In this document: positions 1-64,000 of the stretch, piece after piece | Position numbering within the stretch: position 1 is the first letter of the stretch | How the letters are laid out: each line of letters begins with the position of its first letter | Source: Cytophagales bacterium | GTDB taxonomy: Bacteria; Bacteroidota; Bacteroidia; Cytophagales; Cyclobacteriaceae | Direction: 5' to 3' | DNA: 64,000 bases | NCBI GenBank assembly: GCA_038229375.1 | Contig: JBBRON010000027.1 | Location: 92-64,091 of the forward strand | Program-made: the position numbers and the translations under genes | The notes under the pieces: model-generated | Told to the model about the DNA's origin: nothing | Seen by the model: the letters and a program-made list of their open reading frames with translations, nothing else | Databases searched by the model: none

Positions 1-937
1 TCGGAACAGTCCAGCGGATCCACATGAAGAAAAAGATGAAGAAACTTATCTTTCCAAAGAAAAAAAGTGTGCCGATGATTGTAATTGTGTTGTGATCCAA
101 TCCGAGATTGTTCATGAACGGAAAGTTGTATCCGCCGAAATAAAGTGTCGAAATTACAGCGGATGAAATGAACATATTAATGTATTCTGCAAAGAGATAG
201 AATCCCAATTTCATGCTGCTGTACTCTGTATGATACCCACCAACCAGTTCGGTTTCACATTCCGGCAAGTCAAATGGTGTCCGGTTACATTCCGCGAAAG
301 CGCAAATAAGAAAGATGACAAACCCCACCGGCTGATAAACCACATTCCAGAAGTTCCACTCGCCACCTACCCCACCTGCCTGCATTGCCGTGATCTCACC
401 AAGACTAAGAGTGCCTGTCATCATGATCATTGCAATAATGGAAAAACCCATCGCGATCTCGTAGCTGATCATCTGAGCAGAAGCCCGGATGGCGCCGAGC
501 AATGAAAATTTGTTATTGGAAGACCAGCCACCAATCATTATTCCATATACTCCGATCGATACAACACCGAAAACATAGAGAATGCCGATATTCAGATCCG
601 CAATCTGCAACGAATAGACCTCGCCTCCAATTTCCAGGGTGCCACCCCAGGGTATAATCACTCCGGCCATCAGGGCGGTAAGCATAGCAATGCAAGGGCC
701 GAGTACAAACAACAATCTATTGGAAACATTGGGGATGATCTCCTCCTTCATGATGAACTTCAATCCATCCGCCAGGGGCTGAAACATACCGAATGGACCC
801 GCACGATCTGGACCTACCCTGTCTTGTAAGAACGCAGCCACCTTGCGTTCCGCATAGGTTGAGTACGCGGCGATAAACAGGGTGATGCCAAAGATCGCTC
901 CGCTAAGAATTCCTTTATATAGTAAAAATGAAATCAT
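1..937 (-). CDS. nuoH: NADH-quinone oxidoreductase subunit H (NuoH/ND1), C-terminus cut by window edge
   Basis: Absent from the ORF track because it is open at the edge. My minus-strand translation from the ATG at 937-935 gives MISFLLYKGILSGAIFGITLFIAAYSTYAERKVAAFLQDRVGPDRAGPFGMFQPLADGLKF...EYSSMKLGFYLFAEYINMF, which is ND1/NuoH-like. The start overlaps the nuoG stop as ATGA. Confidence 0.9.
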   Translation of the reverse strand, partial: MISFLLYKGILSGAIFGITLFIAAYSTYAERKVAAFLQDRVGPDRAGPFGMFQPLADGLKFIMKEEIIPNVSNRLLFVLGPCIAMLTALMAGVIIPWGGTLEIGGEVYSLQIADLNIGILYVFGVVSIGVYGIMIGGWSSNNKFSLLGAIRASAQMISYEIAMGFSIIAMIMMTGTLSLGEITAMQAGGVGGEWNFWNVVYQPVGFVIFLICAFAECNRTPFDLPECETELVGGYHTEYSSMKLGFYLFAEYINMFISSAVISTLYFGGYNFPFMNNLGLDHNTITIIGTLFFFGKISFFIFFFMWIRWTVP

Positions 938-1944
938 GAGTAGAGTTTAGGACTTGGTTCTGGCAAAAGTTGAATTCCCTTTTCAAATTCTATCTGACGT
1001 TCAATTTCTTTCTTAAGTTTAAGAAGGTCCGTTCGTTCGTAATGATTTTGCGAGATCACGGAGTTATGTTCGATGTGGCGGGGTCCATCCACTGTCCAGT
1101 GACTCATATCTTTATGCTCAAAGCGGCATTCATTACAGATATATTCTGTTACCTCGCCATTTTTGTCTTTACGTGCCGACACTCGTAAAATTTCATCTCC
1201 TTTTTTCCAGAGAATAACTCTCCCGGAACATTTTGTGCAACTGCGATGTGCGTCAACGGGATTGGTAAACCAAACACGGCTCTTGAAGCGGAATGTCTTG
1301 TCAGTCAAAGCCCCTACCGGACAAACATCGATCATATTTCCTGAAAAATCATTATCAACTGCTTTTTGAATATAGGTACTGATCTCGGACTTGTCACCCC
1401 GCCCTACTACACCATGAACCCGATCATTGGTAAGCTGATCAGCAACAAACGTGCAGCGGTAGCAAAGAATGCACCGGGTCATGTGAAGTTTGATCTTATC
1501 ACCAATATCTATTTTTTCAAAAGTTCTTCTGTCTTCTTCATATCGTGTCGCCGCTGCACCATGCTCGTAGGCGAGGTTCTGAAGATCGCATTCCCCAGCC
1601 TGATCACAGATTGGACAGTCGAGCGGATGATTAATCAATAGAAATTCAACCACTGCCTTTCTTGCCTCAAGTACTTCTGGTGATGACTTGCTTTGAACAA
1701 CCATTCCATCCATAACCGGCGTGCGGCAGGATGCAACAAGCTTCGGCATCGGCCGAGGATCCTTGGTTGAGCCCTGAGCAACTTTAACAAGACATACACG
1801 GCACTTGCCTCCACTATCTTTCAGGCTTGTGTAATAGCACATCGCCGGTGGAACCAATTCTCCGCCTATTTTACGCGCCGCATTGAGTATCGTTGTTCCA
1901 TCGGGAACTTCTACTTCAATGCCATCTATTGTTACCTTCGCCAT
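934..1944 (-). CDS. nuoG: NADH-quinone oxidoreductase subunit G, short form (Fe-S domains only, 336 aa)
   Basis: 2Fe-2S ferredoxin-like N-terminus (CYYTSLKDSGGKCRVCLV), HPLDCPICDQAGECDLQ and RCILCYRCTFV cluster motifs. It lies between nuoF and nuoH. Confidence 0.9.
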   Translation of the reverse strand: MAKVTIDGIEVEVPDGTTILNAARKIGGELVPPAMCYYTSLKDSGGKCRVCLVKVAQGSTKDPRPMPKLVASCRTPVMDGMVVQSKSSPEVLEARKAVVEFLLINHPLDCPICDQAGECDLQNLAYEHGAAATRYEEDRRTFEKIDIGDKIKLHMTRCILCYRCTFVADQLTNDRVHGVVGRGDKSEISTYIQKAVDNDFSGNMIDVCPVGALTDKTFRFKSRVWFTNPVDAHRSCTKCSGRVILWKKGDEILRVSARKDKNGEVTEYICNECRFEHKDMSHWTVDGPRHIEHNSVISQNHYERTDLLKLKKEIERQIEFEKGIQLLPEPSPKLYS

Positions 1945-2050
1945 TAGTAGTTGTTAGCAATATAATTTTCATGCAAGTGTTCCGAAAACGAGTACACGCA
2001 AAATCCAATCGATGCAAAAGCTTTGTTTGATTCAAAAACTATCATAAACA

Positions 2051-3409
2051 TCATACGTTTATTAAGGTTGCTTCACTTACAAAAGGCTCCTTCTCAAAAT
2101 GCTTCGGATTCTTAACCTTCTCGGGATACTTCACGTGATACTCAAACTCTTCGCGGAAGTGACGAATAGCGCTGGCAACTGGCCACGCTGCAGCATCACC
2201 TAACGGGCAGATCGTGTTTCCTTCAATCTTCTTGGCTACACTGACTAAGAGATCAATGTCTTCCATATGTCCATGACCATGCTCAATGCGATGTAGTACC
2301 TTTTCCATCCATCCGGTACCCTCACGACATGGACTGCATTGGCCACATGATTCGTGATGATAAAATCTGGCGAACGTCCAAAGGTTACGAACGATACACG
2401 CCGTTTCATCCATTACGATAAAACCTCCGGAACCTAACATTGTTCCACTTACAAATCCACCTTCGGCCAATGACTCATAGGTCATCAGGCGTTGCTCACC
2501 TTTCGCTGTTTTTAAAATAAGATTGGCCGGAAGAATTGGAACAGACGAACCCCCTGCGACAACTGCTTTAAGCTTTCTGCCTTTCCAGATCCCGCCACAA
2601 TATTCATCCGAGTATATAAATTCTTCAACTGGCAAGCCAAGTTCAATTTCGTAAGTGCCTGGTTTATTGATGTGACCACTTGCCGAGATCAACTTGGTTC
2701 CTGCACTTTTACCTATACCGACATCGTTATACTTATCCGCGGTGATATTGACTATTGTTGGCACAGCGGCGATCGACTCAACATTGTTAACAACGGTTGG
2801 GCATGCGTACAGTCCTGCTATTGCGGGAAATGGTGGTTTCAATCTTGGATTGCCGCGCTTGCCCTCAAGTGATTCGAGCAATGCAGTTTCTTCGCCGCAG
2901 ATATAAGCTCCTGCGCCTGGATGGACATAGATGTCACATGAGAAGCCGGTTCCCAATATGTTCTTGCCGAGAAGACCCGCCTTGTATGCTTCGTCGATTG
3001 CTTTTTCAAGGATGCGAACGATATACATGTATTCGCCGCGTATGTAAATATATCCTGTCTTGGCGCCAAGCGCGTAACAAGAGATGATCATCCCTTCAAT
3101 CAAAATATGAGGGAGCTTCTCCATCAAATACCGGTCTTTGAAAGTCCCCGGTTCGCTTTCATCCGCATTGACTACCAGGTAGCGCGGCTTTTCGGATTTT
3201 CTATCCATGAAACTCCACTTCAGCCCTGTTGGGAAACCAGCGCCTCCCCTGCCTCTCAGATCTGAAAACTTCACTTCTTCGATCAGTTGATCGGGTGTCA
3301 TTGTCTTAAGAGCCTTCTCAACGGACGCATAGCCCCCTTTCGATTGAAACACAGGGAGTGTTTCAATACCCGGGACGTTTACATGTTCTAATAGAAATTT
3401 CTTTCCCAT
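2051..3409 (-). CDS. nuoF: NADH-quinone oxidoreductase subunit F (51 kDa, FMN/NADH-binding)
   Basis: GRGGAGFPTGLKW, NADESEPGTFKDR and ESCGQCSPCREG (N3 cluster) motifs. Confidence 0.95.
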   Translation of the reverse strand: MGKKFLLEHVNVPGIETLPVFQSKGGYASVEKALKTMTPDQLIEEVKFSDLRGRGGAGFPTGLKWSFMDRKSEKPRYLVVNADESEPGTFKDRYLMEKLPHILIEGMIISCYALGAKTGYIYIRGEYMYIVRILEKAIDEAYKAGLLGKNILGTGFSCDIYVHPGAGAYICGEETALLESLEGKRGNPRLKPPFPAIAGLYACPTVVNNVESIAAVPTIVNITADKYNDVGIGKSAGTKLISASGHINKPGTYEIELGLPVEEFIYSDEYCGGIWKGRKLKAVVAGGSSVPILPANLILKTAKGEQRLMTYESLAEGGFVSGTMLGSGGFIVMDETACIVRNLWTFARFYHHESCGQCSPCREGTGWMEKVLHRIEHGHGHMEDIDLLVSVAKKIEGNTICPLGDAAAWPVASAIRHFREEFEYHVKYPEKVKNPKHFEKEPFVSEATLINV

Positions 3410-3416
3410 TCTTCGT

Positions 3417-3956
3417 TCATTTCATGTAGGAGCTTCGCTTGTTGTCGGCCCTTAACTTGTCCAGTATCATATCAACTTTATCATCTGTAAGATCTTCGTG
3501 ATATTGGGCGCCAACCTGAAGCATTGGTGCCGTACCACACGAACCCAGACACTCTACCGTTTTCAAAGTGAACATGCCGTCGCTGGTAGTTTCTCCAACA
3601 TTGACATTCAGTTTGTACTTCAGATGCTCGACAATGTCATCGGCACCTCGCAGCCAGCACGGGCCGGTCTGACAGACTTCGATCAGACATGTACCTACCG
3701 GCTTCAAATTATACATCGAATAGAAAGAAGCTACTTCATAAACTTCAATAGGCTTGATTTGAAGGATAGATGCCACATAGTCCATCACAGGAGCACTGAG
3801 CCATCCATTAAATTCCGATTGCGCCAAATGCAGAATCGGAAGTAACGCTGACTTCTGTTTTCCTTCCGGATATCGCTTGATGATTTTACTCACCAGCGCA
3901 AGTGTGTCGTCCGAAAATTTTACCTCTTCCATTAATTCTCTATTCTCTATTCTCAA
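3417..3956 (-). CDS. nuoE: NADH-quinone oxidoreductase subunit E (24 kDa, 2Fe-2S)
   Basis: Thioredoxin-like 2Fe-2S pattern CQTGPCWLRG ... CLGSCGTAPM; operon position. Confidence 0.9.
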   Translation of the reverse strand: MRIENRELMEEVKFSDDTLALVSKIIKRYPEGKQKSALLPILHLAQSEFNGWLSAPVMDYVASILQIKPIEVYEVASFYSMYNLKPVGTCLIEVCQTGPCWLRGADDIVEHLKYKLNVNVGETTSDGMFTLKTVECLGSCGTAPMLQVGAQYHEDLTDDKVDMILDKLRADNKRSSYMK

Positions 3957-3987
3957 CTTTCAATTTTCCAATTTATGTTTTCAACAC

Positions 3988-5199
3988 TTAAGCGTCCAAT
4001 TCCCCAGCAATTACATTCATACTACTCATGGTAAGGATCGCATCCGACAACATCGACCCTTTTATCATTTCGGGGTATGCCTGATAATAAATAAAACAGG
4101 GCCGTCTTAAGTGCAATCTGAACGGCGTTCTTCCTCCATCGCTGATGAGGTAAAATCCAAGCTCGCCATTTCCACCTTCAACACAATGGTATACTTCGCC
4201 TTTTGGAACGTCAGTCTCTCCCATCACAATTTTGAAATGGTAAATGAGCGCTTCCATGTTATTGTAAACTTCCTCTTTTGGAGGCAGGTAGAATTCTGGC
4301 ACTTTCGCATGGAAAGGTCCTTCAGGAAGTTTTGCTATTGCTTGCTTGATGATGCTTAAGCTTTGCCACATTTCTTCCTGCCGAACCATAAAGCGATCAT
4401 AGGTGTCTCCATTTCTCCCAACGGGAATTTCAAAATCAAAATCTTCATAAGAGGAATAAGGCATCGCCACCCGTACATCATAATCGACTCCGGCGGCGCG
4501 GAGATTAGGACCGGTGAAACTATAGCTTAGTGCTTTTTCCGCAGTAATACCACCGGTTCCAATCGTTCTGTCCATGAAGATCCGATTGCGGCTAAGCAAG
4601 TTTTCAAATTCTTTAAGGACTTTTGGAAATTCAAGCAAGAACTTATTGATTTTGTCCCAGGCTTTCTGAGGAAACTCCCGTTCAAATCCACCTATTCTTC
4701 CAACATTTGAGGTAAGACGGGCTCCGCAGATCTCTTCATAAATTTCATAAACGAGTTCACGTTGCTGAAACATGTAAACAAAGCCTGTGAGTGCTCCTGT
4801 ATCAACTCCAATAACGGCGTTACAAATCAGGTGATCCGTAATTCGCGCGAGTTCCATTACAATAACTCTCAGGTACTGCACCCTCTTTGGGATCTCGATA
4901 CCCAGAAGTTTTTCAACGGTCATGTGCCACCCTATATTATTAATGGGGGCTGAACAATAGTTCATCCGGTCCGTGATCGGTGTGATTTGATAGAACGGTC
5001 TTCGTTCTGCCAGTTTTTCGAATGCACGATGAATGTATCCGATGGTCGGTGTAGCATCAACAATAATTTCTCCATCCATTTTCAGCACATTTTGGAAAAT
5101 ACCGTGCGTCGCAGGATGCGTTGGACCCAGGTTCAGATACGAGTATTGCTTTTCCTCGGGCTTATAAATATGGTCGGCGATCGTTTGATTTGATTCCAT
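3988..5199 (-). CDS. nuoD: NADH-quinone oxidoreductase subunit D (49 kDa)
   Basis: [19 protein letters not shown] and C-terminal VIAGELDA-type ending typical of NuoD. Confidence 0.95.
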
Positions 5200-5202
5200 A
5201 TA

Positions 5203-5703
5203 CTAACGTCCAAACAATGAGTCATTTTTATCTTCCCGAATCTGATCTTCGAGGGGATATTCTTTTCGCAACGGGAAAATAATCATCTCGTCTACATTGA
5301 GAATACGCGTCAAGTTAGGATGGTTTTCAAAGTTAACACCAAAGAAATCAAATGTTTCGCGCTCCATCCAGTTCGCGGCGGGAAAAACAGTTGTCAGGGT
5401 ATCAATGGTTGGATTCTCTACAGGCAAATACGTTTTCAATCTAACACGCTGATTCGTCACCATATTATGAAGCTGATACATGACTGCGATTTGACTTAAT
5501 TCAGGATAGTGAATTCCACAAAGAGTGGTGAGAAACTGAAATTTTGTTTCAGGGTGATCATACAGATTTCTTATGATCGCTACGATCTTTTCTTTCTTGA
5601 CGGAGATAGTTGGGAAGTCGTACACCATTTCAGCATTCAGGATCTCCCCTTCATACTTTTCTTTTAGAATGGCTACAATTTTTTCCAGGTTGGTTCCTTC
5701 CAT
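5203..5703 (-). CDS. nuoC: NADH-quinone oxidoreductase subunit C (30 kDa)
   Basis: ANWMERETFDFFGVNFENHPNL motif; lies between nuoB and nuoD. Confidence 0.9.
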   Translation of the reverse strand: MEGTNLEKIVAILKEKYEGEILNAEMVYDFPTISVKKEKIVAIIRNLYDHPETKFQFLTTLCGIHYPELSQIAVMYQLHNMVTNQRVRLKTYLPVENPTIDTLTTVFPAANWMERETFDFFGVNFENHPNLTRILNVDEMIIFPLRKEYPLEDQIREDKNDSLFGR

Positions 5704-5705
5704 TT

Positions 5706-6269
5706 TTACTCTATTCCATAAGTGTTCAGCATCGCTTTGTATTCTTTTGAATCTCTCCTTCTAAGCGATTCTGTCTCCACCAATTTCTGAATCTTTATTA
5801 CTCCGTCAATGATCTGTTCAGGACGTGGCGGACATCCCGGCACGTAAACGTCCACGGGGATGATTCTGTCGATACCCTGCAATACACTATATGTATCGAA
5901 AATGCCACCGCTTGATGCACATGCCCCAACGGACAATACCCACCGCGGCTCGGCCATTTGCTCATAAACCTGACGCAACACTGGGCCCATCTTCTTCGCG
6001 ATGGTACCCATGACCATCAGGAGGTCCGCCTGACGGGGTGAAAAACTCAATCGCTCTGAACCAAACCTAGCCAAGTCATAATGCGCTCCCATGGTCGCCA
6101 TGAATTCAATTCCACAGCATGAAGTGGCAAAAGGCAAAGGCCAAATTGAGTTTTTTCGAGCCAATCCAACAACTTTTTCAAGCCGGGTGGCAAAAAACCC
6201 AGCCCCTTCAAGGCCTTCTGGTTTTTCCGCTATCTTGATATCACCCGTCGCTGTACTCATAGTTAACAT
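5706..6269 (-). CDS. nuoB: NADH-quinone oxidoreductase subunit B (PSST, N2 cluster)
   Basis: [17 protein letters not shown] and VPGCPPRPE cysteine motifs. Confidence 0.95.
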
Positions 6270-6288
6270 GTTAATTATAGTTACCCTT

Positions 6289-6660
6289 TTATTCTTCCCA
6301 GTTTAAGGCACCCTTCTTAATGATGTAGAAGAAACCGACAAGCATCGATCCAATAAACAGGATCATTTCAACAAAACCCGTGAACCCTAACTCCCTGAAA
6401 TTCACGGCCCATGGGTACATGAAAATAACCTCTACATCAAAAAGAACAAACAGGATTGCTACAAGGAAGTACTTAATATTAAAGGGAATTCTGGCATTGC
6501 CTTTCGATTCGATTCCGCACTCGAATGCTTCCAGTTTGATCTTTGTATTGCGCTTCGGACCAAGCATGTGGGTTGCTACCATCGTTACTCCAACGAACCC
6601 CGATGCAAGTAAGAACATCAGCGCAATCGGAGCATATTGAATTAGACCTTGATCCTCCAT
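6289..6660 (-). CDS. nuoA: NADH-quinone oxidoreductase subunit A (ND3)
   Basis: 123 aa, three hydrophobic segments, EAFECGIES and [13 protein letters not shown] motifs; first gene of the operon. Confidence 0.85.
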
Positions 6661-7056
6661 ATAATCTAACGATAAAAATATCCTTTTCTAAGGTACCATA
6701 ATAATTAAACGCATCAAATAATTGGGATCCCAGTGTGAAATACCAGATTCACCTTTCATTGATTTCATTTAACCTAACGATAATGCAATGGTGTGAAGGC
6801 CCTGTGAACAACAGGTTGGCCAACAGTTGTAGTTTTTACATTATTTTCTACTTTATAGATAGTTAATTAATATGCTCTTATTCAGATAGTTAATATTAAT
6901 TATTTCCATTTCTTTTTCACTAGCTATTTCCGGCCGAACGCACTAAAAATCTTAAACATTACGTTCTCCTATTTTGTAGTTATTTTTGCCGCCGCGAATA
7001 GAATGAATACAAATAAACTATCAAGGACAGTGAATTACTATCATGATCAATCGGGC

Positions 7057-8130
7057 ATGAAAATGAAAGTTAGAATAGTGCTCTTAGTAATCACAATCGC
7101 TGGGTTTCCTGGATTATTTTCTTCCTGTGATAATTACGTGTACACAGCGCCGGCTAACGTCCGGCCATTATCAGACAAAATCTCGGAGGCTATCAAGCTC
7201 CTGACCGCAACGGTAGAGGGAGCTGGCACCGGAGAAAATGTACGGGGATCCAAGACCATTCTTGCCAGTAGTATAACAATTGCTCAGAATGTCTACGACA
7301 GAAACGCCAAAGTTGGTGTACTACAGGCCGATGTTGATCAGGCGATCGTCGATCTTGACGCGGCTGTGATAAAATATAATAGTTCGCTGGTGCCTACCGT
7401 TGACCTTCCCAACCTGATCGGTCAATGGACCCTCGACAATATCACTGACACGAACAACGGTGAAACAGTACCTGATCATTCGGGAAACGGCAGGGCGGGT
7501 ATTATACGGGCTGGAAATCCATTTTGGGGTCGCGGCACCCCTACCTTCGGAACGGATCGTTATGGTATTTTTGCAAAATCGCTGCACTTCAACGGTGGAG
7601 CGAACATAGAGATCCCCTACAATTCGGATATGAATTCTCCAAGCCTCTCGATATCGCTATGGGTGAAGACAGACTCGACACGTTTGACGAACAGGAATAA
7701 TAAGGTTGCTGTGTCATTGAACCGTTCAAATGGATATCAGCTCGCTTTTGACATCGTTGAAAAATCAGTATTAACTGTTAATCCTCAGGCAAGTCCCGGA
7801 TCTTATATTACTGATAATGCCGCTACGATTGCAGAAGCTATGTGGAAACATGTTGCCGTTACTTTTGGCGACGGCCACATGAGATTCTATTCGGATGGTG
7901 TTTTAATAAAGGATGCTGTGCAATCCGGAACGATTATCACTCAGAATCCTTCCGTAAATCTTGTCTTTGCACAAGATCTGCCAACAGATTTGTATTCTTC
8001 AAATCCGGTGAGTCCATTTTACGTGAATACCGGTGGATATTTCTCCGGCTACCTGGATGAAATCCGTGTTTATAAATCGGTGCTTACTGCGGAACAGGTT
8101 GCAAAGATTTACGCGATCGAAAAACCTTAG
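7057..8130 (+). CDS. LamG/concanavalin-A-like lectin domain lipoprotein with an Ala-rich helical (FIVAR-like) N-terminal module; paralogue of 21272..22348
   Basis: Signal peptide plus lipobox (MKMKVRIVLLVITIAGFPGLFSSCDN). The LamG-type C-terminus ends LDEIRVYKSVLTAEQVAKIYAIEKP, against LDEVRMYKSVLTASQVTSIYTVEKP in the paralogue. The ORF-track start at 7003 extends upstream of the signal peptide, so 7057 or 7063 is the more likely start. Confidence 0.75.
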   Translation: MKMKVRIVLLVITIAGFPGLFSSCDNYVYTAPANVRPLSDKISEAIKLLTATVEGAGTGENVRGSKTILASSITIAQNVYDRNAKVGVLQADVDQAIVDLDAAVIKYNSSLVPTVDLPNLIGQWTLDNITDTNNGETVPDHSGNGRAGIIRAGNPFWGRGTPTFGTDRYGIFAKSLHFNGGANIEIPYNSDMNSPSLSISLWVKTDSTRLTNRNNKVAVSLNRSNGYQLAFDIVEKSVLTVNPQASPGSYITDNAATIAEAMWKHVAVTFGDGHMRFYSDGVLIKDAVQSGTIITQNPSVNLVFAQDLPTDLYSSNPVSPFYVNTGGYFSGYLDEIRVYKSVLTAEQVAKIYAIEKP

Positions 8131-8161
8131 CGAGATGAATACGAACTGTAGATGCCCACAG

Positions 8162-11100
8162 TTACTCCGTCTTTGTTCCCCCGAAATCCTTCGGATGACA
8201 ATGGAACATCTCATTAAATGATTTGTAAAAGTAAGAACGGCTATTAAAGCCCGTTTCATCAATCACTTCTGAAACACTCATACTGGAGTTTTTCAGCAAG
8301 TCAGCAGCCTTTCGCAAACGATACTGCTTTATCAATCCATGTGGAGTAAGTCCGGTGATAGTCTTTACTTTTTTATACAAAGAAGCTTTACTCATTCCAA
8401 CTTCTTCAGCAATGGTATCGGCATTGAATTCATGTTCATTCAGATGCTTTATGATGCATTGCGTTATTTTTGAAAAGAACGTATCATCCGCTTCACTTAT
8501 TCCAGTAGAAATCGGATGAAGCTCCAGATCAGCGAAATTCTGAAACTTCTTTCGTGTTAGTTCCATCCGTTCGATCAATTTCTCGATTCGGATAAAAAGG
8601 TGCTCAGGATGAAACGGCTTTGGGATATAGGAGTCAGCACCCACCTGCAGTCCTTCGATCCTGTTTTCAATTTCACCTTTGGCAGTAAGCAGAATTACGG
8701 GAATGTGACTGGTTTGAATGTTTTCCTTTATTTTTTTACAGAGCGTCAACCCATCCATATCAGGCATAAGTACGTCGGTGATTACAAGATCAATTCGCTC
8801 GTCCTCCAGAATGAAAAGGGCTTTTTTTCCATTAGATGCCTTGTAAATCAAGTACTTATCTGATAGTATGTTCCCAAGCAGTGAAGTGATTTGCGCATTG
8901 TCGTCCACTACAAGGACAGTATAGGGATTCTTTCCAAGCACCGTATTTGCAAATCTCTCAGGTTGATCAATCAGAAGGTGATCGGTCTCAAACTCAAGGG
9001 ATATTTTCTCGACCAGATTAGAGGCGGGAAGTAAAATAGGCTCTTCATCCAACGCATCTGGATACGCTTCTTTAACGCCTGGAATGATGACAGTGAATGT
9101 GCTCCCCTTTCCTGGTTTACTTTCAACATTGATTTCACCCAGGTGAATTTGAACCAGGCTTTTGGTAAGCGAGAGACCAATGCCAGTACTCTTTGCCAGA
9201 CCGTTGATATCGCTTAGTTGTGTAGGATTCTGGTAGAAGCTCTCGAATATTTTATCTTGATTCTGTCTAAGAATTCCTACGCCATCATCTTTTACCGAAT
9301 AAATCACTTTGCCATTGACACCCTTTAACGAAACGGTTACTCTTCCGCCATTCGTGCTGTATTTAATGGCGTTGGATATCAGATTGATAAGTATTTTTTC
9401 AATTTTCTTACCATCAACAAACGCCGGAAGTGACTCAGGCCCCGGATGAAATTCAAGTGATATCTCCCGCTCTGCTGCATAATGGTGAAAGGATTCAATC
9501 ACCTTTTGAGTAAAGGGAACAAGATCCAACGATGATACCTTCAGCGCGCCTTTTCCGCTTTGTATTTTACGGAATTCGATAAGTTCTTCAATTAGTTTTT
9601 GGAGACGCAATGAATTACTATAGATGGTCTTTAGCTGTTTGATTTCTCCCGAATTGTTGTTTTTCTGAAGAAGCGAGGTCACGGGACCAAGGATCAGCGT
9701 CAGGGGTGTCCGGAATTCATGGGCAATGTTTGTAAAGAACTGGAGTTTATAGTCATTCAATTCTTTCAGTTGACTAGCTCTGAATTTATCCATAGCCATC
9801 AATTTCTTTGCACGCAGTCGCCAACGGATATAAAGAATAATTCCGACCTGGAATCCAATGGCAAGCAGTACATATAAGAAATATGCCCAGGATGTCTTCC
9901 AGAAAGGTGGTGTTACGATTATTCGAATGGCTTTCGGGACAGCGTTCCATTCCCCATTTTCATTGGAGAAATTTATAAATAGTGTGTATTGACCGGGAGA
10001 GATGTTCGTAAACGTGACAGATTGCTGCTGGCGTATGTAGTTCCATTCCTTGTCGAAATTTTCCAGAAAATAAGAGTATTCACTTTTTTGTTTGTTCCAG
10101 TAATCGAGGGTAGTAAAGAAGAAGCTTATGAAATTTTGATCGTAGTTAAGCGTGATTTCATCGGTGACGTCAATATCATCTCCTAGAATTTGAGTAGCAT
10201 CGCCCGGCCGTACACTGGTATTTCTTATTTGAAAATCGGTGACAGTGAGCCTTGGAAAATAATCGACTGTATTTAATTTAGCTGGGTATGCTATATCCAG
10301 TCCGTCAATTCCTCCGAAGAAAAGCTTCTCGGAACCTTTGGACTGAAAAACAGCACCATCGGTAAACTCATTATTCTGAAGGCCATCGTTGGTGTCAAAA
10401 GTTTTAAACGAGTTTTTCGCCCGATTATATAGTACCAGGCCGTGATTCGTGGAAATCCAGATGTTTTTGCTGGCATCCTCAAGAATTCCGTGAATCGTAT
10501 TATTTGGCAATCCTTCATGCTCTCGATAGTGCTCAATCCGATACGGCCTTGTCTTGAGATTTAATCGACTAAGTCCGCCGCTCGTTCCAATCCAAAGCTC
10601 TTCCTCAGTGTCAATAAGCATGCTGAGTACATCATTGTTGCATAAGCCGTCGTTGTCGGACACGTTTGACTGAATATGTTCTTCAATTTGCCGGGTCAAC
10701 GCATTGTAACGATAGATACCACCTCCCCGGGTTCCAAACCAAAGCGTATTGGGCTTTTCTTCAATCACCGAATACACAATGTTACTCTTCAACGATGCCT
10801 CGCCGGTCGTTCCCGAATGATGTATCTGATCAAATTCCTTAAACCTGTAATTTCCGGAAGGTGCTTTAACTACTTTTAGGTGTATGACGCCATGACCGCT
10901 TGTTCCCAGCCAGATATCATTAAATGCATCAATGCAAATTGAATAGACTGAACTGAAAGAAATGTCACCCTTGTTTTCAAAATCCGCTGGAAAATGGAAC
11001 ACCTTGTTCGTTTTTGCTTCAATCATATCGATCCCTTCTCCATCGATTCCCAGCCATAAATTTCCATGCTGATCTTTGTTCAGCGCGAGGACGGCGTTGT

Positions 11101-12337
11101 TACTGAGACCTGACTGAGTATTAATTACCCTGGTCTTACCGGCTTTTGATATGATGTTAAGTCCGCCCCCACGAGTGCCTACGTATAACTCCCCATCAGG
11201 ATCTTGATAAACGGACCTGATAATGTTATGGGAGAGGTTTCCTGTCTCAGGGAGGCCGGCCTGGATAGCATAGAACGTCTTTGGTCGGGTAAGAAATTTA
11301 TAAACGCCATCGCCATCAGTTCCTACCCAGAGCAGATCCTGGTCAGTTTCAGTAATGGCCAGAATTTTAATTTTTGCCAGCGAAAATGCAGGGAAGTGGG
11401 AATTCATGGTCTTCAACTGAAAACCGGAGGGCGATTTGGTGACTTTAAATATGTCTCCTTCCTCTGTTCCAACCCATAACGAAGAGTGATTGAGACTTTC
11501 AGAAAGTGTCGACACCAGTACATTGCCCAGCTTTAATGTCTCTGGCGCTTTTTCAATCTGGCCAAGGTTATACAAAAGCAATTCACCATTTGCACTGGCA
11601 ATAGCCAGATAGTGGTCCGTACCGATATGAATGAATTTATGATACGTGAATTGTCCTGGTGAAACTAACTGTTTACTGTAAACCACTCGGTTATTTACAG
11701 TGCACACCAACTTGCCATCACTGCCCAATAAATACAGCAAGCCCTGGTGATTTCCAAGGTCGATTACGGAGGCAAGCCAATCAGAATCAATCCCTTCAAA
11801 TTTTACAGGTAAGAATGCATCTTCTTTTAGGGAATAACGGCTTATGCCTTTGCCGATCATACTCACCCATATCGCTGAATCAGAACCAATACACGCTCTT
11901 AGGTTATATTCAAGAAATGGAATGTCATTGAGACTATCAAGATACGTTTGAAAGGTGTCTGTTGTGCGATTGTATTTATTTATGCCCTGGTGAGTAACGA
12001 CCCAAAGATTCCCATCGCCATCTTCAAGGAAGGTCCGGATTACATTATTGCTAATTGTTCCTTTAAGAAAAGGATCGGGTTTATAAACTTTAATAGAACT
12101 TCCATCATAGAGATTAAGGCCGTCCCAGGTGCCCAGCCAGACATGATCATAACGATCCATGTAAACAGAAGTGATGGCGCTATTAGAGAGTTTTGACTGC
12201 TTGGAAACGTGCTGGAAAGGCCAAGCAGAAGCAGAATCTTGTTCGAAAAGACCAGTAAAGAGAGAAAAGAGCAGCACACACAGACTCATACGCCTAATCC
12301 AATTCCACCATAAACCTACCTTTTCCATCGATAACAA
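8162..12337 (-). CDS. Hybrid two-component system regulator (HTCS): periplasmic beta-propeller/Y_Y_Y sensor, TM, HisKA, HATPase, REC and AraC-type HTH
   Basis: Repeated propeller-like segments (LWVGT/LWIGT/LWFGT), H-box FTNIAHEFRTPLTLILGP, ATPase G-box GIGLSLTKSLV, receiver LVITDVLMPDMDGLTL, C-terminal AraC HTH (SLYKKVKTITGLTPHGLIKQYRLRKAADLL). Confidence 0.95.
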   Translation of the reverse strand: MLSMEKVGLWWNWIRRMSLCVLLFSLFTGLFEQDSASAWPFQHVSKQSKLSNSAITSVYMDRYDHVWLGTWDGLNLYDGSSIKVYKPDPFLKGTISNNVIRTFLEDGDGNLWVVTHQGINKYNRTTDTFQTYLDSLNDIPFLEYNLRACIGSDSAIWVSMIGKGISRYSLKEDAFLPVKFEGIDSDWLASVIDLGNHQGLLYLLGSDGKLVCTVNNRVVYSKQLVSPGQFTYHKFIHIGTDHYLAIASANGELLLYNLGQIEKAPETLKLGNVLVSTLSESLNHSSLWVGTEEGDIFKVTKSPSGFQLKTMNSHFPAFSLAKIKILAITETDQDLLWVGTDGDGVYKFLTRPKTFYAIQAGLPETGNLSHNIIRSVYQDPDGELYVGTRGGGLNIISKAGKTRVINTQSGLSNNAVLALNKDQHGNLWLGIDGEGIDMIEAKTNKVFHFPADFENKGDISFSSVYSICIDAFNDIWLGTSGHGVIHLKVVKAPSGNYRFKEFDQIHHSGTTGEASLKSNIVYSVIEEKPNTLWFGTRGGGIYRYNALTRQIEEHIQSNVSDNDGLCNNDVLSMLIDTEEELWIGTSGGLSRLNLKTRPYRIEHYREHEGLPNNTIHGILEDASKNIWISTNHGLVLYNRAKNSFKTFDTNDGLQNNEFTDGAVFQSKGSEKLFFGGIDGLDIAYPAKLNTVDYFPRLTVTDFQIRNTSVRPGDATQILGDDIDVTDEITLNYDQNFISFFFTTLDYWNKQKSEYSYFLENFDKEWNYIRQQQSVTFTNISPGQYTLFINFSNENGEWNAVPKAIRIIVTPPFWKTSWAYFLYVLLAIGFQVGIILYIRWRLRAKKLMAMDKFRASQLKELNDYKLQFFTNIAHEFRTPLTLILGPVTSLLQKNNNSGEIKQLKTIYSNSLRLQKLIEELIEFRKIQSGKGALKVSSLDLVPFTQKVIESFHHYAAEREISLEFHPGPESLPAFVDGKKIEKILINLISNAIKYSTNGGRVTVSLKGVNGKVIYSVKDDGVGILRQNQDKIFESFYQNPTQLSDINGLAKSTGIGLSLTKSLVQIHLGEINVESKPGKGSTFTVIIPGVKEAYPDALDEEPILLPASNLVEKISLEFETDHLLIDQPERFANTVLGKNPYTVLVVDDNAQITSLLGNILSDKYLIYKASNGKKALFILEDERIDLVITDVLMPDMDGLTLCKKIKENIQTSHIPVILLTAKGEIENRIEGLQVGADSYIPKPFHPEHLFIRIEKLIERMELTRKKFQNFADLELHPISTGISEADDTFFSKITQCIIKHLNEHEFNADTIAEEVGMSKASLYKKVKTITGLTPHGLIKQYRLRKAADLLKNSSMSVSEVIDETGFNSRSYFYKSFNEMFHCHPKDFGGTKTE

Positions 12338-12502
12338 TGGCAGGATTTTGTCTTACTGGTAGTATTATGTCCTCTATGTTCTCGATTTGTAAAAAATTGA
12401 TAACCCAGTGAACTTAATAAAAATGATGATGGACGCCGCAGGGGCCGTTTATGGCAAAATTGCATCCTTAATCGATTGATATTTCGGCTGCAAACTAAAT
12501 TA

Positions 12503-13576
12503 ATGCGAGACACCCCATTTCCCGACATCGCGCGGCGCCTCGATCAGAATCCGCTGCTCAAGCCGGTTGATATAATCCCCAGCAGCTCATCAATGACAAT
12601 TGAGTGTCTACTCAATCCAGGCGTCTTTCGATTTAATAACAAGATCTGGCTGCTTGTGCGAGTAGCGGAGCGTCCTCATCAATTGGAAGGACAGGTGAGT
12701 TTCCCAATTTATGACGAAACTGGTAAAATAGAAATACTCCGGTTTGACAAGAAAGATCCGGATCTGGATTTTACAGATCCCCGTGTGATACGGTACAAGG
12801 GAAAGGATTATCTCACTACCCTCTCCCACCTTCGACTGGTATGCAGTGATGATGGAAAGAGATTTTATGAGCCCTATGACTTTCCATCAATTTTTGGAAA
12901 GAATAAGCTTGAAGCATACGGTATAGAGGATTGCCGTGTCACGGAAATAGACGAAATCTATAACCTAACTTACACGATGGTTTCGCATCTGGGTGTGGGT
13001 GTCGGGCTGATTCAAACAAGAGATTGGAAAGTTCTCGACCGCAAAGGAATGATTCTTCCGCCTCACAATAAGGACTGTGCCTTTTTTGCCGAAAAAATTA
13101 ATGGCAAGTATTACTCTCTTCATCGGCCCAGCAGCCCTCAGCTCGGAGGTAATTACATCTGGCTATCGGAGTCTCCCGATTTGCTGCATTGGGGAAATCA
13201 TCAATGTATTGCAACCACACGTGTTGGAATGTGGGATAGTGCCCGTGTTGGCGCGGGTGCTTCACCCATTAAAACTACAGAAGGTTGGCTGGAGATTTAT
13301 CATGGAGCTGATGCTCAGCATCGCTATTGTCTCGGCGCCTTGTTGCTCGATAGCAATGATCCATCTAAAGTTCTTGCAAGAAGTGAAAAGCCGATTATGG
13401 AACCGTTTGCCAAATATGAACTGACCGGTTTTTTTGGAAACGTGGTGTTTACCAATGGCCATTTAGTGGAAGGCGATACGATTCGAATGTACTACGGAGC
13501 CAGCGATGAAGTTATCTGCGGAGCTGAATTCTCCATCAGTGAAATATTAGAAACGCTTCACCCAATTAAGAAATGA
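12503..13576 (+). CDS. GH130 family glycoside phosphorylase/hydrolase (beta-mannoside-type), cytoplasmic
   Basis: GH130/DUF377-like motifs: NPGVFRFNNKIWLLVRVAE, GIEDCRVTE, KDCAFFAEKINGKYYSLHRP, GAGASPI, YYGASD. No signal peptide. The track start at 12476 is a TTG; the first ATG is at 12503. Confidence 0.8.
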   Translation: MRDTPFPDIARRLDQNPLLKPVDIIPSSSSMTIECLLNPGVFRFNNKIWLLVRVAERPHQLEGQVSFPIYDETGKIEILRFDKKDPDLDFTDPRVIRYKGKDYLTTLSHLRLVCSDDGKRFYEPYDFPSIFGKNKLEAYGIEDCRVTEIDEIYNLTYTMVSHLGVGVGLIQTRDWKVLDRKGMILPPHNKDCAFFAEKINGKYYSLHRPSSPQLGGNYIWLSESPDLLHWGNHQCIATTRVGMWDSARVGAGASPIKTTEGWLEIYHGADAQHRYCLGALLLDSNDPSKVLARSEKPIMEPFAKYELTGFFGNVVFTNGHLVEGDTIRMYYGASDEVICGAEFSISEILETLHPIKK

Positions 13577-14838
13577 CTCTCACTGCACTGCTGAAGAAGC
13601 CGAACGAAGAATACGGGTACTTCCTGGAAATGCCCAGGACGATGAGAGTATTGCTTATTACCAACATGATTTATGCATTTGCCTTACCGGTGATTGACAT
13701 CTTCGTTGGGGCGTACATAATGAGGAGTTCGAATGATCCCAAAATCGTTGCGATCTATCAGTTGTCGGTTTACACAGGTATTCCCCTGACGTTCTTGTTG
13801 AATGGATTACTCCTTCGACACGTAAAGATTACAAATCTCTACAGTTTTGGAATGCTCCTTAGTGGCTTCTCCATGCTGGTGATGATGTCCATGCAAAATC
13901 TGTCAATTGCCGGAGTTGGAATAGCAGGTGTATTGATGGGTTGTTCCTTCGGCTTCTTTTGGGCAAATCGAGACCTTCTCGCACTGAACAACACAAATGA
14001 CCTGACGCGAAATTATTACTACGGTCTTGAAACATTCTTTTACACGATTACTTACATCATTGTACCGGTAGCGGTTGGAGCTTTTCTGGCAAATACGGAC
14101 ACGAATGGCTGGTTCAGTGGAAAGATCAATGTTGCTTACCAAATTGTTACTGGCACGGTTTTTTTACTTACGATACTTTCCAGCTATGTCATTCACAAGG
14201 AAGATTTTAAGAATCCAATCCAACGTGAGTTTCTCTTTTTCAAATTTCATAAACTGTGGACAAAGATGCTTGTATTAGCGGCACTGAAGGGAATGACACA
14301 GGGATATCTGGTTACAGCTCCGGCTATTCTGATTATGCGCCTCGTAGGCAATGAAGGATCTGTTGGGTTGGTGCAGGGTGTTAGCGGAGTAGGAACGGCG
14401 ATTATGCTTTATCTGCTGGGCCGCACTACAAAGCCTTCTGATCGCATCTATATTTTTACAGCGGGATTGATAATCTTTCTCGTTGGCGCATTGACCAACG
14501 GAATTCTTTTCTCCGCCATTGGTGTGATGGTATTTGTGCTTTGCAAAGTCCTTTTTACACCCCTTCATGACATCGCTTACTTCCCAACCCAAATGCGGGT
14601 CATTGACGTAATATCAAAAATTGAAAAGAGAAATGAATTTGCGTACATCTTCAATCATGAGTTTGGTCTATATGTTGGAAGATTTTTTGGCCTTGGGCTT
14701 TTCATTTACCTGGACTCCTATGTCTCGGAGAGTTTCGCATTAAAGTATGCGCTCATCATTATTGCAGTCTTGCAACTGGCATCTATTCCAATGGCAAAAC
14801 ATATAATTAAAGAGTGCGACAAACTAAGCAAATCATGA
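13573..14838 (+). CDS. MFS-type transporter (probable oligosaccharide:cation symporter)
   Basis: 421 aa and almost entirely hydrophobic, with roughly 12 predicted helices. ATGA-type overlaps with both neighbours. Confidence 0.7.
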   Translation: MTLTALLKKPNEEYGYFLEMPRTMRVLLITNMIYAFALPVIDIFVGAYIMRSSNDPKIVAIYQLSVYTGIPLTFLLNGLLLRHVKITNLYSFGMLLSGFSMLVMMSMQNLSIAGVGIAGVLMGCSFGFFWANRDLLALNNTNDLTRNYYYGLETFFYTITYIIVPVAVGAFLANTDTNGWFSGKINVAYQIVTGTVFLLTILSSYVIHKEDFKNPIQREFLFFKFHKLWTKMLVLAALKGMTQGYLVTAPAILIMRLVGNEGSVGLVQGVSGVGTAIMLYLLGRTTKPSDRIYIFTAGLIIFLVGALTNGILFSAIGVMVFVLCKVLFTPLHDIAYFPTQMRVIDVISKIEKRNEFAYIFNHEFGLYVGRFFGLGLFIYLDSYVSESFALKYALIIIAVLQLASIPMAKHIIKECDKLSKS

Positions 14839-16619
14839 GCATCACAAATATCACAAAACAATCAGTATCGATTGCCTATTTGAGTGTGATGGCTCTTTGT
14901 GCACTCTGTTTTTCGTCATGCTCATCAAGTGAAAAGCCGGTGACTCAGATCGCTATTAACAGGGTAATAAATATGCCTAATCAGCCTGAGCCTTATAAAA
15001 TGACAGACTGGTATGAGAAAGCACGTCACTATGATCAATACGTATTCAATGCTGAACTGAAGGGCGATTTCATGCCCTTTCTGTGGATTGACAGTGCCAA
15101 ACGGAATATTCCCCAAAATACTTTTGGGTTGTATACAGTAATCGGCGATGTGCGCCAGGGCGCTAATGGAAGTAAAGAGTTTCACGAAGCGCTGACGACC
15201 ATGGGTTCACTTTTCAGTGCTGGCCTGGTTGGCATTGACAAAACAAATCAGAATGGAATGAACTATGTGAAGATGACTCAGAATTATTTCAATTCCGGAA
15301 ACGGTTGGAATATCATGATGAACAATACATATCCTGGTGTAGCACTGCTGGGTGGTGGGTACGGCCGCGACTGGTGGTACGATGTGTTTCCAAACCTACT
15401 ATTTTATGGTCTATGTGAATTGTATCCGGGTGTTTCACAAGCCGACAGCCTTCAGCATATCATTGCCGAGCAATTCTTCAAAGCAGATTCAGTCCTGAAA
15501 GGAAATTATAACTATTCCTTCTTTGACTATGGCAAGATGACGGGTGTGTCGAACAACATCCCCCATCAGCAGGATGCTGCGGCAGGCCACGCGTACATAT
15601 TGTTATGCGCTTACGAAAAATTTGGAGATGAGCGATATCTGAAGGGTGCCATTTCCGCAATGGATGCATTTGTAAGTCAAAAGGAAAGTAGATTTTATGA
15701 AGTACTAATGCCTTTTGGTGCGCTTGTGGCTTCACGTCTTAACGCCGAGCATGGAAAAGATTATGACGTAAAGAAAATACTTGACTGGACGTTTGATGGA
15801 TGTAAAGCTGCCGATGGACGGACGGGCTGGGGAGTAATTGCTGAACGATGGGGTGATTACGATGTTTCTGGTTTGCAGGGAAGTATTACCGATGGCGGTG
15901 GTTATGCTTTTCTGATGAACTCATTTGACATGGCCTGGCCTCTGGTGCCGATGGTCCGCTACGACAGCAGGTATGCTGAAGCTATTGGCAAGTGGATGCT
16001 GAATGTTACCAACGCTGCCCGGCTATTTTACCCCTATGAAATTGACGACAAACACCAATGGCTTCCCGAAAGGAAAGAGATAAGTAAGAATGTCATTGCT
16101 TATGAAGGCCTTCGTAAAGTAGACTACACCTACAAGAAGGAGAAACTAAAGGGTTTTACTCCAGTTGCTCTCGGCGACGGACCTCAATGGGTAAAAGGTC
16201 AACCAGAGACGTCCATGTTTAGTTTATATAGTTCGGCCCAGGTTGGGATTTTTGGCGCGATGGTGAGAAAGACCAACGTAGATAAAATTCTTCAGCTTAA
16301 TTGCAATTCGACCGATTTCTACCAAAAGAATTCATTGCCAACTTTTTTATACTTCAATCCTTACGATACAATTAAAACGGTGTGCTTTTATAATTCTACC
16401 TCATCAGAGGTCGATTTATACAACGTCTTAACCCATGAATATTTGATGAAAGAGGTTTCGAAGGATGGATGTTTTGCTATACCCGCTACAGGTGCAATTG
16501 TTCTGGTTGTGATACCAGCAGGAAGCGCCATCAGCAAAAAGAATAATCAATACAGGGTTGGTGACAAAGTGATTGCTTACGATTATCCTCTTTCAACAAA
16601 CGAAGTTTCTACTCATTAA
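14835..16619 (+). CDS. Uncharacterised PUL lipoprotein, enzyme-like domain; paralogue of the N-terminal ~560 aa of 22444..25560
   Basis: Lipobox MALCALCFSSCSSSEKP. Alignable blocks with the paralogue: NRVINMPNQPEPYKMTDWYEKARHYDQYVF vs NRVEQMPNMPAPYKMRNWKEVAVKYDQYVF; DWWYDVFPNLLFYGL vs DWWYDVMPNIFFYQL; YAEAIGKWMLNVTNAARLFYP vs FARAIGKWTLNLANASRLYYP. I recognise no family. Confidence 0.8.
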   Translation: MSITNITKQSVSIAYLSVMALCALCFSSCSSSEKPVTQIAINRVINMPNQPEPYKMTDWYEKARHYDQYVFNAELKGDFMPFLWIDSAKRNIPQNTFGLYTVIGDVRQGANGSKEFHEALTTMGSLFSAGLVGIDKTNQNGMNYVKMTQNYFNSGNGWNIMMNNTYPGVALLGGGYGRDWWYDVFPNLLFYGLCELYPGVSQADSLQHIIAEQFFKADSVLKGNYNYSFFDYGKMTGVSNNIPHQQDAAAGHAYILLCAYEKFGDERYLKGAISAMDAFVSQKESRFYEVLMPFGALVASRLNAEHGKDYDVKKILDWTFDGCKAADGRTGWGVIAERWGDYDVSGLQGSITDGGGYAFLMNSFDMAWPLVPMVRYDSRYAEAIGKWMLNVTNAARLFYPYEIDDKHQWLPERKEISKNVIAYEGLRKVDYTYKKEKLKGFTPVALGDGPQWVKGQPETSMFSLYSSAQVGIFGAMVRKTNVDKILQLNCNSTDFYQKNSLPTFLYFNPYDTIKTVCFYNSTSSEVDLYNVLTHEYLMKEVSKDGCFAIPATGAIVLVVIPAGSAISKKNNQYRVGDKVIAYDYPLSTNEVSTH

Positions 16620-16623
16620 GGCT

Positions 16624-19600
16624 ATGAAGAAATATTACACTCTCATGATTTTACTGGTAGCGTTGACCACCGGGCCATCGTTTGCGCAGACGATGCTCAA
16701 GGGAACCATTACTGGTGGCAAAGAAACCCTTGTTGGAGCCAATGTTTATTTAAAGGGAACAACGCGCGGCTCTGTGACAGATGTTAACGGAAAATTCTCT
16801 TTGGAATTACCGGAGGGGATGAAGGATTCTACTCTTGTGATTTCATTAGTTGGTTTTAAATCCCAGGAGCTAAGCATCGGATCACGCACCCAGTTTGACG
16901 TTAACCTTGAAGAGAATCTCGAATTACTGTCGGAAGTCGTTATTGTTGGATACGTCGCACAACAACGAGAAAGTATTACCGGAGCAGTCAACACTGTTAG
17001 CGCAGATGTGATCAGCAGATTGCCGCTTCCAAGTCTTGATCAGGCATTGCAGGGAAGAGCACCTGGAGTAGTAGTAACTCAGAATACCGGCGCGCCTGGA
17101 GAAGGAGTTGCGGTAAGGATACGGGGGGCCGGTTCGGTTAACAGTGGTAATAGTCCCCTTTATGTTGTCGACGGCATTCCTACTCAGGATATCAATACCA
17201 TTTCAACTCAGGACATCGCCAGTATAACTGTCTTAAAGGATGCGGGAGCTACAGCCCTTTATGGTTCACGTGCAGCCAATGGTGTTGTGATCGTAACAAC
17301 GAAAATGGGCTCGGTCAGCACTCCAAAAATTCAGATTAGCAGCCAGGTGGGTGTGCAAAGTATAAGCCGGAGTATTGCGATGGCAAACACCGATCAGTAT
17401 GTGTCGATTTATAATGAGGCTGCTGTTAATGACAATGCAGGAAAAAATCCATTGCTGTTTCGTCCACTTATCACAGAAGCGATTAAAGCTGGATTACCCA
17501 ATGTGAATTGGGTGGATGCAATTATGCGCGAAGGAGTCATCCAATCTCACAGTTTATCTATTTCAGGTGGCGAGGGAAAGACGCGTTACTTCATTTCTGG
17601 AAACTATTTCGATCAGCAAGGTATTATCAAAAGCAGCGACTACAATCGGATTAGTGCCCGTGTTAATGTAGATACCGAAGTAAAAAAATGGCTGAGGACA
17701 GGTATCAATTTGAACCTTACTAAAGCCGCCACCAATCTAATAGGAAGCTCGGGTGATGGTGCGGGTGGAAACGGAGGTAGCGTAATCCGTTATGCGTTTT
17801 TCAGGACCCCTGCTATTCCAATCTATCAAGATAATGGTGACTTCACCGACAAACCAGATCGCTATGACCTCTTCGGCGATGGATACAATCCTGTCGGAAT
17901 GCTGGCTTACAACAATAACAAGCTTATTTCCAATAGGGTATTCGGAAAATACTTCGTTGAACTTTCTCTTTTTGAAGGATTTAAATTCACATCAAATGTT
18001 GGTATTGACATTACCAATTCCAATCAGCGTCGCTTCGATCGCAACTGGGGAACAGGAGGTCGTATCAATGGTATCAATCAGCTAACGGTAACGGATGCCC
18101 AAAACACATCACTCACGTTCAGTAACTATGCAACGTATGTCAAGTCATTTGACAAGCATCATTTCACATTTCTTCTCGGTACTGAATCAATTAAGATCAA
18201 GAATTATGCATTTAATGCTACTGAAAAAGCCTATCCCGATCAGACAAATGACCTTGTTTATCTCGGCAATGGCGTTGGACAAAGAACGACAAACGAAAGT
18301 AAAGCAGGCAACTCACTCCTCTCCTTCTTTGGCAAAGTCAACTACGACTACAATGAGAAATATCTAATTACGGCAACTCTCCGTCGTGATGGTTCGTCAC
18401 GATTTGGTGCTGAAAACCGGTGGGGAAATTTTTACGCAGGGTCAGTGGGTTGGAGACTTGACAAGGAAGCCTTCCTGGAAAACAACACCACCATTGATAG
18501 ATTGCTTTTACGTGTTGGTTATGGTGCTATCGGAAACCAGGATATTGGTAACTATGCCTACACAGATGCCATTACATCGGTGTACAATTATCCATACAAC
18601 AATGCGAAATCAGTTGGCTACGTGGTATCCGGACTCGGCAACAGCAAATTGAAATGGGAAACCAGTAAGCAACTCAATGTCGGTATTGATATAGAAATGT
18701 TTGATGGCAAGTTCTCAGCTTCCCTCGATTACTTTGATAAGATTACCAGCGACCTTCTTGTCCGGCAGCCGATTGCGTCATCCAGCGGAGAAGACGATGG
18801 TGGTTTCCCACATTTCATTTACTTCAACAATGGAAAAGTTCAAAATAACGGAGTTGAATTGGCGCTCAATTATGCTGATCATGTTGGCGACTTCCGATAT
18901 TCTATCAGTGCAAATGCGGCGACACTTCACAATGAAGTCCTGGCGATTAATTCACCGATTTCAGGTGGTGCCGTCGGATCCGACAGGCTTACCAGAACGG
19001 AGGCAGGCTATCCAATCGGTTCGTTCTACCTCTATGAAATGGAAGGAATATTCCAGAACGCATCAGAAATATTTACCCACGCATTTCAGGGAAATGGAAT
19101 TGCAGCGGGTGATGTAAAATTTAAAGACCAGAATGGAGACGGTAAAATCGATGGCAATGATCGCGTACATGCTGGAAGTGCCATACCAAAGGTAACAGCT
19201 GGATTGAACTTCACTCTTAATTATAAAAACTGGGATATGTCTGTCTTTTTTCAAGGTGCTTATGGTCAGAAGATTTTCTCCGTTCTTAATCGTGATATCG
19301 AAGGATTTTATCGACCGTTCAATGTGACAGAACGGTACTTTCAAGGTCATTGGACCGGCGAAGGGTCCACCAACGAATTTCCTCGTGCGTCATGGGATGC
19401 GTCGGGCAACAACACCAAATATTCAACACGGTTTCTGGAAGATGGATCGTACACACGTCTTAAGAATCTTCAGGTGGGATACAATTTTCCCGCGAAAGGA
19501 ATAACGCGATATGGTTTCTCTGCACTTAGAATCTATTTCTCGGGCACTAATTTATTTACCTGGACAAAGTATCAGGGCCTGGATCCTGAAATGACTGTCA

Positions 19601-19701
19601 GCAACAATGCTCAAGGTCAGGGAGACGGATCAGCCGGTCTGGATTGGGGTACCTATCCGGCTGCTAAATCTTACAACGTTGGTATAAACCTAACTTTTTA
19701 A
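16624..19701 (+). CDS. SusC/RagA-family TonB-dependent outer-membrane transporter
   Basis: Signal peptide MKKYYTLMILLVALTTGPSFAQ, carboxypeptidase-regulatory-like domain (GANVYLKGTTRGSVTDVNGKFSL), plug (SITVLKDAGATALYGSRAANGVVIVTTK), C-terminal beta-barrel ending NLTF. Followed immediately by a SusD gene. Confidence 0.95.
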   Translation: MKKYYTLMILLVALTTGPSFAQTMLKGTITGGKETLVGANVYLKGTTRGSVTDVNGKFSLELPEGMKDSTLVISLVGFKSQELSIGSRTQFDVNLEENLELLSEVVIVGYVAQQRESITGAVNTVSADVISRLPLPSLDQALQGRAPGVVVTQNTGAPGEGVAVRIRGAGSVNSGNSPLYVVDGIPTQDINTISTQDIASITVLKDAGATALYGSRAANGVVIVTTKMGSVSTPKIQISSQVGVQSISRSIAMANTDQYVSIYNEAAVNDNAGKNPLLFRPLITEAIKAGLPNVNWVDAIMREGVIQSHSLSISGGEGKTRYFISGNYFDQQGIIKSSDYNRISARVNVDTEVKKWLRTGINLNLTKAATNLIGSSGDGAGGNGGSVIRYAFFRTPAIPIYQDNGDFTDKPDRYDLFGDGYNPVGMLAYNNNKLISNRVFGKYFVELSLFEGFKFTSNVGIDITNSNQRRFDRNWGTGGRINGINQLTVTDAQNTSLTFSNYATYVKSFDKHHFTFLLGTESIKIKNYAFNATEKAYPDQTNDLVYLGNGVGQRTTNESKAGNSLLSFFGKVNYDYNEKYLITATLRRDGSSRFGAENRWGNFYAGSVGWRLDKEAFLENNTTIDRLLLRVGYGAIGNQDIGNYAYTDAITSVYNYPYNNAKSVGYVVSGLGNSKLKWETSKQLNVGIDIEMFDGKFSASLDYFDKITSDLLVRQPIASSSGEDDGGFPHFIYFNNGKVQNNGVELALNYADHVGDFRYSISANAATLHNEVLAINSPISGGAVGSDRLTRTEAGYPIGSFYLYEMEGIFQNASEIFTHAFQGNGIAAGDVKFKDQNGDGKIDGNDRVHAGSAIPKVTAGLNFTLNYKNWDMSVFFQGAYGQKIFSVLNRDIEGFYRPFNVTERYFQGHWTGEGSTNEFPRASWDASGNNTKYSTRFLEDGSYTRLKNLQVGYNFPAKGITRYGFSALRIYFSGTNLFTWTKYQGLDPEMTVSNNAQGQGDGSAGLDWGTYPAAKSYNVGINLTF

Positions 19702-19710
19702 ACAACCAGC

Positions 19711-21225
19711 ATGATGAAACCACTAATCAGAATAACACTCATCCTGTTTGTACTTGCCATGTCAGGATGTAAAGACTTTCTTAACGAACCTCTTCAGGGA
19801 ACGTACTCAAACGCGACCTTTTACAAAACGGAGGCCCATGCTCTGCTTGCTATCACAGGAGTGTACAACGCCGCGTCGTTTGTCAGCACAGAAAACAATC
19901 TCTGGGTCTTTGGCGATGTGGCATCTGACGATGCAACGAAAGGTGGATTGGCCGGAGATCAAAGTGACATTCAGTTCATTGATGAATTCAACTATGCCCG
20001 GAACAATGCTTCCATTGAAAAAGTCTGGAAGCGTTACTATGAAGGTATCTCGCGCGCAAACTATCTTTTATACTACGGTCCCACAATCGATATGGATGTT
20101 TCACGCCGTAACAGAATCCTGGCTGAAGCAAAATTTCTTCGCGCATATTTCTATTTTAATCTGGTAAACATTTTTGGTGAAATACCGATCAAGCTTAACC
20201 CTCCACTCAATCCGGACGATATTAACAAGCCTACTTCTTCAGTGGCATTGGTATACGCTCAAATAGAAAAAGACCTAAAAGAAGCGATAGCTGTTTTGCC
20301 AAGAGTTTTTTCTGGTTCAGACCTCGGCAGGGCACCAAAAGGTGCAGCCTGGGGACTTTTAGCGAAGACCTATCTCTATCAACAACAGTGGCAAAGCGCT
20401 TTGACGGCAATTGATTCGATTAATGCTATTGGCATCTACAGCCTTCAACGTGTTTACAAGAATAACTTTATTGATTCTACTCAAAACAATACTGAATCCC
20501 TTTTTGAGATCCAGCATATCAGCGGACAATCTCCAAAACTAGACAGTTATTTGAATCAATACTTCTCCCCATCCAAAGACAATGGCTATTTCTTCGACGC
20601 GCCACTCAAAAACTTTGTCGATGAATTCGAAAAAACAGCAAGTGATATTCCTGACCCACGCCTTGATTACTCTGTGGGTAGAAAAGGGCAAAAGTGGGTT
20701 AACGGGGAAGAATTTGATCCCATTATTTCAGGTGGTCCTCAGCCGCCAGCGTGGTCACCGACGGGGTATCTCAGCCGAAAGCACGTACAGCCAAAGAAAG
20801 AAGAACCACTTCCAGGATATTCCAGCATGAACTATGTGTATATGCGATATGCTGATGTTTTATTAATGAAAGCGGAGGCATTAAACGAATTAGGCAGAGG
20901 TGCTGAAGCTCAAACTCCCCTGAACGCTGTGCGCAAACGGGCACGCGAAAGTTATCTGTTCGACAAAGATCTCACGGGATTTGGAGCGATACCGGCCGGG
21001 CTTTTACCCGATGTAGTTACTGCAAATCAGACCAATCTGAGAACCGCGATTCAGCATGAGCGGCGGGTGGAGCTAGGGCTTGAGTTTCATCGCTATTTCG
21101 ATCTCATGCGTTACGGTAAGCAAACCGCGGAAGCAGCCCTCGGATCCGCAGGCTTTAACTACGATAAGCGATACTTCACAATACCTCAATCAGAACTTGA
21201 TACGAATCCAGCTATTACCAAATAA
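19711..21225 (+). CDS. SusD/RagB-family nutrient-binding outer-membrane lipoprotein
   Basis: Lipobox LAMSGCKDFL, SusD-like blocks (WKRYYEGISRANYLL, RAYFYFNLVNIFGEIP, MRYADVLLMKAEALNELG, ERRVELGLEFHRYFDLMRYG). Confidence 0.95.
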   Translation: MMKPLIRITLILFVLAMSGCKDFLNEPLQGTYSNATFYKTEAHALLAITGVYNAASFVSTENNLWVFGDVASDDATKGGLAGDQSDIQFIDEFNYARNNASIEKVWKRYYEGISRANYLLYYGPTIDMDVSRRNRILAEAKFLRAYFYFNLVNIFGEIPIKLNPPLNPDDINKPTSSVALVYAQIEKDLKEAIAVLPRVFSGSDLGRAPKGAAWGLLAKTYLYQQQWQSALTAIDSINAIGIYSLQRVYKNNFIDSTQNNTESLFEIQHISGQSPKLDSYLNQYFSPSKDNGYFFDAPLKNFVDEFEKTASDIPDPRLDYSVGRKGQKWVNGEEFDPIISGGPQPPAWSPTGYLSRKHVQPKKEEPLPGYSSMNYVYMRYADVLLMKAEALNELGRGAEAQTPLNAVRKRARESYLFDKDLTGFGAIPAGLLPDVVTANQTNLRTAIQHERRVELGLEFHRYFDLMRYGKQTAEAALGSAGFNYDKRYFTIPQSELDTNPAITK

Positions 21226-21271
21226 TTATGCGTCAGTGAATATTCATTTTAAACCAATTAAACAATCAGTT

Positions 21272-22348
21272 ATGAAAACAAAAGTTAAATTAATTCTCTC
21301 TATGGCGATCGTCCTGCTCATGGCTGGGATGTTCGCTTCGTGCAAAAAAGACGATGCAGCGGCGCCGGTAGTTAAGACAGGTTTATCTGTTGAAATTGCA
21401 GTTGCCAATGCCTTGATCGCAAGTTCTACCGAAGGAGTTGGTGGTGGTCAGTTTTTGAAAGGATCCAAAGCAACCTTGCAAACAGCTATTGATGCAGCAA
21501 ACGCTGTATTTAACAACGCAGCAGCAACTCAGGCCGCAGTGACAAGTGCCACTGTCAACCTTACCGCAGCTGTTACCACTTTTAACGCTCAGGTAGTGAC
21601 ACCGATTGATCCAACCAATCTCGTTGGTCAGTGGACGTTCGATGAGATTACTGCTACGGCTGAAGGTACAGTTGTTAAAGACTATTCTGGCAATAGCCGC
21701 AATGGAACAGTAAAGACTGGTAATGCATTCTTTGGAGCGGGTAATATTACCCTCGCGGCTGACCGTTACGGTATAGCCGGCAAAGCCATCCATTTTGACA
21801 AGGGTAGCAATGTTGAAATTCCTTACAACACTGCGTTGAATCCGGCAAACATGTCAATATCACTTTGGGCGAAGGCTGATGTGAATTCACCTATCCACAA
21901 TGACAATTACATGATCGCAATGAATCGTTGGAATGGTTATAAGTTGAACTTCCAGTCTGATCCGAAAGCGTTCTTCACCGTTCACGCGACAGACGGAGCC
22001 AATAGCCCAATCTATGACAGAGACAATGCCTCACCGCTTGTTACCCAGGGCACCTGGTGGCACATCGTTGTTACGTTTGGTGGCGGTCACATGGTATTCT
22101 ATTTGAATGGTATAGCTGTTAAAGATTGGGATAATACTCCAGGAACGGCGTTCTCGCTTTCTGCTGCACCTGTCAATCTGGTCTTTGGTCAGGATTTGCC
22201 AACCTCTGGCTATTCCAATAATTCTGCCGACCCTAACTATCTGAATTATGGTGGATTCTATATTGGTACGTTGGATGAAGTGCGGATGTACAAATCCGTT
22301 CTTACTGCGTCTCAGGTAACCAGTATTTATACGGTTGAAAAGCCTTAA
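21272..22348 (+). CDS. LamG/concanavalin-A-like lectin domain lipoprotein with FIVAR-like helical N-terminal module (candidate surface glycan-binding protein)
   Basis: Lipobox LLMAGMFASCKKDD. About half of the residues match 7057..8130 across the LamG part by eye. Sits in the SusE/F position directly after susD. The track start at 21080 overlaps susD and precedes the signal peptide. Confidence 0.8.
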   Translation: MKTKVKLILSMAIVLLMAGMFASCKKDDAAAPVVKTGLSVEIAVANALIASSTEGVGGGQFLKGSKATLQTAIDAANAVFNNAAATQAAVTSATVNLTAAVTTFNAQVVTPIDPTNLVGQWTFDEITATAEGTVVKDYSGNSRNGTVKTGNAFFGAGNITLAADRYGIAGKAIHFDKGSNVEIPYNTALNPANMSISLWAKADVNSPIHNDNYMIAMNRWNGYKLNFQSDPKAFFTVHATDGANSPIYDRDNASPLVTQGTWWHIVVTFGGGHMVFYLNGIAVKDWDNTPGTAFSLSAAPVNLVFGQDLPTSGYSNNSADPNYLNYGGFYIGTLDEVRMYKSVLTASQVTSIYTVEKP

Positions 22349-22380
22349 CGTGAAAAACAATTTTTGAGGTTAAGTTGTAA

Positions 22381-22412
22381 AAAGGGGACGGTGAATTCAC
22401 TGTCCCTTTTTT
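22381..22412 (+). terminator. Rho-independent terminator after the LamG lipoprotein gene
   Basis: GGGACGGTG-AATT-CACTGTCCC hairpin (one G-U pair) followed by TTTTTT. Confidence 0.7.
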
Positions 22413-22443
22413 ATCTTTAAAGTATAATCATATCTGTAAGGAA

Positions 22444-25400
22444 ATGAAAAAGGTTTGGCTTGGATTTGCGTTGTTGATGAGTTTGTTAACCGGACCAGTG
22501 GTGGGCCAGGTTGGACAAATAACTTTGAATCGCGTTGAGCAGATGCCGAATATGCCCGCTCCGTATAAAATGCGGAATTGGAAAGAGGTTGCCGTGAAAT
22601 ACGATCAGTATGTATTTTCCTCAGGAGCTATTGGGCAATATCTACCTCTCATCCATATAAAGGCGAGTGGTATCAATTATCCTTTACTGCAACCTATCCT
22701 TCTCGATACGTATGTCGGCTCCGCTTCTGCTGGAAGTCAGGCAGAGGGAATAAATATTATACCGTCCTTAGTCGGTGCCACGCTGGTTGGAGCGAATAAA
22801 TCCAATCAAAACGGTATGGACTGGACTAGCAAAACAAAAGACTTTTTTAATCTCGCTAATAGTCAGAATGTATACCTTAACGGGTATTCGTCGTCCAGTG
22901 GTGGCGATTGGTGGTACGATGTGATGCCAAACATTTTTTTCTACCAGCTATATTCACAATATCCCAACACGCCGGATTATAGTCAGCAGTTTACCAGTGT
23001 AGCTAACCGTTGGCTTGGTGCTGTTAACGCAATGGGTGCTTCCTCATCCCCGTGGACTATTCCACAAATGAATTACAGGGCATTTAATTTTAGCACGATG
23101 ACGCCTCTTGCTTCTGGCGTGATTGAGCCCGAAGCTGCAGGTGGTATTGCGTGGCTTCTGTACCATGCGTATCTGAAAACAGGAGATGAAAAATATCTAA
23201 CCGGTGCTCAGCAGTCAATCGAGTTTTTATCCGGCCTTACTTCAAATCCTTCCTATGAGCTCCAACTCCCCTATGGCACCTTTATCGCCGCTAAAATGAA
23301 TGCGGAGATTGGAAGTCACTATGATATTGAGAAAATGCTCAATTGGAGTTTTAATCGTGGCGCACTGAGAGGTTGGGGAACTATTGTAGGCAAATGGAAT
23401 GGTTCAGATGTGTCAGGTCTTGTTGGTGAAGCAAATGATGGTGGAAATGATTACGCCTTTGCATTAAATGGCTTTCAGCAAGCAGCTGCTCTCGTGCCTC
23501 TTGTGAAGTATGACAAGCGATTTGCCAGGGCTATTGGCAAATGGACTCTTAATCTCGCCAACGCCAGTCGCTTATACTATCCAAAATATCTCCCTTCAGC
23601 AAGTCAAGATGATTTCGGCTGGAGTATTTCAAATGATCCCGAATCTGTTATCGGTTATGAAGCTTTGAAAGAAAATAGTAATGGAAAACTATTATATGGA
23701 ACAGGCGATGCGAAGCGAAATGGTTGGGCTCAAACCAACCTTGGACTTTATGGCTCTTCAAGTGTTGGATATTTAGCAGCAGTTGTAGATACTACGAATG
23801 TAAGCGGCGTATTGCGACTTGATCTCAATCGCACTGATTTCTACGGCGAGAATAAATTTCCGTCTTATCTTATTTTTAATCCTTATGGCTCGAGTAAACA
23901 AGTAATTCTTCCGTTGGGTCCCCAAACCTATGATATCTATAATGCGATTTCAGAGACCATTATTAAAACCGGTGTCACCGGGGATGTTCCAATTGACGTG
24001 CCTGCTGATGAAGCAGTAATATTGGTTTACCTTCCTCAGGGTTCGTCACCCGTTGCCAGAAACGGAAAGCTTTATTTGGGGGATGATGTTGTCGATTTTA
24101 ATCTTGGCTACAACTTTATGACGAAACTCCGGATCAAATCACTGGCAACGACCGATTCACTAGTCCAATTTAATCAGAATGTACCCCTTTACAGCGCGAT
24201 CGATAGCCCCGCAGGTACTGTTACTTACAATTGGTACATCAATGGAGTTCTATCATTGACTTCTACAGCTGAGGCATTTACCTGGACAGTTCCAGCGGTT
24301 GCTGGAAAATACAAGATACTGCTGGAAATAACCTCTGCCGCCTTATCCGCCAAAGATAGCGTCATGTTGAGAGTCGTGCAAAGGATTCCGGTCCCTCCTG
24401 TCATTACCGATTTTACTACCGACAAAGATTTCTACTATACTGGCACGGCTGCATCTATTACGTGCAACGCCAGCAACTCTTTCGGCGGAGCGTTGCAATT
24501 TGCGTGGACATTCTCCGGAGGATCAATTGCCAGTCAGAGCGGTCCAACTCTTAATTGGAATGTCCCAACATCGGAAGGGTTATATACGGTCGCCTGCCAG
24601 GTAACAAATTCAGACAATCTAAAAACCACTTTTTCAAAACAAATTCTTGTTAAAAAAATAGGCGCGGGCGCTACTGCCCCATTTGCTTATTACTCCCTTG
24701 ATGGAAATGTCCTTGACAATAGTGGTAATGGTCATGACGGAGTATTACAAGGGGCACAACCAGCAATGGACTCGCGTGGTCTGGCCAACAAAGCCTATAA
24801 ATTTTCCACAAGCGCAGATGTTATATCAGTAGCCAATACAATGGCTATGAATTTCCAAAATGCAATAACCCTTTCCTTTTGGGTACGGCTTGACGGCGTG
24901 CCCCAGGAAACGTTCATACTTTCTCATGGCAGCTATGAAGAGCGCTGGAAAGTGTCGGTAACACCTGATAAAAAACTGCGATGGACTGTGAAGACCAGTA
25001 CCTCTGTAAAAGACCTCGATAGCTCCTTTCCGCTGGAACTGAACCGCTTCTATCATTTTACCGTCGTATACTCCGGGTACTCAATGGAACTCTATGCAGA
25101 CGGTTCATTGAATGCATACCTTGCGAATAGTGGATTGATCTCCATTACCGGCAAGCCACTTACTCTTGGAAGAAAGGACCTTGATATTGCCAATTATTAT
25201 CTGCGGGGGACGCTGGATGAAGTCCGAATCTATGATAAGGCCCTTGCTCCTGATGAGATCGCAACCCTCAAAACGATATTTAGCGCCGCAGTCATTACCG
25301 GTGTAAAGGCTGACGCTACCACCGACTATATTTTATATCCTAATCCAGCAAAGGGAGTCGTATTTCTTTCGACTATTGCTGATCAGGTGAGGCGCGTTGA

Positions 25401-25560
25401 GTTGATGGACATAACAGGTCGAATGATTACCTCGTCATATTCGGTGGAAAATCACAAAACGATTCGAATAGACTTTGATAAGGGCATCACCGGAGTCATA
25501 ATAATGAAGATTGGGACCCCCGAGGAAGTTGTTTACAGAAAAATGATTGCCACGCAGTAA
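22444..25560 (+). CDS. Multidomain secreted protein: uncharacterised enzyme-like domain, two Ig/PKD-like modules, a LamG domain and a T9SS C-terminal sorting domain
   Basis: Cleavable signal peptide (no Cys). N-terminal ~560 aa paralogous to 14835..16619. Ig-like repeats (YNWYINGV...FTWTVPAVAGKYKILLEI; FAWTFSGG...LNWNVPTSEGLYTVACQVTN). LamG block (LDGNVLDNSGNGHDG...LDEVRIYDKALAPDEIATL). CTD motif ILYPNPAKGVVFLS near the end. Confidence 0.85.
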   Translation: MKKVWLGFALLMSLLTGPVVGQVGQITLNRVEQMPNMPAPYKMRNWKEVAVKYDQYVFSSGAIGQYLPLIHIKASGINYPLLQPILLDTYVGSASAGSQAEGINIIPSLVGATLVGANKSNQNGMDWTSKTKDFFNLANSQNVYLNGYSSSSGGDWWYDVMPNIFFYQLYSQYPNTPDYSQQFTSVANRWLGAVNAMGASSSPWTIPQMNYRAFNFSTMTPLASGVIEPEAAGGIAWLLYHAYLKTGDEKYLTGAQQSIEFLSGLTSNPSYELQLPYGTFIAAKMNAEIGSHYDIEKMLNWSFNRGALRGWGTIVGKWNGSDVSGLVGEANDGGNDYAFALNGFQQAAALVPLVKYDKRFARAIGKWTLNLANASRLYYPKYLPSASQDDFGWSISNDPESVIGYEALKENSNGKLLYGTGDAKRNGWAQTNLGLYGSSSVGYLAAVVDTTNVSGVLRLDLNRTDFYGENKFPSYLIFNPYGSSKQVILPLGPQTYDIYNAISETIIKTGVTGDVPIDVPADEAVILVYLPQGSSPVARNGKLYLGDDVVDFNLGYNFMTKLRIKSLATTDSLVQFNQNVPLYSAIDSPAGTVTYNWYINGVLSLTSTAEAFTWTVPAVAGKYKILLEITSAALSAKDSVMLRVVQRIPVPPVITDFTTDKDFYYTGTAASITCNASNSFGGALQFAWTFSGGSIASQSGPTLNWNVPTSEGLYTVACQVTNSDNLKTTFSKQILVKKIGAGATAPFAYYSLDGNVLDNSGNGHDGVLQGAQPAMDSRGLANKAYKFSTSADVISVANTMAMNFQNAITLSFWVRLDGVPQETFILSHGSYEERWKVSVTPDKKLRWTVKTSTSVKDLDSSFPLELNRFYHFTVVYSGYSMELYADGSLNAYLANSGLISITGKPLTLGRKDLDIANYYLRGTLDEVRIYDKALAPDEIATLKTIFSAAVITGVKADATTDYILYPNPAKGVVFLSTIADQVRRVELMDITGRMITSSYSVENHKTIRIDFDKGITGVIIMKIGTPEEVVYRKMIATQ

Positions 25561-25564
25561 AATA

Positions 25565-28500
25565 ATGACCATGCGTCGATCTACGGCCGCACTGTTTTAT
25601 CCGATTTTCCATGCTGTCTTGCTTGCAAGTATGATATCGTGCGCGACCGACCCCGACACGTTGTTCTCCCGGTTAAATTCCGGCACAACAGGAATTGTTT
25701 TTAGAAATCTCCTGAAGGAAAATGATCCTGAATTCAGCATTCTTGGATACCCTTATTTTTACAACGGTGGCGGAGTGGCTGTGGGTGACATAAATAATGA
25801 TGGCCTGCAAGACGTCCTGTTTACAGGGAATATGGTGAAAAATGCTCTGTACTTAAATAAAGGAAATTTCAAATTTAATGACATAACAACTGGCGCTACT
25901 CTTGATAGCTTCGATGGCTGGAATTCAGGTGCCACAATGGTCGACATTAATGGCGATGGCTGGCTGGATATTTACGTCTGTCGATCTGGTTCGTCCAAAG
26001 TCAGTGAACGCCGGAACCTTCTTTTTATAAACAATAAAGACCTCACGTTTACTGAAAGTGCAGAAAAATTTGGCCTGGATGACACCGGATATTCTACACA
26101 AGCCTCTTTCTTCGACTACGATAAGGATGGTGATCTTGACATGGTTCTGATTAATCAATCCGATCCAAAATTTGCCCGGGGTTATCAGGACTACATGCAA
26201 ACACGAAAACAAATAGCAGATCCTGCCTTGGCCAATAAACTGTTCAGAAATGACAACGGTCACTTTGTTAATGTGTCAGGCGCGGCAGGAATAAGATCAA
26301 ACATTTATTCCTTTAGCTTAGGCTTAAACACCTCGGACATTAATCAGGATGGCTGGCCGGATATTTATATCGGTAACGATTTTGAAGAGCCGGATTACCT
26401 GTACATCAACAATAGAAATGGAACGTTTACTGACAGTCTTGTTGCTAAAATTGACCATACCTCCCTGTTCACTATGGGTGTTGATGTCGCAGATTATAAC
26501 AACGATCTGCTTGTGGATATAATTTCCCTGGATATGCTGCCGGAAAGCAATTATGACCAGAAGATGCACATGGCTAATGATAATTTCTCAAGAACCAATT
26601 TCATGTTTCAGAATGGCGTCCCGTTCCAGTATATGAAAAATTCGCTTCAGAAGAACAATGGAGATGGAACTTTCAGTGAAATAGGTCAATTGGCAGGAAT
26701 TTCCAATACGGATTGGAGTTGGTCAGCTCTCATCGCTGATTTTGACAACGATGGTCTTAAAGATCTTTTCGTCACTAATGGATATAAGCGTGACAACACA
26801 AATATGGAATTTATGGGTTACGCCATGGATCAGTCCTTAAGGATTCAAAAAGGAGATAAGGCAGTAAGCGTCCCCGAATATATCTCGCACATGCCTGGCA
26901 TTAGTCTTCCTAACTATATTTTTCAGAATGATGGTCACGACCACTTTTCAAATAAAGCAAAGGATTGGGGCTTTAATCACAGCACATTCTCGCATGGTGC
27001 TGCCTATGCCGATCTTGACGATGATGGGGATCTTGATTTGATTACTAACAATACCGATGATGATGCTGGCATTTATAGAAATAACAGCGAGAGATTATTG
27101 AAAAATAGCTTTCTTAAGATACGGCTTCAGGGAGTCCCTGAAAATCTGTCGGGAATAGGATCAAAAATTTATGCCTATGCGGGAAACGATAAATACTACC
27201 TCGAACAAAATCCGGTAAGGGGATATCAGTCATCAATTGCAACTGAACTTCTGATTGGACTCGGAAAACACCTGACTGTTGACTCTTTGCGAATAATATG
27301 GCCAGGCGACGAAAGTCAATCATTGAAAGAACTAGATGTAAATCAAACGATTACACTATCAATTAGTAACGCCACCAGGCGTCCCCGAGCATCAACAACC
27401 GATCCGACCAGGTTTTTCAACGAGGTGAAATCGATTGACTTTGTTCATGTTGAAAATAATGTAAATGACTTCACAAGGCAGTACTTGCTACCCCACTTTC
27501 TGTCCTATACCGGCCCTTGTCTCGCAAAAGGTGACATCAACGGCGATGGACTCAATGACATATTTGTTGGTGGTGCTAAAGGTCAGGCTGGTGCCATTTT
27601 TATTCAAAGGAAGGATTTAAGTTTTGGACAGTTGATAACTCCGGAATTTGACAAGGATAGGGAGAGCGAAGACGTGGACGCAGTGTTTTTCGATTCTGAT
27701 GGTGACGGCGACCTTGATTTGTATGTGGTCAGCGGCGGTTATGAATTTGAGAATAATTCGCCACTCCTTCAGGACAGGATCTATACGAATGATGGCAGGG
27801 GTGATTTTTCAAAGTCACCCGAGATACTGCCTTCGAATTTAACCAACAAGACATGCGTGAGGCCGGTAGATTTTGACAACGATGGGGATCTGGACCTATT
27901 TATCGGCGGCGGAGTAATACCAGGGAATTATCCATTGGCATCCCCGAGCAAAATTTATTTTAATAATGGCAAAGGAAATTTTACATCGAAAAAACCAGCC
28001 AACGCGGCACTGGGAATCGTTAATGATGCTGTGTGGATTGACCTGAATAATGATGGCAAAAAAGATTTGATTACAGCTGGTGAATGGGCCCCTTTAAAAG
28101 CCTTTCTAACGGAGGGAATGCTTTTTAAGGATGTCTCCACACAGTGGTTTCCGTTCCCAAGTGACGGTTGGTGGAATTGTATCACAGCCTTAGATATCGA
28201 CAATGATGGTGACCTTGATCTGACGGTTGGAAATTATGGCGGAAATTCGCAATTGAAAGCATCAGAACAATTTCCGATACAATTGTATTCCATGGACTTC
28301 GATAACAATGGTTCAATTGATCCATTGATCACTTATTACAATAAGGAAGAGTCTGTTCCACTTGCTTTTCGTGACGACTTACTATCACAATTGCCCTTCT
28401 TAAAAAAGAAGTTCAATGACTACACAAGCTATGCCAAGACTACCATTAATGGAGTACTCTCCTCTGACCAGATGTCAAAATCGTCAGTTCTTAAAATAAA

Positions 28501-28855
28501 CGTATTATCATCTCTCCTTCTTGAAAATACTGGTAAAAGTTTTGTGAAGAAAGAGCTGCCACTTGAAGCACAGTATGCGTCTGTGCATTACGCAGCGTCA
28601 GCCGATATTAATCATGATGGAAATCAGGACCTCATTCTGGGAGGCAACAATATTCATAATCGGATCTATCTTGGACGTGATGACGCAAATCATGGTATGC
28701 TGCTGCTGGGAGATGGGAAAGGAAATTTTTCATATGTAAGCCAAAGTGTTTCTGGATTGAAATTGCGGGGAGATGTGCGGCACATTCTGGTTGATGGCAA
28801 TCGTATTTTATTCGGAATTAACAACTCGTCAGTAAGGACGTATGAATTTGAATAG
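25565..28855 (+). CDS. FG-GAP/VCBS repeat protein with central ASPIC/UnbV domain (CRTAC1-family lipoprotein)
   Basis: Many FG-GAP-type repeats (GDINNDGLQDV, VDINGDGWLDIYV, FDYDKDGDLDMV, DLDDDGDLDLI, FDSDGDGDLDLYV, DFDNDGDLDLF). ASPIC/UnbV block RLQGVPENLSGIGSKIYAYAGNDKYYLEQNPVRGYQSS. Lipobox LLASMISCATD. Confidence 0.85.
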   Translation: MTMRRSTAALFYPIFHAVLLASMISCATDPDTLFSRLNSGTTGIVFRNLLKENDPEFSILGYPYFYNGGGVAVGDINNDGLQDVLFTGNMVKNALYLNKGNFKFNDITTGATLDSFDGWNSGATMVDINGDGWLDIYVCRSGSSKVSERRNLLFINNKDLTFTESAEKFGLDDTGYSTQASFFDYDKDGDLDMVLINQSDPKFARGYQDYMQTRKQIADPALANKLFRNDNGHFVNVSGAAGIRSNIYSFSLGLNTSDINQDGWPDIYIGNDFEEPDYLYINNRNGTFTDSLVAKIDHTSLFTMGVDVADYNNDLLVDIISLDMLPESNYDQKMHMANDNFSRTNFMFQNGVPFQYMKNSLQKNNGDGTFSEIGQLAGISNTDWSWSALIADFDNDGLKDLFVTNGYKRDNTNMEFMGYAMDQSLRIQKGDKAVSVPEYISHMPGISLPNYIFQNDGHDHFSNKAKDWGFNHSTFSHGAAYADLDDDGDLDLITNNTDDDAGIYRNNSERLLKNSFLKIRLQGVPENLSGIGSKIYAYAGNDKYYLEQNPVRGYQSSIATELLIGLGKHLTVDSLRIIWPGDESQSLKELDVNQTITLSISNATRRPRASTTDPTRFFNEVKSIDFVHVENNVNDFTRQYLLPHFLSYTGPCLAKGDINGDGLNDIFVGGAKGQAGAIFIQRKDLSFGQLITPEFDKDRESEDVDAVFFDSDGDGDLDLYVVSGGYEFENNSPLLQDRIYTNDGRGDFSKSPEILPSNLTNKTCVRPVDFDNDGDLDLFIGGGVIPGNYPLASPSKIYFNNGKGNFTSKKPANAALGIVNDAVWIDLNNDGKKDLITAGEWAPLKAFLTEGMLFKDVSTQWFPFPSDGWWNCITALDIDNDGDLDLTVGNYGGNSQLKASEQFPIQLYSMDFDNNGSIDPLITYYNKEESVPLAFRDDLLSQLPFLKKKFNDYTSYAKTTINGVLSSDQMSKSSVLKINVLSSLLLENTGKSFVKKELPLEAQYASVHYAASADINHDGNQDLILGGNNIHNRIYLGRDDANHGMLLLGDGKGNFSYVSQSVSGLKLRGDVRHILVDGNRILFGINNSSVRTYEFE

Positions 28856-28936
28856 GAAAAGACTGTCAGGATTTTGCGAAAACAGGGATGAACGTTCACG
28901 CTAAATACCGTAAACTTGCATTGAAACTACCTACTC

Positions 28937-29449
28937 ATGACGTTAGAACTAAAAAGCGCAGAAAAATCGGCTGTATTTACAGAAGTAGAGAACTTTCTCT
29001 CTCAGTGCAGTCTTGGTGTGGTAAATAAAGATTCAAGCCGCCCGTGGGGTGGATTTTTTGTAATTGATGAGATCCAGGCGCCTCACTTCGGCCGCCTGTT
29101 CTTTCCTGAGGTTGAATTAGCAACACTTAGAATTAGCGGGAAACTAAGTCCAAAGATCCTGGTAGTGCAACCCAATACGCGCCTCTCCTGGCAATACCAT
29201 CATCGCCGTGCGGAAATCTGGAGAGTGATTTCCGGTACAGTGGGAGTTGTTACCAGTCTTACGGATGTTGAAGAGGAAAAGAAGGAACTAAAAACGGGCG
29301 ATCTGATCCGCCTCGCCCAAGGTCAGCGACACCGGTTGGTGGGTTTGAACGGTTGGGGTGTAATAGCCGAAATCTGGCAACATACCGATCTTAATGATCC
29401 CTCAAATGAGGAAGACATCGTCCGGGTTCAGGACGATTTTGGCAGATAG
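28937..29449 (+). CDS. Cupin-fold protein resembling the type II phosphomannose isomerase cupin domain
   Basis: RPWGGFFVI ... LSWQYHHRRAEIWRVISG ... QRHRL, a pattern typical of the PMI-type cupin. Confidence 0.65.
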   Translation: MTLELKSAEKSAVFTEVENFLSQCSLGVVNKDSSRPWGGFFVIDEIQAPHFGRLFFPEVELATLRISGKLSPKILVVQPNTRLSWQYHHRRAEIWRVISGTVGVVTSLTDVEEEKKELKTGDLIRLAQGQRHRLVGLNGWGVIAEIWQHTDLNDPSNEEDIVRVQDDFGR

Positions 29450-29460
29450 ATTTTATTACA

Positions 29461-30495
29461 ATGGATTCGATCACTCACATAGTACTGGGGGCAACGATCG
29501 GAGAAGTTATTGCGGGTAAGCAACTCGGCAAAAAAGCGATGGTGATTGGCGCTATTGCACAAAGTGTTCCTGACTTCGACTTCATCATGTCGATCTGGCT
29601 CCGGCCAGTGGATGAACTCCTTTCACATCGTGGAATTACCCACTCAATCCTCTTTGCATTAGTCATCGCAACTACGATTGGATTGCTGGCGTCAAAGCTA
29701 AAACGTCCCAATAACCTGTCGGCGTCAAAATGGATGATTTTCATTGCTCTGGAACTTTTTGCCCACCTGATACTGGATGGCCTCAATAATTATGGTGTTG
29801 GCTGGTTTGAGCCCTTCAGTCAACAACGGATTTCATTCAATGTAATCTATGTTGCGGATCCATTTTATTCTATCCCATTGGCAATAGGATTCATCGCGTT
29901 GGTAATTCTCTCAATTAAATCCCCGGCAAGGAGAATCTGGACCGCGCTAACGTTAACTCTAAGTAGTTTGTACCTCCTGTATGCCTTGCACAACAAATTT
30001 GTCACCGAAACTGAGACCCAGGCAGCTCTTCAAAAGCAAGGTATTCAAGCCTCACACGTGTTGACTACCCCAACTCCACTTAACAACTGGCTGTGGTTTA
30101 TAGCTGCGGAAGTGGACTCGGGATATTATGTTGGCCATCGGTCAGTGTTTGACAACACTGATCCAATTGAACTCACCTATTTTCCCCGCAACATTTCATT
30201 TTTAAACGAGCTAAAAGACAAGGAGGATTTGCAAAAGCTTTTGCGCTTTTCACAAGGATTCTATACAATAGAGAAGAAAGATGACGCGTTGTTGTTCAAC
30301 GACCTGAGGTTCGGTCAGATAGCAGGATGGAGTGACCCAAACGCTATGTTCGTATTTCATTATGATCTTTTTCATCCTGACGCAAATATGTTCGTTGTTC
30401 AGCAAGGAAGGTTTTCTAACTGGAATGACGAAACTATTACCGTGCTATTGCAGCGAATCGCTGGCAAGAAAAACAAGAAAGGCGATGGGAATTAG
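29461..30495 (+). CDS. Membrane-bound metal-dependent hydrolase, DUF457/YdjM family
   Basis: N-terminus MDSITHIVLGATIGE, HRGITHS motif, several TM helices. Confidence 0.7.
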   Translation: MDSITHIVLGATIGEVIAGKQLGKKAMVIGAIAQSVPDFDFIMSIWLRPVDELLSHRGITHSILFALVIATTIGLLASKLKRPNNLSASKWMIFIALELFAHLILDGLNNYGVGWFEPFSQQRISFNVIYVADPFYSIPLAIGFIALVILSIKSPARRIWTALTLTLSSLYLLYALHNKFVTETETQAALQKQGIQASHVLTTPTPLNNWLWFIAAEVDSGYYVGHRSVFDNTDPIELTYFPRNISFLNELKDKEDLQKLLRFSQGFYTIEKKDDALLFNDLRFGQIAGWSDPNAMFVFHYDLFHPDANMFVVQQGRFSNWNDETITVLLQRIAGKKNKKGDGN

Positions 30496-30499
30496 AAAG

Positions 30500-31669
30500 T
30501 TATTCCCTCTTTTTCACCACAATTAATGCCGCCAGCCTCAACAAATTGTAAGCGATCTTTTGCACAACATGCGCAATCCAACCTGTTGTGCGGTAATATT
30601 CCTCTTCCGTTATAGTCTTGCAGTCTTTCTGAATGATATCCGTAAGGCAGCCCTCTACACTCACTGCCAGGCGGTCATCGGCAACATCCAGATTTAATTC
30701 GACACTGGCGTACGCACTTAGATTATTCAGATTATAGGATCCAATGGTGACGAATTTGGTGTCGCTAACTGCTAATTTCCCGTGAAGTACAGCCCTCGTA
30801 TATTCAAAAATCTGGACGTTGTTTTTGAAAAGCCATCGATACAGATATCTCTCGGCATACTTACTTGTACTTATATCTGAGACACCTGCCAGTATTACTT
30901 TGATCTTCACACCCCGACTAGCCGCTTGCCGGATGGCTTTTCTGAACACGCTACCAGGAAGGAAATAGGGAGACATTATTGTGATGCTCTTTGTTGAGGT
31001 CCTAAAGATTTCCAGGTAGGTCTTAGTGATCTCGCGCTTACGTCCAATCCAGTCGTTGGCCCGGGCCCGCACGGCACAGGCGTTAACCAACCCTTCAACT
31101 CCAATTGGCGTTGGTTTATCGTTCAATGTTGCATGCACTCGTGCATTATATCTGCGTACGCACGTTGATGCCAATACCCCGGCAATAGGACCTTCAGCAA
31201 ACAACGCCCAGTCCAGCCACGCAATACCTTTTTCAGTATCATTATAGCGGTCACTAATATTTAGGCCCGCAACAAGGCTATGGTAGGAATCGGTCACAAC
31301 CACTTTATGGTGAAGTCTTCTACCGAGGTAGAATTTTTTTCCCTTAAAGAGCGGAGCAAACCATTTGAAATGAATTCCGGTGAGGGTAAGGTCGTTGATA
31401 AATGAACTTGAAAGGTCCTTAGATGCATATGCATCTAGCATGATGTAAACTTTGACCCCGCGAAGGGCTGCAGTCTTTAATGCATTGGCGATGCGCCTTC
31501 CAGTCTCATCGTCGTCGAAAATGTAAACCTGAAAATGAATGGTGTTCCTTGCCTTGACAATCAGTTCTTCAAGGATGTTGAAGTATTCGCAACCTCCGCG
31601 TATCAGCTTTACAGAATTTCCAAACGTATACGATTGAGAATCGTTGACTGGCCTCACTCCCTTAAACAT
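30500..31669 (-). CDS. Phospholipase D-family protein (ClsB-like cardiolipin/phospholipid synthase)
   Basis: Two HKD motifs: RRLHHKVVVTD...GLNISD and VLHGKLAVSD...IGSYNLN. Confidence 0.85.
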   Translation of the reverse strand: MFKGVRPVNDSQSYTFGNSVKLIRGGCEYFNILEELIVKARNTIHFQVYIFDDDETGRRIANALKTAALRGVKVYIMLDAYASKDLSSSFINDLTLTGIHFKWFAPLFKGKKFYLGRRLHHKVVVTDSYHSLVAGLNISDRYNDTEKGIAWLDWALFAEGPIAGVLASTCVRRYNARVHATLNDKPTPIGVEGLVNACAVRARANDWIGRKREITKTYLEIFRTSTKSITIMSPYFLPGSVFRKAIRQAASRGVKIKVILAGVSDISTSKYAERYLYRWLFKNNVQIFEYTRAVLHGKLAVSDTKFVTIGSYNLNNLSAYASVELNLDVADDRLAVSVEGCLTDIIQKDCKTITEEEYYRTTGWIAHVVQKIAYNLLRLAALIVVKKRE

Positions 31670-31740
31670 ATTTCAAGATATAAAAACTTTTGAGGAGCCC
31701 AGCTTGAGGAAATCTGACCTACCCAAAAGGGTATAAAAGC

Positions 31741-31766
31741 AAAAACCACCGGTGAGGGTGGTTTTT
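31741..31766 (-). terminator. Rho-independent terminator downstream of the cold-shock gene
   Basis: AAAAA-CCACC-loop-GGTGG-TTTTT; symmetric A/T flanks, 40 bp after the csp stop. Confidence 0.7.
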
Positions 31767-31805
31767 ACATTAGTACTAGTAATTAAAGAATTTATCCGCA
31801 AACGA

Positions 31806-31997
31806 TTAGTTTACGACTTTAACTTTAACGGCATTCATACCTTTTTTGCCTCTTTCCACTTCGTATTCAACTTGATCGTTCTCACGAATCTCGTCGATAA
31901 GACCTGAAGAGTGTACAAAAATGTCTTCACCTGAATCAGATGGCTTAATGAATCCAAATCCTTTGGCGTCATTGAAAAATTTAACTGTTCCTTGCAT
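31806..31997 (-). CDS. Cold-shock protein (CspA family, S1-like cold-shock domain)
   Basis: MQGTVKFFNDAKGFGFIKPSDSGEDIFVHSSGL: RNP1 (KGFGFI) and RNP2 (FVH) motifs. Confidence 0.95.
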   Translation of the reverse strand: MQGTVKFFNDAKGFGFIKPSDSGEDIFVHSSGLIDEIRENDQVEYEVERGKKGMNAVKVKVVN

Positions 31998-32389
31998 TGT
32001 TTATTAATTAATTGAGAAAATTCACTGTTTTGCTAATAACTAATCTAAAAATCATATCCATTCGGACAGGCATTTGTAGTGTTGTTATCTTAATTAAGGA
32101 TGGTGGAACTCAAAAAAGCCACATTGGGCACTAATGGAACGCACTATTACTTAAAATGCAATACAAAGATAGGGCGAATTGTTTAGATAATCAAATTGCG
32201 ACGGAAAAATAGTCTTCGGCCCTTCAGAAACCATCTAAAATACTGAGTTAACAGCATGTCGCCCGCTGGGATACCTTGGACACGCGAAAGCCATTAAGGT
32301 TAGATCACGCAATTGTGGGTTGTGCCCTTGGCGCCATTGTGCGCTGTGTGACCCCTACTCACCCCAAATTGACGAGGCTGAAGGTTCGA

Positions 32390-33502
32390 TCATTTGATAT
32401 AAGGCTCGATCGTATTGATCATTCCATCAGCATCGTGAGTAAGCTCAACAACTTTTACACTTCGCAAGTGTGTCTTACCACCAGAAAGCATACTGTCGTG
32501 ATAAAACAAATACCACTTACCATCAATCTCAACTATTGAGTGGTGGTTTGTCCAGCCAACAACCGGATTCAGAATTACGCCCTGGTAAGTAAAAGGTCCC
32601 TCTGGATTTTCGCCAACAGCATAGGCGATGAAATGGGTATCTCCTGTCGAGTAGGAGAAGTAATACTTCCCATTGTACTTGTGCATCCAGGAAGCTTCAA
32701 AGAATCGGCGGTCGTGATCACCACCGGTTAATGGCTTATCATCGTAATTCAGGATTTGAATATCTTTTACCTTGCCGTCAAAATGTAAAAGATCCTTCGT
32801 CATTTTTGCAAACTTAGGACTTAACTCAGGTTCAGTATCACTACCGAGGTCTGTCTTAGAGCCATTGGCTTCATATTTTCCGGTGTTCCATCGCTGAAGC
32901 TGCCCGCCCCAGATTCCACCAAAATACATATACGTCGCACCATCGGTGTCGATGAAAACGCAGGGGTCGATGCTATAACTTCCGTCGATTGGCTTCGGCT
33001 CAGCCTTAAACGGCCCTGTCGGGGAAGGGCTCGTGGCCACTCCTATTCTGAAGACGTCCGACTTATCCTTTGCGGGGAAAAAGAGATAATATTTTCCATT
33101 GGCAAACGCAGCATCGGGTGCCCACAGTTGCCGTCCAGCCCAGGGAATGTCTTTGATGTCAAGAGCAACGCCGTTGTCTGTAGTCTTCCCGTTGATACTA
33201 TCCATTGAAAGGACATGGTAATCACGCATGTCGAAGTGATCGCCGTTATCATTTTCCGGTACATTGGCTTCTATGTCGTGAGATGGATAAATGTAGATCT
33301 TCCCGCCGAATACATGCGCAGATGGATCGGCAGTGTAAATATGGGTAACGAGCGGCTCAGATATCGGGCGGGATTCAATCTGTGTTGAGTCATTACTTTC
33401 TGTGGTTGCAACCTCTTCGACTGTAGCCGTTTTTGGTTTACATGATACTGCGAGAATCATGATCGCTATCACTACGACCTGTAATGTCAATTGTTTATTC
33501 AT
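32390..33502 (-). CDS. GH43-family glycoside hydrolase lipoprotein (beta-xylosidase/alpha-L-arabinofuranosidase type)
   Basis: Lipobox ILAVSCKPK. GH43-like blocks YTADPSAHVFGGKIYIYPSHD, LWAPDAAFANGKYYLFF, IDPCVFIDTDG, FEASWMHKYNGKYYFSYS. The track start at 33628 lies upstream of the signal peptide. Confidence 0.85.
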   Translation of the reverse strand: MNKQLTLQVVVIAIMILAVSCKPKTATVEEVATTESNDSTQIESRPISEPLVTHIYTADPSAHVFGGKIYIYPSHDIEANVPENDNGDHFDMRDYHVLSMDSINGKTTDNGVALDIKDIPWAGRQLWAPDAAFANGKYYLFFPAKDKSDVFRIGVATSPSPTGPFKAEPKPIDGSYSIDPCVFIDTDGATYMYFGGIWGGQLQRWNTGKYEANGSKTDLGSDTEPELSPKFAKMTKDLLHFDGKVKDIQILNYDDKPLTGGDHDRRFFEASWMHKYNGKYYFSYSTGDTHFIAYAVGENPEGPFTYQGVILNPVVGWTNHHSIVEIDGKWYLFYHDSMLSGGKTHLRSVKVVELTHDADGMINTIEPYIK

Positions 33503-33815
33503 GAGTATATTTTTTTGTTGCATGCATTTGTGCATTAACCTCAATTTTAAATATAACAACACTTGGCGATTTTCCTTCCGGAATTGGTGACCAGGCAAAC
33601 GTTTGGCCGCTCGACGTGACATTGGCAAAATGACGGTAAAACGTAGATTTATTTCCTCAAACCGGGATTTTACTCATTTTAATGGCCTTGCATTCCGAGG
33701 CTAAAGAAAGGGGATTTAGCACAAGCGGTCGATGATTTTGGTCATTCAACCTGAAATTCGCATCAATTTAGGAATGCGGCGTGAAAATTTCAAGAGCTTT
33801 GCAAAAACTACAACT

Positions 33816-34568
33816 ATGAAACAAATAAGAAATGGAATTTTTGGTTTGAGCGTCGCCCTGGCGACAATGCTCACCAGCTGCGATACGAAGGAGAAGGCCG
33901 CGCTTAACAATAAGGTTGATTCTTTGACGGTCGAATTGAACGAGCGCAAGGAGGTCGAGAAAACAATGAATGAGGTAGGTGCTCTGCTTGATTCTATCGA
34001 TGCCAACCGTCATGTGCTAAGGACTAAGATGATCGAAGGTACTTCTTATGCAGAATACGTGAGCCGCCTGAAAGACATCAACAATCACATCAGTGAGACA
34101 CAACGCAAAATTGCTGAATTACAGAAGAACGTGGATAGCAAAAACCGCATTTCTGCAGGAACTATCAAGAGAATGAAAGCTGATCTGGCAGCTCGTGCTG
34201 AAGAAATCACCGCATTGCAACTTGAAATCGTTACCATGCGTGATGAGAACAAGACCCTGTGGACCAAGGTTAACAGTAAGGATTCACTTCTTTCTATCAA
34301 GGATGAAGTTATCAAGGTAAAAGAAACTGACGTTGCGTCGCTGGAAGGCCTCGTTACCGATATTAATGAACAAAACAGGATCAAGGTAGCAAGTATGTAT
34401 TTCGCACAGGCTCAGGCTCTTGAAACTGCGGCTAATCGCACAAAGTTTGCACCAAGGAAGAAGAAAGAAACCCGTAAAGAGGCTCTTGAATTATATCGCT
34501 TGTCTCTTTCAATGGGGAATACAGAAGCACAGGCTAGAATTGAAGCGCTTGAAAAAGAATTGAGCTAA
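33816..34568 (+). CDS. Coiled-coil lipoprotein, function unknown
   Basis: Lipobox ATMLTSCDTKE, then heptad-rich charged sequence. A strong terminator follows. Confidence 0.6.
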   Translation: MKQIRNGIFGLSVALATMLTSCDTKEKAALNNKVDSLTVELNERKEVEKTMNEVGALLDSIDANRHVLRTKMIEGTSYAEYVSRLKDINNHISETQRKIAELQKNVDSKNRISAGTIKRMKADLAARAEEITALQLEIVTMRDENKTLWTKVNSKDSLLSIKDEVIKVKETDVASLEGLVTDINEQNRIKVASMYFAQAQALETAANRTKFAPRKKKETRKEALELYRLSLSMGNTEAQARIEALEKELS

Positions 34569-34590
34569 TACGTTCGTATCCTTATATAAA

Positions 34591-34617
34591 AAAAGCCAGG
34601 GCGACCTGGCTTTTTTT
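34591..34617 (+). terminator. Rho-independent terminator
   Basis: AAAA-GCCAGG-GCGA-CCTGGC-TTTTTTT. Confidence 0.85.
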
Positions 34618-34862
34618 ATTATTATATTTAACGGATGAGAACGACCCTACTTATATTGTCGACGATAGCGAACGGGTTAGTTACGAAACAACTCGGTACT
34701 GCGATCGCCACCGACGCGGAAGGCAGAAATGCACACTGGGTGGCAGTTCAGAATGAATACAGAGCGAATTTGAAACGTTTACGCTTGCAGTTATTCCACC
34801 AGAGCTTGCGCATATCAACAACGGCTTTATTTCCAAGCTAGCCAACAATAAAAGAATCAATC

Positions 34863-35312
34863 GTGCCGACTCTCAAAGAGCAACTTTACGAATGCTGCAT
34901 TACCTACATACGGGCAAGAAGTTTCGCCGCGGAAGAAGCTATCCGTGAGGTCCAAACATCAGCAAATGAGGAAACAAAAAGCAGTGCGGGCGATAAGTAT
35001 GAGACCGGCCGTGCCATGGCGCAGCTTGAAATCGAAAAGAATACTGCCCAACTGATGGAATCTAATAAGCTGATGAATACTATGAAAATGATTGGACTCA
35101 ATCAATCAAGCTCCGTTCATGCAGGCAGCATCATTATGACGAACCAGGGAAATTACTATCTCGCCATTAGTGCCGGTGAATTAACAATTGACGGCAAATC
35201 TTATTTTGCGATTTCAGCAGCGTCTCCCATTGGGAAAAAACTAATGGGCCTGACTAAAGGTGCATCGTTTGATTTCAATGGGAAGGAGTATAAAATCCAT
35301 GAAATTGAATAA
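34863..35312 (+). CDS. GreA/GreB C-terminal-domain-like protein
   Basis: The C-terminus VHAGSIIM...ISAASPIGKKLMGLTKGASFDFNGKEYKIHEI resembles the GreA FKBP-like domain. GTG start as in the ORF track. Confidence 0.55.
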   Translation: MPTLKEQLYECCITYIRARSFAAEEAIREVQTSANEETKSSAGDKYETGRAMAQLEIEKNTAQLMESNKLMNTMKMIGLNQSSSVHAGSIIMTNQGNYYLAISAGELTIDGKSYFAISAASPIGKKLMGLTKGASFDFNGKEYKIHEIE

Positions 35313-35560
35313 TAGCTCGTCGCGTTGCATCAACTTTCATAACCCGAAATCCAGGTTTGCAGCTATTACGTAAATAATACAATAGCGCTGTAAGGCCTAT
35401 TGAAATGACTCCTTTCCTGTTAACGTATCAAATCGATTGTTTATAGTTATTTGACTACTTTGATCCAAATTCCCCTATTTTGGACGGTTCTTTAGGCGAT
35501 AATGCTGCGAGCGCAAGCCATTTTATTTCCAGAATCTCCACAACTTCCTGGAAGACGGAA

Positions 35561-36421
35561 ATGGAGAACGTGACCGCTAGTTATCACGTGATTGGCGCAT
35601 GGATTGCCATTGTCTTCGACCCGCTGTTTGCGGTCACCGATTACTTTAATATCAGGAAAGGCTGGGAATGGTTGCTTTTAATAAGATTGAGTGTTTCGCT
35701 TCTTACCGCCCTCACCCTTTTTGCCTGGAAGAGATTTAAGTTTCCCTCATATTACCTTGTATTGGTCCCGTTCTTGTTGATTTCTTTGCAAAATGCTTAC
35801 ACCTTTAACCTGATCGAAACAATTCATTTAATAGGTCATAACCTGAACTATATCGCATTGATGATTGGCGCATCGATGTTTATCATGTGGGAGGTTGTCT
35901 ACTCATTAACAGTTCTTTTCCTGTCAGCATTGGCGACAACGTTTTTTATGTTGAATAATCCGTCGATCAGCCCTGATGATTTTTTTGTCAAGGGCGGATT
36001 GCTGTTGGCCGTATCAGGTGTCTTCATGGTTATCCTCATTAAGACACGTTACGATCTGACAGTGCGTGAAATAAAATCTAGGCTTGCCCTTCAACTAAGT
36101 AATGATGAAATTCAACATCAAAACAAAGAGTTGCAACGACAGAAAGATATAATAAAGGGCATAAATGAAAACCTCGAGACACTTGTTACCGAGCGTACCC
36201 AGCTTTTGCAACGAAAGAACCGGGCTCTTGAGGAATATGCTTTTATCAATGCGCACAAGCTGCGGGCACCGTTAGCGAGCATTCTGGGATTGATTGATCT
36301 GATGAGCCACGTCGAACAAAATGAAGAGTCAAGGAAAGTGGTTGATCATCTTGAAAAATCTGCTTCCAAATTGGATGAAGTGGTGACCTCAATAACCAGA
36401 GCCATTGAACGAGGCGATTGA
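35561..36421 (+). CDS. Membrane protein with six or so TM helices, a coiled coil and a HisKA-like phosphoacceptor helix but no ATPase domain
   Basis: H-box-like AFINAHKLRAPLASILGLIDLM. The ORF ends about 60 aa later, so no N/G1/G2 boxes are present. Confidence 0.6.
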   Translation: MENVTASYHVIGAWIAIVFDPLFAVTDYFNIRKGWEWLLLIRLSVSLLTALTLFAWKRFKFPSYYLVLVPFLLISLQNAYTFNLIETIHLIGHNLNYIALMIGASMFIMWEVVYSLTVLFLSALATTFFMLNNPSISPDDFFVKGGLLLAVSGVFMVILIKTRYDLTVREIKSRLALQLSNDEIQHQNKELQRQKDIIKGINENLETLVTERTQLLQRKNRALEEYAFINAHKLRAPLASILGLIDLMSHVEQNEESRKVVDHLEKSASKLDEVVTSITRAIERGD

Positions 36422-36546
36422 GTTGGTGTGTTCAAAGTTGTACAGTTGTCTGTCCAATAATGAATACCCGAATAGACATTCATTCTTCCAAATCATTAAC
36501 ATACAAATAGTTAACAAACTGGCGACTTCTTTGCACGCTGGTGCCT

Positions 36547-36747
36547 ATGAAAACGATCATCGCCGTCATTCTTTGGTTCTTGCTATTGGCAACGTGCTGG
36601 CCACTGGCGATCGTGCTGATATTTCTACTGCCACTTTTCTGGTTGATACTCCTTCCATTTCGGATTGTAGGACTTAGCCTTGAACTGTTGTTCAAACTGA
36701 TTTCTGCTATATTTCTCCTTCCCTTCAAACTTGTCAAAGGACTCTGA
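36547..36747 (+). CDS. Possible small (66 aa) two-TM membrane protein
   Basis: ORF only; strongly hydrophobic (IIAVILWFLLLATCWPLAIVLIFLLPLFWLILLPF). I recognise no homology. Confidence 0.3.
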   Translation: MKTIIAVILWFLLLATCWPLAIVLIFLLPLFWLILLPFRIVGLSLELLFKLISAIFLLPFKLVKGL

Positions 36748-36851
36748 TTATCCTGTATTCATCGTTACTGGCAGACACGCCCGCTTGTAAACAAACCCGG
36801 GAACAGATGGCATGATATTTTGCGATGGTAGAGTATCAGTTACGATGCCAT

Positions 36852-37301
36852 ATGAAACGAATAGTGCTTATTTTAACCTTTTTAACGGCTTTTGTGTCGT
36901 TACCGAATATTGGGTCCGACATTCAAGGAATGGGTCGAAAAGACGATACCGGACCTAAAACCGTCCATATTTTGAAGACCTTAACGGTTTACAATCCTAC
37001 TACAAAACAATGCGACAATACCCCTTTTATTACTGCCAGTAACGCGAAAATTGACGCACTCAAGCTGGCCAAACAGCAATTGCGATGGATTGCGTTGTCA
37101 AGAAATCTTTTGAAGCGCTGGAAAGGTGATTTTAGCTATGGCGATACAGTTAAGATTTTTGCCGGTGACCCAGCCATTGACGGATTGTGGATAATTCAGG
37201 ACAATTTAAACAAGAGATACCGGGATCGTGGAGATCTCCTTTTTGATAGAAAAGTGAGAAGACATGGAATATGGAAGAACGTACAGATTTCAAAGGTCTA
37301 A
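36852..37301 (+). CDS. Secreted protein, possibly 3D/double-psi-beta-barrel-like
   Basis: Signal peptide MKRIVLILTFLTAFVSL. TVYNPTTKQCDNTPFITAS ... IQDNLNKRYRDRGDLLF loosely recalls 3D-domain proteins. Confidence 0.45.
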   Translation: MKRIVLILTFLTAFVSLPNIGSDIQGMGRKDDTGPKTVHILKTLTVYNPTTKQCDNTPFITASNAKIDALKLAKQQLRWIALSRNLLKRWKGDFSYGDTVKIFAGDPAIDGLWIIQDNLNKRYRDRGDLLFDRKVRRHGIWKNVQISKV

Positions 37302-37389
37302 CGAGTCAATTGGGGTGATATTTCCACGCCTCATTCCGGGCTTATTGGCATAGAATTGGTGAGAGTTTAATTATAATAAACGATGATAT

Positions 37390-37623
37390 ATGGATCAATC
37401 ACCTAGCAATGACCATGGGGCAAGTCCAATGCCCAAGGGCAAAAGTAAACCTGGTGCTCCCCTTTTTAAGAAGCCAAAATCAAAACCGGAGAAGAAGCAG
37501 GAACGTGACATGACCGGTCAAACCGACACTTCATTAAAGCATATGAAACAGCGTCTTGCTGAAATCCCAAAGAAATCATCGGGTAGCAAGCATGATAAAA
37601 CTGCATACGAGGATGGCGAATGA
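37390..37623 (+). CDS. Small basic low-complexity protein (77 aa), hypothetical
   Basis: An ORF followed by a terminator hairpin; Lys/Pro-rich. Confidence 0.35.
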   Translation: MDQSPSNDHGASPMPKGKSKPGAPLFKKPKSKPEKKQERDMTGQTDTSLKHMKQRLAEIPKKSSGSKHDKTAYEDGE

Positions 37624-37643
37624 TTTTTTCTAAAGTTGAGCAG

Positions 37644-37675
37644 AAAAAGGCCCTGGAGTAATCCGGGGTTTTTTT
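37644..37675 (+). terminator. Rho-independent terminator
   Basis: CCCTGG-AGTAAT-CCGGGG (one G-U pair) followed by TTTTTTT. Confidence 0.65.
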
Positions 37676-37803
37676 GCGACTGTTTGTGAAGAAAAATCCA
37701 CGAATAATTCAGGCTGCATAACCGAAAACATTCCTGATCAATGGCACAGTTATTTTAACGGTTACGGCAGTTAAAGATTATTTTAACCTTACACAACACA
37801 AAC

Positions 37804-38217
37804 ATGAAAACTAATAAATTGAAAACCAGTCTTATTGTTGTCTTTGTGATGACTCTTTTCATTGGAAGCTATTCTTTGGTTAGCGCGCAGAATACGCTGA
37901 CATGGGATAAGCTGGGAACCAAGGTGGTGGACTTTACTCTTGACCGCGACGTGGTAACTGCGAGTTCAAAAGAAACCTATAGTGCCTTAAAAGTTAAGGT
38001 GAACAATGGGACAATCAATGTGCATAAAGTAACTGTTCACTTTGCCAATGGTGATACTCAGGATATAAAACTTCCTGCAGAATTGTCCAAGGAAAATGAT
38101 GGAAAGCTTATTGACCTTAAAGGCAACCAGCGTGTGATTGAAAAAATCACGTTTTGGTATGACACTGTTAATAAGGATAAGGATAAAGCAGTTGTAGAAG
38201 TTTGGGCGAAAAAGTAG
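37804..38217 (+). CDS. Small secreted protein, function unknown
   Basis: Signal peptide (LIVVFVMTLFIGSYSLVSAQ); followed by a terminator. Confidence 0.6.
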   Translation: MKTNKLKTSLIVVFVMTLFIGSYSLVSAQNTLTWDKLGTKVVDFTLDRDVVTASSKETYSALKVKVNNGTINVHKVTVHFANGDTQDIKLPAELSKENDGKLIDLKGNQRVIEKITFWYDTVNKDKDKAVVEVWAKK

Positions 38218-38244
38218 TTCAGCCTACAATTTCTCAATAGAAAG

Positions 38245-38269
38245 AGAGGGCCACGGGCCTTCTTTTTTT
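38245..38269 (+). terminator. Rho-independent terminator
   Basis: AGAGGGCC-ACG-GGCCTTCT followed by a T-run. Confidence 0.6.
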
Positions 38270-38329
38270 GTTTTAACACTGGCATAGTTATTTCGCACAG
38301 GATGCAAAATTGAAGCAAAAATGAGTGAC

Positions 38330-38650
38330 AGCAGGCAACATCGACTGATCAGAGCTATCACCAAGGCCCTGATAATTTTTGCTGCAATAATAGTAGCGCC
38401 TGTTGAGAGCTGATTCTAAGCTTTCCAAAACCAACGCACCCCCACCTTCGCCCATGACAAATCCATCTTCGCTTTACATCAAAAGGCCTTGAAGCTGCTG
38501 CTGGATTTTCATTGAATGTAGACAACGCCTTGGAGGCATTAACACCACCCATGCCACTTTCGTTGATAGGTGCTTCTGATCCGCCTGTAATAATCATATC
38601 CGCTCTTCCCAAACGAATATAATTGACCGCATCAATGATTGCATTGGTAA
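38330..38650 (-). pseudogene. Internal fragment of a beta-ketoacyl-ACP synthase II (FabF-like) gene, frameshifted
   Basis: AIIDAVNYIRLGRADMIITGGSEAPINESGMGGVNASKALSTFNENPAAASRPFDV matches the central FabF region. After a frameshift near 38480 the homology continues in another frame (DGFVMGEGGGALVLESLESA). The N-terminal Cys and C-terminal His-His regions are absent. Confidence 0.75.
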
Positions 38651-38722
38651 TATACAATAGGCAGAAAAGAATTAGTCGAACAGAGTAAAAGCAAGCAGTC
38701 AATAATCAACCGAAAGCTTAGT

Positions 38723-39160
38723 CTATTTTTTGGTTGCGTACTTAGTAATCAGTGAATCGACCGAAATTGAATTCCATTCTTTTGGAATGATCAGCAAGGT
38801 CACTAGTAAAATTAAGCGAGGCATGACGTGCGATAAATCCCAAATGGGTTCAGCCAATCCGTGCCCAAAGGTTACGATTACTAGTACTGAAGCTAACGCA
38901 TACAAGGCATAATCAGTTTTCAGTCCAATGACCAATAAAAATCCGCCAATTAATTCTACATATGAAGTATAATAGGCAGTCGCATATATAATAGAGTGCG
39001 GCAACAGATTCTTATAAGTATCATAGAAAAAATCCATACGATAGACCTTTTCTACTCCCCATGTAAAAACTTTTCCAAAGCCCTGCATAAGAAAAATGAA
39101 TCCTAATATTAAACGAAGAGTGAGCGAGGCGATCGTATAATTCAGATGTGTAGGTTTCAT
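38723..39160 (-). CDS. DoxX-family membrane protein
   Basis: 145 aa, four TM helices, LRLILGFIFLMQGFGKV motif typical of DoxX. Confidence 0.7.
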   Translation of the reverse strand: MKPTHLNYTIASLTLRLILGFIFLMQGFGKVFTWGVEKVYRMDFFYDTYKNLLPHSIIYATAYYTSYVELIGGFLLVIGLKTDYALYALASVLVIVTFGHGLAEPIWDLSHVMPRLILLVTLLIIPKEWNSISVDSLITKYATKK

Positions 39161-39272
39161 ATCTAAGCAGGTTGAAAAGCTGATAGCAAGATAGCAAATA
39201 GTGGGGAGGGCGCTTCATTTAGGAAGAATAGAAAACCCCAATCTGTTTTGTAGCTTTCAGAAAAGAAAGAAC

Positions 39273-39506
39273 ATGAATCCAGCCGTTGATTTCTATTTTA
39301 ACAAGGATGCAAAGTGGCATGATGAATTAGAACAATTGCGATTGATTGTTTTGGAATGTAAGCTAACAGAAGAATTGAAATGGAGTGTTCCGTGTTACAC
39401 CTTTCAAGACGCTAACATCCTCTTACTACATATGTTTAAAGAATACTGTGCAATATTATTTTTCAAACTATCGACCATGAACTCTGAGCCCCCACCAATA
39501 GGTTAG
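39273..39506 (+). pseudogene. Truncated YdeI/DUF1801-like gene (N-terminal ~65 aa only)
   Basis: MNPAVDFYFNKDAKWHDELEQLRLIVLECKLTEELKWSVPCYTFQDANILLLHMFKEYCAILFFK matches the N-terminal half of the family. Homology stops at 39467, one nt before the stop codon (39468-39470) of the convergent gene. Confidence 0.6.
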
Positions 39507-41651
39507 TTTGACTACGAGTGAACGTGTTTTAACCCCAAAATTTTCGGGTAAATAATTATCCGTGTAAACAATAAATAAATCCGAAGCGGGCTGATATCGC
39601 CATTGAAAGCGTGTATTCAGATTAATGTTATTTCTTTGCTGGTTATATTGGGCAAAGGCCGTAAAGAATATTTTATTGGTTAGTGTTACATCTATCCTTG
39701 GACTCACCAACCAAAATATTTGCCCGCCCCATGGCAGGGGGAGCTGTATATCATTGTAACTGGTGTTGACTGCCAAACTTACATACGGTTGAAACCGATA
39801 GCCTATATCTGTTGTAAAATTGAATCGCGTTCCATCCGCGTAATAACCGCCATAGCGCAGTGTAGCACCGTACGTAAATCGGCTCTGTGGTTTAGATGTA
39901 AACTCCATATTTAGAGCGTTCCACTGGTGTTCGGTTCCAATTGCCAGTTTCTCTAATCCAGAATTAGTTGGATCAAAGGCTCGAAAAAGCTTTACATAAT
40001 TGTGACTTAAATACGCACCGATTATACTCTGTTTACGAAATACAACTCGATAACCAACATAATTTTCATCGTCTAATCGATTAAAAGATTCATTCAAGAA
40101 ATAGGTTGAACTCGCCAATGGGCCATGACTTAAAACCGTTTTTCCGCTAGGGAAAAATAAATAGCTGAATTGTGGATTTACTTTGATGTAACCCGTGCGC
40201 GGCACATACCCAACTTCAGCGACAAAGTCTTTCCCAACGTACTCATGTTGCCACGATAACAGCCAACTACGACTCGCGTAATTAAGATTAGCGCCATGCG
40301 TGTATTCGCGACCATTCACACCAGGGCTAAAGGATTTTAAAACGAATGCCTTCCCAATCCATCGATTGTCGGAAGATGCTAAGTTGTATTCAATGCCAAT
40401 ATTTCGGTTAAAATCTTTGTAAACTTTGCTCGGATCCGTGTTAGGTTTATTATCGATCGATTCTTTGTTGATGATTAGTAACCCAATGTTAGAACGTGCA
40501 AAAACTCTACGTTGAAGTGAAACGACAGCAAAATTCTGTGATGGTAAATTCACCGAGTCGACTCGTGAGGTTTGCATATCCATCGCACCGATGCGCCAGT
40601 TTTTATCAATCTTTCCACTCACCCTTCCGCCAAATTGAATAGGCGCATTCAGTCCTATTCTTCGTGAGAAAAAAGGCCGAATGGTGGCGTATCCAAAGTT
40701 GCCAAACAAATCGCCATTCTCTAAAAAGAATTGCCTGCGTTCAGGGAAGAATAATTCGAAACGATCTAAGTTAGTTACTTGTCTGTCTACTTCTACTTGT
40801 GAGAAATTAGGATTATAGGTTAAATCCATGTTGAGTGAAGACGTAAGCGAAACCTTGGCATCAACGCCTAAATCGTTTTGAAAAGTAGTAGCTGAATTTT
40901 TTAAATAATCTTTTGAGCCGCCGGTTAATCCATAAGGAATTATGCTCACGTTAGTACCTGGCACTGGTGGAGCCTTATCCCACGCAAGTGTGCCCGTATA
41001 AGCAAGTGAAGCCGTGGGAAACTGTCGAGGCACGGGAGCCCACGCTGACTTCTCTGTTGTTTTTAAATCAAGACGGCTAAAGTTGATTCCCCACTTATCG
41101 ATTCCGCCTTTGTAGCGAATGGACTTAAAAGGTATCGCTGCTTCGAATACCCATTTTTCATCATCGCTCTTAACTTCCGATGTCCATTTGTTATCCCAAC
41201 TTAAGTCTACCGAGCCACCCTGAAACATAATACCATCCCATTGCGCACCGGCAGCATTCGCACCAAAAGAAAATCCATTGGTCTGATCCTCAAATGGATC
41301 CATGAACAGTAGAAAATTGTCATTCTTACCAAAGCTGAAGTCCCGCCTCAACGATTCAACCATATAAGGCCCAGGCAGTAAATGATAACAAACCGCAATT
41401 AAATAAAGATTCTCATCATCGTACGAAAGCCGAACCTCCGTTTTTACTTTGGCAAAACTTGTGTCCATGGGAAGCACAGCGAAAAAATCTTTGGCGACAG
41501 CTGCTTGCTTCCAGGTGTCTTCCTCTAACTTTCCGTCAATTGAAATGGTAGAAATTGCCTTCTTAATGTGAACAACATATCGTTCGTTCTTCTTTTGGGC
41601 AAAGAGTTGAATCCCAAAAGTGATTAATAGTGATGTGATTAAAATCTTCAA
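39468..41651 (-). CDS. CBM9-like/DUF5916 domain outer-membrane-type protein
   Basis: Signal peptide, N-terminal CBM9-like block (IDGKLEEDTWKQAAVAKDFF...DENLYLIAVCY), long beta-rich C-terminal region ending in an aromatic-rich strand. Confidence 0.65.
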   Translation of the reverse strand: MKILITSLLITFGIQLFAQKKNERYVVHIKKAISTISIDGKLEEDTWKQAAVAKDFFAVLPMDTSFAKVKTEVRLSYDDENLYLIAVCYHLLPGPYMVESLRRDFSFGKNDNFLLFMDPFEDQTNGFSFGANAAGAQWDGIMFQGGSVDLSWDNKWTSEVKSDDEKWVFEAAIPFKSIRYKGGIDKWGINFSRLDLKTTEKSAWAPVPRQFPTASLAYTGTLAWDKAPPVPGTNVSIIPYGLTGGSKDYLKNSATTFQNDLGVDAKVSLTSSLNMDLTYNPNFSQVEVDRQVTNLDRFELFFPERRQFFLENGDLFGNFGYATIRPFFSRRIGLNAPIQFGGRVSGKIDKNWRIGAMDMQTSRVDSVNLPSQNFAVVSLQRRVFARSNIGLLIINKESIDNKPNTDPSKVYKDFNRNIGIEYNLASSDNRWIGKAFVLKSFSPGVNGREYTHGANLNYASRSWLLSWQHEYVGKDFVAEVGYVPRTGYIKVNPQFSYLFFPSGKTVLSHGPLASSTYFLNESFNRLDDENYVGYRVVFRKQSIIGAYLSHNYVKLFRAFDPTNSGLEKLAIGTEHQWNALNMEFTSKPQSRFTYGATLRYGGYYADGTRFNFTTDIGYRFQPYVSLAVNTSYNDIQLPLPWGGQIFWLVSPRIDVTLTNKIFFTAFAQYNQQRNNINLNTRFQWRYQPASDLFIVYTDNYLPENFGVKTRSLVVKLTYWWGLRVHGR

Positions 41652-41762
41652 TCTATCTACGGGTTAAGCCTTTGCAATTACATGAAAAAATAGCGTAATC
41701 AAATCTCGTTTAGTAAATGCCTTGCTATATTTGATAAACGTAATCAACCTATTATTATCGAA

Positions 41763-42073
41763 ATGAATAAAAATCACTTCTTCTCCTTCTTACATTTCTG
41801 GTAGCCTTCATTTTTGGATGCCAAAGCCCTGTAAACAATAAACGGGTTAAACAAATTGATCCCGCGCAAGCGGCAGCTCTTGCGAAATCAATTGAAGCTA
41901 CCGTTACTCCTCAATTGGCAGAAGGGCTTACCCTTAAGTCGTGGGGGATTGATTCGTTGGTGGCTGATTCGGTGACAATTGATATTGATGACATGGGAAG
42001 AATTTATTACACCCGCACCAATCGCCAAAAGAATTCTGAGTTTGACATTCGTGGTCACGCTAAAAAGACCTAG
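41763..42073 (+). pseudogene. Possible N-terminal stub (frameshifted) of a beta-propeller dehydrogenase-like lipoprotein
   Basis: MNKNHFFSFLHFW* is followed, in another frame, by LLLTFLVAFIFGCQSP...LAEGLTLKSWGIDSLVADSVTIDIDDMGRIYYTRTNRQKNSEFDIRGH. It ends at the truA stop. Recognition is by memory of the family's N-terminal pattern only. Confidence 0.3.
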
Positions 42074-42879
42074 ACCGGAACCCAGTTATCTACGGTGTTC
42101 TGAAGAATTGTCGAAAATTCCGACCGTTGAGGAAGGTCGAGGTAGGGATAAATTACTTTGGAGAGGTAAAGACCCTGTGGATACGCCGGCTCAATATTTT
42201 TTGGTGGCTTTTTACTGATAAGATAACTTTCAAATTCATCTACGCTCATCTCACCCTGCCCTATTTCTATCAGCTTCGCTACAATGATCCGGATCATTCT
42301 TGCCAGGAAGCGATTAGCTGAAATTTGAAAACGAATTTTGTCACCAGAGGTATCCGTGAATAAATTGGCCGAAGAAACATTGCAAATTGTGGTTCTGTAA
42401 CTGGACGGACTCTTACAAAAGCCAGCGTAGTCATTATAGCGCGTCAATAGCGCAGTGGCCTCCCTCATCTTGTGAAGGTCAAGATTTGGAAGCAGATAAA
42501 ACGAACTAAGAGAATTTATAAATGGATCTTTATACGTATGAATAAAGTAATCATAGCGCCTGAGGATGGCATCAAATCGAGCATGCGCCAGATCGGCAAC
42601 TGGTAATATGTCAAACACAGAGATATCATCTGGCAGCATCTTGTTGATCCGGAATATAAGGTCATAGTCCCAATCGGTGGCGATATCAGCATGAAAGAAA
42701 AATTGACTTGCATGCACTTGCGCGTCTGTGCGGCCGCAACCTACCGCTGTGATCTCTTGTTTGAGGATCTGGCTCAGCGTTGTCTCAACAATTTCCTGAA
42801 TATTAACAGCCTTGGTCTGCCTCTGCCACCCACGATAACCATGACCGTTGTATGCTATATGAAAGAAGAATCTTTTCAA
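42070..42879 (-). CDS. truA: tRNA pseudouridine(38-40) synthase TruA
   Basis: MKRFFFHIAYNGHGYRGWQRQ and the catalytic GCGRTDAQVHA motif. Confidence 0.9.
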   Translation of the reverse strand: MKRFFFHIAYNGHGYRGWQRQTKAVNIQEIVETTLSQILKQEITAVGCGRTDAQVHASQFFFHADIATDWDYDLIFRINKMLPDDISVFDILPVADLAHARFDAILRRYDYFIHTYKDPFINSLSSFYLLPNLDLHKMREATALLTRYNDYAGFCKSPSSYRTTICNVSSANLFTDTSGDKIRFQISANRFLARMIRIIVAKLIEIGQGEMSVDEFESYLISKKPPKNIEPAYPQGLYLSKVIYPYLDLPQRSEFSTILQNTVDNWVPV

Positions 42880-43030
42880 AACGGGTATCTTTTTCTACGC
42901 CAGGTCACAAATATAAACTTTTGTTCAACCTACGCCGGTAGAATGTCGTACAATACAATAGAGGAGTGAACATCCGGCTCTGGGTCTGACTGGAATGGTA
43001 TTTGAGGTTAAGCCTTAAAACGACCATGTC

Positions 43031-43549
43031 ATGAAAAACGATACATCAAATCAAAACTTAGAACACCAGGCTGCAATTGAAAAAATGCAGGAACTGGTAA
43101 AGCACAATTCCATGTGCTTGTTTACTACCTTGCTTACTGAATTGCCATTGCATTCACGGCCGATGAGTATTGCGAAAGTGTGTGATCACGGAAATTTCTG
43201 GTTCCTGAGTGCCGGTGACAGCAATAAGAATATGAATATTTCTGCTGATCCAAGGGTGCAGCTGTTTTCAACCAATCAGTCCGACTCTGAGTACCTGACG
43301 GTGTATGGCAAAGCAACCATCACAAGAGAGAGGAAAAAAATTGAAGAAATCTGGACGCCGATCGCCAACGCATGGTTTAAAGACGGTATTGATGATCCTA
43401 GAGTCACGGTCATTAAGGTCGCTCCTGAAGAAGCCTATTATTGGGATACAAAGAACGGCAAGATGATATCAATGATCAAGATACTCGCGTCTGCTGTATC
43501 TGGTGCCAAGATAGATGATGGCGTACAGGGAGTTCTTTCGGTAAACTAA
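43031..43549 (+). CDS. Pyridoxamine 5'-phosphate oxidase-like / general stress protein 26 family
   Basis: Pattern CLFTT...RPMS...GNFWFLS...EYLTVYGKA...W...YWD typical of the GSP26/PNPOx-like fold. Confidence 0.7.
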   Translation: MKNDTSNQNLEHQAAIEKMQELVKHNSMCLFTTLLTELPLHSRPMSIAKVCDHGNFWFLSAGDSNKNMNISADPRVQLFSTNQSDSEYLTVYGKATITRERKKIEEIWTPIANAWFKDGIDDPRVTVIKVAPEEAYYWDTKNGKMISMIKILASAVSGAKIDDGVQGVLSVN

Positions 43550-43567
43550 GAAATCAATTCATTTCAT

Positions 43568-43599
43568 TCCAGTCGATAGAGATATCGACTGGATTTTTT
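43568..43599 (+). terminator. Rho-independent terminator; last clear core-genome signal before the integrase module
   Basis: TCCAGTCGAT-AGAGAT-ATCGACTGGA followed by TTTTTT. Confidence 0.8.
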
Positions 43600-44056
43600 A
43601 TGATCGTCGAAGAAGGAATTTAATCCTTAATTAATTAAATTTGGTCGCAATGGAATTCGAGGCGTTCGACAATCCTTTAACGTAACAAGATGCGAAAATC
43701 CCTATTCAAAGTCTTGGCCAAAATCAACAAAATGTTACTGCCCTCGGTAAGTAAGCTTGATATGAATAAGCTTAGCAAAGCCAATAAGGCACTAATAGCA
43801 AATAACTAATCCTGAAAATCGCACGTAAGCTAAATAAACCCTTACAACTTCCCAATTCTCCACTTTTCATAGGTTTCTATCCTTCGGTCTGTATAGCCGT
43901 TTTACTACCTTTTTAGGGTGTTTCTGTTACTCCCTTGTTACTGCAAAATTCCACTGAGGTTACTTGAAAGTTCATGAACCTGACTCTTCCTAAAGCGATG
44001 TTATAAACTTGCCTTCAGAAAGTCAGGGATGTTAAACCCTTTTAAACAAAAGTAAC

Positions 44057-45202
44057 ATGGCAGTAAAATTAAGAGAAAAAATGTTAGCAAACGGGCACGC
44101 GTCTTTTTACCTCGATATTTATCACAATAAAGCGAGGTGGTATGAGTTTCTCAACATCCATATTAACCGAAAGAAGCTATCCGAAGAAGACAAAGAAAAA
44201 AAACGACTGGCTGGGGAGATCAGATCCAGACGTGAGCACGAGCTTATCGTGGAAGACAATGGACTGATTGACAAGAAAAGGAAACTGGCAGATTTTAAAG
44301 AATTCTTAAAAGCACATCTGAATTCCAAGCCACACAATCATCTGTCAACGGCAACCGTTTATCAGTTAAATAAATTTATGGGGAAGCGTTCTCTTCCGAT
44401 CGCAAGCGTAACAACTGAATGGATGAAAGATTTTGAGAAATTTCTTCTGAAATCTGTGAGCAACAATAGTGCATTATGCTATCTCAAGAACATCAATGGC
44501 GCTTTGAATGAACTGGTGCGCAAGCAGGTCATCGCCAGCAACCCCTGGCATGGCGTTCCTAAACATGAGCGTTTGCAAAAGAAGGACATTATGCGCACTG
44601 CTTGGTCATTGGAACAACTACAACTGCTGGCCAATACATCGTGTAAAGTGGAGCCTCAGTTTAAGCAAGCTTATTTCTTTGCTTGCTTCACTGGCCTACG
44701 TTGGAGTGATGTTAATGGTCTAATGTGGACTAACATCATCCAGAAGACAATTAGCGAGCAGGAAGAGTGGTTCATTTACTTCGAACAACAAAAGACAGAA
44801 GCCGTTGAGTATTTTCCCTTGTCCGATCAGGCTGTTGAGATTGTGAAAGCACAAAAAACTCTCGATGATAAAAGCATCTATGTTTTTCCTCTAGTGAAAG
44901 AGACTGATTACAAGAACAAGCCTGTTCAAAGCAGGGTTGATTATGCATTGAAGAAATGGGCAAAGGCTGCCGGTCTTGATGAGAAGAAAATGAAATTCCA
45001 TACAGGCCGACATACCTATGCCACCAACTTGCTGGAGCTAACCAATGGCGACCTTTACACGGTTTCAAAGCTATTGGGCCATAAGAGCATCCTGACGACA
45101 CAGATCTATGCTCACGTGAGAGACCGGATGAAACAAGTGGCTGTTAAATCCTTGCCAAAACTAAATCTTCAGATAGCTCCTGATCCATTCATAAAAAAAT
45201 GA
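44057..45202 (+). CDS. Tyrosine-type site-specific recombinase/integrase (Bacteroidota phage-integrase family)
   Basis: C-terminal catalytic region FACFTGLRWSDV ... HTGRHTYATNLLE ... LLGHKSILTTQIYAHV (R..HxxR..Y). N-terminal Arm/SAM-like region. Confidence 0.95.
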   Translation: MAVKLREKMLANGHASFYLDIYHNKARWYEFLNIHINRKKLSEEDKEKKRLAGEIRSRREHELIVEDNGLIDKKRKLADFKEFLKAHLNSKPHNHLSTATVYQLNKFMGKRSLPIASVTTEWMKDFEKFLLKSVSNNSALCYLKNINGALNELVRKQVIASNPWHGVPKHERLQKKDIMRTAWSLEQLQLLANTSCKVEPQFKQAYFFACFTGLRWSDVNGLMWTNIIQKTISEQEEWFIYFEQQKTEAVEYFPLSDQAVEIVKAQKTLDDKSIYVFPLVKETDYKNKPVQSRVDYALKKWAKAAGLDEKKMKFHTGRHTYATNLLELTNGDLYTVSKLLGHKSILTTQIYAHVRDRMKQVAVKSLPKLNLQIAPDPFIKK

Positions 45203-45319
45203 GATTAATCAAAGTTCTTGTGGGTAAACTACAGGAACTTTAATTTGACATTTCCTTGAGAAACTACCAGCATTGCCTAATAAGAATGCCAATAAATCGT
45301 TATTAATAAAACATAGAAT

Positions 45320-46174
45320 ATGGAATCGAACCAATATTTTGAAGTAGACCTGGGCTTGATCAGTAGCCATGAAAAAAGAATCCGATCAGAGTACGATTAT
45401 AAGTTAGAATATGAAAGTTTGGTTACATCCATGCTAGGTCATGAAGGAATTTACCTATTCGAAGAGGATATAACTGACCGTTTTAACAACCTTTCTTTAC
45501 AGGAAATTCTGGAACAACAGGAGAACTTTGTGCAAGGCCCCAATCTGCCTAACCCGCGTAAACAAAACAAACGTTGCGCCACCTATTATGACACAACAAT
45601 GGTATTTTACATTACTCCTAAAAACATATACTATCCTGAATTCTTTGCCTACCTGCTCAAGCATAGCGACTTAATAAAAATAGATCAGTGCTTAACCTAT
45701 CAGTTAGAGAAGTATCATGGCAATGACTTTAATGCCTTCTCACGACTACTGGTACTCATGATCCGGAAGTTTGGACATGTCATCATTCCAGAGCAAGTTG
45801 TAGTTACGATACAAGAGTGGCTTACTGTTAAAACGGAGCAGCACACAAAAGAGGAAGGTGATTCTAGCGGTTCGAGCGCCAGTGGAAAGCGAGGGAAGAT
45901 AAACCGAAGAGCAGAGGATAACATAACATCCCTAAACCGGGAACAAACCATCCTCTTCATTCAATATATGAAAGAAGCTGGAGTGTTTTTGAAAGATGAA
46001 TACCTTACGGATGCCAATGCTGGAAAAGCATTTGAACTACTTACCGGATTTAGTCAGAACACCTTACGCCAAGACCTCGGAAAATTCTATCAATTCGAAA
46101 GCAAGGAGAATCTTCATAAACTTCACAAGCTATTCTCACAGTTAATCCAACAGATTGATAAACAATTGAAGTGA
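45320..46174 (+). CDS. Hypothetical protein (284 aa) of the integrase module
   Basis: Long ORF immediately downstream of the integrase. No motif I recognise; Ser/Gly/Lys-rich linker at about aa 180-200. Confidence 0.6.
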   Translation: MESNQYFEVDLGLISSHEKRIRSEYDYKLEYESLVTSMLGHEGIYLFEEDITDRFNNLSLQEILEQQENFVQGPNLPNPRKQNKRCATYYDTTMVFYITPKNIYYPEFFAYLLKHSDLIKIDQCLTYQLEKYHGNDFNAFSRLLVLMIRKFGHVIIPEQVVVTIQEWLTVKTEQHTKEEGDSSGSSASGKRGKINRRAEDNITSLNREQTILFIQYMKEAGVFLKDEYLTDANAGKAFELLTGFSQNTLRQDLGKFYQFESKENLHKLHKLFSQLIQQIDKQLK

Positions 46175-46280
46175 AAATAAACTGACAGTTCAGGTTACTA
46201 GAGAGTTCAGGAACCCGACAATGAGATAATGAATGTACGATCTTTGTAGTAGTTCAAATCACTATAAAGATTTTCATTTT

Positions 46281-46616
46281 ATGACACATTCGTTTTTGTT
46301 GAGCCTGAATGAGGCGGAGTTCAAAGCTTTCCTGCGGGAAGCCTTGACAGAGATTTTGCTGGAGGTGAAACACAAGGCTGAGGCGAATATGCCTGACATC
46401 CTCAATGTATCAGAAGCGGCAGCTTTTCTGAAGCTGCAAATATCGACCCTTTACGAAAAGACGGCCACACGCCTGATCCCTCACTTCAAGAAGGGTAACC
46501 GGTTATACTTCTACCGGAAAGACTTGGAGGATTGGTTGCGTGAAGGCCGTGTTAAAACCCAGCGGGAGATTCAGGTCGACGCCTCTACATTCACCATGGG
46601 TAAGCAGTATAGGTAA
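46281..46616 (+). CDS. Excisionase/MerR-type helix-turn-helix DNA-binding protein
   Basis: ILNVSEAAAFLKLQISTLYEKTATRLIPHFKKGNRLYFYRKDLEDWL is the classic Xis-type HTH_17 pattern. Confidence 0.75.
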   Translation: MTHSFLLSLNEAEFKAFLREALTEILLEVKHKAEANMPDILNVSEAAAFLKLQISTLYEKTATRLIPHFKKGNRLYFYRKDLEDWLREGRVKTQREIQVDASTFTMGKQYR

Positions 46617-46626
46617 GGTCTATAGC

Positions 46627-46667
46627 TATCGTAAAATATGGTTTATGTTCATCCCTATTTTACGATA
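46627..46667. repeat. Perfect 12-nt inverted repeat TATCGTAAAATA / TATTTTACGATA with a 17-nt spacer
   Basis: Read directly: 46627-46638 and 46656-46667. Shares the CGTAAAATA core with the repeats at 47135-47238. Confidence 0.9.
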
Positions 46668-46703
46668 AGCAATAAGATTCAGCGAGGTTAAAATTTCACA
46701 GAC

Positions 46704-47117
46704 ATGGATCAACCATTAGAAAAAAGTTCGGCAAAGCCACCAGAAGCGGTGAAGAAACCAGAGTCAGAAAAGCTCCAGGCACCTTCTCGTCTTGCGGAAG
46801 AATTATCAAAGTATCCTTCCGCTCTGGATGGTCTTCTAAAATTTCTTTGTCATCCGTTTATATTTTTAGGTGGTATTATGGTAGCGATATATTTCTTGTA
46901 CAAAGCCAAAAACTCCGGAAGTATTGATTCGGAGAATGCGAAACTGCTTGATACTAACAAGGAGTTACGTGCAGAAGTTAAGGTTTTGAGGAAAGAAAAC
47001 AACGATCTCAAATATCAGCTTCGACTGCCCTATGATGATGAGTATGATTATCCGGTCAGAGAAAGAAAACTGTTAACTGCTGGAAAGAAAAAGATCAGTG
47101 TGGCACGTCTCGAATGA
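46704..47117 (+). CDS. Hypothetical single-TM coiled-coil protein
   Basis: ORF with one hydrophobic helix (FIFLGGIMVAIYFLY) followed by a heptad-like segment. Confidence 0.5.
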   Translation: MDQPLEKSSAKPPEAVKKPESEKLQAPSRLAEELSKYPSALDGLLKFLCHPFIFLGGIMVAIYFLYKAKNSGSIDSENAKLLDTNKELRAEVKVLRKENNDLKYQLRLPYDDEYDYPVRERKLLTAGKKKISVARLE

Positions 47118-47134
47118 AACCAGCTATGAATTAC

Positions 47135-47238
47135 CGTAAAATACTCATCCTCAAAATAGTTGAAATCTGGTTGGTTAGCGTAAAATACGTTTTGCAGAAT
47201 CCGTTACAGCATACTCTCCAACGGTATTTTACGCTAAC
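47135..47238. repeat. Three further CGTAAAATAC copies, including a perfect 15-nt inverted repeat (47174-47188 / 47224-47238)
   Basis: Read directly: CGTAAAATAC at 47135-47144 (+) and 47179-47188 (+), and its complement at 47224-47233. The arms are GTTAGCGTAAAATAC / GTATTTTACGCTAAC. Confidence 0.9.
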
Positions 47239-47270
47239 ACATTTTACTTTTCGCTTATCGTTGTGATGTT

Positions 47271-47888
47271 ATGCAAAAGAACTGTGCATACTGCGGAAGT
47301 CCCTTTTCGTTTCAGCGAAATACAAGAAAGTATTGCTCTGATAATTGCAAGCAGATGGCATATTTTTCCCGTAATGGATTTACTCCGGCTCAAGCATCAA
47401 CTACAAAACCAGTAAGTACAGGTTATGGTGTTAGCGCAAAGGAATCTGTTACCGTAAAAGACGTAAAATGCGCATTGCTCAGTGGCGTTAAAAGCGATAA
47501 AAACTATGATGAATTTACCATAAATAAACCCGAGCTTGAAAAAGTAATGGTGTATGCCAAGTGTTTAATCCGGAATCTTCTTCATTTATCAGAGCACCAG
47601 CACATAGAGCGGGAAACTCTTCTTGAATTTACGGCTACATGGTCACAATTTGTTCGATGGCGTTCTTTTAAAAGAACAGAATTGAAGTTTCCTCACTGTT
47701 CGTTAATGCTCAGATTGGAAAGTAAACTTTATGCTATAGTCAAAGCACATAGGCAAAGCGACCTGATTGAAATTAGTCTCTCACCAGAGTTAAATGATCA
47801 GCTAAATGATAGCTTAAATGAAATGGAATATCTGGGGAACATCAAGTTTGATGAGATTCGCTTTGATAGCAAAGAGCGAAATACCTAG
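47271..47888 (+). CDS. Hypothetical protein with N-terminal four-Cys zinc ribbon
   Basis: CAYCGSPFSFQRNTRKYCSDNCKQ (CxxC-x15-CxxxC). Confidence 0.55.
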   Translation: MQKNCAYCGSPFSFQRNTRKYCSDNCKQMAYFSRNGFTPAQASTTKPVSTGYGVSAKESVTVKDVKCALLSGVKSDKNYDEFTINKPELEKVMVYAKCLIRNLLHLSEHQHIERETLLEFTATWSQFVRWRSFKRTELKFPHCSLMLRLESKLYAIVKAHRQSDLIEISLSPELNDQLNDSLNEMEYLGNIKFDEIRFDSKERNT

Positions 47889-47898
47889 GAAGAGTTAA

Positions 47899-48105
47899 TT
47901 ATTTACTTGGCACGAGAAAATCCCTCACATCCCTTCTAAGCACCTTTGCAATTTCATATAACATTTCAATAGAAGGCTGCCTTGAATTAGTACACCACCT
48001 GGATACCGTTTGTTCCGAAACGTGAAGCAACTCGGCTAATTCTTTGTTAGACTTTCCTTCTTCTGCTATAATCGCCTTAATCTTATTGTAGACCTTTTTT
48101 GCCAT
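47899..48105 (-). CDS. XRE/Cro-type HTH transcriptional regulator (68 aa)
   Basis: NKELAELLHVSEQTVSRWCTNSRQPSIEMLYEIAKVL. I chose the start at 48105 (MAKKVYNKIK) rather than the track start at 48192. Confidence 0.75.
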   Translation of the reverse strand: MAKKVYNKIKAIIAEEGKSNKELAELLHVSEQTVSRWCTNSRQPSIEMLYEIAKVLRRDVRDFLVPSK

Positions 48106-48260
48106 TGTCGAAGATATATCGACAAATATAAACCGCGCATAATTGCTTGATTTAGAGCTTTTATGGTCCGTTATGTTATATAAATATTCCAATTTAGACT
48201 ATTAATTAATGTAAATGGAGTATTTTTAGATACAAAATAAGTATTAAGGTTTTTTGTTAA

Positions 48261-48608
48261 ATGATTGCTGATATGAAATTAAATCACTTAAAACTGCCAT
48301 TTGTAAAGCTTCCGGCGGATATAGACCTTGCTCTGTATCTTATCCGCGAAGAGCTTAAAAGTCAAAAGTTTTTTGATGGTCTCCATAAGATCGGAATTAG
48401 CGAGTGTTGTTACCAAGTACGTTTAGGTAAAGTTATTCTGGCTCAAATGGGACTTGATGATGGCTCAGATGAAACTTTTAATTTCTATTACAGGCTTATA
48501 GAAAAGCGAAGCAAAAAAATTGAAGCGGACAGCGATTCTGTCATGAAGCAGGCACTCAAAGTTTATGCAAAGTTGTTGATTGAAAAAAAGAAGCGAAAGG
48601 GAAGCTAA
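48261..48608 (+). CDS. Hypothetical protein (115 aa), divergent from the XRE gene
   Basis: ORF only. Confidence 0.45.
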   Translation: MIADMKLNHLKLPFVKLPADIDLALYLIREELKSQKFFDGLHKIGISECCYQVRLGKVILAQMGLDDGSDETFNFYYRLIEKRSKKIEADSDSVMKQALKVYAKLLIEKKKRKGS

Positions 48609-49291
48609 TGGTTCTGAAAGAAATAACCCGAACAGGTGGCTCAACGGTGACTGGTATAGTGTTTAATTGCTTTCAATATTGTTGTATATAAAGAATGCTA
48701 GCAAAGCCATAAGGGTTCCCAAGGCACAAGTAGAATTCCTAAAATCGCAGAGTACCCTCTGCTGTAGCGCAACACTCTTATGACCTTCGCCTATTATGAA
48801 GGAAATTTGTTTAACGAATAATGCAAATTTCACCATCACAAATCCAAAATGCCATTATTGCCACACTGGTTCTGGCCTATGCCGGAAATGTTCTTATTGG
48901 TTAATAATATGTAATGTAGAACTTTATGCCCTTATATAAAGCGGATTACCCGCATTCCGATTTCAATTCCTTAAACGAAGCAATAGAGGATGTGTTTACA
49001 CGGCATAGTAATTTCATGTAGTTTATGGATGTAAGAAATCGCCTTGCTTTTAATGAATGCTATAGCAATTGAGCGCTAAGAAACCATTGAATAAAATGGC
49101 ATATAAAAAATCGCGTCAACAGACAAACTAAAAACATTTTCAGCTCATTATCGATTCAGATAAAGTTGATTGTTTGATTCATAATGAATTATGTTGGCCA
49201 GCAAAATGACAACCGATTGAGAAGAGCTCAATCATAGTCAGACAAAAGATAAAGGCAACAGAAAATAAATAGTCACTTAAAAAGCAAGAAT

Positions 49292-49525
49292 ATGGAGATT
49301 AAAGAAAATAAATTAACTACCCGGAATTCTAAAACTCAAAAGTCACACAAAATACCCATTAGTAAAAAGCCAGGGAATGCTCCTTCGCATGAAGAGATAG
49401 CCGTATACGCTTATGTCCTTTATATTGCGAACGGTAAGGTTAGCGGCCGCGATATGGATGATTGGCTCCAGGCAGAATCTACACTATTCGATGCTAGCCC
49501 CGGTTCTGTTAGAAGTATAAGTTAG
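49292..49525 (+). CDS. DUF2934-like small protein
   Basis: HEEIAVYAYVLYIANGKVSGRDMDDWLQAE matches the DUF2934 pattern (I..RAY.L...RG...G...DW..AE). Confidence 0.6.
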   Translation: MEIKENKLTTRNSKTQKSHKIPISKKPGNAPSHEEIAVYAYVLYIANGKVSGRDMDDWLQAESTLFDASPGSVRSIS

Positions 49526-49770
49526 GTATGAATCCATAAATATAAACGTTCAACGGAAGTAATACTGCAGCATGGAATTCATTGAGAAGTAATCTGGGAT
49601 GAATCAAATGTTATCGTAACACTTCAATAGCGGCAGTAAAAGATTGCATGTTATTTAATGAATTAAAATATAACCTTCCTGAAAGCGCTTATTCATCATT
49701 AGAAAACAGTTGATGAAGTAAATTCATAAAACGAAACAGTAATTCAAATTTTTAATTTTAAATATAAACA

Positions 49771-50556
49771 ATGGAAAAGGAACTGACGTTGAATGAGGTC
49801 GAAGAAAAAAAAGGTAAAAATAAAAAAATTTTACACAATCTCTATATTGAGTTGGTGAAGTTGCAAAAGGAAGTAATTGCTTCGGATATAAAACTGCTCG
49901 TAATATTGGAGGGAAGGGATGCAGCTGGCAAAGACGGAACCATTAAAAGGATCATCAAACACTTGAGTCCTCGTGAAACAAAAGTAGTGGCATTGGGTAA
50001 GCCCACTGACGTTCAGGAACGCGAGTGGTATTTTCAGCGTTACACTTCTCACCTGCCGGCTTCGGGTGAATTTGTCATTTTCAACAGGAGCTGGTACAAC
50101 CGTGTTGGTGTTGAAAAAGTAATGGACTTCTGCACTCACAAGCAATACAAATCCTTTTTTAGTGAAGTAGAATCGTTTGAGAATAGCCTGGTGGAAGGAG
50201 GTTTCATCATCCTAAAATATTATTTGGATATCAGCAAAGATGAACAGAAAAAAAGATTAGATGATCGCAAACAAAATCCGCTGAAGAAATGGAAGATAAG
50301 CCCCATTGACGAGGTAGCACAAAAGCATTGGAAAGATTATTCAGATGCACGCGATGAAATGCTATTTAAAACAAATTTTAAGCATGCTCCATGGTTTGTT
50401 GTAAATGCTGATAAAAAGAAAGAAGCACGTATTGCTTTGATCACTCATATCCTGAATCGTATGAAATATAAACATAAGAATGAAAAATTAGTGTCGCATA
50501 GTTATGGTTTGATTGATCCGGCAACACCAGAAATCATAAAAGAAAAACTTTTCTGA
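49771..50556 (+). CDS. ppk2: Polyphosphate kinase 2 (single-domain PPK2)
   Basis: ILEGRDAAGKDGTIKRI (Walker A-like), WYFQRY, FNRSWYNRVGVE, KISPID. Confidence 0.9.
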   Translation: MEKELTLNEVEEKKGKNKKILHNLYIELVKLQKEVIASDIKLLVILEGRDAAGKDGTIKRIIKHLSPRETKVVALGKPTDVQEREWYFQRYTSHLPASGEFVIFNRSWYNRVGVEKVMDFCTHKQYKSFFSEVESFENSLVEGGFIILKYYLDISKDEQKKRLDDRKQNPLKKWKISPIDEVAQKHWKDYSDARDEMLFKTNFKHAPWFVVNADKKKEARIALITHILNRMKYKHKNEKLVSHSYGLIDPATPEIIKEKLF

Positions 50557-50728
50557 TACTGTAAATGGGTCTGTCAATATTCACATGCTCGAAATCATTT
50601 TTTTTTATGATAAAAATCATTTTTAAAATAAATCCATAAGATGAAATTGCCAATGATGGTAAAGCGACCAAATGAGACAGGTATGCGCCTGATTAAACTT
50701 GAAATTCACAATTAATAAAGGCAAATAG

Positions 50729-52225
<1,497 letters not shown>

Positions 52226-52242
52226 CAAGAAAAATCAATAGA

Positions 52243-52629
52243 ATGAATCTTAAAATTCTTTTACCCTTTAAAGTATTTGCTGACATAAAAAATGTTAGCC
52301 AGATAGTAATGGAAACAAGTGAAGGTTCTTATGGTTTGTTGCCACAACGGCTTGATTGTGTTGCGGCATTGGTGCCTGGCATATTTACGTATGAGACAAA
52401 CGGAGCGCTGCATTATGTAGCGGTTGATGAAGGTGTAATGATAAAAGCAGGTGCACAGGTTTTAGTATCGGTCCGTAATGCGGTTGGCGGAGTAGATCTG
52501 GGCAAACTTGGTGAACTGGTAAAAAAAGATTTCAACACGCAAGATGAAAATCAAAAACAGGCCACCACTGCTATCGCAAAATTAGAACGAGGATTTATTT
52601 ACAGCTTCGATAAACTTCGTAACAATTAA
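52243..52629 (+). CDS. atpC: F-type (N-ATPase) subunit epsilon
   Basis: 128 aa. N-terminal beta-sandwich pattern (LKILLPFKVF...GSYGLLPQRLDCVAALVPGIF). Position after atpD. Confidence 0.8.
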   Translation: MNLKILLPFKVFADIKNVSQIVMETSEGSYGLLPQRLDCVAALVPGIFTYETNGALHYVAVDEGVMIKAGAQVLVSVRNAVGGVDLGKLGELVKKDFNTQDENQKQATTAIAKLERGFIYSFDKLRNN

Positions 52630-52631
52630 AA

Positions 52632-52958
52632 ATGGAACCTACCACAAATAATAGGGAAGATAATTTTTTTAACACGGAGGTTTCTAAAAAAGAAAATCGA
52701 AAGCTAAAAGCCATGCGTGAAAAAAATGGTGTGTGGTTGGGATTAGGAATGATGGGCGCGGTAGGTTGGTCTGTAGCAGTCCCTTCATTACTTGGTGCAG
52801 CGCTCGGGCTGTGGTTGGATAAAAAGTATCCGCAATCATTTTCATGGACGTTGAGCTTGTTGATTGTGGGTATCACTGCAGGATGCATCATTGCCTGGTA
52901 TTGGGTTAGCAAAGAAGATAAAGAAATGCATAACAATAAAGATGAAAGCGATGAATGA
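52632..52958 (+). CDS. atpQ: N-ATPase AtpQ (AtpI/ATPase_gene1-like small membrane protein)
   Basis: GVWLGLGMMGAVGWSVAVPSLLGAALGLWLDKKYP, two TM helices; position. Confidence 0.75.
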   Translation: MEPTTNNREDNFFNTEVSKKENRKLKAMREKNGVWLGLGMMGAVGWSVAVPSLLGAALGLWLDKKYPQSFSWTLSLLIVGITAGCIIAWYWVSKEDKEMHNNKDESDE

Positions 52959-53265
52959 GATTTCAAATATGACATTATCATTTATAGGTGGAATAGTGTT
53001 GGGAACAGTATTCTTCGCAGGGCTGTGGTTTACCGTAAAAAAAATGGTTAATGCTAAAATACCCGCGCTGTGGGTGTTCGGCAGTTTCATCTTTCGTGTT
53101 GGTATAGTATTGCTTGGATTTTATTTTATAGGCGCTGGTAATTGGCAACGTCTTCTAGTTTGCCTGCTTGGTTTTATAGCAGCAAGGTTTATTGTAATTC
53201 ATTTCACCAAAGCAATTGATGCAAAGCAATTGCACCTAAACAAGGAGAATACCCATGGAGCTTAG
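52951..53265 (+). CDS. atpR: N-ATPase AtpR subunit (small membrane protein)
   Basis: Three hydrophobic helices with an intramembrane Arg (GFIAARFIVIHF). The start overlaps the atpQ stop. Lies between atpQ and atpB, as in N-ATPase operons. Confidence 0.7.
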   Translation: MNEISNMTLSFIGGIVLGTVFFAGLWFTVKKMVNAKIPALWVFGSFIFRVGIVLLGFYFIGAGNWQRLLVCLLGFIAARFIVIHFTKAIDAKQLHLNKENTHGA

Positions 53266-53950
53266 TCCTGACCAAACCATCTTTTGGCAACATGGTTTTA
53301 TTACCATTAATCTTACCCTGGTTACCACCTGGGCTTTAATGCTGATGCTGGTTATTGTTGCAGGAATGGTTACGCGAAAACTAAAAACGAATATTCAAAT
53401 TTCGCACTGGCAATGTTTTCTGGAAATGGTTGTGACAGGCATCAACGAACAAATTAAAGAAATTGGCTTAAGTAAACCAGAACAATATATTGGCTTTATC
53501 GGCACGTTGTTTTTGTTTATTGGTGTTGCTAATCTCTGCATTATATTCCCAGGCTATACGCCACCGACAGCATCACTTTCTACAACTACTGCACTTGCAT
53601 TGTGTGTATTTATTGCAGTACCATTTTTTGGTATTAGCAAAAGTGGCTTAAAAGGTTATTTGAAATCATACGTGAAGCCTACATTTATCATGTTGCCTTT
53701 CAATCTTATCAGCGAAATTTCACGGACGTTGGCATTGGCAGTAAGGTTGTTTGGCAACATAATGAGCGGCGGTATGATCGTTGGTATTTTATTAAGCATA
53801 TCGCCTTTTATATTTCCGGTTATCATGAATGCGCTGGGTTTACTCACCGGCGTAGTGCAGGCATATATCTTCAGTATTTTAGCAACCGTGTATATCACAG
53901 CAGCGGTGCATGATGCTAAGGAAACTAAAAAACAAATATCAACTAAATGA
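53255..53950 (+). CDS. atpB: F-type (N-ATPase) subunit a
   Basis: Essential stator-Arg region ISRTLALAVRLFGNIMSG; polytopic. Confidence 0.9.
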   Translation: MELSPDQTIFWQHGFITINLTLVTTWALMLMLVIVAGMVTRKLKTNIQISHWQCFLEMVVTGINEQIKEIGLSKPEQYIGFIGTLFLFIGVANLCIIFPGYTPPTASLSTTTALALCVFIAVPFFGISKSGLKGYLKSYVKPTFIMLPFNLISEISRTLALAVRLFGNIMSGGMIVGILLSISPFIFPVIMNALGLLTGVVQAYIFSILATVYITAAVHDAKETKKQISTK

Positions 53951-53960
53951 AAATTATAAA

Positions 53961-54230
53961 ATGGATAGTACAACTTTAATTGCAGTTGTGTCAATTGCTA
54001 CTGCCGGACTTACAACAGGTATTGGTTGCATGATGCCCGCTGCGGGCGAAGGCAAAGCCGTATCATCAGCATTAAGCGCTATTGCACAACAGCCCGATGC
54101 TGCGCCAACAATTACAAGAACTTTATTTGTTGGCTTAGCCATGATCGAGTCAACAGCCATCTACTGTTTCGTGGTTTCGATGATACTGATTTTCGCCAAT
54201 CCATTCTGGAACCATTTCATTGCAAAATAA
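53961..54230 (+). CDS. atpE: F-type (N-ATPase) subunit c, Na+-type ion-binding motif
   Basis: 89-aa hairpin. QQPDA loop. Helix 2 has IESTAIY (E-S-T-x-x-Y). Helix 1 has GEG where Na+-ATPases have GQG. Confidence 0.9.
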   Translation: MDSTTLIAVVSIATAGLTTGIGCMMPAAGEGKAVSSALSAIAQQPDAAPTITRTLFVGLAMIESTAIYCFVVSMILIFANPFWNHFIAK

Positions 54231-54236
54231 TTTATC

Positions 54237-55019
54237 ATGAACGTTAACTGGTTTACGGTAATTGCTCAGGTAATTAATTTTCTCATTTTGGTTTGGTTGC
54301 TGAAACGGTTTTTATATAAACCAATACTCAATGCCATTGACGAAAGAGAAAAAAAAATTGCAGCACAAATAAAGGATGCGGATGATAAAAAAGCAGCAGC
54401 ACAAAAAGAAGAGGACGAATTCGAAAAGAAGAATGAGGATTTTGATCAGCAAAAAAAATCCTTGATGGATAAAGCTGTTGCTGATGCAAATACTGAAAAG
54501 CTAAAGTTATTAGAGGGCGCAAAAGCCGATGCAAATACATTGCGTACCAATATGGAAAAAACTGCTAAAGAAAAACAAGCCAATGACACTACGGAGATGG
54601 CCGAAAAAGCCCAACAACAGGTTTTTGCAATTACAAGAAAGGCACTTGCTGATATTGCTTCAATAAGTTTGGAAGAGCAATCAGCAAACACATTTATTAA
54701 ACGTTTACATGAATTAAAAGATGATGAGAAGAAGCAATTCATCGATGCTTTTAAATCAAACTCAAATTCAATTTTAGTGAAAAGCGCATTCGAGCTTCCT
54801 ACAAAACAACAAGGTGAAATAAAGGATGCAGTAAATGTAATGCTCAGCGCAAATACACAAATGCAATTTAAAATGGCGCCTGAAATAATAGGCGGAATTG
54901 AGCTTTCCACCAATGGATATAAACTGGCGTGGAGTTTTTCTGAATACCTTAATTCAATGGAAAAAAATATTTCCGAAACCATGAAAGAAAAAGAACAGAC
55001 GGCGCCGGAAGAAAAATAG
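54237..55019 (+). CDS. atpF: F-type (N-ATPase) subunit b, extended (260 aa) with delta/OSCP-like C-terminal segment
   Basis: N-terminal TM ([17 protein letters not shown]) plus a long charged helix. The C-terminus [28 protein letters not shown] resembles the delta-subunit C-terminal motif. Confidence 0.85.
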
Positions 55020-55020
55020 T

Positions 55021-56595
55021 ATGTCAGCAATTGAAACCGATAATATTGTAACCAACATATTCAATCTATTAGATAAGGGGATAGAGAACTATCATTTTTC
55101 TTTGAAGCCCCGTGAAGTTGGTTTAGTAACCAGTGTGTCAACGGGCATTGCTAAAGTCTCCGGACTTCCCGGCGCAGGCTTTGAGGAATTGTTGAAATTT
55201 CCAGGAAACCTTTTTGGCATCGCTTATAATATTGATGAAGATGAAATAGGCGTGATACTACTAGGTAAAGATTCATTGCTGAAAGTCGGAGATGAAGTGG
55301 AGCGGACGGACAGAGTGATGGATGTTCCGGTTGGTGATTCATTAATTGGAAGAGTGATCGACCCTTTGGGTCAACCCATTGATGATAAAGGTGCGATCAC
55401 TCACAAAGAACGATTACCCATTGAACGCCCTGCACATGCAATTATGGATCGAAGTCCGGTAACTGTTCCGTTGCAAACAGGCATTAAAGTAATTGATGCG
55501 TTAATTCCTATTGGCCGCGGTCAGCGTGAATTAATTGTAGGTGATCGCCAAACCGGTAAAACAACTATTGCCATTGATGCTATTCTTAATCAAAAAGATA
55601 AAAATGTTTTATGCGTGTATTGTGCGATTGGCCAACGTGCATCTGCAGTAGCAAAAGTAATTGCCAACCTCAGGGAAAAAGGCGCCATGGAATATACCGT
55701 TGTTGTTGTGGCTGAAGGAAACAATTCTCCCGGATTAGAATACATAGCACCGTATGCGGCTACCAGCATTGCAGAATATTTTATGGAACAAGGGCGTGAT
55801 GTATTAATCGTTTATGACGACCTTACACATCATGCTCGTTCTTATCGCGAACTTTCTTTATTGTTAAGACGGCCACCCGGACGTGAGGCATTCCCCGGCG
55901 ATATTTTTTATATCCACTCAAGATTGTTGGAAAGATCAACACACTTAAGTGATGAACTGAAAGGTGGATCATTAACAGCTTTGCCTATTATTGAAACCGA
56001 AGCACAAAACATCTCCGCTTATATTCCAACCAATCTTATTTCAATCACTGACGGACAAATATATCTATCACCCAAACTTTTTGAATTGGGTAATTTACCC
56101 GCTGTTCATGTAGGCAAATCCGTTTCACGTGTCGGCGATAAGGCTCAATTACCTGCCTATCGATCCATAGCAAATTTGAAACTGGAGTATGCACAATTTG
56201 AAGAACTGGAAACCTTTGCCCGTTTCGGTACAAGGCTTGATGAAAATACAAAAAAGACAATTGAGCATGGAAAAAGAATACGTGAGTGCCTGAAGCAACC
56301 TGAACTGCAACAGATGCCGGTTTCAGAACAGATCGTGGTTTTGCTTGCATTGAAAAATGGCATCCTGGATACAATACCACTTGAAAAAATTCAGGATGCG
56401 CAAGATACACTTCTCAAAAACTTTAAAGATTTTCCGGACGAAATAATCAAGCGATTATTTTCGAATGCAAAACTGAGTGATGAAGACAGCACGGCTATTT
56501 TAAAAATCGCCGGGACCATCCTTGCGCCCTTTCAGGACAAACCAAAGTCAGAAGAAAATCAGGACAAGGCAAAGCCAGATCAGAATAAAAAGTAA
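55021..56595 (+). CDS. atpA: F-type (N-ATPase) subunit alpha
   Basis: Walker [45 protein letters not shown]. Confidence 0.95.
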
Positions 56596-57479
56596 TGGAC
56601 ACTTTAGAAAATTTACGCAACAAAACGGAAGGGGCAAAAGATTTGAAATCTGTTGTAAGTGCCATGAAGGCGATGGCAGCATCAAATATTGTTCAATATG
56701 AAACCGCCGTGGCTTCCCTTGATGAGTATTATCATACAATAGCTTTAGGCATCATCGCTTATTTCAAGGCAGAAAAAATTACAGCAATAAATGAAAAGAC
56801 AGCATCAAAAAAGAAATCTAAAGATGTGATCTGCGCCATTGTTTTCGGATCAGACCAGGGCCTTGTTGCTCAGTTCAATGATTCGATGGCAACCTTTGTT
56901 TCCATGTCTCTCAAGGATTTGCCAGGTAAAAAAAATATTTGGGCTGTGGGAGAACGTGTTCAATTGCTTTTGTCAGATGAAGGATTTAACACTTCAAAAT
57001 TGTATCCCGTTCCGAATGACATTAATGCTGCAGTTCCTTTAGTGACAGAGATTTTAAACAAGAGCCAGGAAAGCCAGCAAAAAGAAGAGGTAACAGCGTT
57101 TTATATCTTTCATAATAAACCAAAGTCTGGGCCTGGTTACACGCCGGTAATGCAAAGGTTTCTACCGTTGGATGAAAAATGGAAAGAAACTTTACAGCAA
57201 ATTCCATGGCCTACAAAATTACTTCCACAGATTGCAGGAGGCGTAAAGCCCACGCTGACCGCATTAATAAACGGATATCTTTTTGCCTCTCTTTTCAAAG
57301 CTTGTATAGAATCATTAGCGAGTGAAAATGCAAGTCGATTGGATGCCATGCAACGGGCTGAAAAAAATATAAATGATCTGCTGGAAGCACTTGGTGAAAA
57401 ATATCATCGCCTGCGCCAGAGTTCCATTGATGAGGAATTGTTTGATGTGGTTTCCGGCTTCGAAGCTTTGAGAAAGTAA
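56595..57479 (+). CDS. atpG: F-type (N-ATPase) subunit gamma
   Basis: N-terminal LKSVVSAMKAMAASN and C-terminal RLRQSSIDEELFDVVSG helices typical of gamma. The start overlaps the atpA stop. Confidence 0.85.
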   Translation: MDTLENLRNKTEGAKDLKSVVSAMKAMAASNIVQYETAVASLDEYYHTIALGIIAYFKAEKITAINEKTASKKKSKDVICAIVFGSDQGLVAQFNDSMATFVSMSLKDLPGKKNIWAVGERVQLLLSDEGFNTSKLYPVPNDINAAVPLVTEILNKSQESQQKEEVTAFYIFHNKPKSGPGYTPVMQRFLPLDEKWKETLQQIPWPTKLLPQIAGGVKPTLTALINGYLFASLFKACIESLASENASRLDAMQRAEKNINDLLEALGEKYHRLRQSSIDEELFDVVSGFEALRK

Positions 57480-57504
57480 ATTTGAGATTAAGAATTGATG
57501 TTGC

Positions 57505-60174
57505 ATGTTTCATATTGAATCGCCTTTTAAAACAAATCAATCAATGTTAAAAGTAATAAATGATTTGCCCGGCAATGTTTTAGGCATTGGAGCAGAGGGA
57601 GAAGTAACAGGTCCAGATTCTGAAAATGTTTTAATACCCGCAGTGGATAAAAAATTAAAATTGTATAGTTTTTTTCCGTCAAATGCTGAAGGAGTTAATG
57701 CGCTTGCACAGCTTGCTCTTGATCTTCAGTGGTCATGGAACCATGCAGCAGATGAAATTTGGAACCAGCTTGATCCGGAGCTTTGGGAACTCACGCATAA
57801 CCCATGGGTTATTTTGCAAACAGTATCCCGTGACCGGTTAGAGAAGAATTTAGCGGATCCGGTTTTCCTGGAAAAGATAAATACTTTAATAAGGGAAAAG
57901 GAATCCGAATACACAACGCCAGCATGGTTTCAGCAAAACCATCAGAATTCTTCGCTTACGTGTATTGCCTATTTCAGTATGGAATTTATGTTAAGCGAAG
58001 CCCTGCCAATTTATGTTGGCGGATTGGGGAATGTTGCAGGTGATCAGTTAAAATCTGCCAGTGATCTTGGAGTACCTGTTGTGGCTGTGGGCTTACTTTA
58101 CCAGCAGGGATATTTCCGACAGGAGATAGATAAATATGGTAACCAGCAAGCAATGTTTCCCTTCAATGATCCGGGTCAGTTACCTGTTACCCCATTGCGT
58201 TTACACAATGGGGAATGGCTTCGTTTAAAAATATCGTTGGGAGTGTACACTGTCTGGCTTCGCACCTGGCAGGTGAAGGTAGGAAGAGTGATTCTTTACT
58301 TACTCGACAGCAATGACGCAGTGAATTTACCGATGCATCGGGAAATAACCAGCCAAGTATACGGAGGTGGATCAGAAATGAGAATTAAACAGGAGATCCT
58401 TTTAGGAATAGGCGGATGGAAATTACTTGAAGCACTTGGTATTAAGCCTGAAGTATGCCATATGAATGAAGGGCATGCTGCCTTTCTTATATTAGAAAGA
58501 GCGAATAGTTTTAAGAAAGAAACAGGCGTTTCATTCGAAGTTGCATTAGCTATAACACGAGCGGGTAATTTATTTACAACACATACAGCAGTAGCTGCTG
58601 GTTTTGATCATTTTAGTCCAGCATTAATGGAAGAATTTTTTAGTGATTATGCTAAGGAAGAACTCGGTGTAGATTTAAAAAATATATTAGCGCTTGGTCG
58701 TTTAAATCCTGATAACAGTTCCGAAAGTTTCAATATGGCTTACCTCGCTATCCGTGGAAGCGGAGCAGTCAATGGTGTAAGTCGTTTACATGGTAAGGTA
58801 AGCCGGCATCTTTTTGAAAACCTTTTTCCACGCTGGCCAAAAGATGAAGTACCAGTCGGGCATGTAACGAATGGTGTGCATATGCCAACCTGGGATGCTG
58901 AAGTCGCTGACAAAATCTGGACAGAGGCTTGCGGAAAAGATCGCTGGAAAGGCGAGTTAGAAAATCTTGAGAATAAGATAAGTAAATTATCAGATGAAAC
59001 ACTTTGGCACTTGCGCAACACATGCCGCACCAACCTTGTTGATTTTACCCGTAAAAAATTGGAATTACAATTACAGGTTTCAGGACAGCCCCGGGAAATC
59101 GTTGATAAAGCAAGACATGTCTTCAATCGCAATACATTAACGCTCGGCTTCGCACGACGCTTTGTTCCGTATAAAAGACCAAACCTTTTATTGCATGACC
59201 CGGAAAGATTTATCCGCATACTCACCAATCCTGAACATCCGGTTCAATTAATAATTGCAGGCAAAGCGCCTCCGTTTGATGAATCAGGCAAGGCATTGAT
59301 TCGACAGTGGGTTGAGTTTATTCAACAACATAATTTATATAACCATGTTGTTTTTTTAAGCGATTATGATGTGTTATTAACTGAACATTTGGTTCAGGGA
59401 ACGGATGTTTGGGTCAATACGCCGAGGCGGCCATGGGAAGCATGCGGCACAAGTGGCATGAAGGTGCTGGTGAATGGCGGCATTAATCTTTCGGAACGGG
59501 ATGGCTGGTGGGCGGAAGCCTATACCCCGGAAGTAGGATGGGCTCTCGGTGATGAACAAGAACATGGAGATGATCTGAATTGGAATGCTGTAGAAGCGGA
59601 ATCGTTGTACAACATATTGGAAAACCAGGTGGTGCCTGAATTTTATACACGCAACAACAACGGAATACCGGAACGCTGGATGCAAAGAATGCGAAAAAGT
59701 ATGGCGACACTGACGCCACAGTTTTCTGCCAACCGCACCGTACGTGAATACACAGAAAATTACTATTTGCCTGCGGCAGCAAACTATTTAAAACGTGCTG
59801 CCGGCAAAGGAGCCGTAGGAAAAGAGATAATCAATGAACAACATGGATTACAAAATAAATGGAACGAAATAAAAATCGTTGATGTAAAATCAGCAAGCAT
59901 TGAGAACGGATATTCCTTTACAGCTGTTATTTTTTTGAATGGAATAGATGCCAATAAAATATTGGTAGAGTTATTTGCGGAGGCAAAAGATGACATGAAT
60001 ACGGAACATATAAAAATGAACAAACAGCCATCTAAAAGTGAGGAACAATTATTTTTTGCAGAACTTACTACACGGAGAGATGCAAGTGATTATACGGTTC
60101 GTATCATTCCGGCATGTGAAAACATTTCAGTGCCCCTTGAAAATAATCTTATTCTATGGCAACACTACTTTTAA
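57505..60174 (+). CDS. glgP: Alpha-glucan phosphorylase (GT35, GlgP-family, DUF3417-type N-terminus) with an N-terminal extension derived from a STAS/SpoIIAA-like gene
   Basis: LDLQWSWNH, GGLGNVAGDQLKSASDLGVPVVAVGLLYQQGYFRQ, NEGHAAF, EACGTSGMK (PLP-Lys region). See the finding on residues 14-57. Confidence 0.9.
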   Translation: MFHIESPFKTNQSMLKVINDLPGNVLGIGAEGEVTGPDSENVLIPAVDKKLKLYSFFPSNAEGVNALAQLALDLQWSWNHAADEIWNQLDPELWELTHNPWVILQTVSRDRLEKNLADPVFLEKINTLIREKESEYTTPAWFQQNHQNSSLTCIAYFSMEFMLSEALPIYVGGLGNVAGDQLKSASDLGVPVVAVGLLYQQGYFRQEIDKYGNQQAMFPFNDPGQLPVTPLRLHNGEWLRLKISLGVYTVWLRTWQVKVGRVILYLLDSNDAVNLPMHREITSQVYGGGSEMRIKQEILLGIGGWKLLEALGIKPEVCHMNEGHAAFLILERANSFKKETGVSFEVALAITRAGNLFTTHTAVAAGFDHFSPALMEEFFSDYAKEELGVDLKNILALGRLNPDNSSESFNMAYLAIRGSGAVNGVSRLHGKVSRHLFENLFPRWPKDEVPVGHVTNGVHMPTWDAEVADKIWTEACGKDRWKGELENLENKISKLSDETLWHLRNTCRTNLVDFTRKKLELQLQVSGQPREIVDKARHVFNRNTLTLGFARRFVPYKRPNLLLHDPERFIRILTNPEHPVQLIIAGKAPPFDESGKALIRQWVEFIQQHNLYNHVVFLSDYDVLLTEHLVQGTDVWVNTPRRPWEACGTSGMKVLVNGGINLSERDGWWAEAYTPEVGWALGDEQEHGDDLNWNAVEAESLYNILENQVVPEFYTRNNNGIPERWMQRMRKSMATLTPQFSANRTVREYTENYYLPAAANYLKRAAGKGAVGKEIINEQHGLQNKWNEIKIVDVKSASIENGYSFTAVIFLNGIDANKILVELFAEAKDDMNTEHIKMNKQPSKSEEQLFFAELTTRRDASDYTVRIIPACENISVPLENNLILWQHYF

Positions 60175-60188
60175 AATCGACAAGAAAA

Positions 60189-60809
60189 ATGATTAAAAAA
60201 AATATAACAACATTATTCATTGATATCGGCGGCGTTCTGCTTACCAATGGATGGGGACATGTATCACGACACCTGGCAGCCGAAAAATTTCACCTGGATA
60301 AACCGGAAATGGAAACCCGGCATAAGCTTACATTCGACACGTATGAATTAGGCAAGCTTACACTTGAAGAGTATTTAGACCGAACGGTATTTTATGAAGA
60401 GAGATCGTTTACTAAAAAAGAATTCAAGCAATTCATGTTTGATCAATCTCATAAACTTCCGGAAATGATAACGTTTATCATTGAATTAAAAAAGAAATAT
60501 AATTTAAAGATCGCAGTCGTGAGTAATGAAGGAAGAGAGCTGAATGACTACCGTATTGAAACATTTAACTTAGGCATCTTCGTTGATTTTTTTATCTCTT
60601 CCAGCTATGTTCATTTCCGGAAACCGGATGTCGACATATTTAAATTGGCCCTTGATATATCCCACGTTAAGCCAGAAGAAGTAATTTATATTGAAGATCA
60701 GCCAATGTTTGTAAGCGTAGCAGAAAGTTTAGGAATAACAGGCATTCATCATATCAGTTATGAAGATACCTGCAAGAAATTGGAATCATTCGGATTAATA
60801 AGTAAATAA
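60189..60809 (+). CDS. HAD-superfamily hydrolase (subfamily IA)
   Basis: Motif I LFIDIGGVLL, motif II VVSNE, motif III K in RKPD, motif IV IYIEDQ. I chose the start at MIKKNI rather than the track start, which overlaps glgP. Confidence 0.8.
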   Translation: MIKKNITTLFIDIGGVLLTNGWGHVSRHLAAEKFHLDKPEMETRHKLTFDTYELGKLTLEEYLDRTVFYEERSFTKKEFKQFMFDQSHKLPEMITFIIELKKKYNLKIAVVSNEGRELNDYRIETFNLGIFVDFFISSSYVHFRKPDVDIFKLALDISHVKPEEVIYIEDQPMFVSVAESLGITGIHHISYEDTCKKLESFGLISK

Positions 60810-61993
60810 TGAAGCCGGGCGACTCAAGTATTTTAACGATCAACGGAGGTTCATCCAGCATTAAGTTTGCGTTGTATAAAATGGAAGAAACGCTGACACA
60901 ATTATTTTGTGGGGAGATAGAAAACATCGGCTCTAAAAAAGCAACGCTCAATTTTAATAATACCATTACTCAACAAAAAAATAGTGAGAGCATAAAAGCT
61001 ACCAGTCACAATCAGGCTGCTAATCACTTGATCAACTTTCTTGAGAAGCAGGAAGGTTTTGATTCAGTCAAAGCAATAGGTCATCGCATAGTTCATGGAA
61101 TGAACCATACAGAACCCGAACTTATTACTGATGATTTATTAAATGAGTTAAAAAAGATCAGTGCCTTCGATCCCGAACATTTGCCAGAAGAAATTGAATT
61201 GATAGAAGCGTTCAGTAAGCGTTACCAGGCGTTAAAACAGATAGCTTGTTTTGATACTTCTTTTCATACTTCTATGCCGGTGGTTGCAAAGTTATTATCC
61301 ATACCACGCCGCTATTATGAAATGGGCATTCAACGTTACGGCTTTCATGGGCTCTCTTATTCCTATCTCATGAAAGAGCTTGAACGTATTGCTGGAGCAG
61401 AGGCGGCAAAGGGTAAAGTAGTTTTAGCACATCTTGGAAATGGTGCAAGCCTGACTGCGGTTAAAGATGGTAAAAGTATTGACACCAGTATGGGATTTAC
61501 GCCAACATCAGGATTACCTATGAGCACGCGTACTGGTGATCTTGATCCCGGCGTAGCGTGGTATTTAATGCAGCATGAAAAACTTACACCTAAAAAATTC
61601 AGCCATCTTATCAATCACGAATCCGGTTTACTAGGAATATCAGAAACAAATTCTGACATGCGGGAACTAATGAAAATCGAAGATACTGATGAACGTGCAA
61701 AAGAAGCTATTGCATTGTTTTGCTATCAAACAAAAAAATGGATCGGCTCATTCGCTGCTGTACTAGGAGGCTTAGATGTAGTGGTGTTTTCAGGTGGTAT
61801 TGGCGAACATTCGCCAGAGGTACGAAGTAAAATATGTAAGGGACTTGAGTTCTTAGGAATTGAATTGGATGAAATAAAAAACACGAACAATGAACCTGTT
61901 ATTTCTACTGAGATCAGTAACGTGACAGTTCGTGTTATTAAAACAAATGAGGAGTTAATGATTGCAACCTTGGTTTGCAATTTTTTAAAATAA
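60809..61993 (+). CDS. ackA: Acetate kinase
   Basis: ILTINGGSSSIKFALY, GHRIVHG, FDTSFH, GFHGLSY, AHLGNGASL, FSGGIGE. Confidence 0.95.
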   Translation: MKPGDSSILTINGGSSSIKFALYKMEETLTQLFCGEIENIGSKKATLNFNNTITQQKNSESIKATSHNQAANHLINFLEKQEGFDSVKAIGHRIVHGMNHTEPELITDDLLNELKKISAFDPEHLPEEIELIEAFSKRYQALKQIACFDTSFHTSMPVVAKLLSIPRRYYEMGIQRYGFHGLSYSYLMKELERIAGAEAAKGKVVLAHLGNGASLTAVKDGKSIDTSMGFTPTSGLPMSTRTGDLDPGVAWYLMQHEKLTPKKFSHLINHESGLLGISETNSDMRELMKIEDTDERAKEAIALFCYQTKKWIGSFAAVLGGLDVVVFSGGIGEHSPEVRSKICKGLEFLGIELDEIKNTNNEPVISTEISNVTVRVIKTNEELMIATLVCNFLK

Positions 61994-62007
61994 TTGAAAC
62001 TATAAAA

Positions 62008-64000
62008 CTATAAAACTATGGAAACAGAAATTAGAAATATGGCAGTTGAAACTTTATCGCCGGAATTACTTCAAAAGATGGATGCATACTGGCGGGCAGC
62101 TAATTATTTATCTGTAGGACAAATTTATCTCTACGACAACCCGCTTTTAAAAGAGCCGCTAAAACTGGAGCATGTAAAACCTTTAGTAGTGGGGCATTGG
62201 GGCACCACTCCGGGACAAAATTTTATTTATGTGCATCTGAATAGGGTCATTAAAAAATATGATCTTGATATGTTTTACATCGCAGGTCCGGGGCATGGCG
62301 GTCCAGCCATAGTTGGCAATGTTTATTTGGAAGGCACCTGGAGTGAAGTATATCCAGATATTACACAAGATGAAGCCGGATTAAAAAAGTTATTCAAACA
62401 ATTCTCTTTTCCTGGAGGTATTTCCAGCCATGTGGCCCCAACAACTCCTGGTTCTATTCATGAAGGTGGCGAATTAGGTTACTCATTGAGTCATGCTTTT
62501 GGCGCAGCTTTCGATAATCCCGGTTTGATTGTCGCTTGCATTGTTGGTGACGGCGAAGCGGAAACAGGACCTTTGGCTACAGCATGGCATTCAAATAAAT
62601 TTTTGAATCCAATTAGCGATGGGGCCGTGTTGCCGATCCTTCATCTGAATGGTTACAAGATAAGCAATCCAACAATCCTCGCACGAATAGAGCATGAAGA
62701 ACTGGAGCAATTCTACAGAGGTTGTGGATGGACTCCTTATTTTGTTGAAGGAGATGACCCTGCAACCATGCATCAACTTATGGCAGCAACGATGGAAAAA
62801 GCTATAGAGGAAATACATAGGATTCAGGGCAGAGCGCGAGACACTAACGATAACACAAGACCACGCTGGCCAATGATCATATTACGTTCACCTAAAGGTT
62901 GGACGGGACCAAAAGAAGTGGATGGTGTTCCCAATGAAGGAACGTTTCATTCACACCAGGTGCCTATCCTAGTTGATGCTGAACATCCCCAACACGTTGA
63001 ACAACTTGAACGGTGGATGAAAAGTTATAAAGCAGAAGAGCTGTTTGATGAAAATGGTAAGGTGATTGCAGCGTTAGCCGAACTTGTACCTGTCGGTAAC
63101 AGGAGGATGGGTGCTAACCAACATACCAACGGTGGTATATTATTACGTGACCTTGTTATGCCTGATTTTCGTAATCATGCAGTGCAAGTTACTTCTCCCG
63201 GTGCAGTGATGGGTCAGGATACGATGGTTCTTGGAAAATTTCTGCGCGATGTAGAAAAGCTAAATCATGACCATCATAACTTCCGTGTATTTGGCCCTGA
63301 TGAAACGGTTTCAAATTTACTGGGAGCAGTTTTCGAGGTAACTTCCAGGCAATGGGAAGCAAGAGAAGAAAAGAACGATGAGTTCCTTGCCCCAAACGGA
63401 CAAGTACTGGATGCCATGTTGAGTGAACACCAGTGCCAGGGTTGGCTGGAAGGTTATCTATTAACAGGGAGGCATGGACTGTTTAATAGTTATGAAGCAT
63501 TTATCCGCATCGTTGATTCGATGTTTAGTCAGCATGCCAAATGGTTGAAAGTAACATCTGAATTACCCTGGAGAAGAAAAATTGCGTCACTTAATTATTT
63601 ATTGGCATCACACGTTTGGCAACAGGATCACAATGGCTTTACACACCAGGATCCCGGTTTCCTTGATCATGTCATTAATAAGAAAGCAGATGTGGTACGA
63701 GTCTATCTGCCCCCAGATGCTAACTGCCTCTTATCTGTTTTTGATCATTGTTTACGAAGCCGACATTATGTAAATGTTGTGGTAGCAGGCAAACATCCAC
63801 TGCCGCAATGGCTTACTATGGATGAAGCTGTAATTCATTGCACCGAAGGAATTGGTATCTGGCAATGGGCAAGTAATGACCAGGGTGCTGAGCCTGATGT
63901 TGTAATGGCTTGCAGTGGTGATACGCCAACGCTAGAATTATTGGCTGCTGTTTCAATATTACGCGAACATCTTCCTGAACTAAAAATACGGGTGGTCAAT
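62008..64000 (+). CDS. xfp: Phosphoketolase (xylulose-5-P/fructose-6-P phosphoketolase), C-terminus beyond the window
   Basis: Absent from the ORF track (open at the edge). My translation from the ATG at 62008 gives [44 protein letters not shown]...[20 protein letters not shown]...GPGHGGPA...[20 protein letters not shown]...[15 protein letters not shown]. Confidence 0.95.

Follow-up and report, generated by a model that had tools for sequence, protein, structure and literature searches.

Gene content of the locus

The stretch of DNA analysed here (64,000 nucleotides from a Cytophagales bacterium, hereafter the window) carries a gene cluster in which the only recognisable enzyme is a GH130 protein of subfamily 4, predicted to be a beta-1,2-mannobiose phosphorylase, cytoplasmic and without signal peptide (12503..13576, + strand). 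It is followed on the same strand by a transporter of the 12-TM type that matches MFS_1 weakly (13573..14838), a lipoprotein that we call X (14835..16619), a SusC-like TonB-dependent transporter (16624..19701) and a SusD-like lipoprotein (19711..21225), the last two recognised with Pfam. Next come a candidate surface glycan-binding lipoprotein with FIVAR and LamG domains (21272..22348), whose CKKDD after the lipobox fits the surface-export motif, and a secreted protein, X' (22444..25560). ATGA overlaps between the GH130 stop and the MFS start, and again between the MFS stop and the X start, couple GH130, MFS and X. Divergent from this operon lies the gene of a hybrid two-component sensor/regulator (HTCS; 8162..12337, - strand; Pfam), and beyond it a second LamG protein (7003..8130, + strand), paralogous to the binding protein at 21272-22348 (43% identity, E 8e-94). 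Downstream of X', also on the + strand, are an FG-GAP/ASPIC-UnbV lipoprotein (25565..28855), an accessory gene that few relatives keep in the vicinity of the locus, and a small cupin (28937..29449) akin to the mannose-6-phosphate isomerase/GMP C-terminal domain, which is rarely conserved and possibly serves mannose catabolism.

The paralogues X and X'

Counted from the ATG at 14835, X has 594 residues (601 from the GTG at 14814). Its lipoprotein signal ends with Cys29 (FSSC) and is followed by a predicted (alpha/alpha)6 toroid at about residues 36-476 and a beta-sandwich at about residues 477-585. X' has 1038 residues, with an SPI signal (residues 1-21), the family domain (residues 23-553, positions 22510-24102 of the window), two Ig/PKD-like domains (about residues 568-729), a LamG domain (residues 792-940) and a type A sorting domain of the type IX secretion system (T9SS) at residues 964-1035 (PF18962, E 6e-08; TIGR04183, E 8e-07). 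The first-pass annotation had considered the 601-residue lipoprotein and the N-terminal 560 or so residues of the 1038-residue protein to be paralogues, and they are: BLASTP aligns residues 36-583 of X with residues 23-553 of X' over 561 columns at 36% identity (E 1e-107), a similarity far beyond chance. The extent proposed for the domain in X' (22516 to about 24124) was close to the aligned one, and the four sequence blocks described as shared are all present, the second having to be corrected to G(R/G)DWWYDV.PN..FY.L.

Signal peptides occur in both clades of the family, with an SPII lipobox in the X clade and an SPI signal plus T9SS C-terminal domain in the X' clade. Both copies had been placed where such loci normally encode their surface endo-acting enzyme. 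Of the two, X', as a T9SS-secreted protein, is the likelier surface enzyme; X lacks the acidic surface-export motif and is probably periplasmic.

Concerning the shared domain of about 550 residues, the earlier statement that no glycoside hydrolase, lyase or esterase family could be assigned agrees with our searches. Scanning both proteins gave no Pfam-A or NCBIfam match for the domain, and it matched none of the PDB sequences either by phmmer or with a 99-sequence profile, the matches to the PDB being confined to Ig-like domains in the C-terminal part of X' relatives. The sole Pfam trace is a 34-residue match to C5-epim_C on X' (E 0.012), which may be read as a generic signal of toroid helix hairpins. 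The domain constitutes a large family (1040 clusters at 50% identity) outside the known sequence families of Pfam, NCBIfam and the PDB.

Its conserved carboxylates and aromatic residues, the latter numerous, are invariant in both clades in the 99-sequence alignment, and in a wider set of 133 diverse representatives their conservation is at least 90%. Conserved acidic residues, whose presence had been proposed as a check, are found at five well-conserved positions (E118, E289, E424, D448 and D494) and at two less conserved ones (D179 and D377). All seven are isolated, no DD dipeptide being conserved in the family alignments; in the alignments of 99 and 134 sequences no Cys is invariant or at least 90% conserved, and no His is conserved.

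The neighbouring GH130 as a clue to the substrate

The GH130 of the window aligns with Uhgb_MS over its full length without gaps (68% identity, E 8e-167), the next best characterised match being Lin0857 (E 3e-94), and the phosphate/nucleotide-site residues P206, N211 and R242 of Uhgb_MS are kept in the alignment. Its best NCBIfam match is BtaManbiosPhlase, at 423 bits, under the equivalog cut-off of 550 bits. These similarities identify a GH130_4 enzyme with the predicted activity of Uhgb_MS (source scaffold MH0105 scaffold61381_1), a phosphorylase of beta-1,2-mannobiose that also synthesises this disaccharide and mannotriose (PMC12814180). [quoted passage not shown] The genomic context of Uhgb_MS is discussed neither in that paper nor in the GH130 diversity paper.

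Since the partner enzyme falls in the beta-1,2-mannobiose phosphorylase subfamily, our guess for the substrate of the locus is beta-1,2-mannosides and not plant beta-mannan or beta-glucan. In the literature examined, yeast mannan and Leishmania mannogen are the only sources of beta-1,2-mannosides named.

Conservation of the locus across genomes

The surroundings of the family gene were compared across 80 genomes ranging from Cytophagales to Bacteroidales of the gut, 45 of whose loci are at least 20 kb long (long loci). The order around the family gene is fixed: the regulator on one side and, on the other, GH130, MFS, X, SusC, SusD, LamG binding protein and X'. Taken singly, GH130 is present in 71/80 loci, MFS and SusC in 75/80 each, SusD in 66/80 and HTCS in 62/80; GH130, MFS, SusC and SusD are found together in 44 of the 45 long loci. 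With a SusC and SusD pair and an HTCS recognised by Pfam, and with an order kept in 44/45 long related loci, the cluster is a polysaccharide utilisation locus. At least two copies of the X/X' family are encoded in 50/80 loci (36 of the 45 long ones), and both types of paralogue recur. Co-occurrence of the family with GH130, proposed earlier as a point to be checked, is thus very strong, and it extends to other phyla with ABC transporters, where a GH130, sometimes with a GH2 beta-mannosidase, again adjoins the family.

Apart from GH130, no recognisable glycoside hydrolase recurs in the 80 loci except GH13 (7/80). The other recurrent gene encodes an 803-residue protein without annotation (5/80), while GH88/GH105 or Kdu-type genes are absent among the recurrent neighbours in the window locus and its 80 relatives. 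Where the locus occurs in Dysgonomonas, Tannerellaceae and Barnesiella, its GH130s are 75-79% identical to Uhgb_MS; those of distant loci resemble beta-1,4- and beta-1,2-specific enzymes to about the same degree, suggesting that linkage specificity may vary across the X/X' family. Metagenomes of soil, sediment, groundwater and gut supplied related loci, and Chryseolinea serpens DSM 24574, Dawidia, Ancylomarina longa and Dysgonomonas sp. are among the carriers. A search of sequencing runs for expression data returned sediment and soil DNA metagenomes only. One orthologue (L012) stands isolated among hydrogenase-maturation and cbb3-oxidase genes.

Predicted fold and structural neighbours

Two AlphaFold2 models of high confidence were computed (pLDDT 91.9 and 93.7), the second of the toroid alone in order to strip the effects of domain orientation from the TM-scores. 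They predict an (alpha/alpha)6 toroid followed by a C-terminal beta-sandwich. The first-pass annotation had offered a toroid as a speculative guess, which the model supports, and the segment quoted for it (AAAGHAYILLCAYEKFGDERYLKGAISAMDAF) corresponds to the helix pair 248-263/266-280. In the secondary structure of the model, E118, D179, E289 and Y357/F359 directly precede helices 119-131, 180-196, 292-306 and 360-376, respectively. From these secondary-structure positions, the conserved residues would be grouped on a single face of the toroid, where every second helix has its N-terminal end; D494 is located outside the toroid, in the beta-sandwich.

The structural comparison that had been recommended was carried out with Foldseek, and the neighbours are enzymes, none of them close, whether the full-length model or the toroid alone is searched. 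They are generic toroid enzymes (GH76, GH116, GH127, GH88 and AGE epimerases); almost without exception, they are (alpha/alpha)6 proteins that act as glycoside hydrolases or as sugar epimerases. With TM-scores of about 0.3-0.5 and 10-13% identity the likeness is one of fold class only, so that catalytic residues cannot be transferred from known hydrolases.

Proposed function and alternative explanations

The sole recognisable enzyme of the locus acts on disaccharides of beta-1,2-linked mannose, which argues for X and X' as new cutters of beta-1,2-mannose polymers. We put at roughly 45% the probability that X and the N-terminal domain of X' form a secreted (alpha/alpha)6-toroid CAZyme family, the depolymerases of a conserved locus for glycans with beta-1,2-linked mannose. 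More tentatively, it is possible that they found a new glycoside hydrolase family with endo-beta-1,2-mannanase activity, in a beta-1,2-mannan pathway with a wide distribution, reaching from Cytophagales of soil and sediment to Bacteroidales of the gut. The literature searched, in which linkage names bearing a comma were unsearchable and which did not extend to subscription journals, yielded neither a description of the X/X' family nor a report of an endo-beta-1,2-mannanase or other beta-1,2-mannan depolymerase. Characterised enzymes are the phosphorylases Lin0857, Teth514_1788/1789 and Uhgb_MS, together with GH130 exo-mannosidases.

In the pathway that we envisage, the operon would be switched on by the HTCS. 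X' would be exported by the T9SS and retained at the cell surface or close to it, where it would cut the polymer, most simply beta-1,2-mannan, to oligosaccharides with the aid of its Ig-like and LamG domains. The oligosaccharides would be captured by the LamG lipoproteins and SusD and imported by SusC, after which lipoprotein X, probably facing the periplasm, could trim them to beta-1,2-mannobiose or mannotriose. These would be moved into the cytoplasm by the MFS transporter, and phosphorolysis by GH130_4 would give alpha-mannose-1-phosphate and mannose. Catalysis by X and X' may be an acid/base hydrolysis by two of the seven acidic residues listed above, D179 and D377 included.

The same genes could also serve a different substrate, and we regard as rather unlikely, but worth serious consideration, a reading in which X and X' are glycoside hydrolases for another bond, freeing fragments that bear beta-1,2-mannobiose from a heteroglycan or glycoconjugate and leaving the beta-1,2 bond to GH130. 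Candidate heteroglycans, at the same low probability, would be the side chains of yeast phosphomannan, an O-antigen or EPS of bacteria containing Man-beta-1,2-Man units, or a gluco-manno polymer. The genes added in some loci, for GH13 (the 7/80 and, in addition, L085), a GH94-like protein or a GH2 beta-mannosidase, hint at more complex substrates of this kind; the ambiguity of the distant-locus GH130s between beta-1,2 and beta-1,4 types and the short list of named beta-1,2-mannoside sources point the same way. Against this, the core locus of 44/45 long loci comes without an alpha-mannosidase, a phosphodiesterase or any other hydrolase with which a heteropolymer could be finished, and two family copies with one disaccharide phosphorylase best match a homopolymer.

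Cleavage by hydrolysis is itself part of the prediction, and several lyase families, too, are built as a toroid followed by a C-terminal beta-sandwich. That X and X' are non-hydrolytic toroid enzymes, either polysaccharide lyases (PL8/PL15/PL17/PL21-like) or glycan-modifying epimerases or isomerases of the AGE type, is nonetheless very improbable in our estimate. Cellobiose 2-epimerases, mannose isomerase and GH88 do appear among the Foldseek neighbours, and the C5-epim_C trace on X' could be taken in this sense, but the family lacks a conserved His, the catalytic residue of AGE enzymes, and both proteins leave the cytoplasm, the compartment in which AGE epimerases reside. As regards a lyase, there is no lyase match in Pfam, genes for processing unsaturated uronates are absent from the locus, and the substrate of the downstream enzyme is a neutral mannoside. 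We think it scarcely probable, too, that the domain merely binds glycans or serves as a scaffold, without catalysis, and that the true depolymerase is encoded elsewhere. The activity of X and X' is a prediction, X' bears further domains of binding type (Ig and LamG), and several binding lipoproteins are common in Bacteroidota loci; yet binding is already provided for in this locus by SusD and the two LamG proteins, and a toroid of 550 residues in which five carboxylates are at least 90% conserved in 133 representatives is atypical for binding modules. Moreover, the structural neighbours are enzymes, and in the core loci the X/X' family is the sole conserved candidate enzyme upstream of the GH130 step.

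If the depolymerase reading is true, the X/X' family would supply the first step that beta-1,2-mannoside catabolism has been missing and give GH130_4 a physiological setting, in a pathway that would include a locus type encoding orthologues of the IBD-enriched GH130 Uhgb_MS. Environmental beta-1,2-mannans would then be much commoner than one would suppose from Candida and Leishmania, the known sources. CAZyme classification would gain a large group, X and X' would be a tool to analyse or remove the beta-1,2-mannoside epitopes that yeast cell walls carry, and the conserved locus would provide a simple metagenome marker of beta-1,2-mannoside metabolism.

Comparison with known systems

The GH76 endo-alpha-1,6-mannanases and related exported proteins (BT3792, PDB 4c1s/6u4z; YPO2471, 7tem) resemble X and X' in having a single (alpha/alpha)6 toroid and, for GH76, in belonging, as secreted enzymes or lipoproteins, to mannan loci of Bacteroidota. 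The best Foldseek matches of the toroid-only model are of this type (E about 3e-4, TM 0.45-0.52, rmsd 7-9 A, 10-12% identity). GH76 differs by its adjacent catalytic Asp-Asp pair, by the lack of a C-terminal beta-sandwich and by a linkage that is alpha-1,6 rather than beta-1,2. X and X' show no Glyco_hydro_76 match in Pfam, no PDB sequence match and no conserved Asp-Asp pair.

In the GH127/GH146 beta-L-arabinofuranosidases (HypBA1, Ara127N and BT3674) the toroid is followed by one or more beta-sandwich domains, as in X and X'. They are the top Foldseek matches of the full-length model, at a level that indicates fold class only (E about 3e-6, TM 0.31-0.37, rmsd 14-16 A). These enzymes use a Cys nucleophile and a Zn site formed by Cys3/Glu; as the X/X' family has no conserved Cys, both the nucleophile and the Zn-Cys3 site are absent. 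No match to PF07944 (DUF1680/Glyco_hydro_127) was obtained at E<=1 and no GH127/GH146 PDB chain was found by profile. The assignment, considered on account of the Foldseek ranking, was rejected in view of the missing Cys and the low TM-scores.

The AGE superfamily (cellobiose 2-epimerase, mannose isomerase) shares the (alpha/alpha)6 toroid (Foldseek E about 1e-3, TM 0.43-0.5) and acts on C2 of mannose or glucose. Its members are cytoplasmic and have conserved catalytic histidines at the centre of the toroid, while X and X' are exported and carry an additional beta-sandwich; with no conserved His and no Pfam match, an AGE identity was discarded, as was a polysaccharide lyase of the PL8/15/17/21 type, for which the Pfam match and the uronate-processing genes are missing, the latter from the locus and its 80 relatives alike. 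The GH130_4 enzymes Uhgb_MS and Lin0857, cytoplasmic 5-bladed beta-propellers and so unlike X and X', mark the end of the pathway and not the step considered here.

As to the logic of the pathway, the parallel is with the GH144/GH162 endo-beta-1,2-glucanases, (alpha/alpha)6 enzymes that cut a beta-1,2 homopolymer to oligosaccharides, which are then processed by phosphorylases or exo-enzymes. X and X' gave no match to them in the PDB profile search at E<=10 or among the top 50 Foldseek matches. By analogy, the proposed pathway would follow the same scheme for the mannose epimer, with GH130 as the partner enzyme in place of the GH3/GH94 of the glucan systems.

Paralogy and distribution of the family

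X is encoded on the forward strand by an ORF at 14814-16619. Translation probably begins at the ATG at 14835, a codon that shares an ATGA overlap with the stop of the preceding gene; the 594-aa product begins with a lipoprotein signal peptide ending F-S-S-C29. The first-pass annotation had proposed that X and the N-terminal part of X', the 1038-aa secreted protein of ORF 22444-25560, are paralogues, and BLASTP bears this out: residues 36-583 of X align with residues 23-553 of X' (36% identity, 54% positives, 561 columns, E 1e-107), and every sequence block it had quoted is present in both. Further along, X' has recognisable Ig/PKD-like repeats, LamG (PF13385, E 5e-28) and, for the type IX secretion system (T9SS), a sorting domain (PF18962/TIGR04183). 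The common region, which had been described as unplaceable in known families, indeed gave no match with HMMER against Pfam-A or NCBIfam, even at E<=1. No PDB chain was found for this domain by phmmer with the 594-aa X as query (E<=10), nor with a profile HMM of 99 family members.

By word-indexed search X has at least 4189 relatives and the X' domain at least 537, and at least 589 relatives were confirmed among the first 600 pattern matches listed, one genome per species being scanned. An exhaustive search of representatives at 50% identity gave 1040 clusters with E<=1e-3, of which 373 pass E<=1e-30. Within proteins of up to 2467 aa the domain may be N-terminal, central or C-terminal; databases call these proteins "hypothetical protein" or, because they are named after their C-terminal domain, "laminin G". 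Relatives carry labels from Cytophagales, Saprospirales, Bacteroidales, Ignavibacteria, Gemmatimonadota, Verrucomicrobia, Calditrichia and Marinimicrobia, among others; Chryseolinea serpens, Dawidia, Ancylomarina longa and Dysgonomonas are among the cultured organisms with the family. Two lipoprotein-type copies are adjacent in each of two Bacteroidales loci (L047, 8351-11749; L059, 8184-11620), and a Marinimicrobia-labelled contig carries two X'-type copies in tandem next to a PorV-like gene (L089, 2653-7184).

Organisation and conservation of the locus

According to Pfam annotation of the window, a LamG protein (7003-8130) comes first and is followed by a hybrid two-component sensor/regulator (HTCS; 8162-12337, minus strand), GH130 (12503-13576), an MFS-like transporter (13573-14838), X, SusC, SusD, a FIVAR/LamG lipoprotein (21272-22348), X', an FG-GAP/ASPIC lipoprotein directly after it (25565-28855), a small mannose-6-phosphate-isomerase-like cupin (28937-29449) and finally YdjM. 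GH130 and MFS, and likewise MFS and X, overlap as ATGA, and SusC starts 4 nt past X. The two LamG (PF13385) proteins form a second duplicated pair (43% identity over 365 aa, E 8e-94), to which the X' LamG domain is more distantly related (about 25%). The FG-GAP/ASPIC lipoprotein (1096 aa, nine FG-GAP repeats and an ASPIC/UnbV domain) has its orthologue on the opposite side of HTCS in three other loci (L004, L008, L025). The 170-aa cupin is akin to the C-terminal part of mannose-6-phosphate isomerase/GMP, and a cupin also follows the locus in L010 (20658-21455). Outside the locus, a PLD-like protein (30500-31669, minus), GH43 (32390-33628, minus), an alpha-glucan phosphorylase with DUF3417 (57505-60174, plus) and a partial nuo (complex I) operon (934-6269, minus) are ordinary chromosomal context. 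Words from a sediment metagenome run cover 99% of the window.

Searching the 80 best related genome loci by tblastn with the window proteins, we found GH130 in 71, which answers the co-occurrence question raised by the first-pass annotation, MFS in 75, SusC in 75, SusD in 66 and HTCS in 62, with identical gene order throughout. Among the 45 loci that reach 20 kb or more, GH130, MFS, SusC and SusD occur together in 44, and 36 hold two or more family copies. Conservation is informatively uneven, identity being 62-78% for GH130, down to about 30% for HTCS and about 28-35% for SusC. The only other recurrent genes encode GH13 (7 loci) and a protein of 803 aa that lacks annotation (5 loci), so that the family is the sole conserved enzyme candidate besides GH130.

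The GH13, unexpected at a beta-mannoside locus for an alpha-glucosidase-type enzyme, is full-length (Alpha-amylase, E 1e-129) and lies between HTCS and GH130 in L046 (5886-7520) and six other Bacteroidales loci; another GH13 immediately precedes a family member in L085 (8445-10001). The 803-aa protein, without a Pfam match, follows SusD in L039 (15938-18346) and four more Bacteroidales loci, in the place held elsewhere by the LamG binding protein.

The GH130 enzyme and its likely substrate

Uhgb_MS (PDB 9erg/9eqq/9erh) and the window GH130 can be aligned without a gap (68% identity, E 8e-167); the next characterised match is another beta-1,2-mannobiose phosphorylase, Lin0857 (E 3e-94). Among NCBIfam models the equivalog for beta-1,2-mannobiose phosphorylase scores highest, its 423 bits falling short of the 550-bit cut-off. 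Uhgb_MS, assigned to GH130_4, phosphorolyses beta-1,2-mannobiose, and from alpha-Man1P and mannose it makes beta-1,2-mannobiose and mannotriose, with no alpha linkage by NMR (ACS Catalysis 2025, PMC12814180). Its residues P206, N211 and R242, which that paper highlights, are all kept in the window enzyme. The paper gives no genomic context for Uhgb_MS; since GH130s 75-79% identical to it occupy the same locus type in Dysgonomonas, Tannerellaceae, Porphyromonadaceae and Barnesiella genomes, its origin is very probably an X/X'-type locus.

Among X'-clade members of other lineages (L081-L089), the Gemmatimonadota locus L081 has GH130 directly upstream, with a GT4/PMI fusion and a GH94-like protein, and the Saprospirales locus L082 has SusC/SusD and a GH130 65% identical to that of the window. 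ABC transporters accompany two GH130 genes in L083, GH130 and GH2 fragments in L084, and GH130, a GH94-like protein and a GH2 with beta-mannosidase Ig domains in L086; L087 has GH2 and two GH130 genes. GH130 was absent from the available DNA around L085, L088 and L089, the last two being short contigs. The link with beta-mannoside catabolism thus extends over different transporter systems and phyla, and this speaks for function and not for inherited gene order. In L081 (7416-8768) the PMI-like cupin domain is fused to the GT4 glycosyltransferase, adjoining GH130. One close orthologue, at 73% identity (L012, 9992-11719), is an orphan: neither GH130 nor SusCD is near it, and it is flanked by genes for hydrogenase maturation (hypB/F/D/E) on one side and for cbb3 oxidase on the other.

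Predicted fold, conserved residues and export

The AlphaFold2 model of X (99-sequence alignment; mean pLDDT 91.9, pTM 0.92) has about 12 long helices within residues 59-476 and an all-beta domain at 477-585; residues 36-477 modelled alone reach pLDDT 93.7. The top Foldseek/PDB matches of the full-length model are GH127/GH146 beta-L-arabinofuranosidases (E about 3e-6), with TM only 0.31-0.37 and rmsd 14-16 A. The toroid-only model best matches YPO2471, GH76 alpha-mannanases, GH116, cellobiose 2-epimerases, mannose isomerase, GH88 and GH127, all at E 2.5e-4 or weaker, TM 0.43-0.54 and 10-13% identity. The earlier guess of an (alpha/alpha)-toroid was therefore right, and the model places the domain in the (alpha/alpha)6 class, in which glycoside hydrolases predominate, without a close solved relative. 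Ranking second for the full-length model is a tail protein of the archaeal virus SSV19 (PDB 7xdi_F, E 3e-6, TMt 0.41), which suggests that this virion contains a toroid protein, possibly glycan-degrading.

Invariant acids in both paralogue clades include E118, D179, E289, D377, E424, D448 and D494, and the many invariant aromatics include W59, W180, W181, Y182, Y268, Y288, W318, W332, Y357, F359, Y376, W387, W409 and Y465. The conserved acids that had been sought are present: in an alignment of 133 representatives five carboxylates, E118, E289, E424, D448 and D494, are at least 90% conserved, as are, among others, W181, Y182, Y288, N303, R329, W332, Y357, F359, Y376, Y465 and N508. No conserved Cys or His was found in either the two-clade or the 133-representative alignment. 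E118, D179, E289 and Y357/F359 directly precede helices 119-131, 180-196, 292-306 and 360-376. In (alpha/alpha)6 enzymes the active site lies at the N-terminal ends of alternate helices, and the predicted secondary structure would put these residues there.

In all 33 X-clade orthologues with an anchorable N-terminus the lipobox Cys is 13-14 residues ahead of the domain, and mostly Ser, Lys, Gln or Pro follow it, with 0-1 acidic residues. An acidic surface-export signal has been described for Bacteroidota lipoproteins, and the C-K-K-D-D of the LamG lipoprotein of the same locus fits it; because of this difference we infer, with moderate confidence, that X faces the periplasm. Proteins of the X' clade have ordinary signal peptides, many with a T9SS sorting domain, and by these signals are predicted to be extracellular or surface-attached.

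Proposed function

We propose, with a probability of about 0.75, that the family domain is a CAZyme linked to beta-mannoside utilisation. That its activity is endo-hydrolysis of beta-1,2-mannosidic bonds is a more tentative proposal, somewhat short of even odds. Cleavage of another bond in a heteroglycan is rather unlikely. The neighbouring GH130s of distant loci resemble TM1225 (beta-1,4) and the beta-1,2 enzymes to about the same degree, and therefore linkage specificity may vary over the whole family. GH94-like proteins (826-838 aa, PF17167) also adjoin family members in two non-Sus loci (L081, 12561-15041; L086, 13159-15675). Characterised GH94 enzymes include 1,2-beta-oligoglucan phosphorylase, and these neighbours hint at mixed or alternative beta-1,2 substrates.

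A lyase or epimerase is very improbable, and so is a pure binding role.

Under endo-hydrolysis of beta-1,2-mannosides, X' would cut the polymer outside the cell, SusCD and the LamG binding proteins would take up the fragments, and X would trim them in the periplasm; the MFS transporter would then import mannobiose or mannotriose for phosphorolysis by GH130_4, the operon being regulated by the HTCS.

No description of the family or of any endo-beta-1,2-mannanase was found in the openly searchable literature that the search covered. Judged against Pfam, NCBIfam and the PDB, X/X' is a candidate new GH family in an otherwise classical Sus-like locus. Membership in GH76, GH127-type and epimerase-type families was rejected, with no sequence-model match and no Asp-Asp pair, Cys/Zn site or His pair, respectively; GH144/GH162 membership was tested and failed at the sequence level. 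GH76 and GH127-type toroids are closest to the family in structure, while its closest analogues in working principle are GH144/GH162, (alpha/alpha)6 endo-beta-1,2-glucanases that feed oligosaccharide phosphorylases.

Follow-up and report, generated by a model that had tools for sequence, protein, structure and literature searches.

The 64,000-nucleotide window analysed here, from a Cytophagales bacterium, carries 15 genes on the forward strand between positions 49292 and 64000, as counted after every call had been checked against Pfam and NCBIfam; the initial annotation had listed 16. The genes and a putative control region are as follows.

49292..49525, + strand: DUF2934 small protein, 77 aa (PF11154, E 2.5e-9; GC3 0.359)
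49771..50556, + strand: PPK2, single-domain class-I type (PF03976, E 1e-92; TIGR03707 325.5 bits, cut-off 301.8)
50585..50649, + strand: putative control region of the atp transcription unit (direct repeat and -7-box-like site)
50729..52225, + strand: atpD, N-ATPase beta (TIGR03305 alt_F1F0_F1_bet 824.8 bits, cut-off 752)
52243..52629, + strand: atpC, N-ATPase epsilon (TIGR03166 147.5 bits, cut-off 100.1)
52632..52958, + strand: atpQ, ATPase_gene1 / AtpZ-AtpI-like membrane protein (PF09527; TIGR02230 127.3 bits, cut-off 46.7)
52951..53265, + strand: atpR, N-ATPase marker subunit, 104 aa (PF12966, E 1.4e-26; TIGR03165 86.7 bits, cut-off 55.5)
53255..53950, + strand: atpB, N-ATPase a subunit (TIGR03306 349.1 bits, cut-off 302.1)
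53961..54230, + strand: atpE, N-ATPase c subunit (TIGR03322 155.7 bits, cut-off 130.85)
54237..55019, + strand: atpF, long b subunit, 260 aa (TIGR03321 284.5 bits, cut-off 224.7)
55021..56595, + strand: atpA, N-ATPase alpha (TIGR03324 860.3 bits, cut-off 750.5)
56595..57479, + strand: atpG, N-ATPase gamma (TIGR03323 378.4 bits, cut-off 282.35)
57505..60174, + strand: glgP, alpha-glucan (glycogen/maltodextrin) phosphorylase, DUF3417 type (PF11897 and PF00343; TIGR02094 774 bits, cut-off 191.7)
60156..60809, + strand: HAD-IA family hydrolase (PF13419 and PF00702; only the generic HAD-IA model above cut-off)
60809..61993, + strand: ackA, acetate kinase (PF00871, E 8e-117; TIGR00016 393.5 bits, cut-off 293.4)
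62018..64000, + strand, running past the window end: xfp, phosphoketolase, first 661 codons, start codon set by frame analysis (XFP_N, XFP, XFP_C; NF003619 1188 bits, cut-off 962)

The tight co-directional arrangement reported in the initial annotation is confirmed as real and as more than chance, because the same flanking genes occur in most related genomes and the block shares its composition. The atpA/atpG overlap at 56595, the 25-bp gap between atpG and glgP, and the HAD/ackA overlap at 60809 all agree with our coordinates, and the gap between ackA and xfp is 24 bp rather than the 14 bp given before. From atpD to xfp every gap is 25 bp or less; the widest gaps of the cluster separate DUF2934 from PPK2 (245 bp) and PPK2 from atpD (172 bp), and no terminator-like site was found in any junction of the cluster. 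The PPK2-atpD spacer holds two direct copies of ATGmTmrAAATCATTTTT (50585-50602 and 50607-50624), 22 bp apart, followed on the 3′ side by the -7-box-like TGAAATTG at 50642-50649, 80 nt 5′ of atpD. This box presumably corresponds to the Bacteroidota -7 consensus TAnnTTTG, and its A.TTG core is invariant across 10 aligned PPK2-atpD spacers. The presence of a conserved promoter-like box between the two genes suggests that PPK2 is probably transcribed separately from the atp genes. No Fnr-type box was found near the operon start. The predicted compositional break is present, with a GC3 of 0.349 ± 0.025 in the 15 cluster genes and 0.448 ± 0.027 in 24 genes of the left 37 kb of the window.

The nine ATPase genes form a complete operon in the order atpDCQRBEFAG, and each of the nine subunits scores above the curated cut-off of its "alternate F1F0 ATPase" model. 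AtpR homologues numbered 123, all with PF12966. The c subunit encoded by atpE has a two-carboxylate Na+ motif, consisting of a Glu in helix 1 and ESTxxY in helix 2, and residue-by-residue alignment to the PDB 3zk1 chain (deposited as ATP synthase subunit c) pairs GEG with GEG and ESTaiY with ESTgiY; the "sodium ion specific" chain 1yce matches likewise. We take 3zk1 to be the two-carboxylate Na+ ring of Fusobacterium nucleatum. The criterion for two-carboxylate Na+ binding is that of Dibrova et al. 2010 (PMC2881411), and by this motif the enzyme would be of the Na+ type. The C terminus of the atpF product is delta-like (residues 171-244 weakly match the subunit delta model NF004402), and the operon has no separate delta gene. 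The system thereby resembles the N-ATPase of Dibrova, Galperin and Mulkidjanian 2010, the "alternate F1F0 ATPase" of TIGRFAMs/NCBIfam, in its b-delta fusion without a separate delta gene as well as in gene order, in the presence of AtpQ and AtpR, in the two Glu and ESTxxY of the c subunit, and in lateral mobility. In published descriptions of N-ATPases the nine-gene operon is taken as the unit, and neighbours were used only to show insertion points; here, in contrast, the operon runs unbroken into glgP-HAD-ackA-xfp with PPK2 ahead of it, and this extension is conserved across many Bacteroidota.

Since a normal ATP synthase is present wherever an N-ATPase occurs, the literature presumes that N-ATPases are pumps driven by ATP (PMC2881411; PMC11738941). 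The N-type ATPase of Burkholderia pseudomallei, likewise a second rotary ATPase, has been proposed as an ATP-driven ion pump under stress, and its H+-coupled ring of 17 subunits is the sole c-ring of the N type that has been examined by biochemical means (Schulz et al. 2017, PMC5376962). H+ is the ion bound there, and the enzyme was linked to acid stress and to genes of virulence, whereas the present one has a complete set of Na+ ligands and lies among ATP-supply genes in the genome of an environmental (soil or freshwater) Bacteroidota bacterium. With its geometry, a 17-subunit c-ring would in principle be suited as well to making ATP when the ion-motive force is low.

The genes around the operon encode enzymes of ATP supply. 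By family assignment, class-I PPK2 converts polyphosphate and NDP to NTP, and the nearest solved structures are the PPK2 entries 5llf/4yeg and 6dzg, "polyphosphate:ADP phosphotransferase 1". AckA converts acetyl-phosphate and ADP to acetate and ATP, and Xfp and AckA together with aldolase, transaldolase and transketolase make up a redox-neutral route. The HAD-IA protein may act as a phosphatase or mutase on sugar phosphates; the nearest solved structure, 3cnh, belongs to an uncharacterised "hydrolase family protein". The cluster encodes no phosphoglucomutase, glucose-6-phosphate isomerase, transaldolase or transketolase (pgm, pgi, tal, tkt), and with these steps missing the module is not "self-contained", as it had been called. 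The reversibility of PPK2 reactions and the capacity of AckA for acetate activation are compatible with the opposite direction, in which PPK2 would fill pools of polyphosphate or GTP and the cluster would help to store reserves in times of plenty, the ATPase having no part in reserve use. We consider this highly improbable: the established roles of phosphorylase and phosphoketolase are catabolic, class-I PPK2 enzymes are known, going by family names, chiefly as NDP kinases that depend on polyP, and glycogen synthase, branching enzyme and PPK1 are absent from the cluster and from the recurrent neighbours.

Conservation was assessed in the best 80 of 429 AtpR matches; since these stand nearest to the AtpR of the window, the resulting statistics describe a single clade, whose loci are not independent. 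Counts of the carbon genes refer to 42 Bacteroidota loci, at GTDB species level, whose sequence extends 5 kb or more beyond atpG, and PPK2 counts to 58 loci. A lack of enrichment of such neighbours around AtpR-marked operons would have refuted the initial annotation; the outcome does not refute it, and linkage of glgP, HAD, ackA, xfp and PPK2 to the N-ATPase is strongly conserved in this clade: at least one of the first four is present in 32 of the 42 loci (10 have none), ackA or xfp in 27 (ackA in 18, xfp in 19), HAD in 15, with PPK2 upstream of atpD in 23 of 58. In 15 related loci glgP is the next gene after atpG (within 150 bp), and in 24 loci the gap from atpG to the next gene, be it glgP, HAD or ackA, is 21 to 66 bp. 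The linkage outlasts shuffling, with 21 distinct arrangements among the 42 loci; the carbon genes lie upstream in L037 and L055 and are inverted in L043. Identity of ackA falls into two classes (57-60% and 72-82%), which suggests that the gene may have been recruited independently or replaced. DUF2934, listed in the module by the initial annotation, had a single weak tblastn match among these 80 loci (L031, 35% identity) and is not conserved. The adjoining integrase, formerly read as fitting mobility, has no homologue near any of them, and searches for a tRNA or an att-like repeat gave nothing; the integrase offers no evidence on how the cluster moves.

Other recurrent neighbours are ribosome-hibernation-factor-like proteins (18 loci), Zn alcohol dehydrogenase (18) and class-I aldolase (10), which fit non-growing, oxygen-poor states. 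The hibernation factor, the stress proteins and the alcohol dehydrogenase fit equally well a shared low-energy regulon without direct coupling, in which the N-ATPase is a high-ratio synthase working on a weak Na+/H+ gradient and its neighbours are parallel ATP sources answering the same signal. A large c-ring lowers the ion-motive force required for ATP synthesis, and the 17 c subunits of the sole characterised N-type rotor (PMC5376962) agree with such a synthase. We nevertheless find this reading rather doubtful, as an N-ATPase is never the sole rotary ATPase of a genome, deletion of the Methanosarcina acetivorans operon left ATP synthesis unaffected (PMC2881411), and spacing of the translational-coupling type with ATP producers is easier to explain as a producer-consumer pair.

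Outside this clade, a kinase of substrate-level phosphorylation adjoins the N-ATPase in 5 of 16 plasmid-borne lineages, the routes being Xfp-AckA, Pta-like-AckA and the pathway of arginine deiminase, which includes carbamate kinase. An N-ATPase beside a substrate-level ATP source is found again, with different pathways, in Alpha- and Gammaproteobacteria. The neighbours are xfp, ackA and a pentose-phosphate set in Polymorphobacter, isoamylase-pgm-pgi-tkt-glgP-ackA-xfp in Methylophaga, and pta-like, ackA and fabI in Sulfitobacter and a Sphingobium group, while in Roseicitreum arginine deiminase, ornithine carbamoyltransferase and carbamate kinase lie immediately 5′ of atpD. Universal stress proteins, Hsp20 and a Crp/Fnr regulator are also found beside other N-ATPases, and two canonical F-ATPase operons used as controls had no such neighbours. 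Seven of the 16 lineages elsewhere lack such a neighbour, examples including Picosynechococcus PCC 7002, Azospirillum and Caballeronia; the association is common but not required.

Another reading is that two functions happen to travel together, a Na+ extrusion pump for salt or alkali and an ordinary sugar/glycogen catabolic module (heterofermentative or overflow) having become linked by co-transfer on mobile DNA. In its favour speak the foreign composition of the block, the known lateral mobility of N-ATPase operons (PMC2881411) and the plasmid location of many examples from outside Bacteroidota. An xfp-ackA module is also found on its own, without an N-ATPase on Nitrobacter hamburgensis plasmid 2 and 41 kb from the ATPase on the same plasmid in Hymenobacter, and heavy-metal P-type ATPases and efflux genes are frequent N-ATPase neighbours too, as expected of accessory-gene "drawers". 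Hitch-hiking does not, however, predict the short gaps after atpG in 24 loci, linkage through 21 rearrangements, or the placing of different ATP-yielding pathways (Pta-like/AckA, arginine deiminase) at the same position in unrelated lineages, and we regard co-transfer of separate functions as unlikely.

With modest confidence, we favour a conserved, laterally acquired supra-operon in which a Na+-type N-ATPase is fused transcriptionally to respiration-free, redox-neutral ATP sources that would feed the pump. Stored alpha-glucan would be phosphorolysed to glucose-1-phosphate, as the enzyme family indicates, and this would be converted by housekeeping enzymes encoded outside the cluster to fructose-6-phosphate and xylulose-5-phosphate, whose cleavage by phosphoketolase would give acetyl-phosphate. 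Acetate kinase would then produce ATP and acetate, and the class-I PPK2 encoded just upstream would regenerate NTP from polyphosphate. The N-ATPase would hydrolyse the resulting ATP and expel Na+ (or H+), an export that may sustain ion homeostasis and the membrane potential at times when respiration fails, for example in anoxia, starvation or dormancy. The host lineage we take to be mostly aerobic. The initial interpretation is partly supported, by the conserved linkage, the recurring theme and the compositional break, but not as regards the integrase, DUF2934, self-containment and the probably separate PPK2 transcript.

As a putative accessory survival cluster, the locus is comparable to the lxa (low-oxygen-activated) locus of Burkholderia cenocepacia and to DosR-type dormancy regulons. 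According to the searched text of its description, lxa comprises acetate kinase, phosphate acyltransferase, genes for the reserve polymer PHA, alcohol dehydrogenases, stress proteins and also a cation ATPase, and helps an aerobe to survive when oxygen is absent (Sass et al. 2013, PMC3721108). That text gives an annotated P-type cation-transporting ATPase and has no match to N-ATPase or phosphoketolase, and the lxa reserve it names is PHA, whereas the present cluster pairs glycogen and polyphosphate with a rotary ATPase. The bifid shunt and non-oxidative glycolysis share with it the Xfp and AckA route through acetyl-phosphate to ATP, and class-I aldolase or a full pentose-phosphate set stands beside these genes in related loci; here, though, the pair lies outside any growth-fermentation gene set and is appended to an ion-pumping ATPase operon. 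Our literature search found no paper describing an association of N-ATPases with these ATP-supply genes. Its recurrence in many genomes suggests a role for the poorly understood N-ATPase, that of an ion pump run on fermentation-type ATP.

ORF analysis and profile searches placed the rotary ATPase genes of the window in a compact block on the + strand.

49292-49525, + strand: DUF2934 protein (ORF listing and profile searches).
49771-50556, + strand: single-domain PPK2 (ORF listing and profile searches).
50729-57479, + strand: nine ATPase genes, atpD-atpC-atpQ-atpR-atpB-atpE-atpF-atpA-atpG (ORFs with Pfam and NCBIfam).
57505-60174, + strand: alpha-glucan phosphorylase of the DUF3417 type, glgP (profile searches).
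60156-60809, + strand: HAD-IA hydrolase (profile searches).
60809-61993, + strand: acetate kinase, ackA (profile searches).
62018-64000, + strand: phosphoketolase, xfp, first 661 codons, the rest being cut off by the window end (frame analysis and profiles).

The gene identities given in the initial annotation held, but it had counted 16 genes where there are 15 and had put 14 bp between ackA and xfp, which are 24 bp apart; the other junctions that it quoted were accurate. All gaps from atpD to xfp measure 25 bp or less and several genes overlap, leaving as the only sizeable spacers the 245 bp between the DUF2934 and PPK2 genes and the 172 bp between PPK2 and atpD. A sequence scan found no terminator-like sites at the gene junctions of the cluster, and neither tRNA genes nor matches to Rfam RNA families were found in the 64-kb window.

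The metabolic enzymes were assigned with high profile scores. The Pfam domains XFP_N, XFP, and XFP_C were all detected in Xfp, which reached 1188 bits against NF003619 (cut-off, 962) despite the C terminus missing at the window end. In AckA, PF00871 spans residues 8 to 386, and TIGR00016 scored 393.5 bits (cut-off, 293.4). PPK2, with its one domain of ~230 aa, matched the equivalog model TIGR03707 with 325.5 bits (cut-off, 301.8), while the scores of the two-domain AMP-phosphotransferase models were far under their cut-offs. Its closest solved structures, deposited as "polyphosphate kinase 2" and "polyphosphate:ADP phosphotransferase 1," are presumably class-I enzymes, and by family criteria the window protein is predicted to be a class-I, polyphosphate-dependent NDP kinase. 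No specific function could be assigned to the HAD protein from profile models or solved relatives.

All nine ATPase subunits scored above the curated thresholds set for the NCBIfam "alternate F1F0 ATPase" models (alpha, 860 bits versus 750; beta, 825 versus 752; gamma, 378 versus 282; c, 156 versus 131), including AtpR (PF12966, 93.2 bits; TIGR03165, 86.7 bits versus 55.5) and AtpQ (PF09527; TIGR02230, 127.3 bits versus 46.7). For alpha, beta, gamma, epsilon, a, b, and c, the alt_F1F0 models outscored the canonical ones, and these profile-model scores assign the catalytic and stator subunits to the N clade and not to the canonical F-type. The order of the genes is exactly that of N-ATPases, the second, "alternate" type of F1Fo enzyme. 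The 260-aa atpF product scored above the TIGR03321 cut-off, with residues 171 to 244 weakly matching subunit delta (E value, 1.9e-4), and no separate delta ORF was found between atpF and atpA, which lie 1 bp apart. Dibrova et al. 2010 (PMC2881411) define N-ATPases by their gene order, by AtpQ and AtpR, and by a long b subunit whose tail resembles delta, and describe them as always accompanying a canonical F- or A-type ATP synthase of the same genome. The cluster ATPase is a clear member of this kind. On the complete 7.2-Mb chromosome OW818689.1, which holds the related Bacteroidota locus L022, a second alpha/beta pair (approximately 1069-5200; 48% and 45% identity), probably canonical F-type genes, is located 3 to 7 kb upstream of the N-ATPase operon. 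Separate AtpR-bearing contigs were also seen within single MAGs (L002, L019, and L048 in JACDBU01; L006 and L076 in JBBRAD01), so that either these genomes have more than one N-ATPase operon or the bins mix strains.

A residue-by-residue comparison of the c subunit with a chain of PDB 3zk1, which we take to be the Fusobacterium nucleatum ring of the two-carboxylate, Na+-binding type, showed that the helix-1 GEG and helix-2 ESTaiY positions coincide; the subunit also matches a chain of 1yce, deposited as "sodium ion specific." With the helix-1 Glu and the helix-2 ESTxxY, the full Na+ ligand set is present, and this motif predicts a Na+-type ring. In contrast, the sole N-type ring studied experimentally, that of Burkholderia pseudomallei, prefers H+ (PMC5376962).

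The sequence is compatible with a single operon from atpD to xfp, given that neighboring genes overlap or lie no more than 25 bp apart, that the junctions lack terminator-like sites, and that a promoter-like box occurs only before atpD. An alignment of ten loci revealed a conserved A.TTG core in the PPK2-atpD spacer (TGAAATTG, 50642-50649), which resembles the Bacteroidota -7 promoter box and is likely the start of the atp-xfp transcript; PPK2 is probably transcribed separately. Just 5' of this box, at 50585-50624, are two direct 18-nt copies, ATGCTCGAAATCATTTTT and ATGATAAAAATCATTTTT, 22 bp apart, which may be a regulator site. The repeat core AAATCATTTTT, with one mismatch allowed, recurs in only 5 of 68 other atpD upstream regions, and k-mer enrichment across 67 such regions found no common regulator motif, many of these regions being the 3' end of an alcohol dehydrogenase gene. 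The Fnr/Crp box TTGAT-N4-ATCAA (one mismatch) was matched 6 times against 6.5 expected, with no match in a promoter region or near the operon start. A sigma-70 promoter scan was uninformative, with 43 matches against 47 expected; to our knowledge, Bacteroidota promoters do not follow the sigma-70 consensus.

The block differs in composition from its flank, as a horizontally acquired block should. The 15 genes of the cluster have a uniformly low GC3 of 0.349 ± 0.025 (range, 0.30 to 0.39), against 0.448 ± 0.027 for 24 genes at 1 to 37 kb, and the GC profile of the window falls after ~47 kb; the comparison with the left part proposed in the initial annotation thus showed a break in composition. 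None of the left-flank genes are syntenic with the related N-ATPase loci (best 80 of 429). The shared low GC3 and the nonsyntenic left flank suggest that the ATPase and metabolic genes are one acquired unit. AtpR homologues come from Ferruginibacter, Chitinophagaceae, Saprospirales, and other Bacteroidota, and the nearest genomic loci, among the best 80 of 429 AtpR relatives, belong to Ginsengibacter and Chitinophagaceae MAGs. The left part of the window also contains truA (42070-42879, - strand), a PPOX-class protein gene (43031-43549), and, within 1-42000, very long ORFs at 8162-12337 (1391 aa), 16573-19701, 22444-25560, and 25547-28855 (the last three each >1000 aa).

The integrase next to the cluster had been taken as a sign of lateral mobility, a role that our results do not bear out. 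The region 44057-48608 encodes a tyrosine recombinase (44057-45202, 381 aa) followed by five same-strand ORFs, one of which is an excisionase-like HTH_17 protein (46233-46616); the other four had no family match. The recombinase and HTH_17 gene look like a separate small mobile or integrative module beside the cluster, since no integrase homologue was found near the related N-ATPase loci (best 80 of 429), no tRNA was found in the window, a repeat search within the window, beyond which the right edge of the cluster lies, found no att-like or convincing flanking direct repeats, and GC3 is heterogeneous among the module genes. Between this module and the DUF2934 gene lies an ORF-free, AT-rich stretch of 683 bp (48609-49291; ~35% GC), also free of Rfam matches and tRNAs, which could contain an island junction or a promoter region.

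The initial annotation had proposed that the island couples ATP supply from reserve polymers to an ion-pumping N-ATPase, and had suggested counting such metabolic genes around AtpR loci in other genomes. A 13-sequence AtpR profile was searched against one-genome-per-species GTDB contigs, the best 80 of 429 relatives were taken with 10-kb flanks, and neighbors were detected in these by tblastn with the window proteins. Among the best 80 of 429, 42 loci include 5 kb or more of sequence beyond atpG, and 32 of these 42 carry at least one of glgP, HAD, ackA, and xfp, which upholds the expected association; the remaining 10 carry none. Individually, glgP was found in 19/42, HAD in 15/42, ackA in 18/42, and xfp in 19/42 of these loci from the best 80 of 429, and ackA or xfp in 27/42. 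These counts are lower bounds, since only ~5.7 kb beyond atpG was available. Upstream, PPK2 was present in 23 of the 58 loci (from the best 80 of 429) with at least 2.5 kb before atpD. By our estimate, the frequency expected by chance for a single-copy gene of a 4- to 6-Mb genome is a few tenths of a percent per locus. By record title, carriers include Chitinophagales, Cytophagales (Algoriphagus), Bacteroidales-labelled MAGs, and Leeuwenhoekiella, Kaistella, and Pricia, the last three of which we take to be Flavobacteriales. Cultured carriers are Kaistella jeonii DSM 17048, Algoriphagus antarcticus DSM 15986, Leeuwenhoekiella aestuarii, and Hymenobacter psoromatis.

The linkage is more than inherited synteny, because the 42 loci (from the best 80 of 429) display 21 distinct arrangements, the gene after atpG varies, genes have been relocated or inverted, and the ackA copies form two classes, at 57-60% and 72-82% identity. 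Immediately behind atpG, at no more than 150 bp, comes glgP in 15, HAD in 7, and ackA in 2 of these loci from the best 80 of 429. In L037 and L055 the metabolic genes precede atpD, and in L043 they run on the opposite strand; PPK2 is downstream in L067 and L080. The commonest layout is that of the window, PPK2-[atp]-glgP-HAD-ackA(-xfp), with 7 loci (from the best 80 of 429).

Unbiased clustering of every ORF in the 80 loci (best 80 of 429) identified further recurrent families.

Recurrent neighbor families among the best 80 of 429 AtpR loci
Zn alcohol dehydrogenase: 18 loci
Ribosome-hibernation-factor-like S30AE protein: 18 loci
PRC-barrel protein: 17 loci
AraC regulator: 14 loci
Cupin: 13 loci
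P-type cation ATPase: 10 loci
Class-I fructose-bisphosphate aldolase: 10 loci

The S30AE-like gene is frequently positioned between ackA and xfp, and the alcohol dehydrogenase gene often ends just a few bases 5' of atpD; both neighbors are consistent with an oxygen-poor, nongrowing state. Aldolase is among the enzymes required for the redox-neutral mode of phosphoketolase, "non-oxidative glycolysis." An intact alcohol dehydrogenase gene precedes atpD in L001, L006, and L008, while only its last ~60 nt remain just before atpD in L002 (approximately 1040-1125) and L012, and such 3' relics indicate recent gene loss at this junction. PRC-barrel proteins were observed beside the N-ATPase in both Bacteroidota (e.g., L032, 3691-4422) and Alphaproteobacteria (the plasmid loci L082, 12925-13692 and 27273-27632, and L089, 2064-2843). 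His/Met-rich P-type ATPases of the heavy-metal type and Met-rich small proteins are frequent neighbors of N-ATPase or xfp-ackA in several phyla (L003, L007, L059, L077, and others in cluster c31; L085, L091, L094, and L096).

PLSDB plasmids were searched by tblastn with N-type beta, gamma, and AckA, followed by inspection of the deposited annotation, which yielded 16 lineages with the N-type gene order. Five of the 16 have a kinase of substrate-level phosphorylation within ~15 kb, and four have partial sets.

Neighbors of N-type operons on PLSDB plasmids
Polymorphobacter: tkt-zwf-rpe-ackA-gnd-tal-pgi-rpiA-xfp-fba, divergent from atpD
Methylophaga thalassica: isoamylase-pgm-pgi-tkt-glgP-ackA-xfp adjoining a decayed atpD; ppk2 15 kb on
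Sulfitobacter SK012: pta-like, ackA, fabI
Sphingobium, Novosphingobium, and Rhizorhabdus plasmid group: pta-like, ackA, fabI, 1.5 kb from atpD
Roseicitreum antarcticum: arcA, argF, arcC, and an HdeD acid-resistance gene (L089, 8060-11792), immediately upstream of atpD
Legionella anisa (partial): pta-like
Hymenobacter (partial): tpi, pgm, glgP at the operon; HAD-ackA-xfp-fba 41 kb off on the same plasmid
Croceicoccus (partial): fba
Methylocystis (partial): fba

The remaining seven of the 16 (Picosynechococcus PCC 7002, Acaryochloris, Azospirillum, Methylovirgula, Alloyangia, Caballeronia, and Salinigranum) have none, and two canonical F-ATPase operons from the same searches have ordinary neighbors. 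In Roseicitreum antarcticum, arcA, argF, and arcC encode arginine deiminase, ornithine carbamoyltransferase, and carbamate kinase, and a Crp/Fnr regulator, a PRC-barrel protein, and a P-type ATPase are found in the vicinity. The Xfp proteins of Polymorphobacter and Methylophaga are 75 to 76% identical to that of the window, equal to many Bacteroidota copies, which suggests that the metabolic genes also move between phyla. An xfp-ackA module lacking the N-ATPase occurs on plasmid 2 of Nitrobacter hamburgensis.

Several plasmid loci deserve separate mention. The N-ATPase of Methylophaga thalassica is reduced to an unannotated atpD fragment (L087, 14001-15120; 72% of the query, in two pieces), beside which the glycogen-xfp-ackA cluster is intact. 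In Acaryochloris marina, a cation:proton antiporter gene lies between atpQ and atpR (L088, 14105-15334), and Hsp20, Zn alcohol dehydrogenase, PEP synthase, and universal stress protein genes surround the operon; this single-gene insertion was mentioned by Dibrova et al. (PMC2881411). A "thymidine phosphorylase family" gene is near the N-ATPase in Legionella anisa (L081, 78-2497), Croceicoccus marinus (L085, 1-2374), and Sphingobium yanoikuyae (L091, 22818-24356), paired in the first two with ribose-phosphate pyrophosphokinase, and may represent a nucleotide or AMP salvage module of the same theme.

The two halves of the cluster might have separate functions and simply hitch-hike together on mobile DNA. 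We regard this as quite unlikely, given the operonic spacing, a linkage that survives rearrangement, and the fact that different ATP-yielding pathways were recruited convergently. As judged from the sequence, PPK2, glgP, ackA, xfp, and a Na+-type N-ATPase lie in one apparent transcription unit, with PPK2 probably apart. The phosphorylase would release sugar phosphate from alpha-glucan without spending ATP, and housekeeping genes would have to convert glucose-1-phosphate to fructose-6-phosphate and perform the sugar rearrangements. Phosphoketolase would then form acetyl-phosphate, from which acetate kinase would make ATP, and the class-I PPK2 would generate NTP from polyphosphate. These redox-neutral ATP sources may feed the N-ATPase, which would hydrolyze ATP to export Na+ (or H+) and so keep up the membrane potential when respiration stops. 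That the metabolic genes instead work in the storage direction is highly improbable, as phosphorylase and phosphoketolase are catabolic and the synthase genes are absent.

A broader reading, which we put forward tentatively and at somewhat less than even confidence, is that N-ATPases in general are maintenance pumps of nonrespiring cells that spread with whichever redox-neutral, substrate-level ATP source suits the recipient, as a portable cassette keeping the membrane potential and Na+ balance of aerobes in anoxia or dormancy. The sources would include glycogen or polyphosphate with Xfp-AckA-PPK2, a PHA-type set of Pta-like protein and AckA, or the arginine deiminase pathway. Alternatively, the N-ATPase could act as a high-ratio synthase, scavenging ATP when the ion-motive force is low, and be merely coregulated with parallel ATP sources, which we consider unlikely. 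The operon-level fusion with respiration-independent ATP producers provides independent comparative evidence for ATP consumption by the N-ATPase. The fusion also hints at the timing of pump operation, with reserves burnt when no electron acceptor is available.

No paper describing linkage of N-ATPase to phosphoketolase, acetate kinase, glycogen phosphorylase, or polyphosphate kinase was found in the full-text literature outside paywalls. One candidate, a Burkholderia lxa locus, was rejected: in the text searched, the matches were to acetate kinase and a cation-transporting ATPase, and neither N-ATPase nor phosphoketolase was among them. Dibrova et al. used neighborhoods solely to show insertion points (PMC2881411). 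The N-ATPase itself is already known, with ~1,800 N-type ATPases catalogued in prokaryotic genomes (ProAD, PMC11738941), and we regard as new, on the basis of these literature results, the extension of the operon by its probable fuel supply. The pump function of N-ATPases was still termed "presumed" in that 2025 database paper (PMC11738941).

If true, maintenance pumping would give a physiological role to a class of rotary ATPases whose function has been "presumed" since 2010, and the comparative pattern, together with the cultured carriers, makes the purpose of N-ATPases experimentally approachable. The module could also be a compact design for energizing engineered aerobes without oxygen. 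Aerobic Bacteroidota are common in soils, lakes, and activated sludge, and the proposed coupling bears on how they survive anoxic spells.
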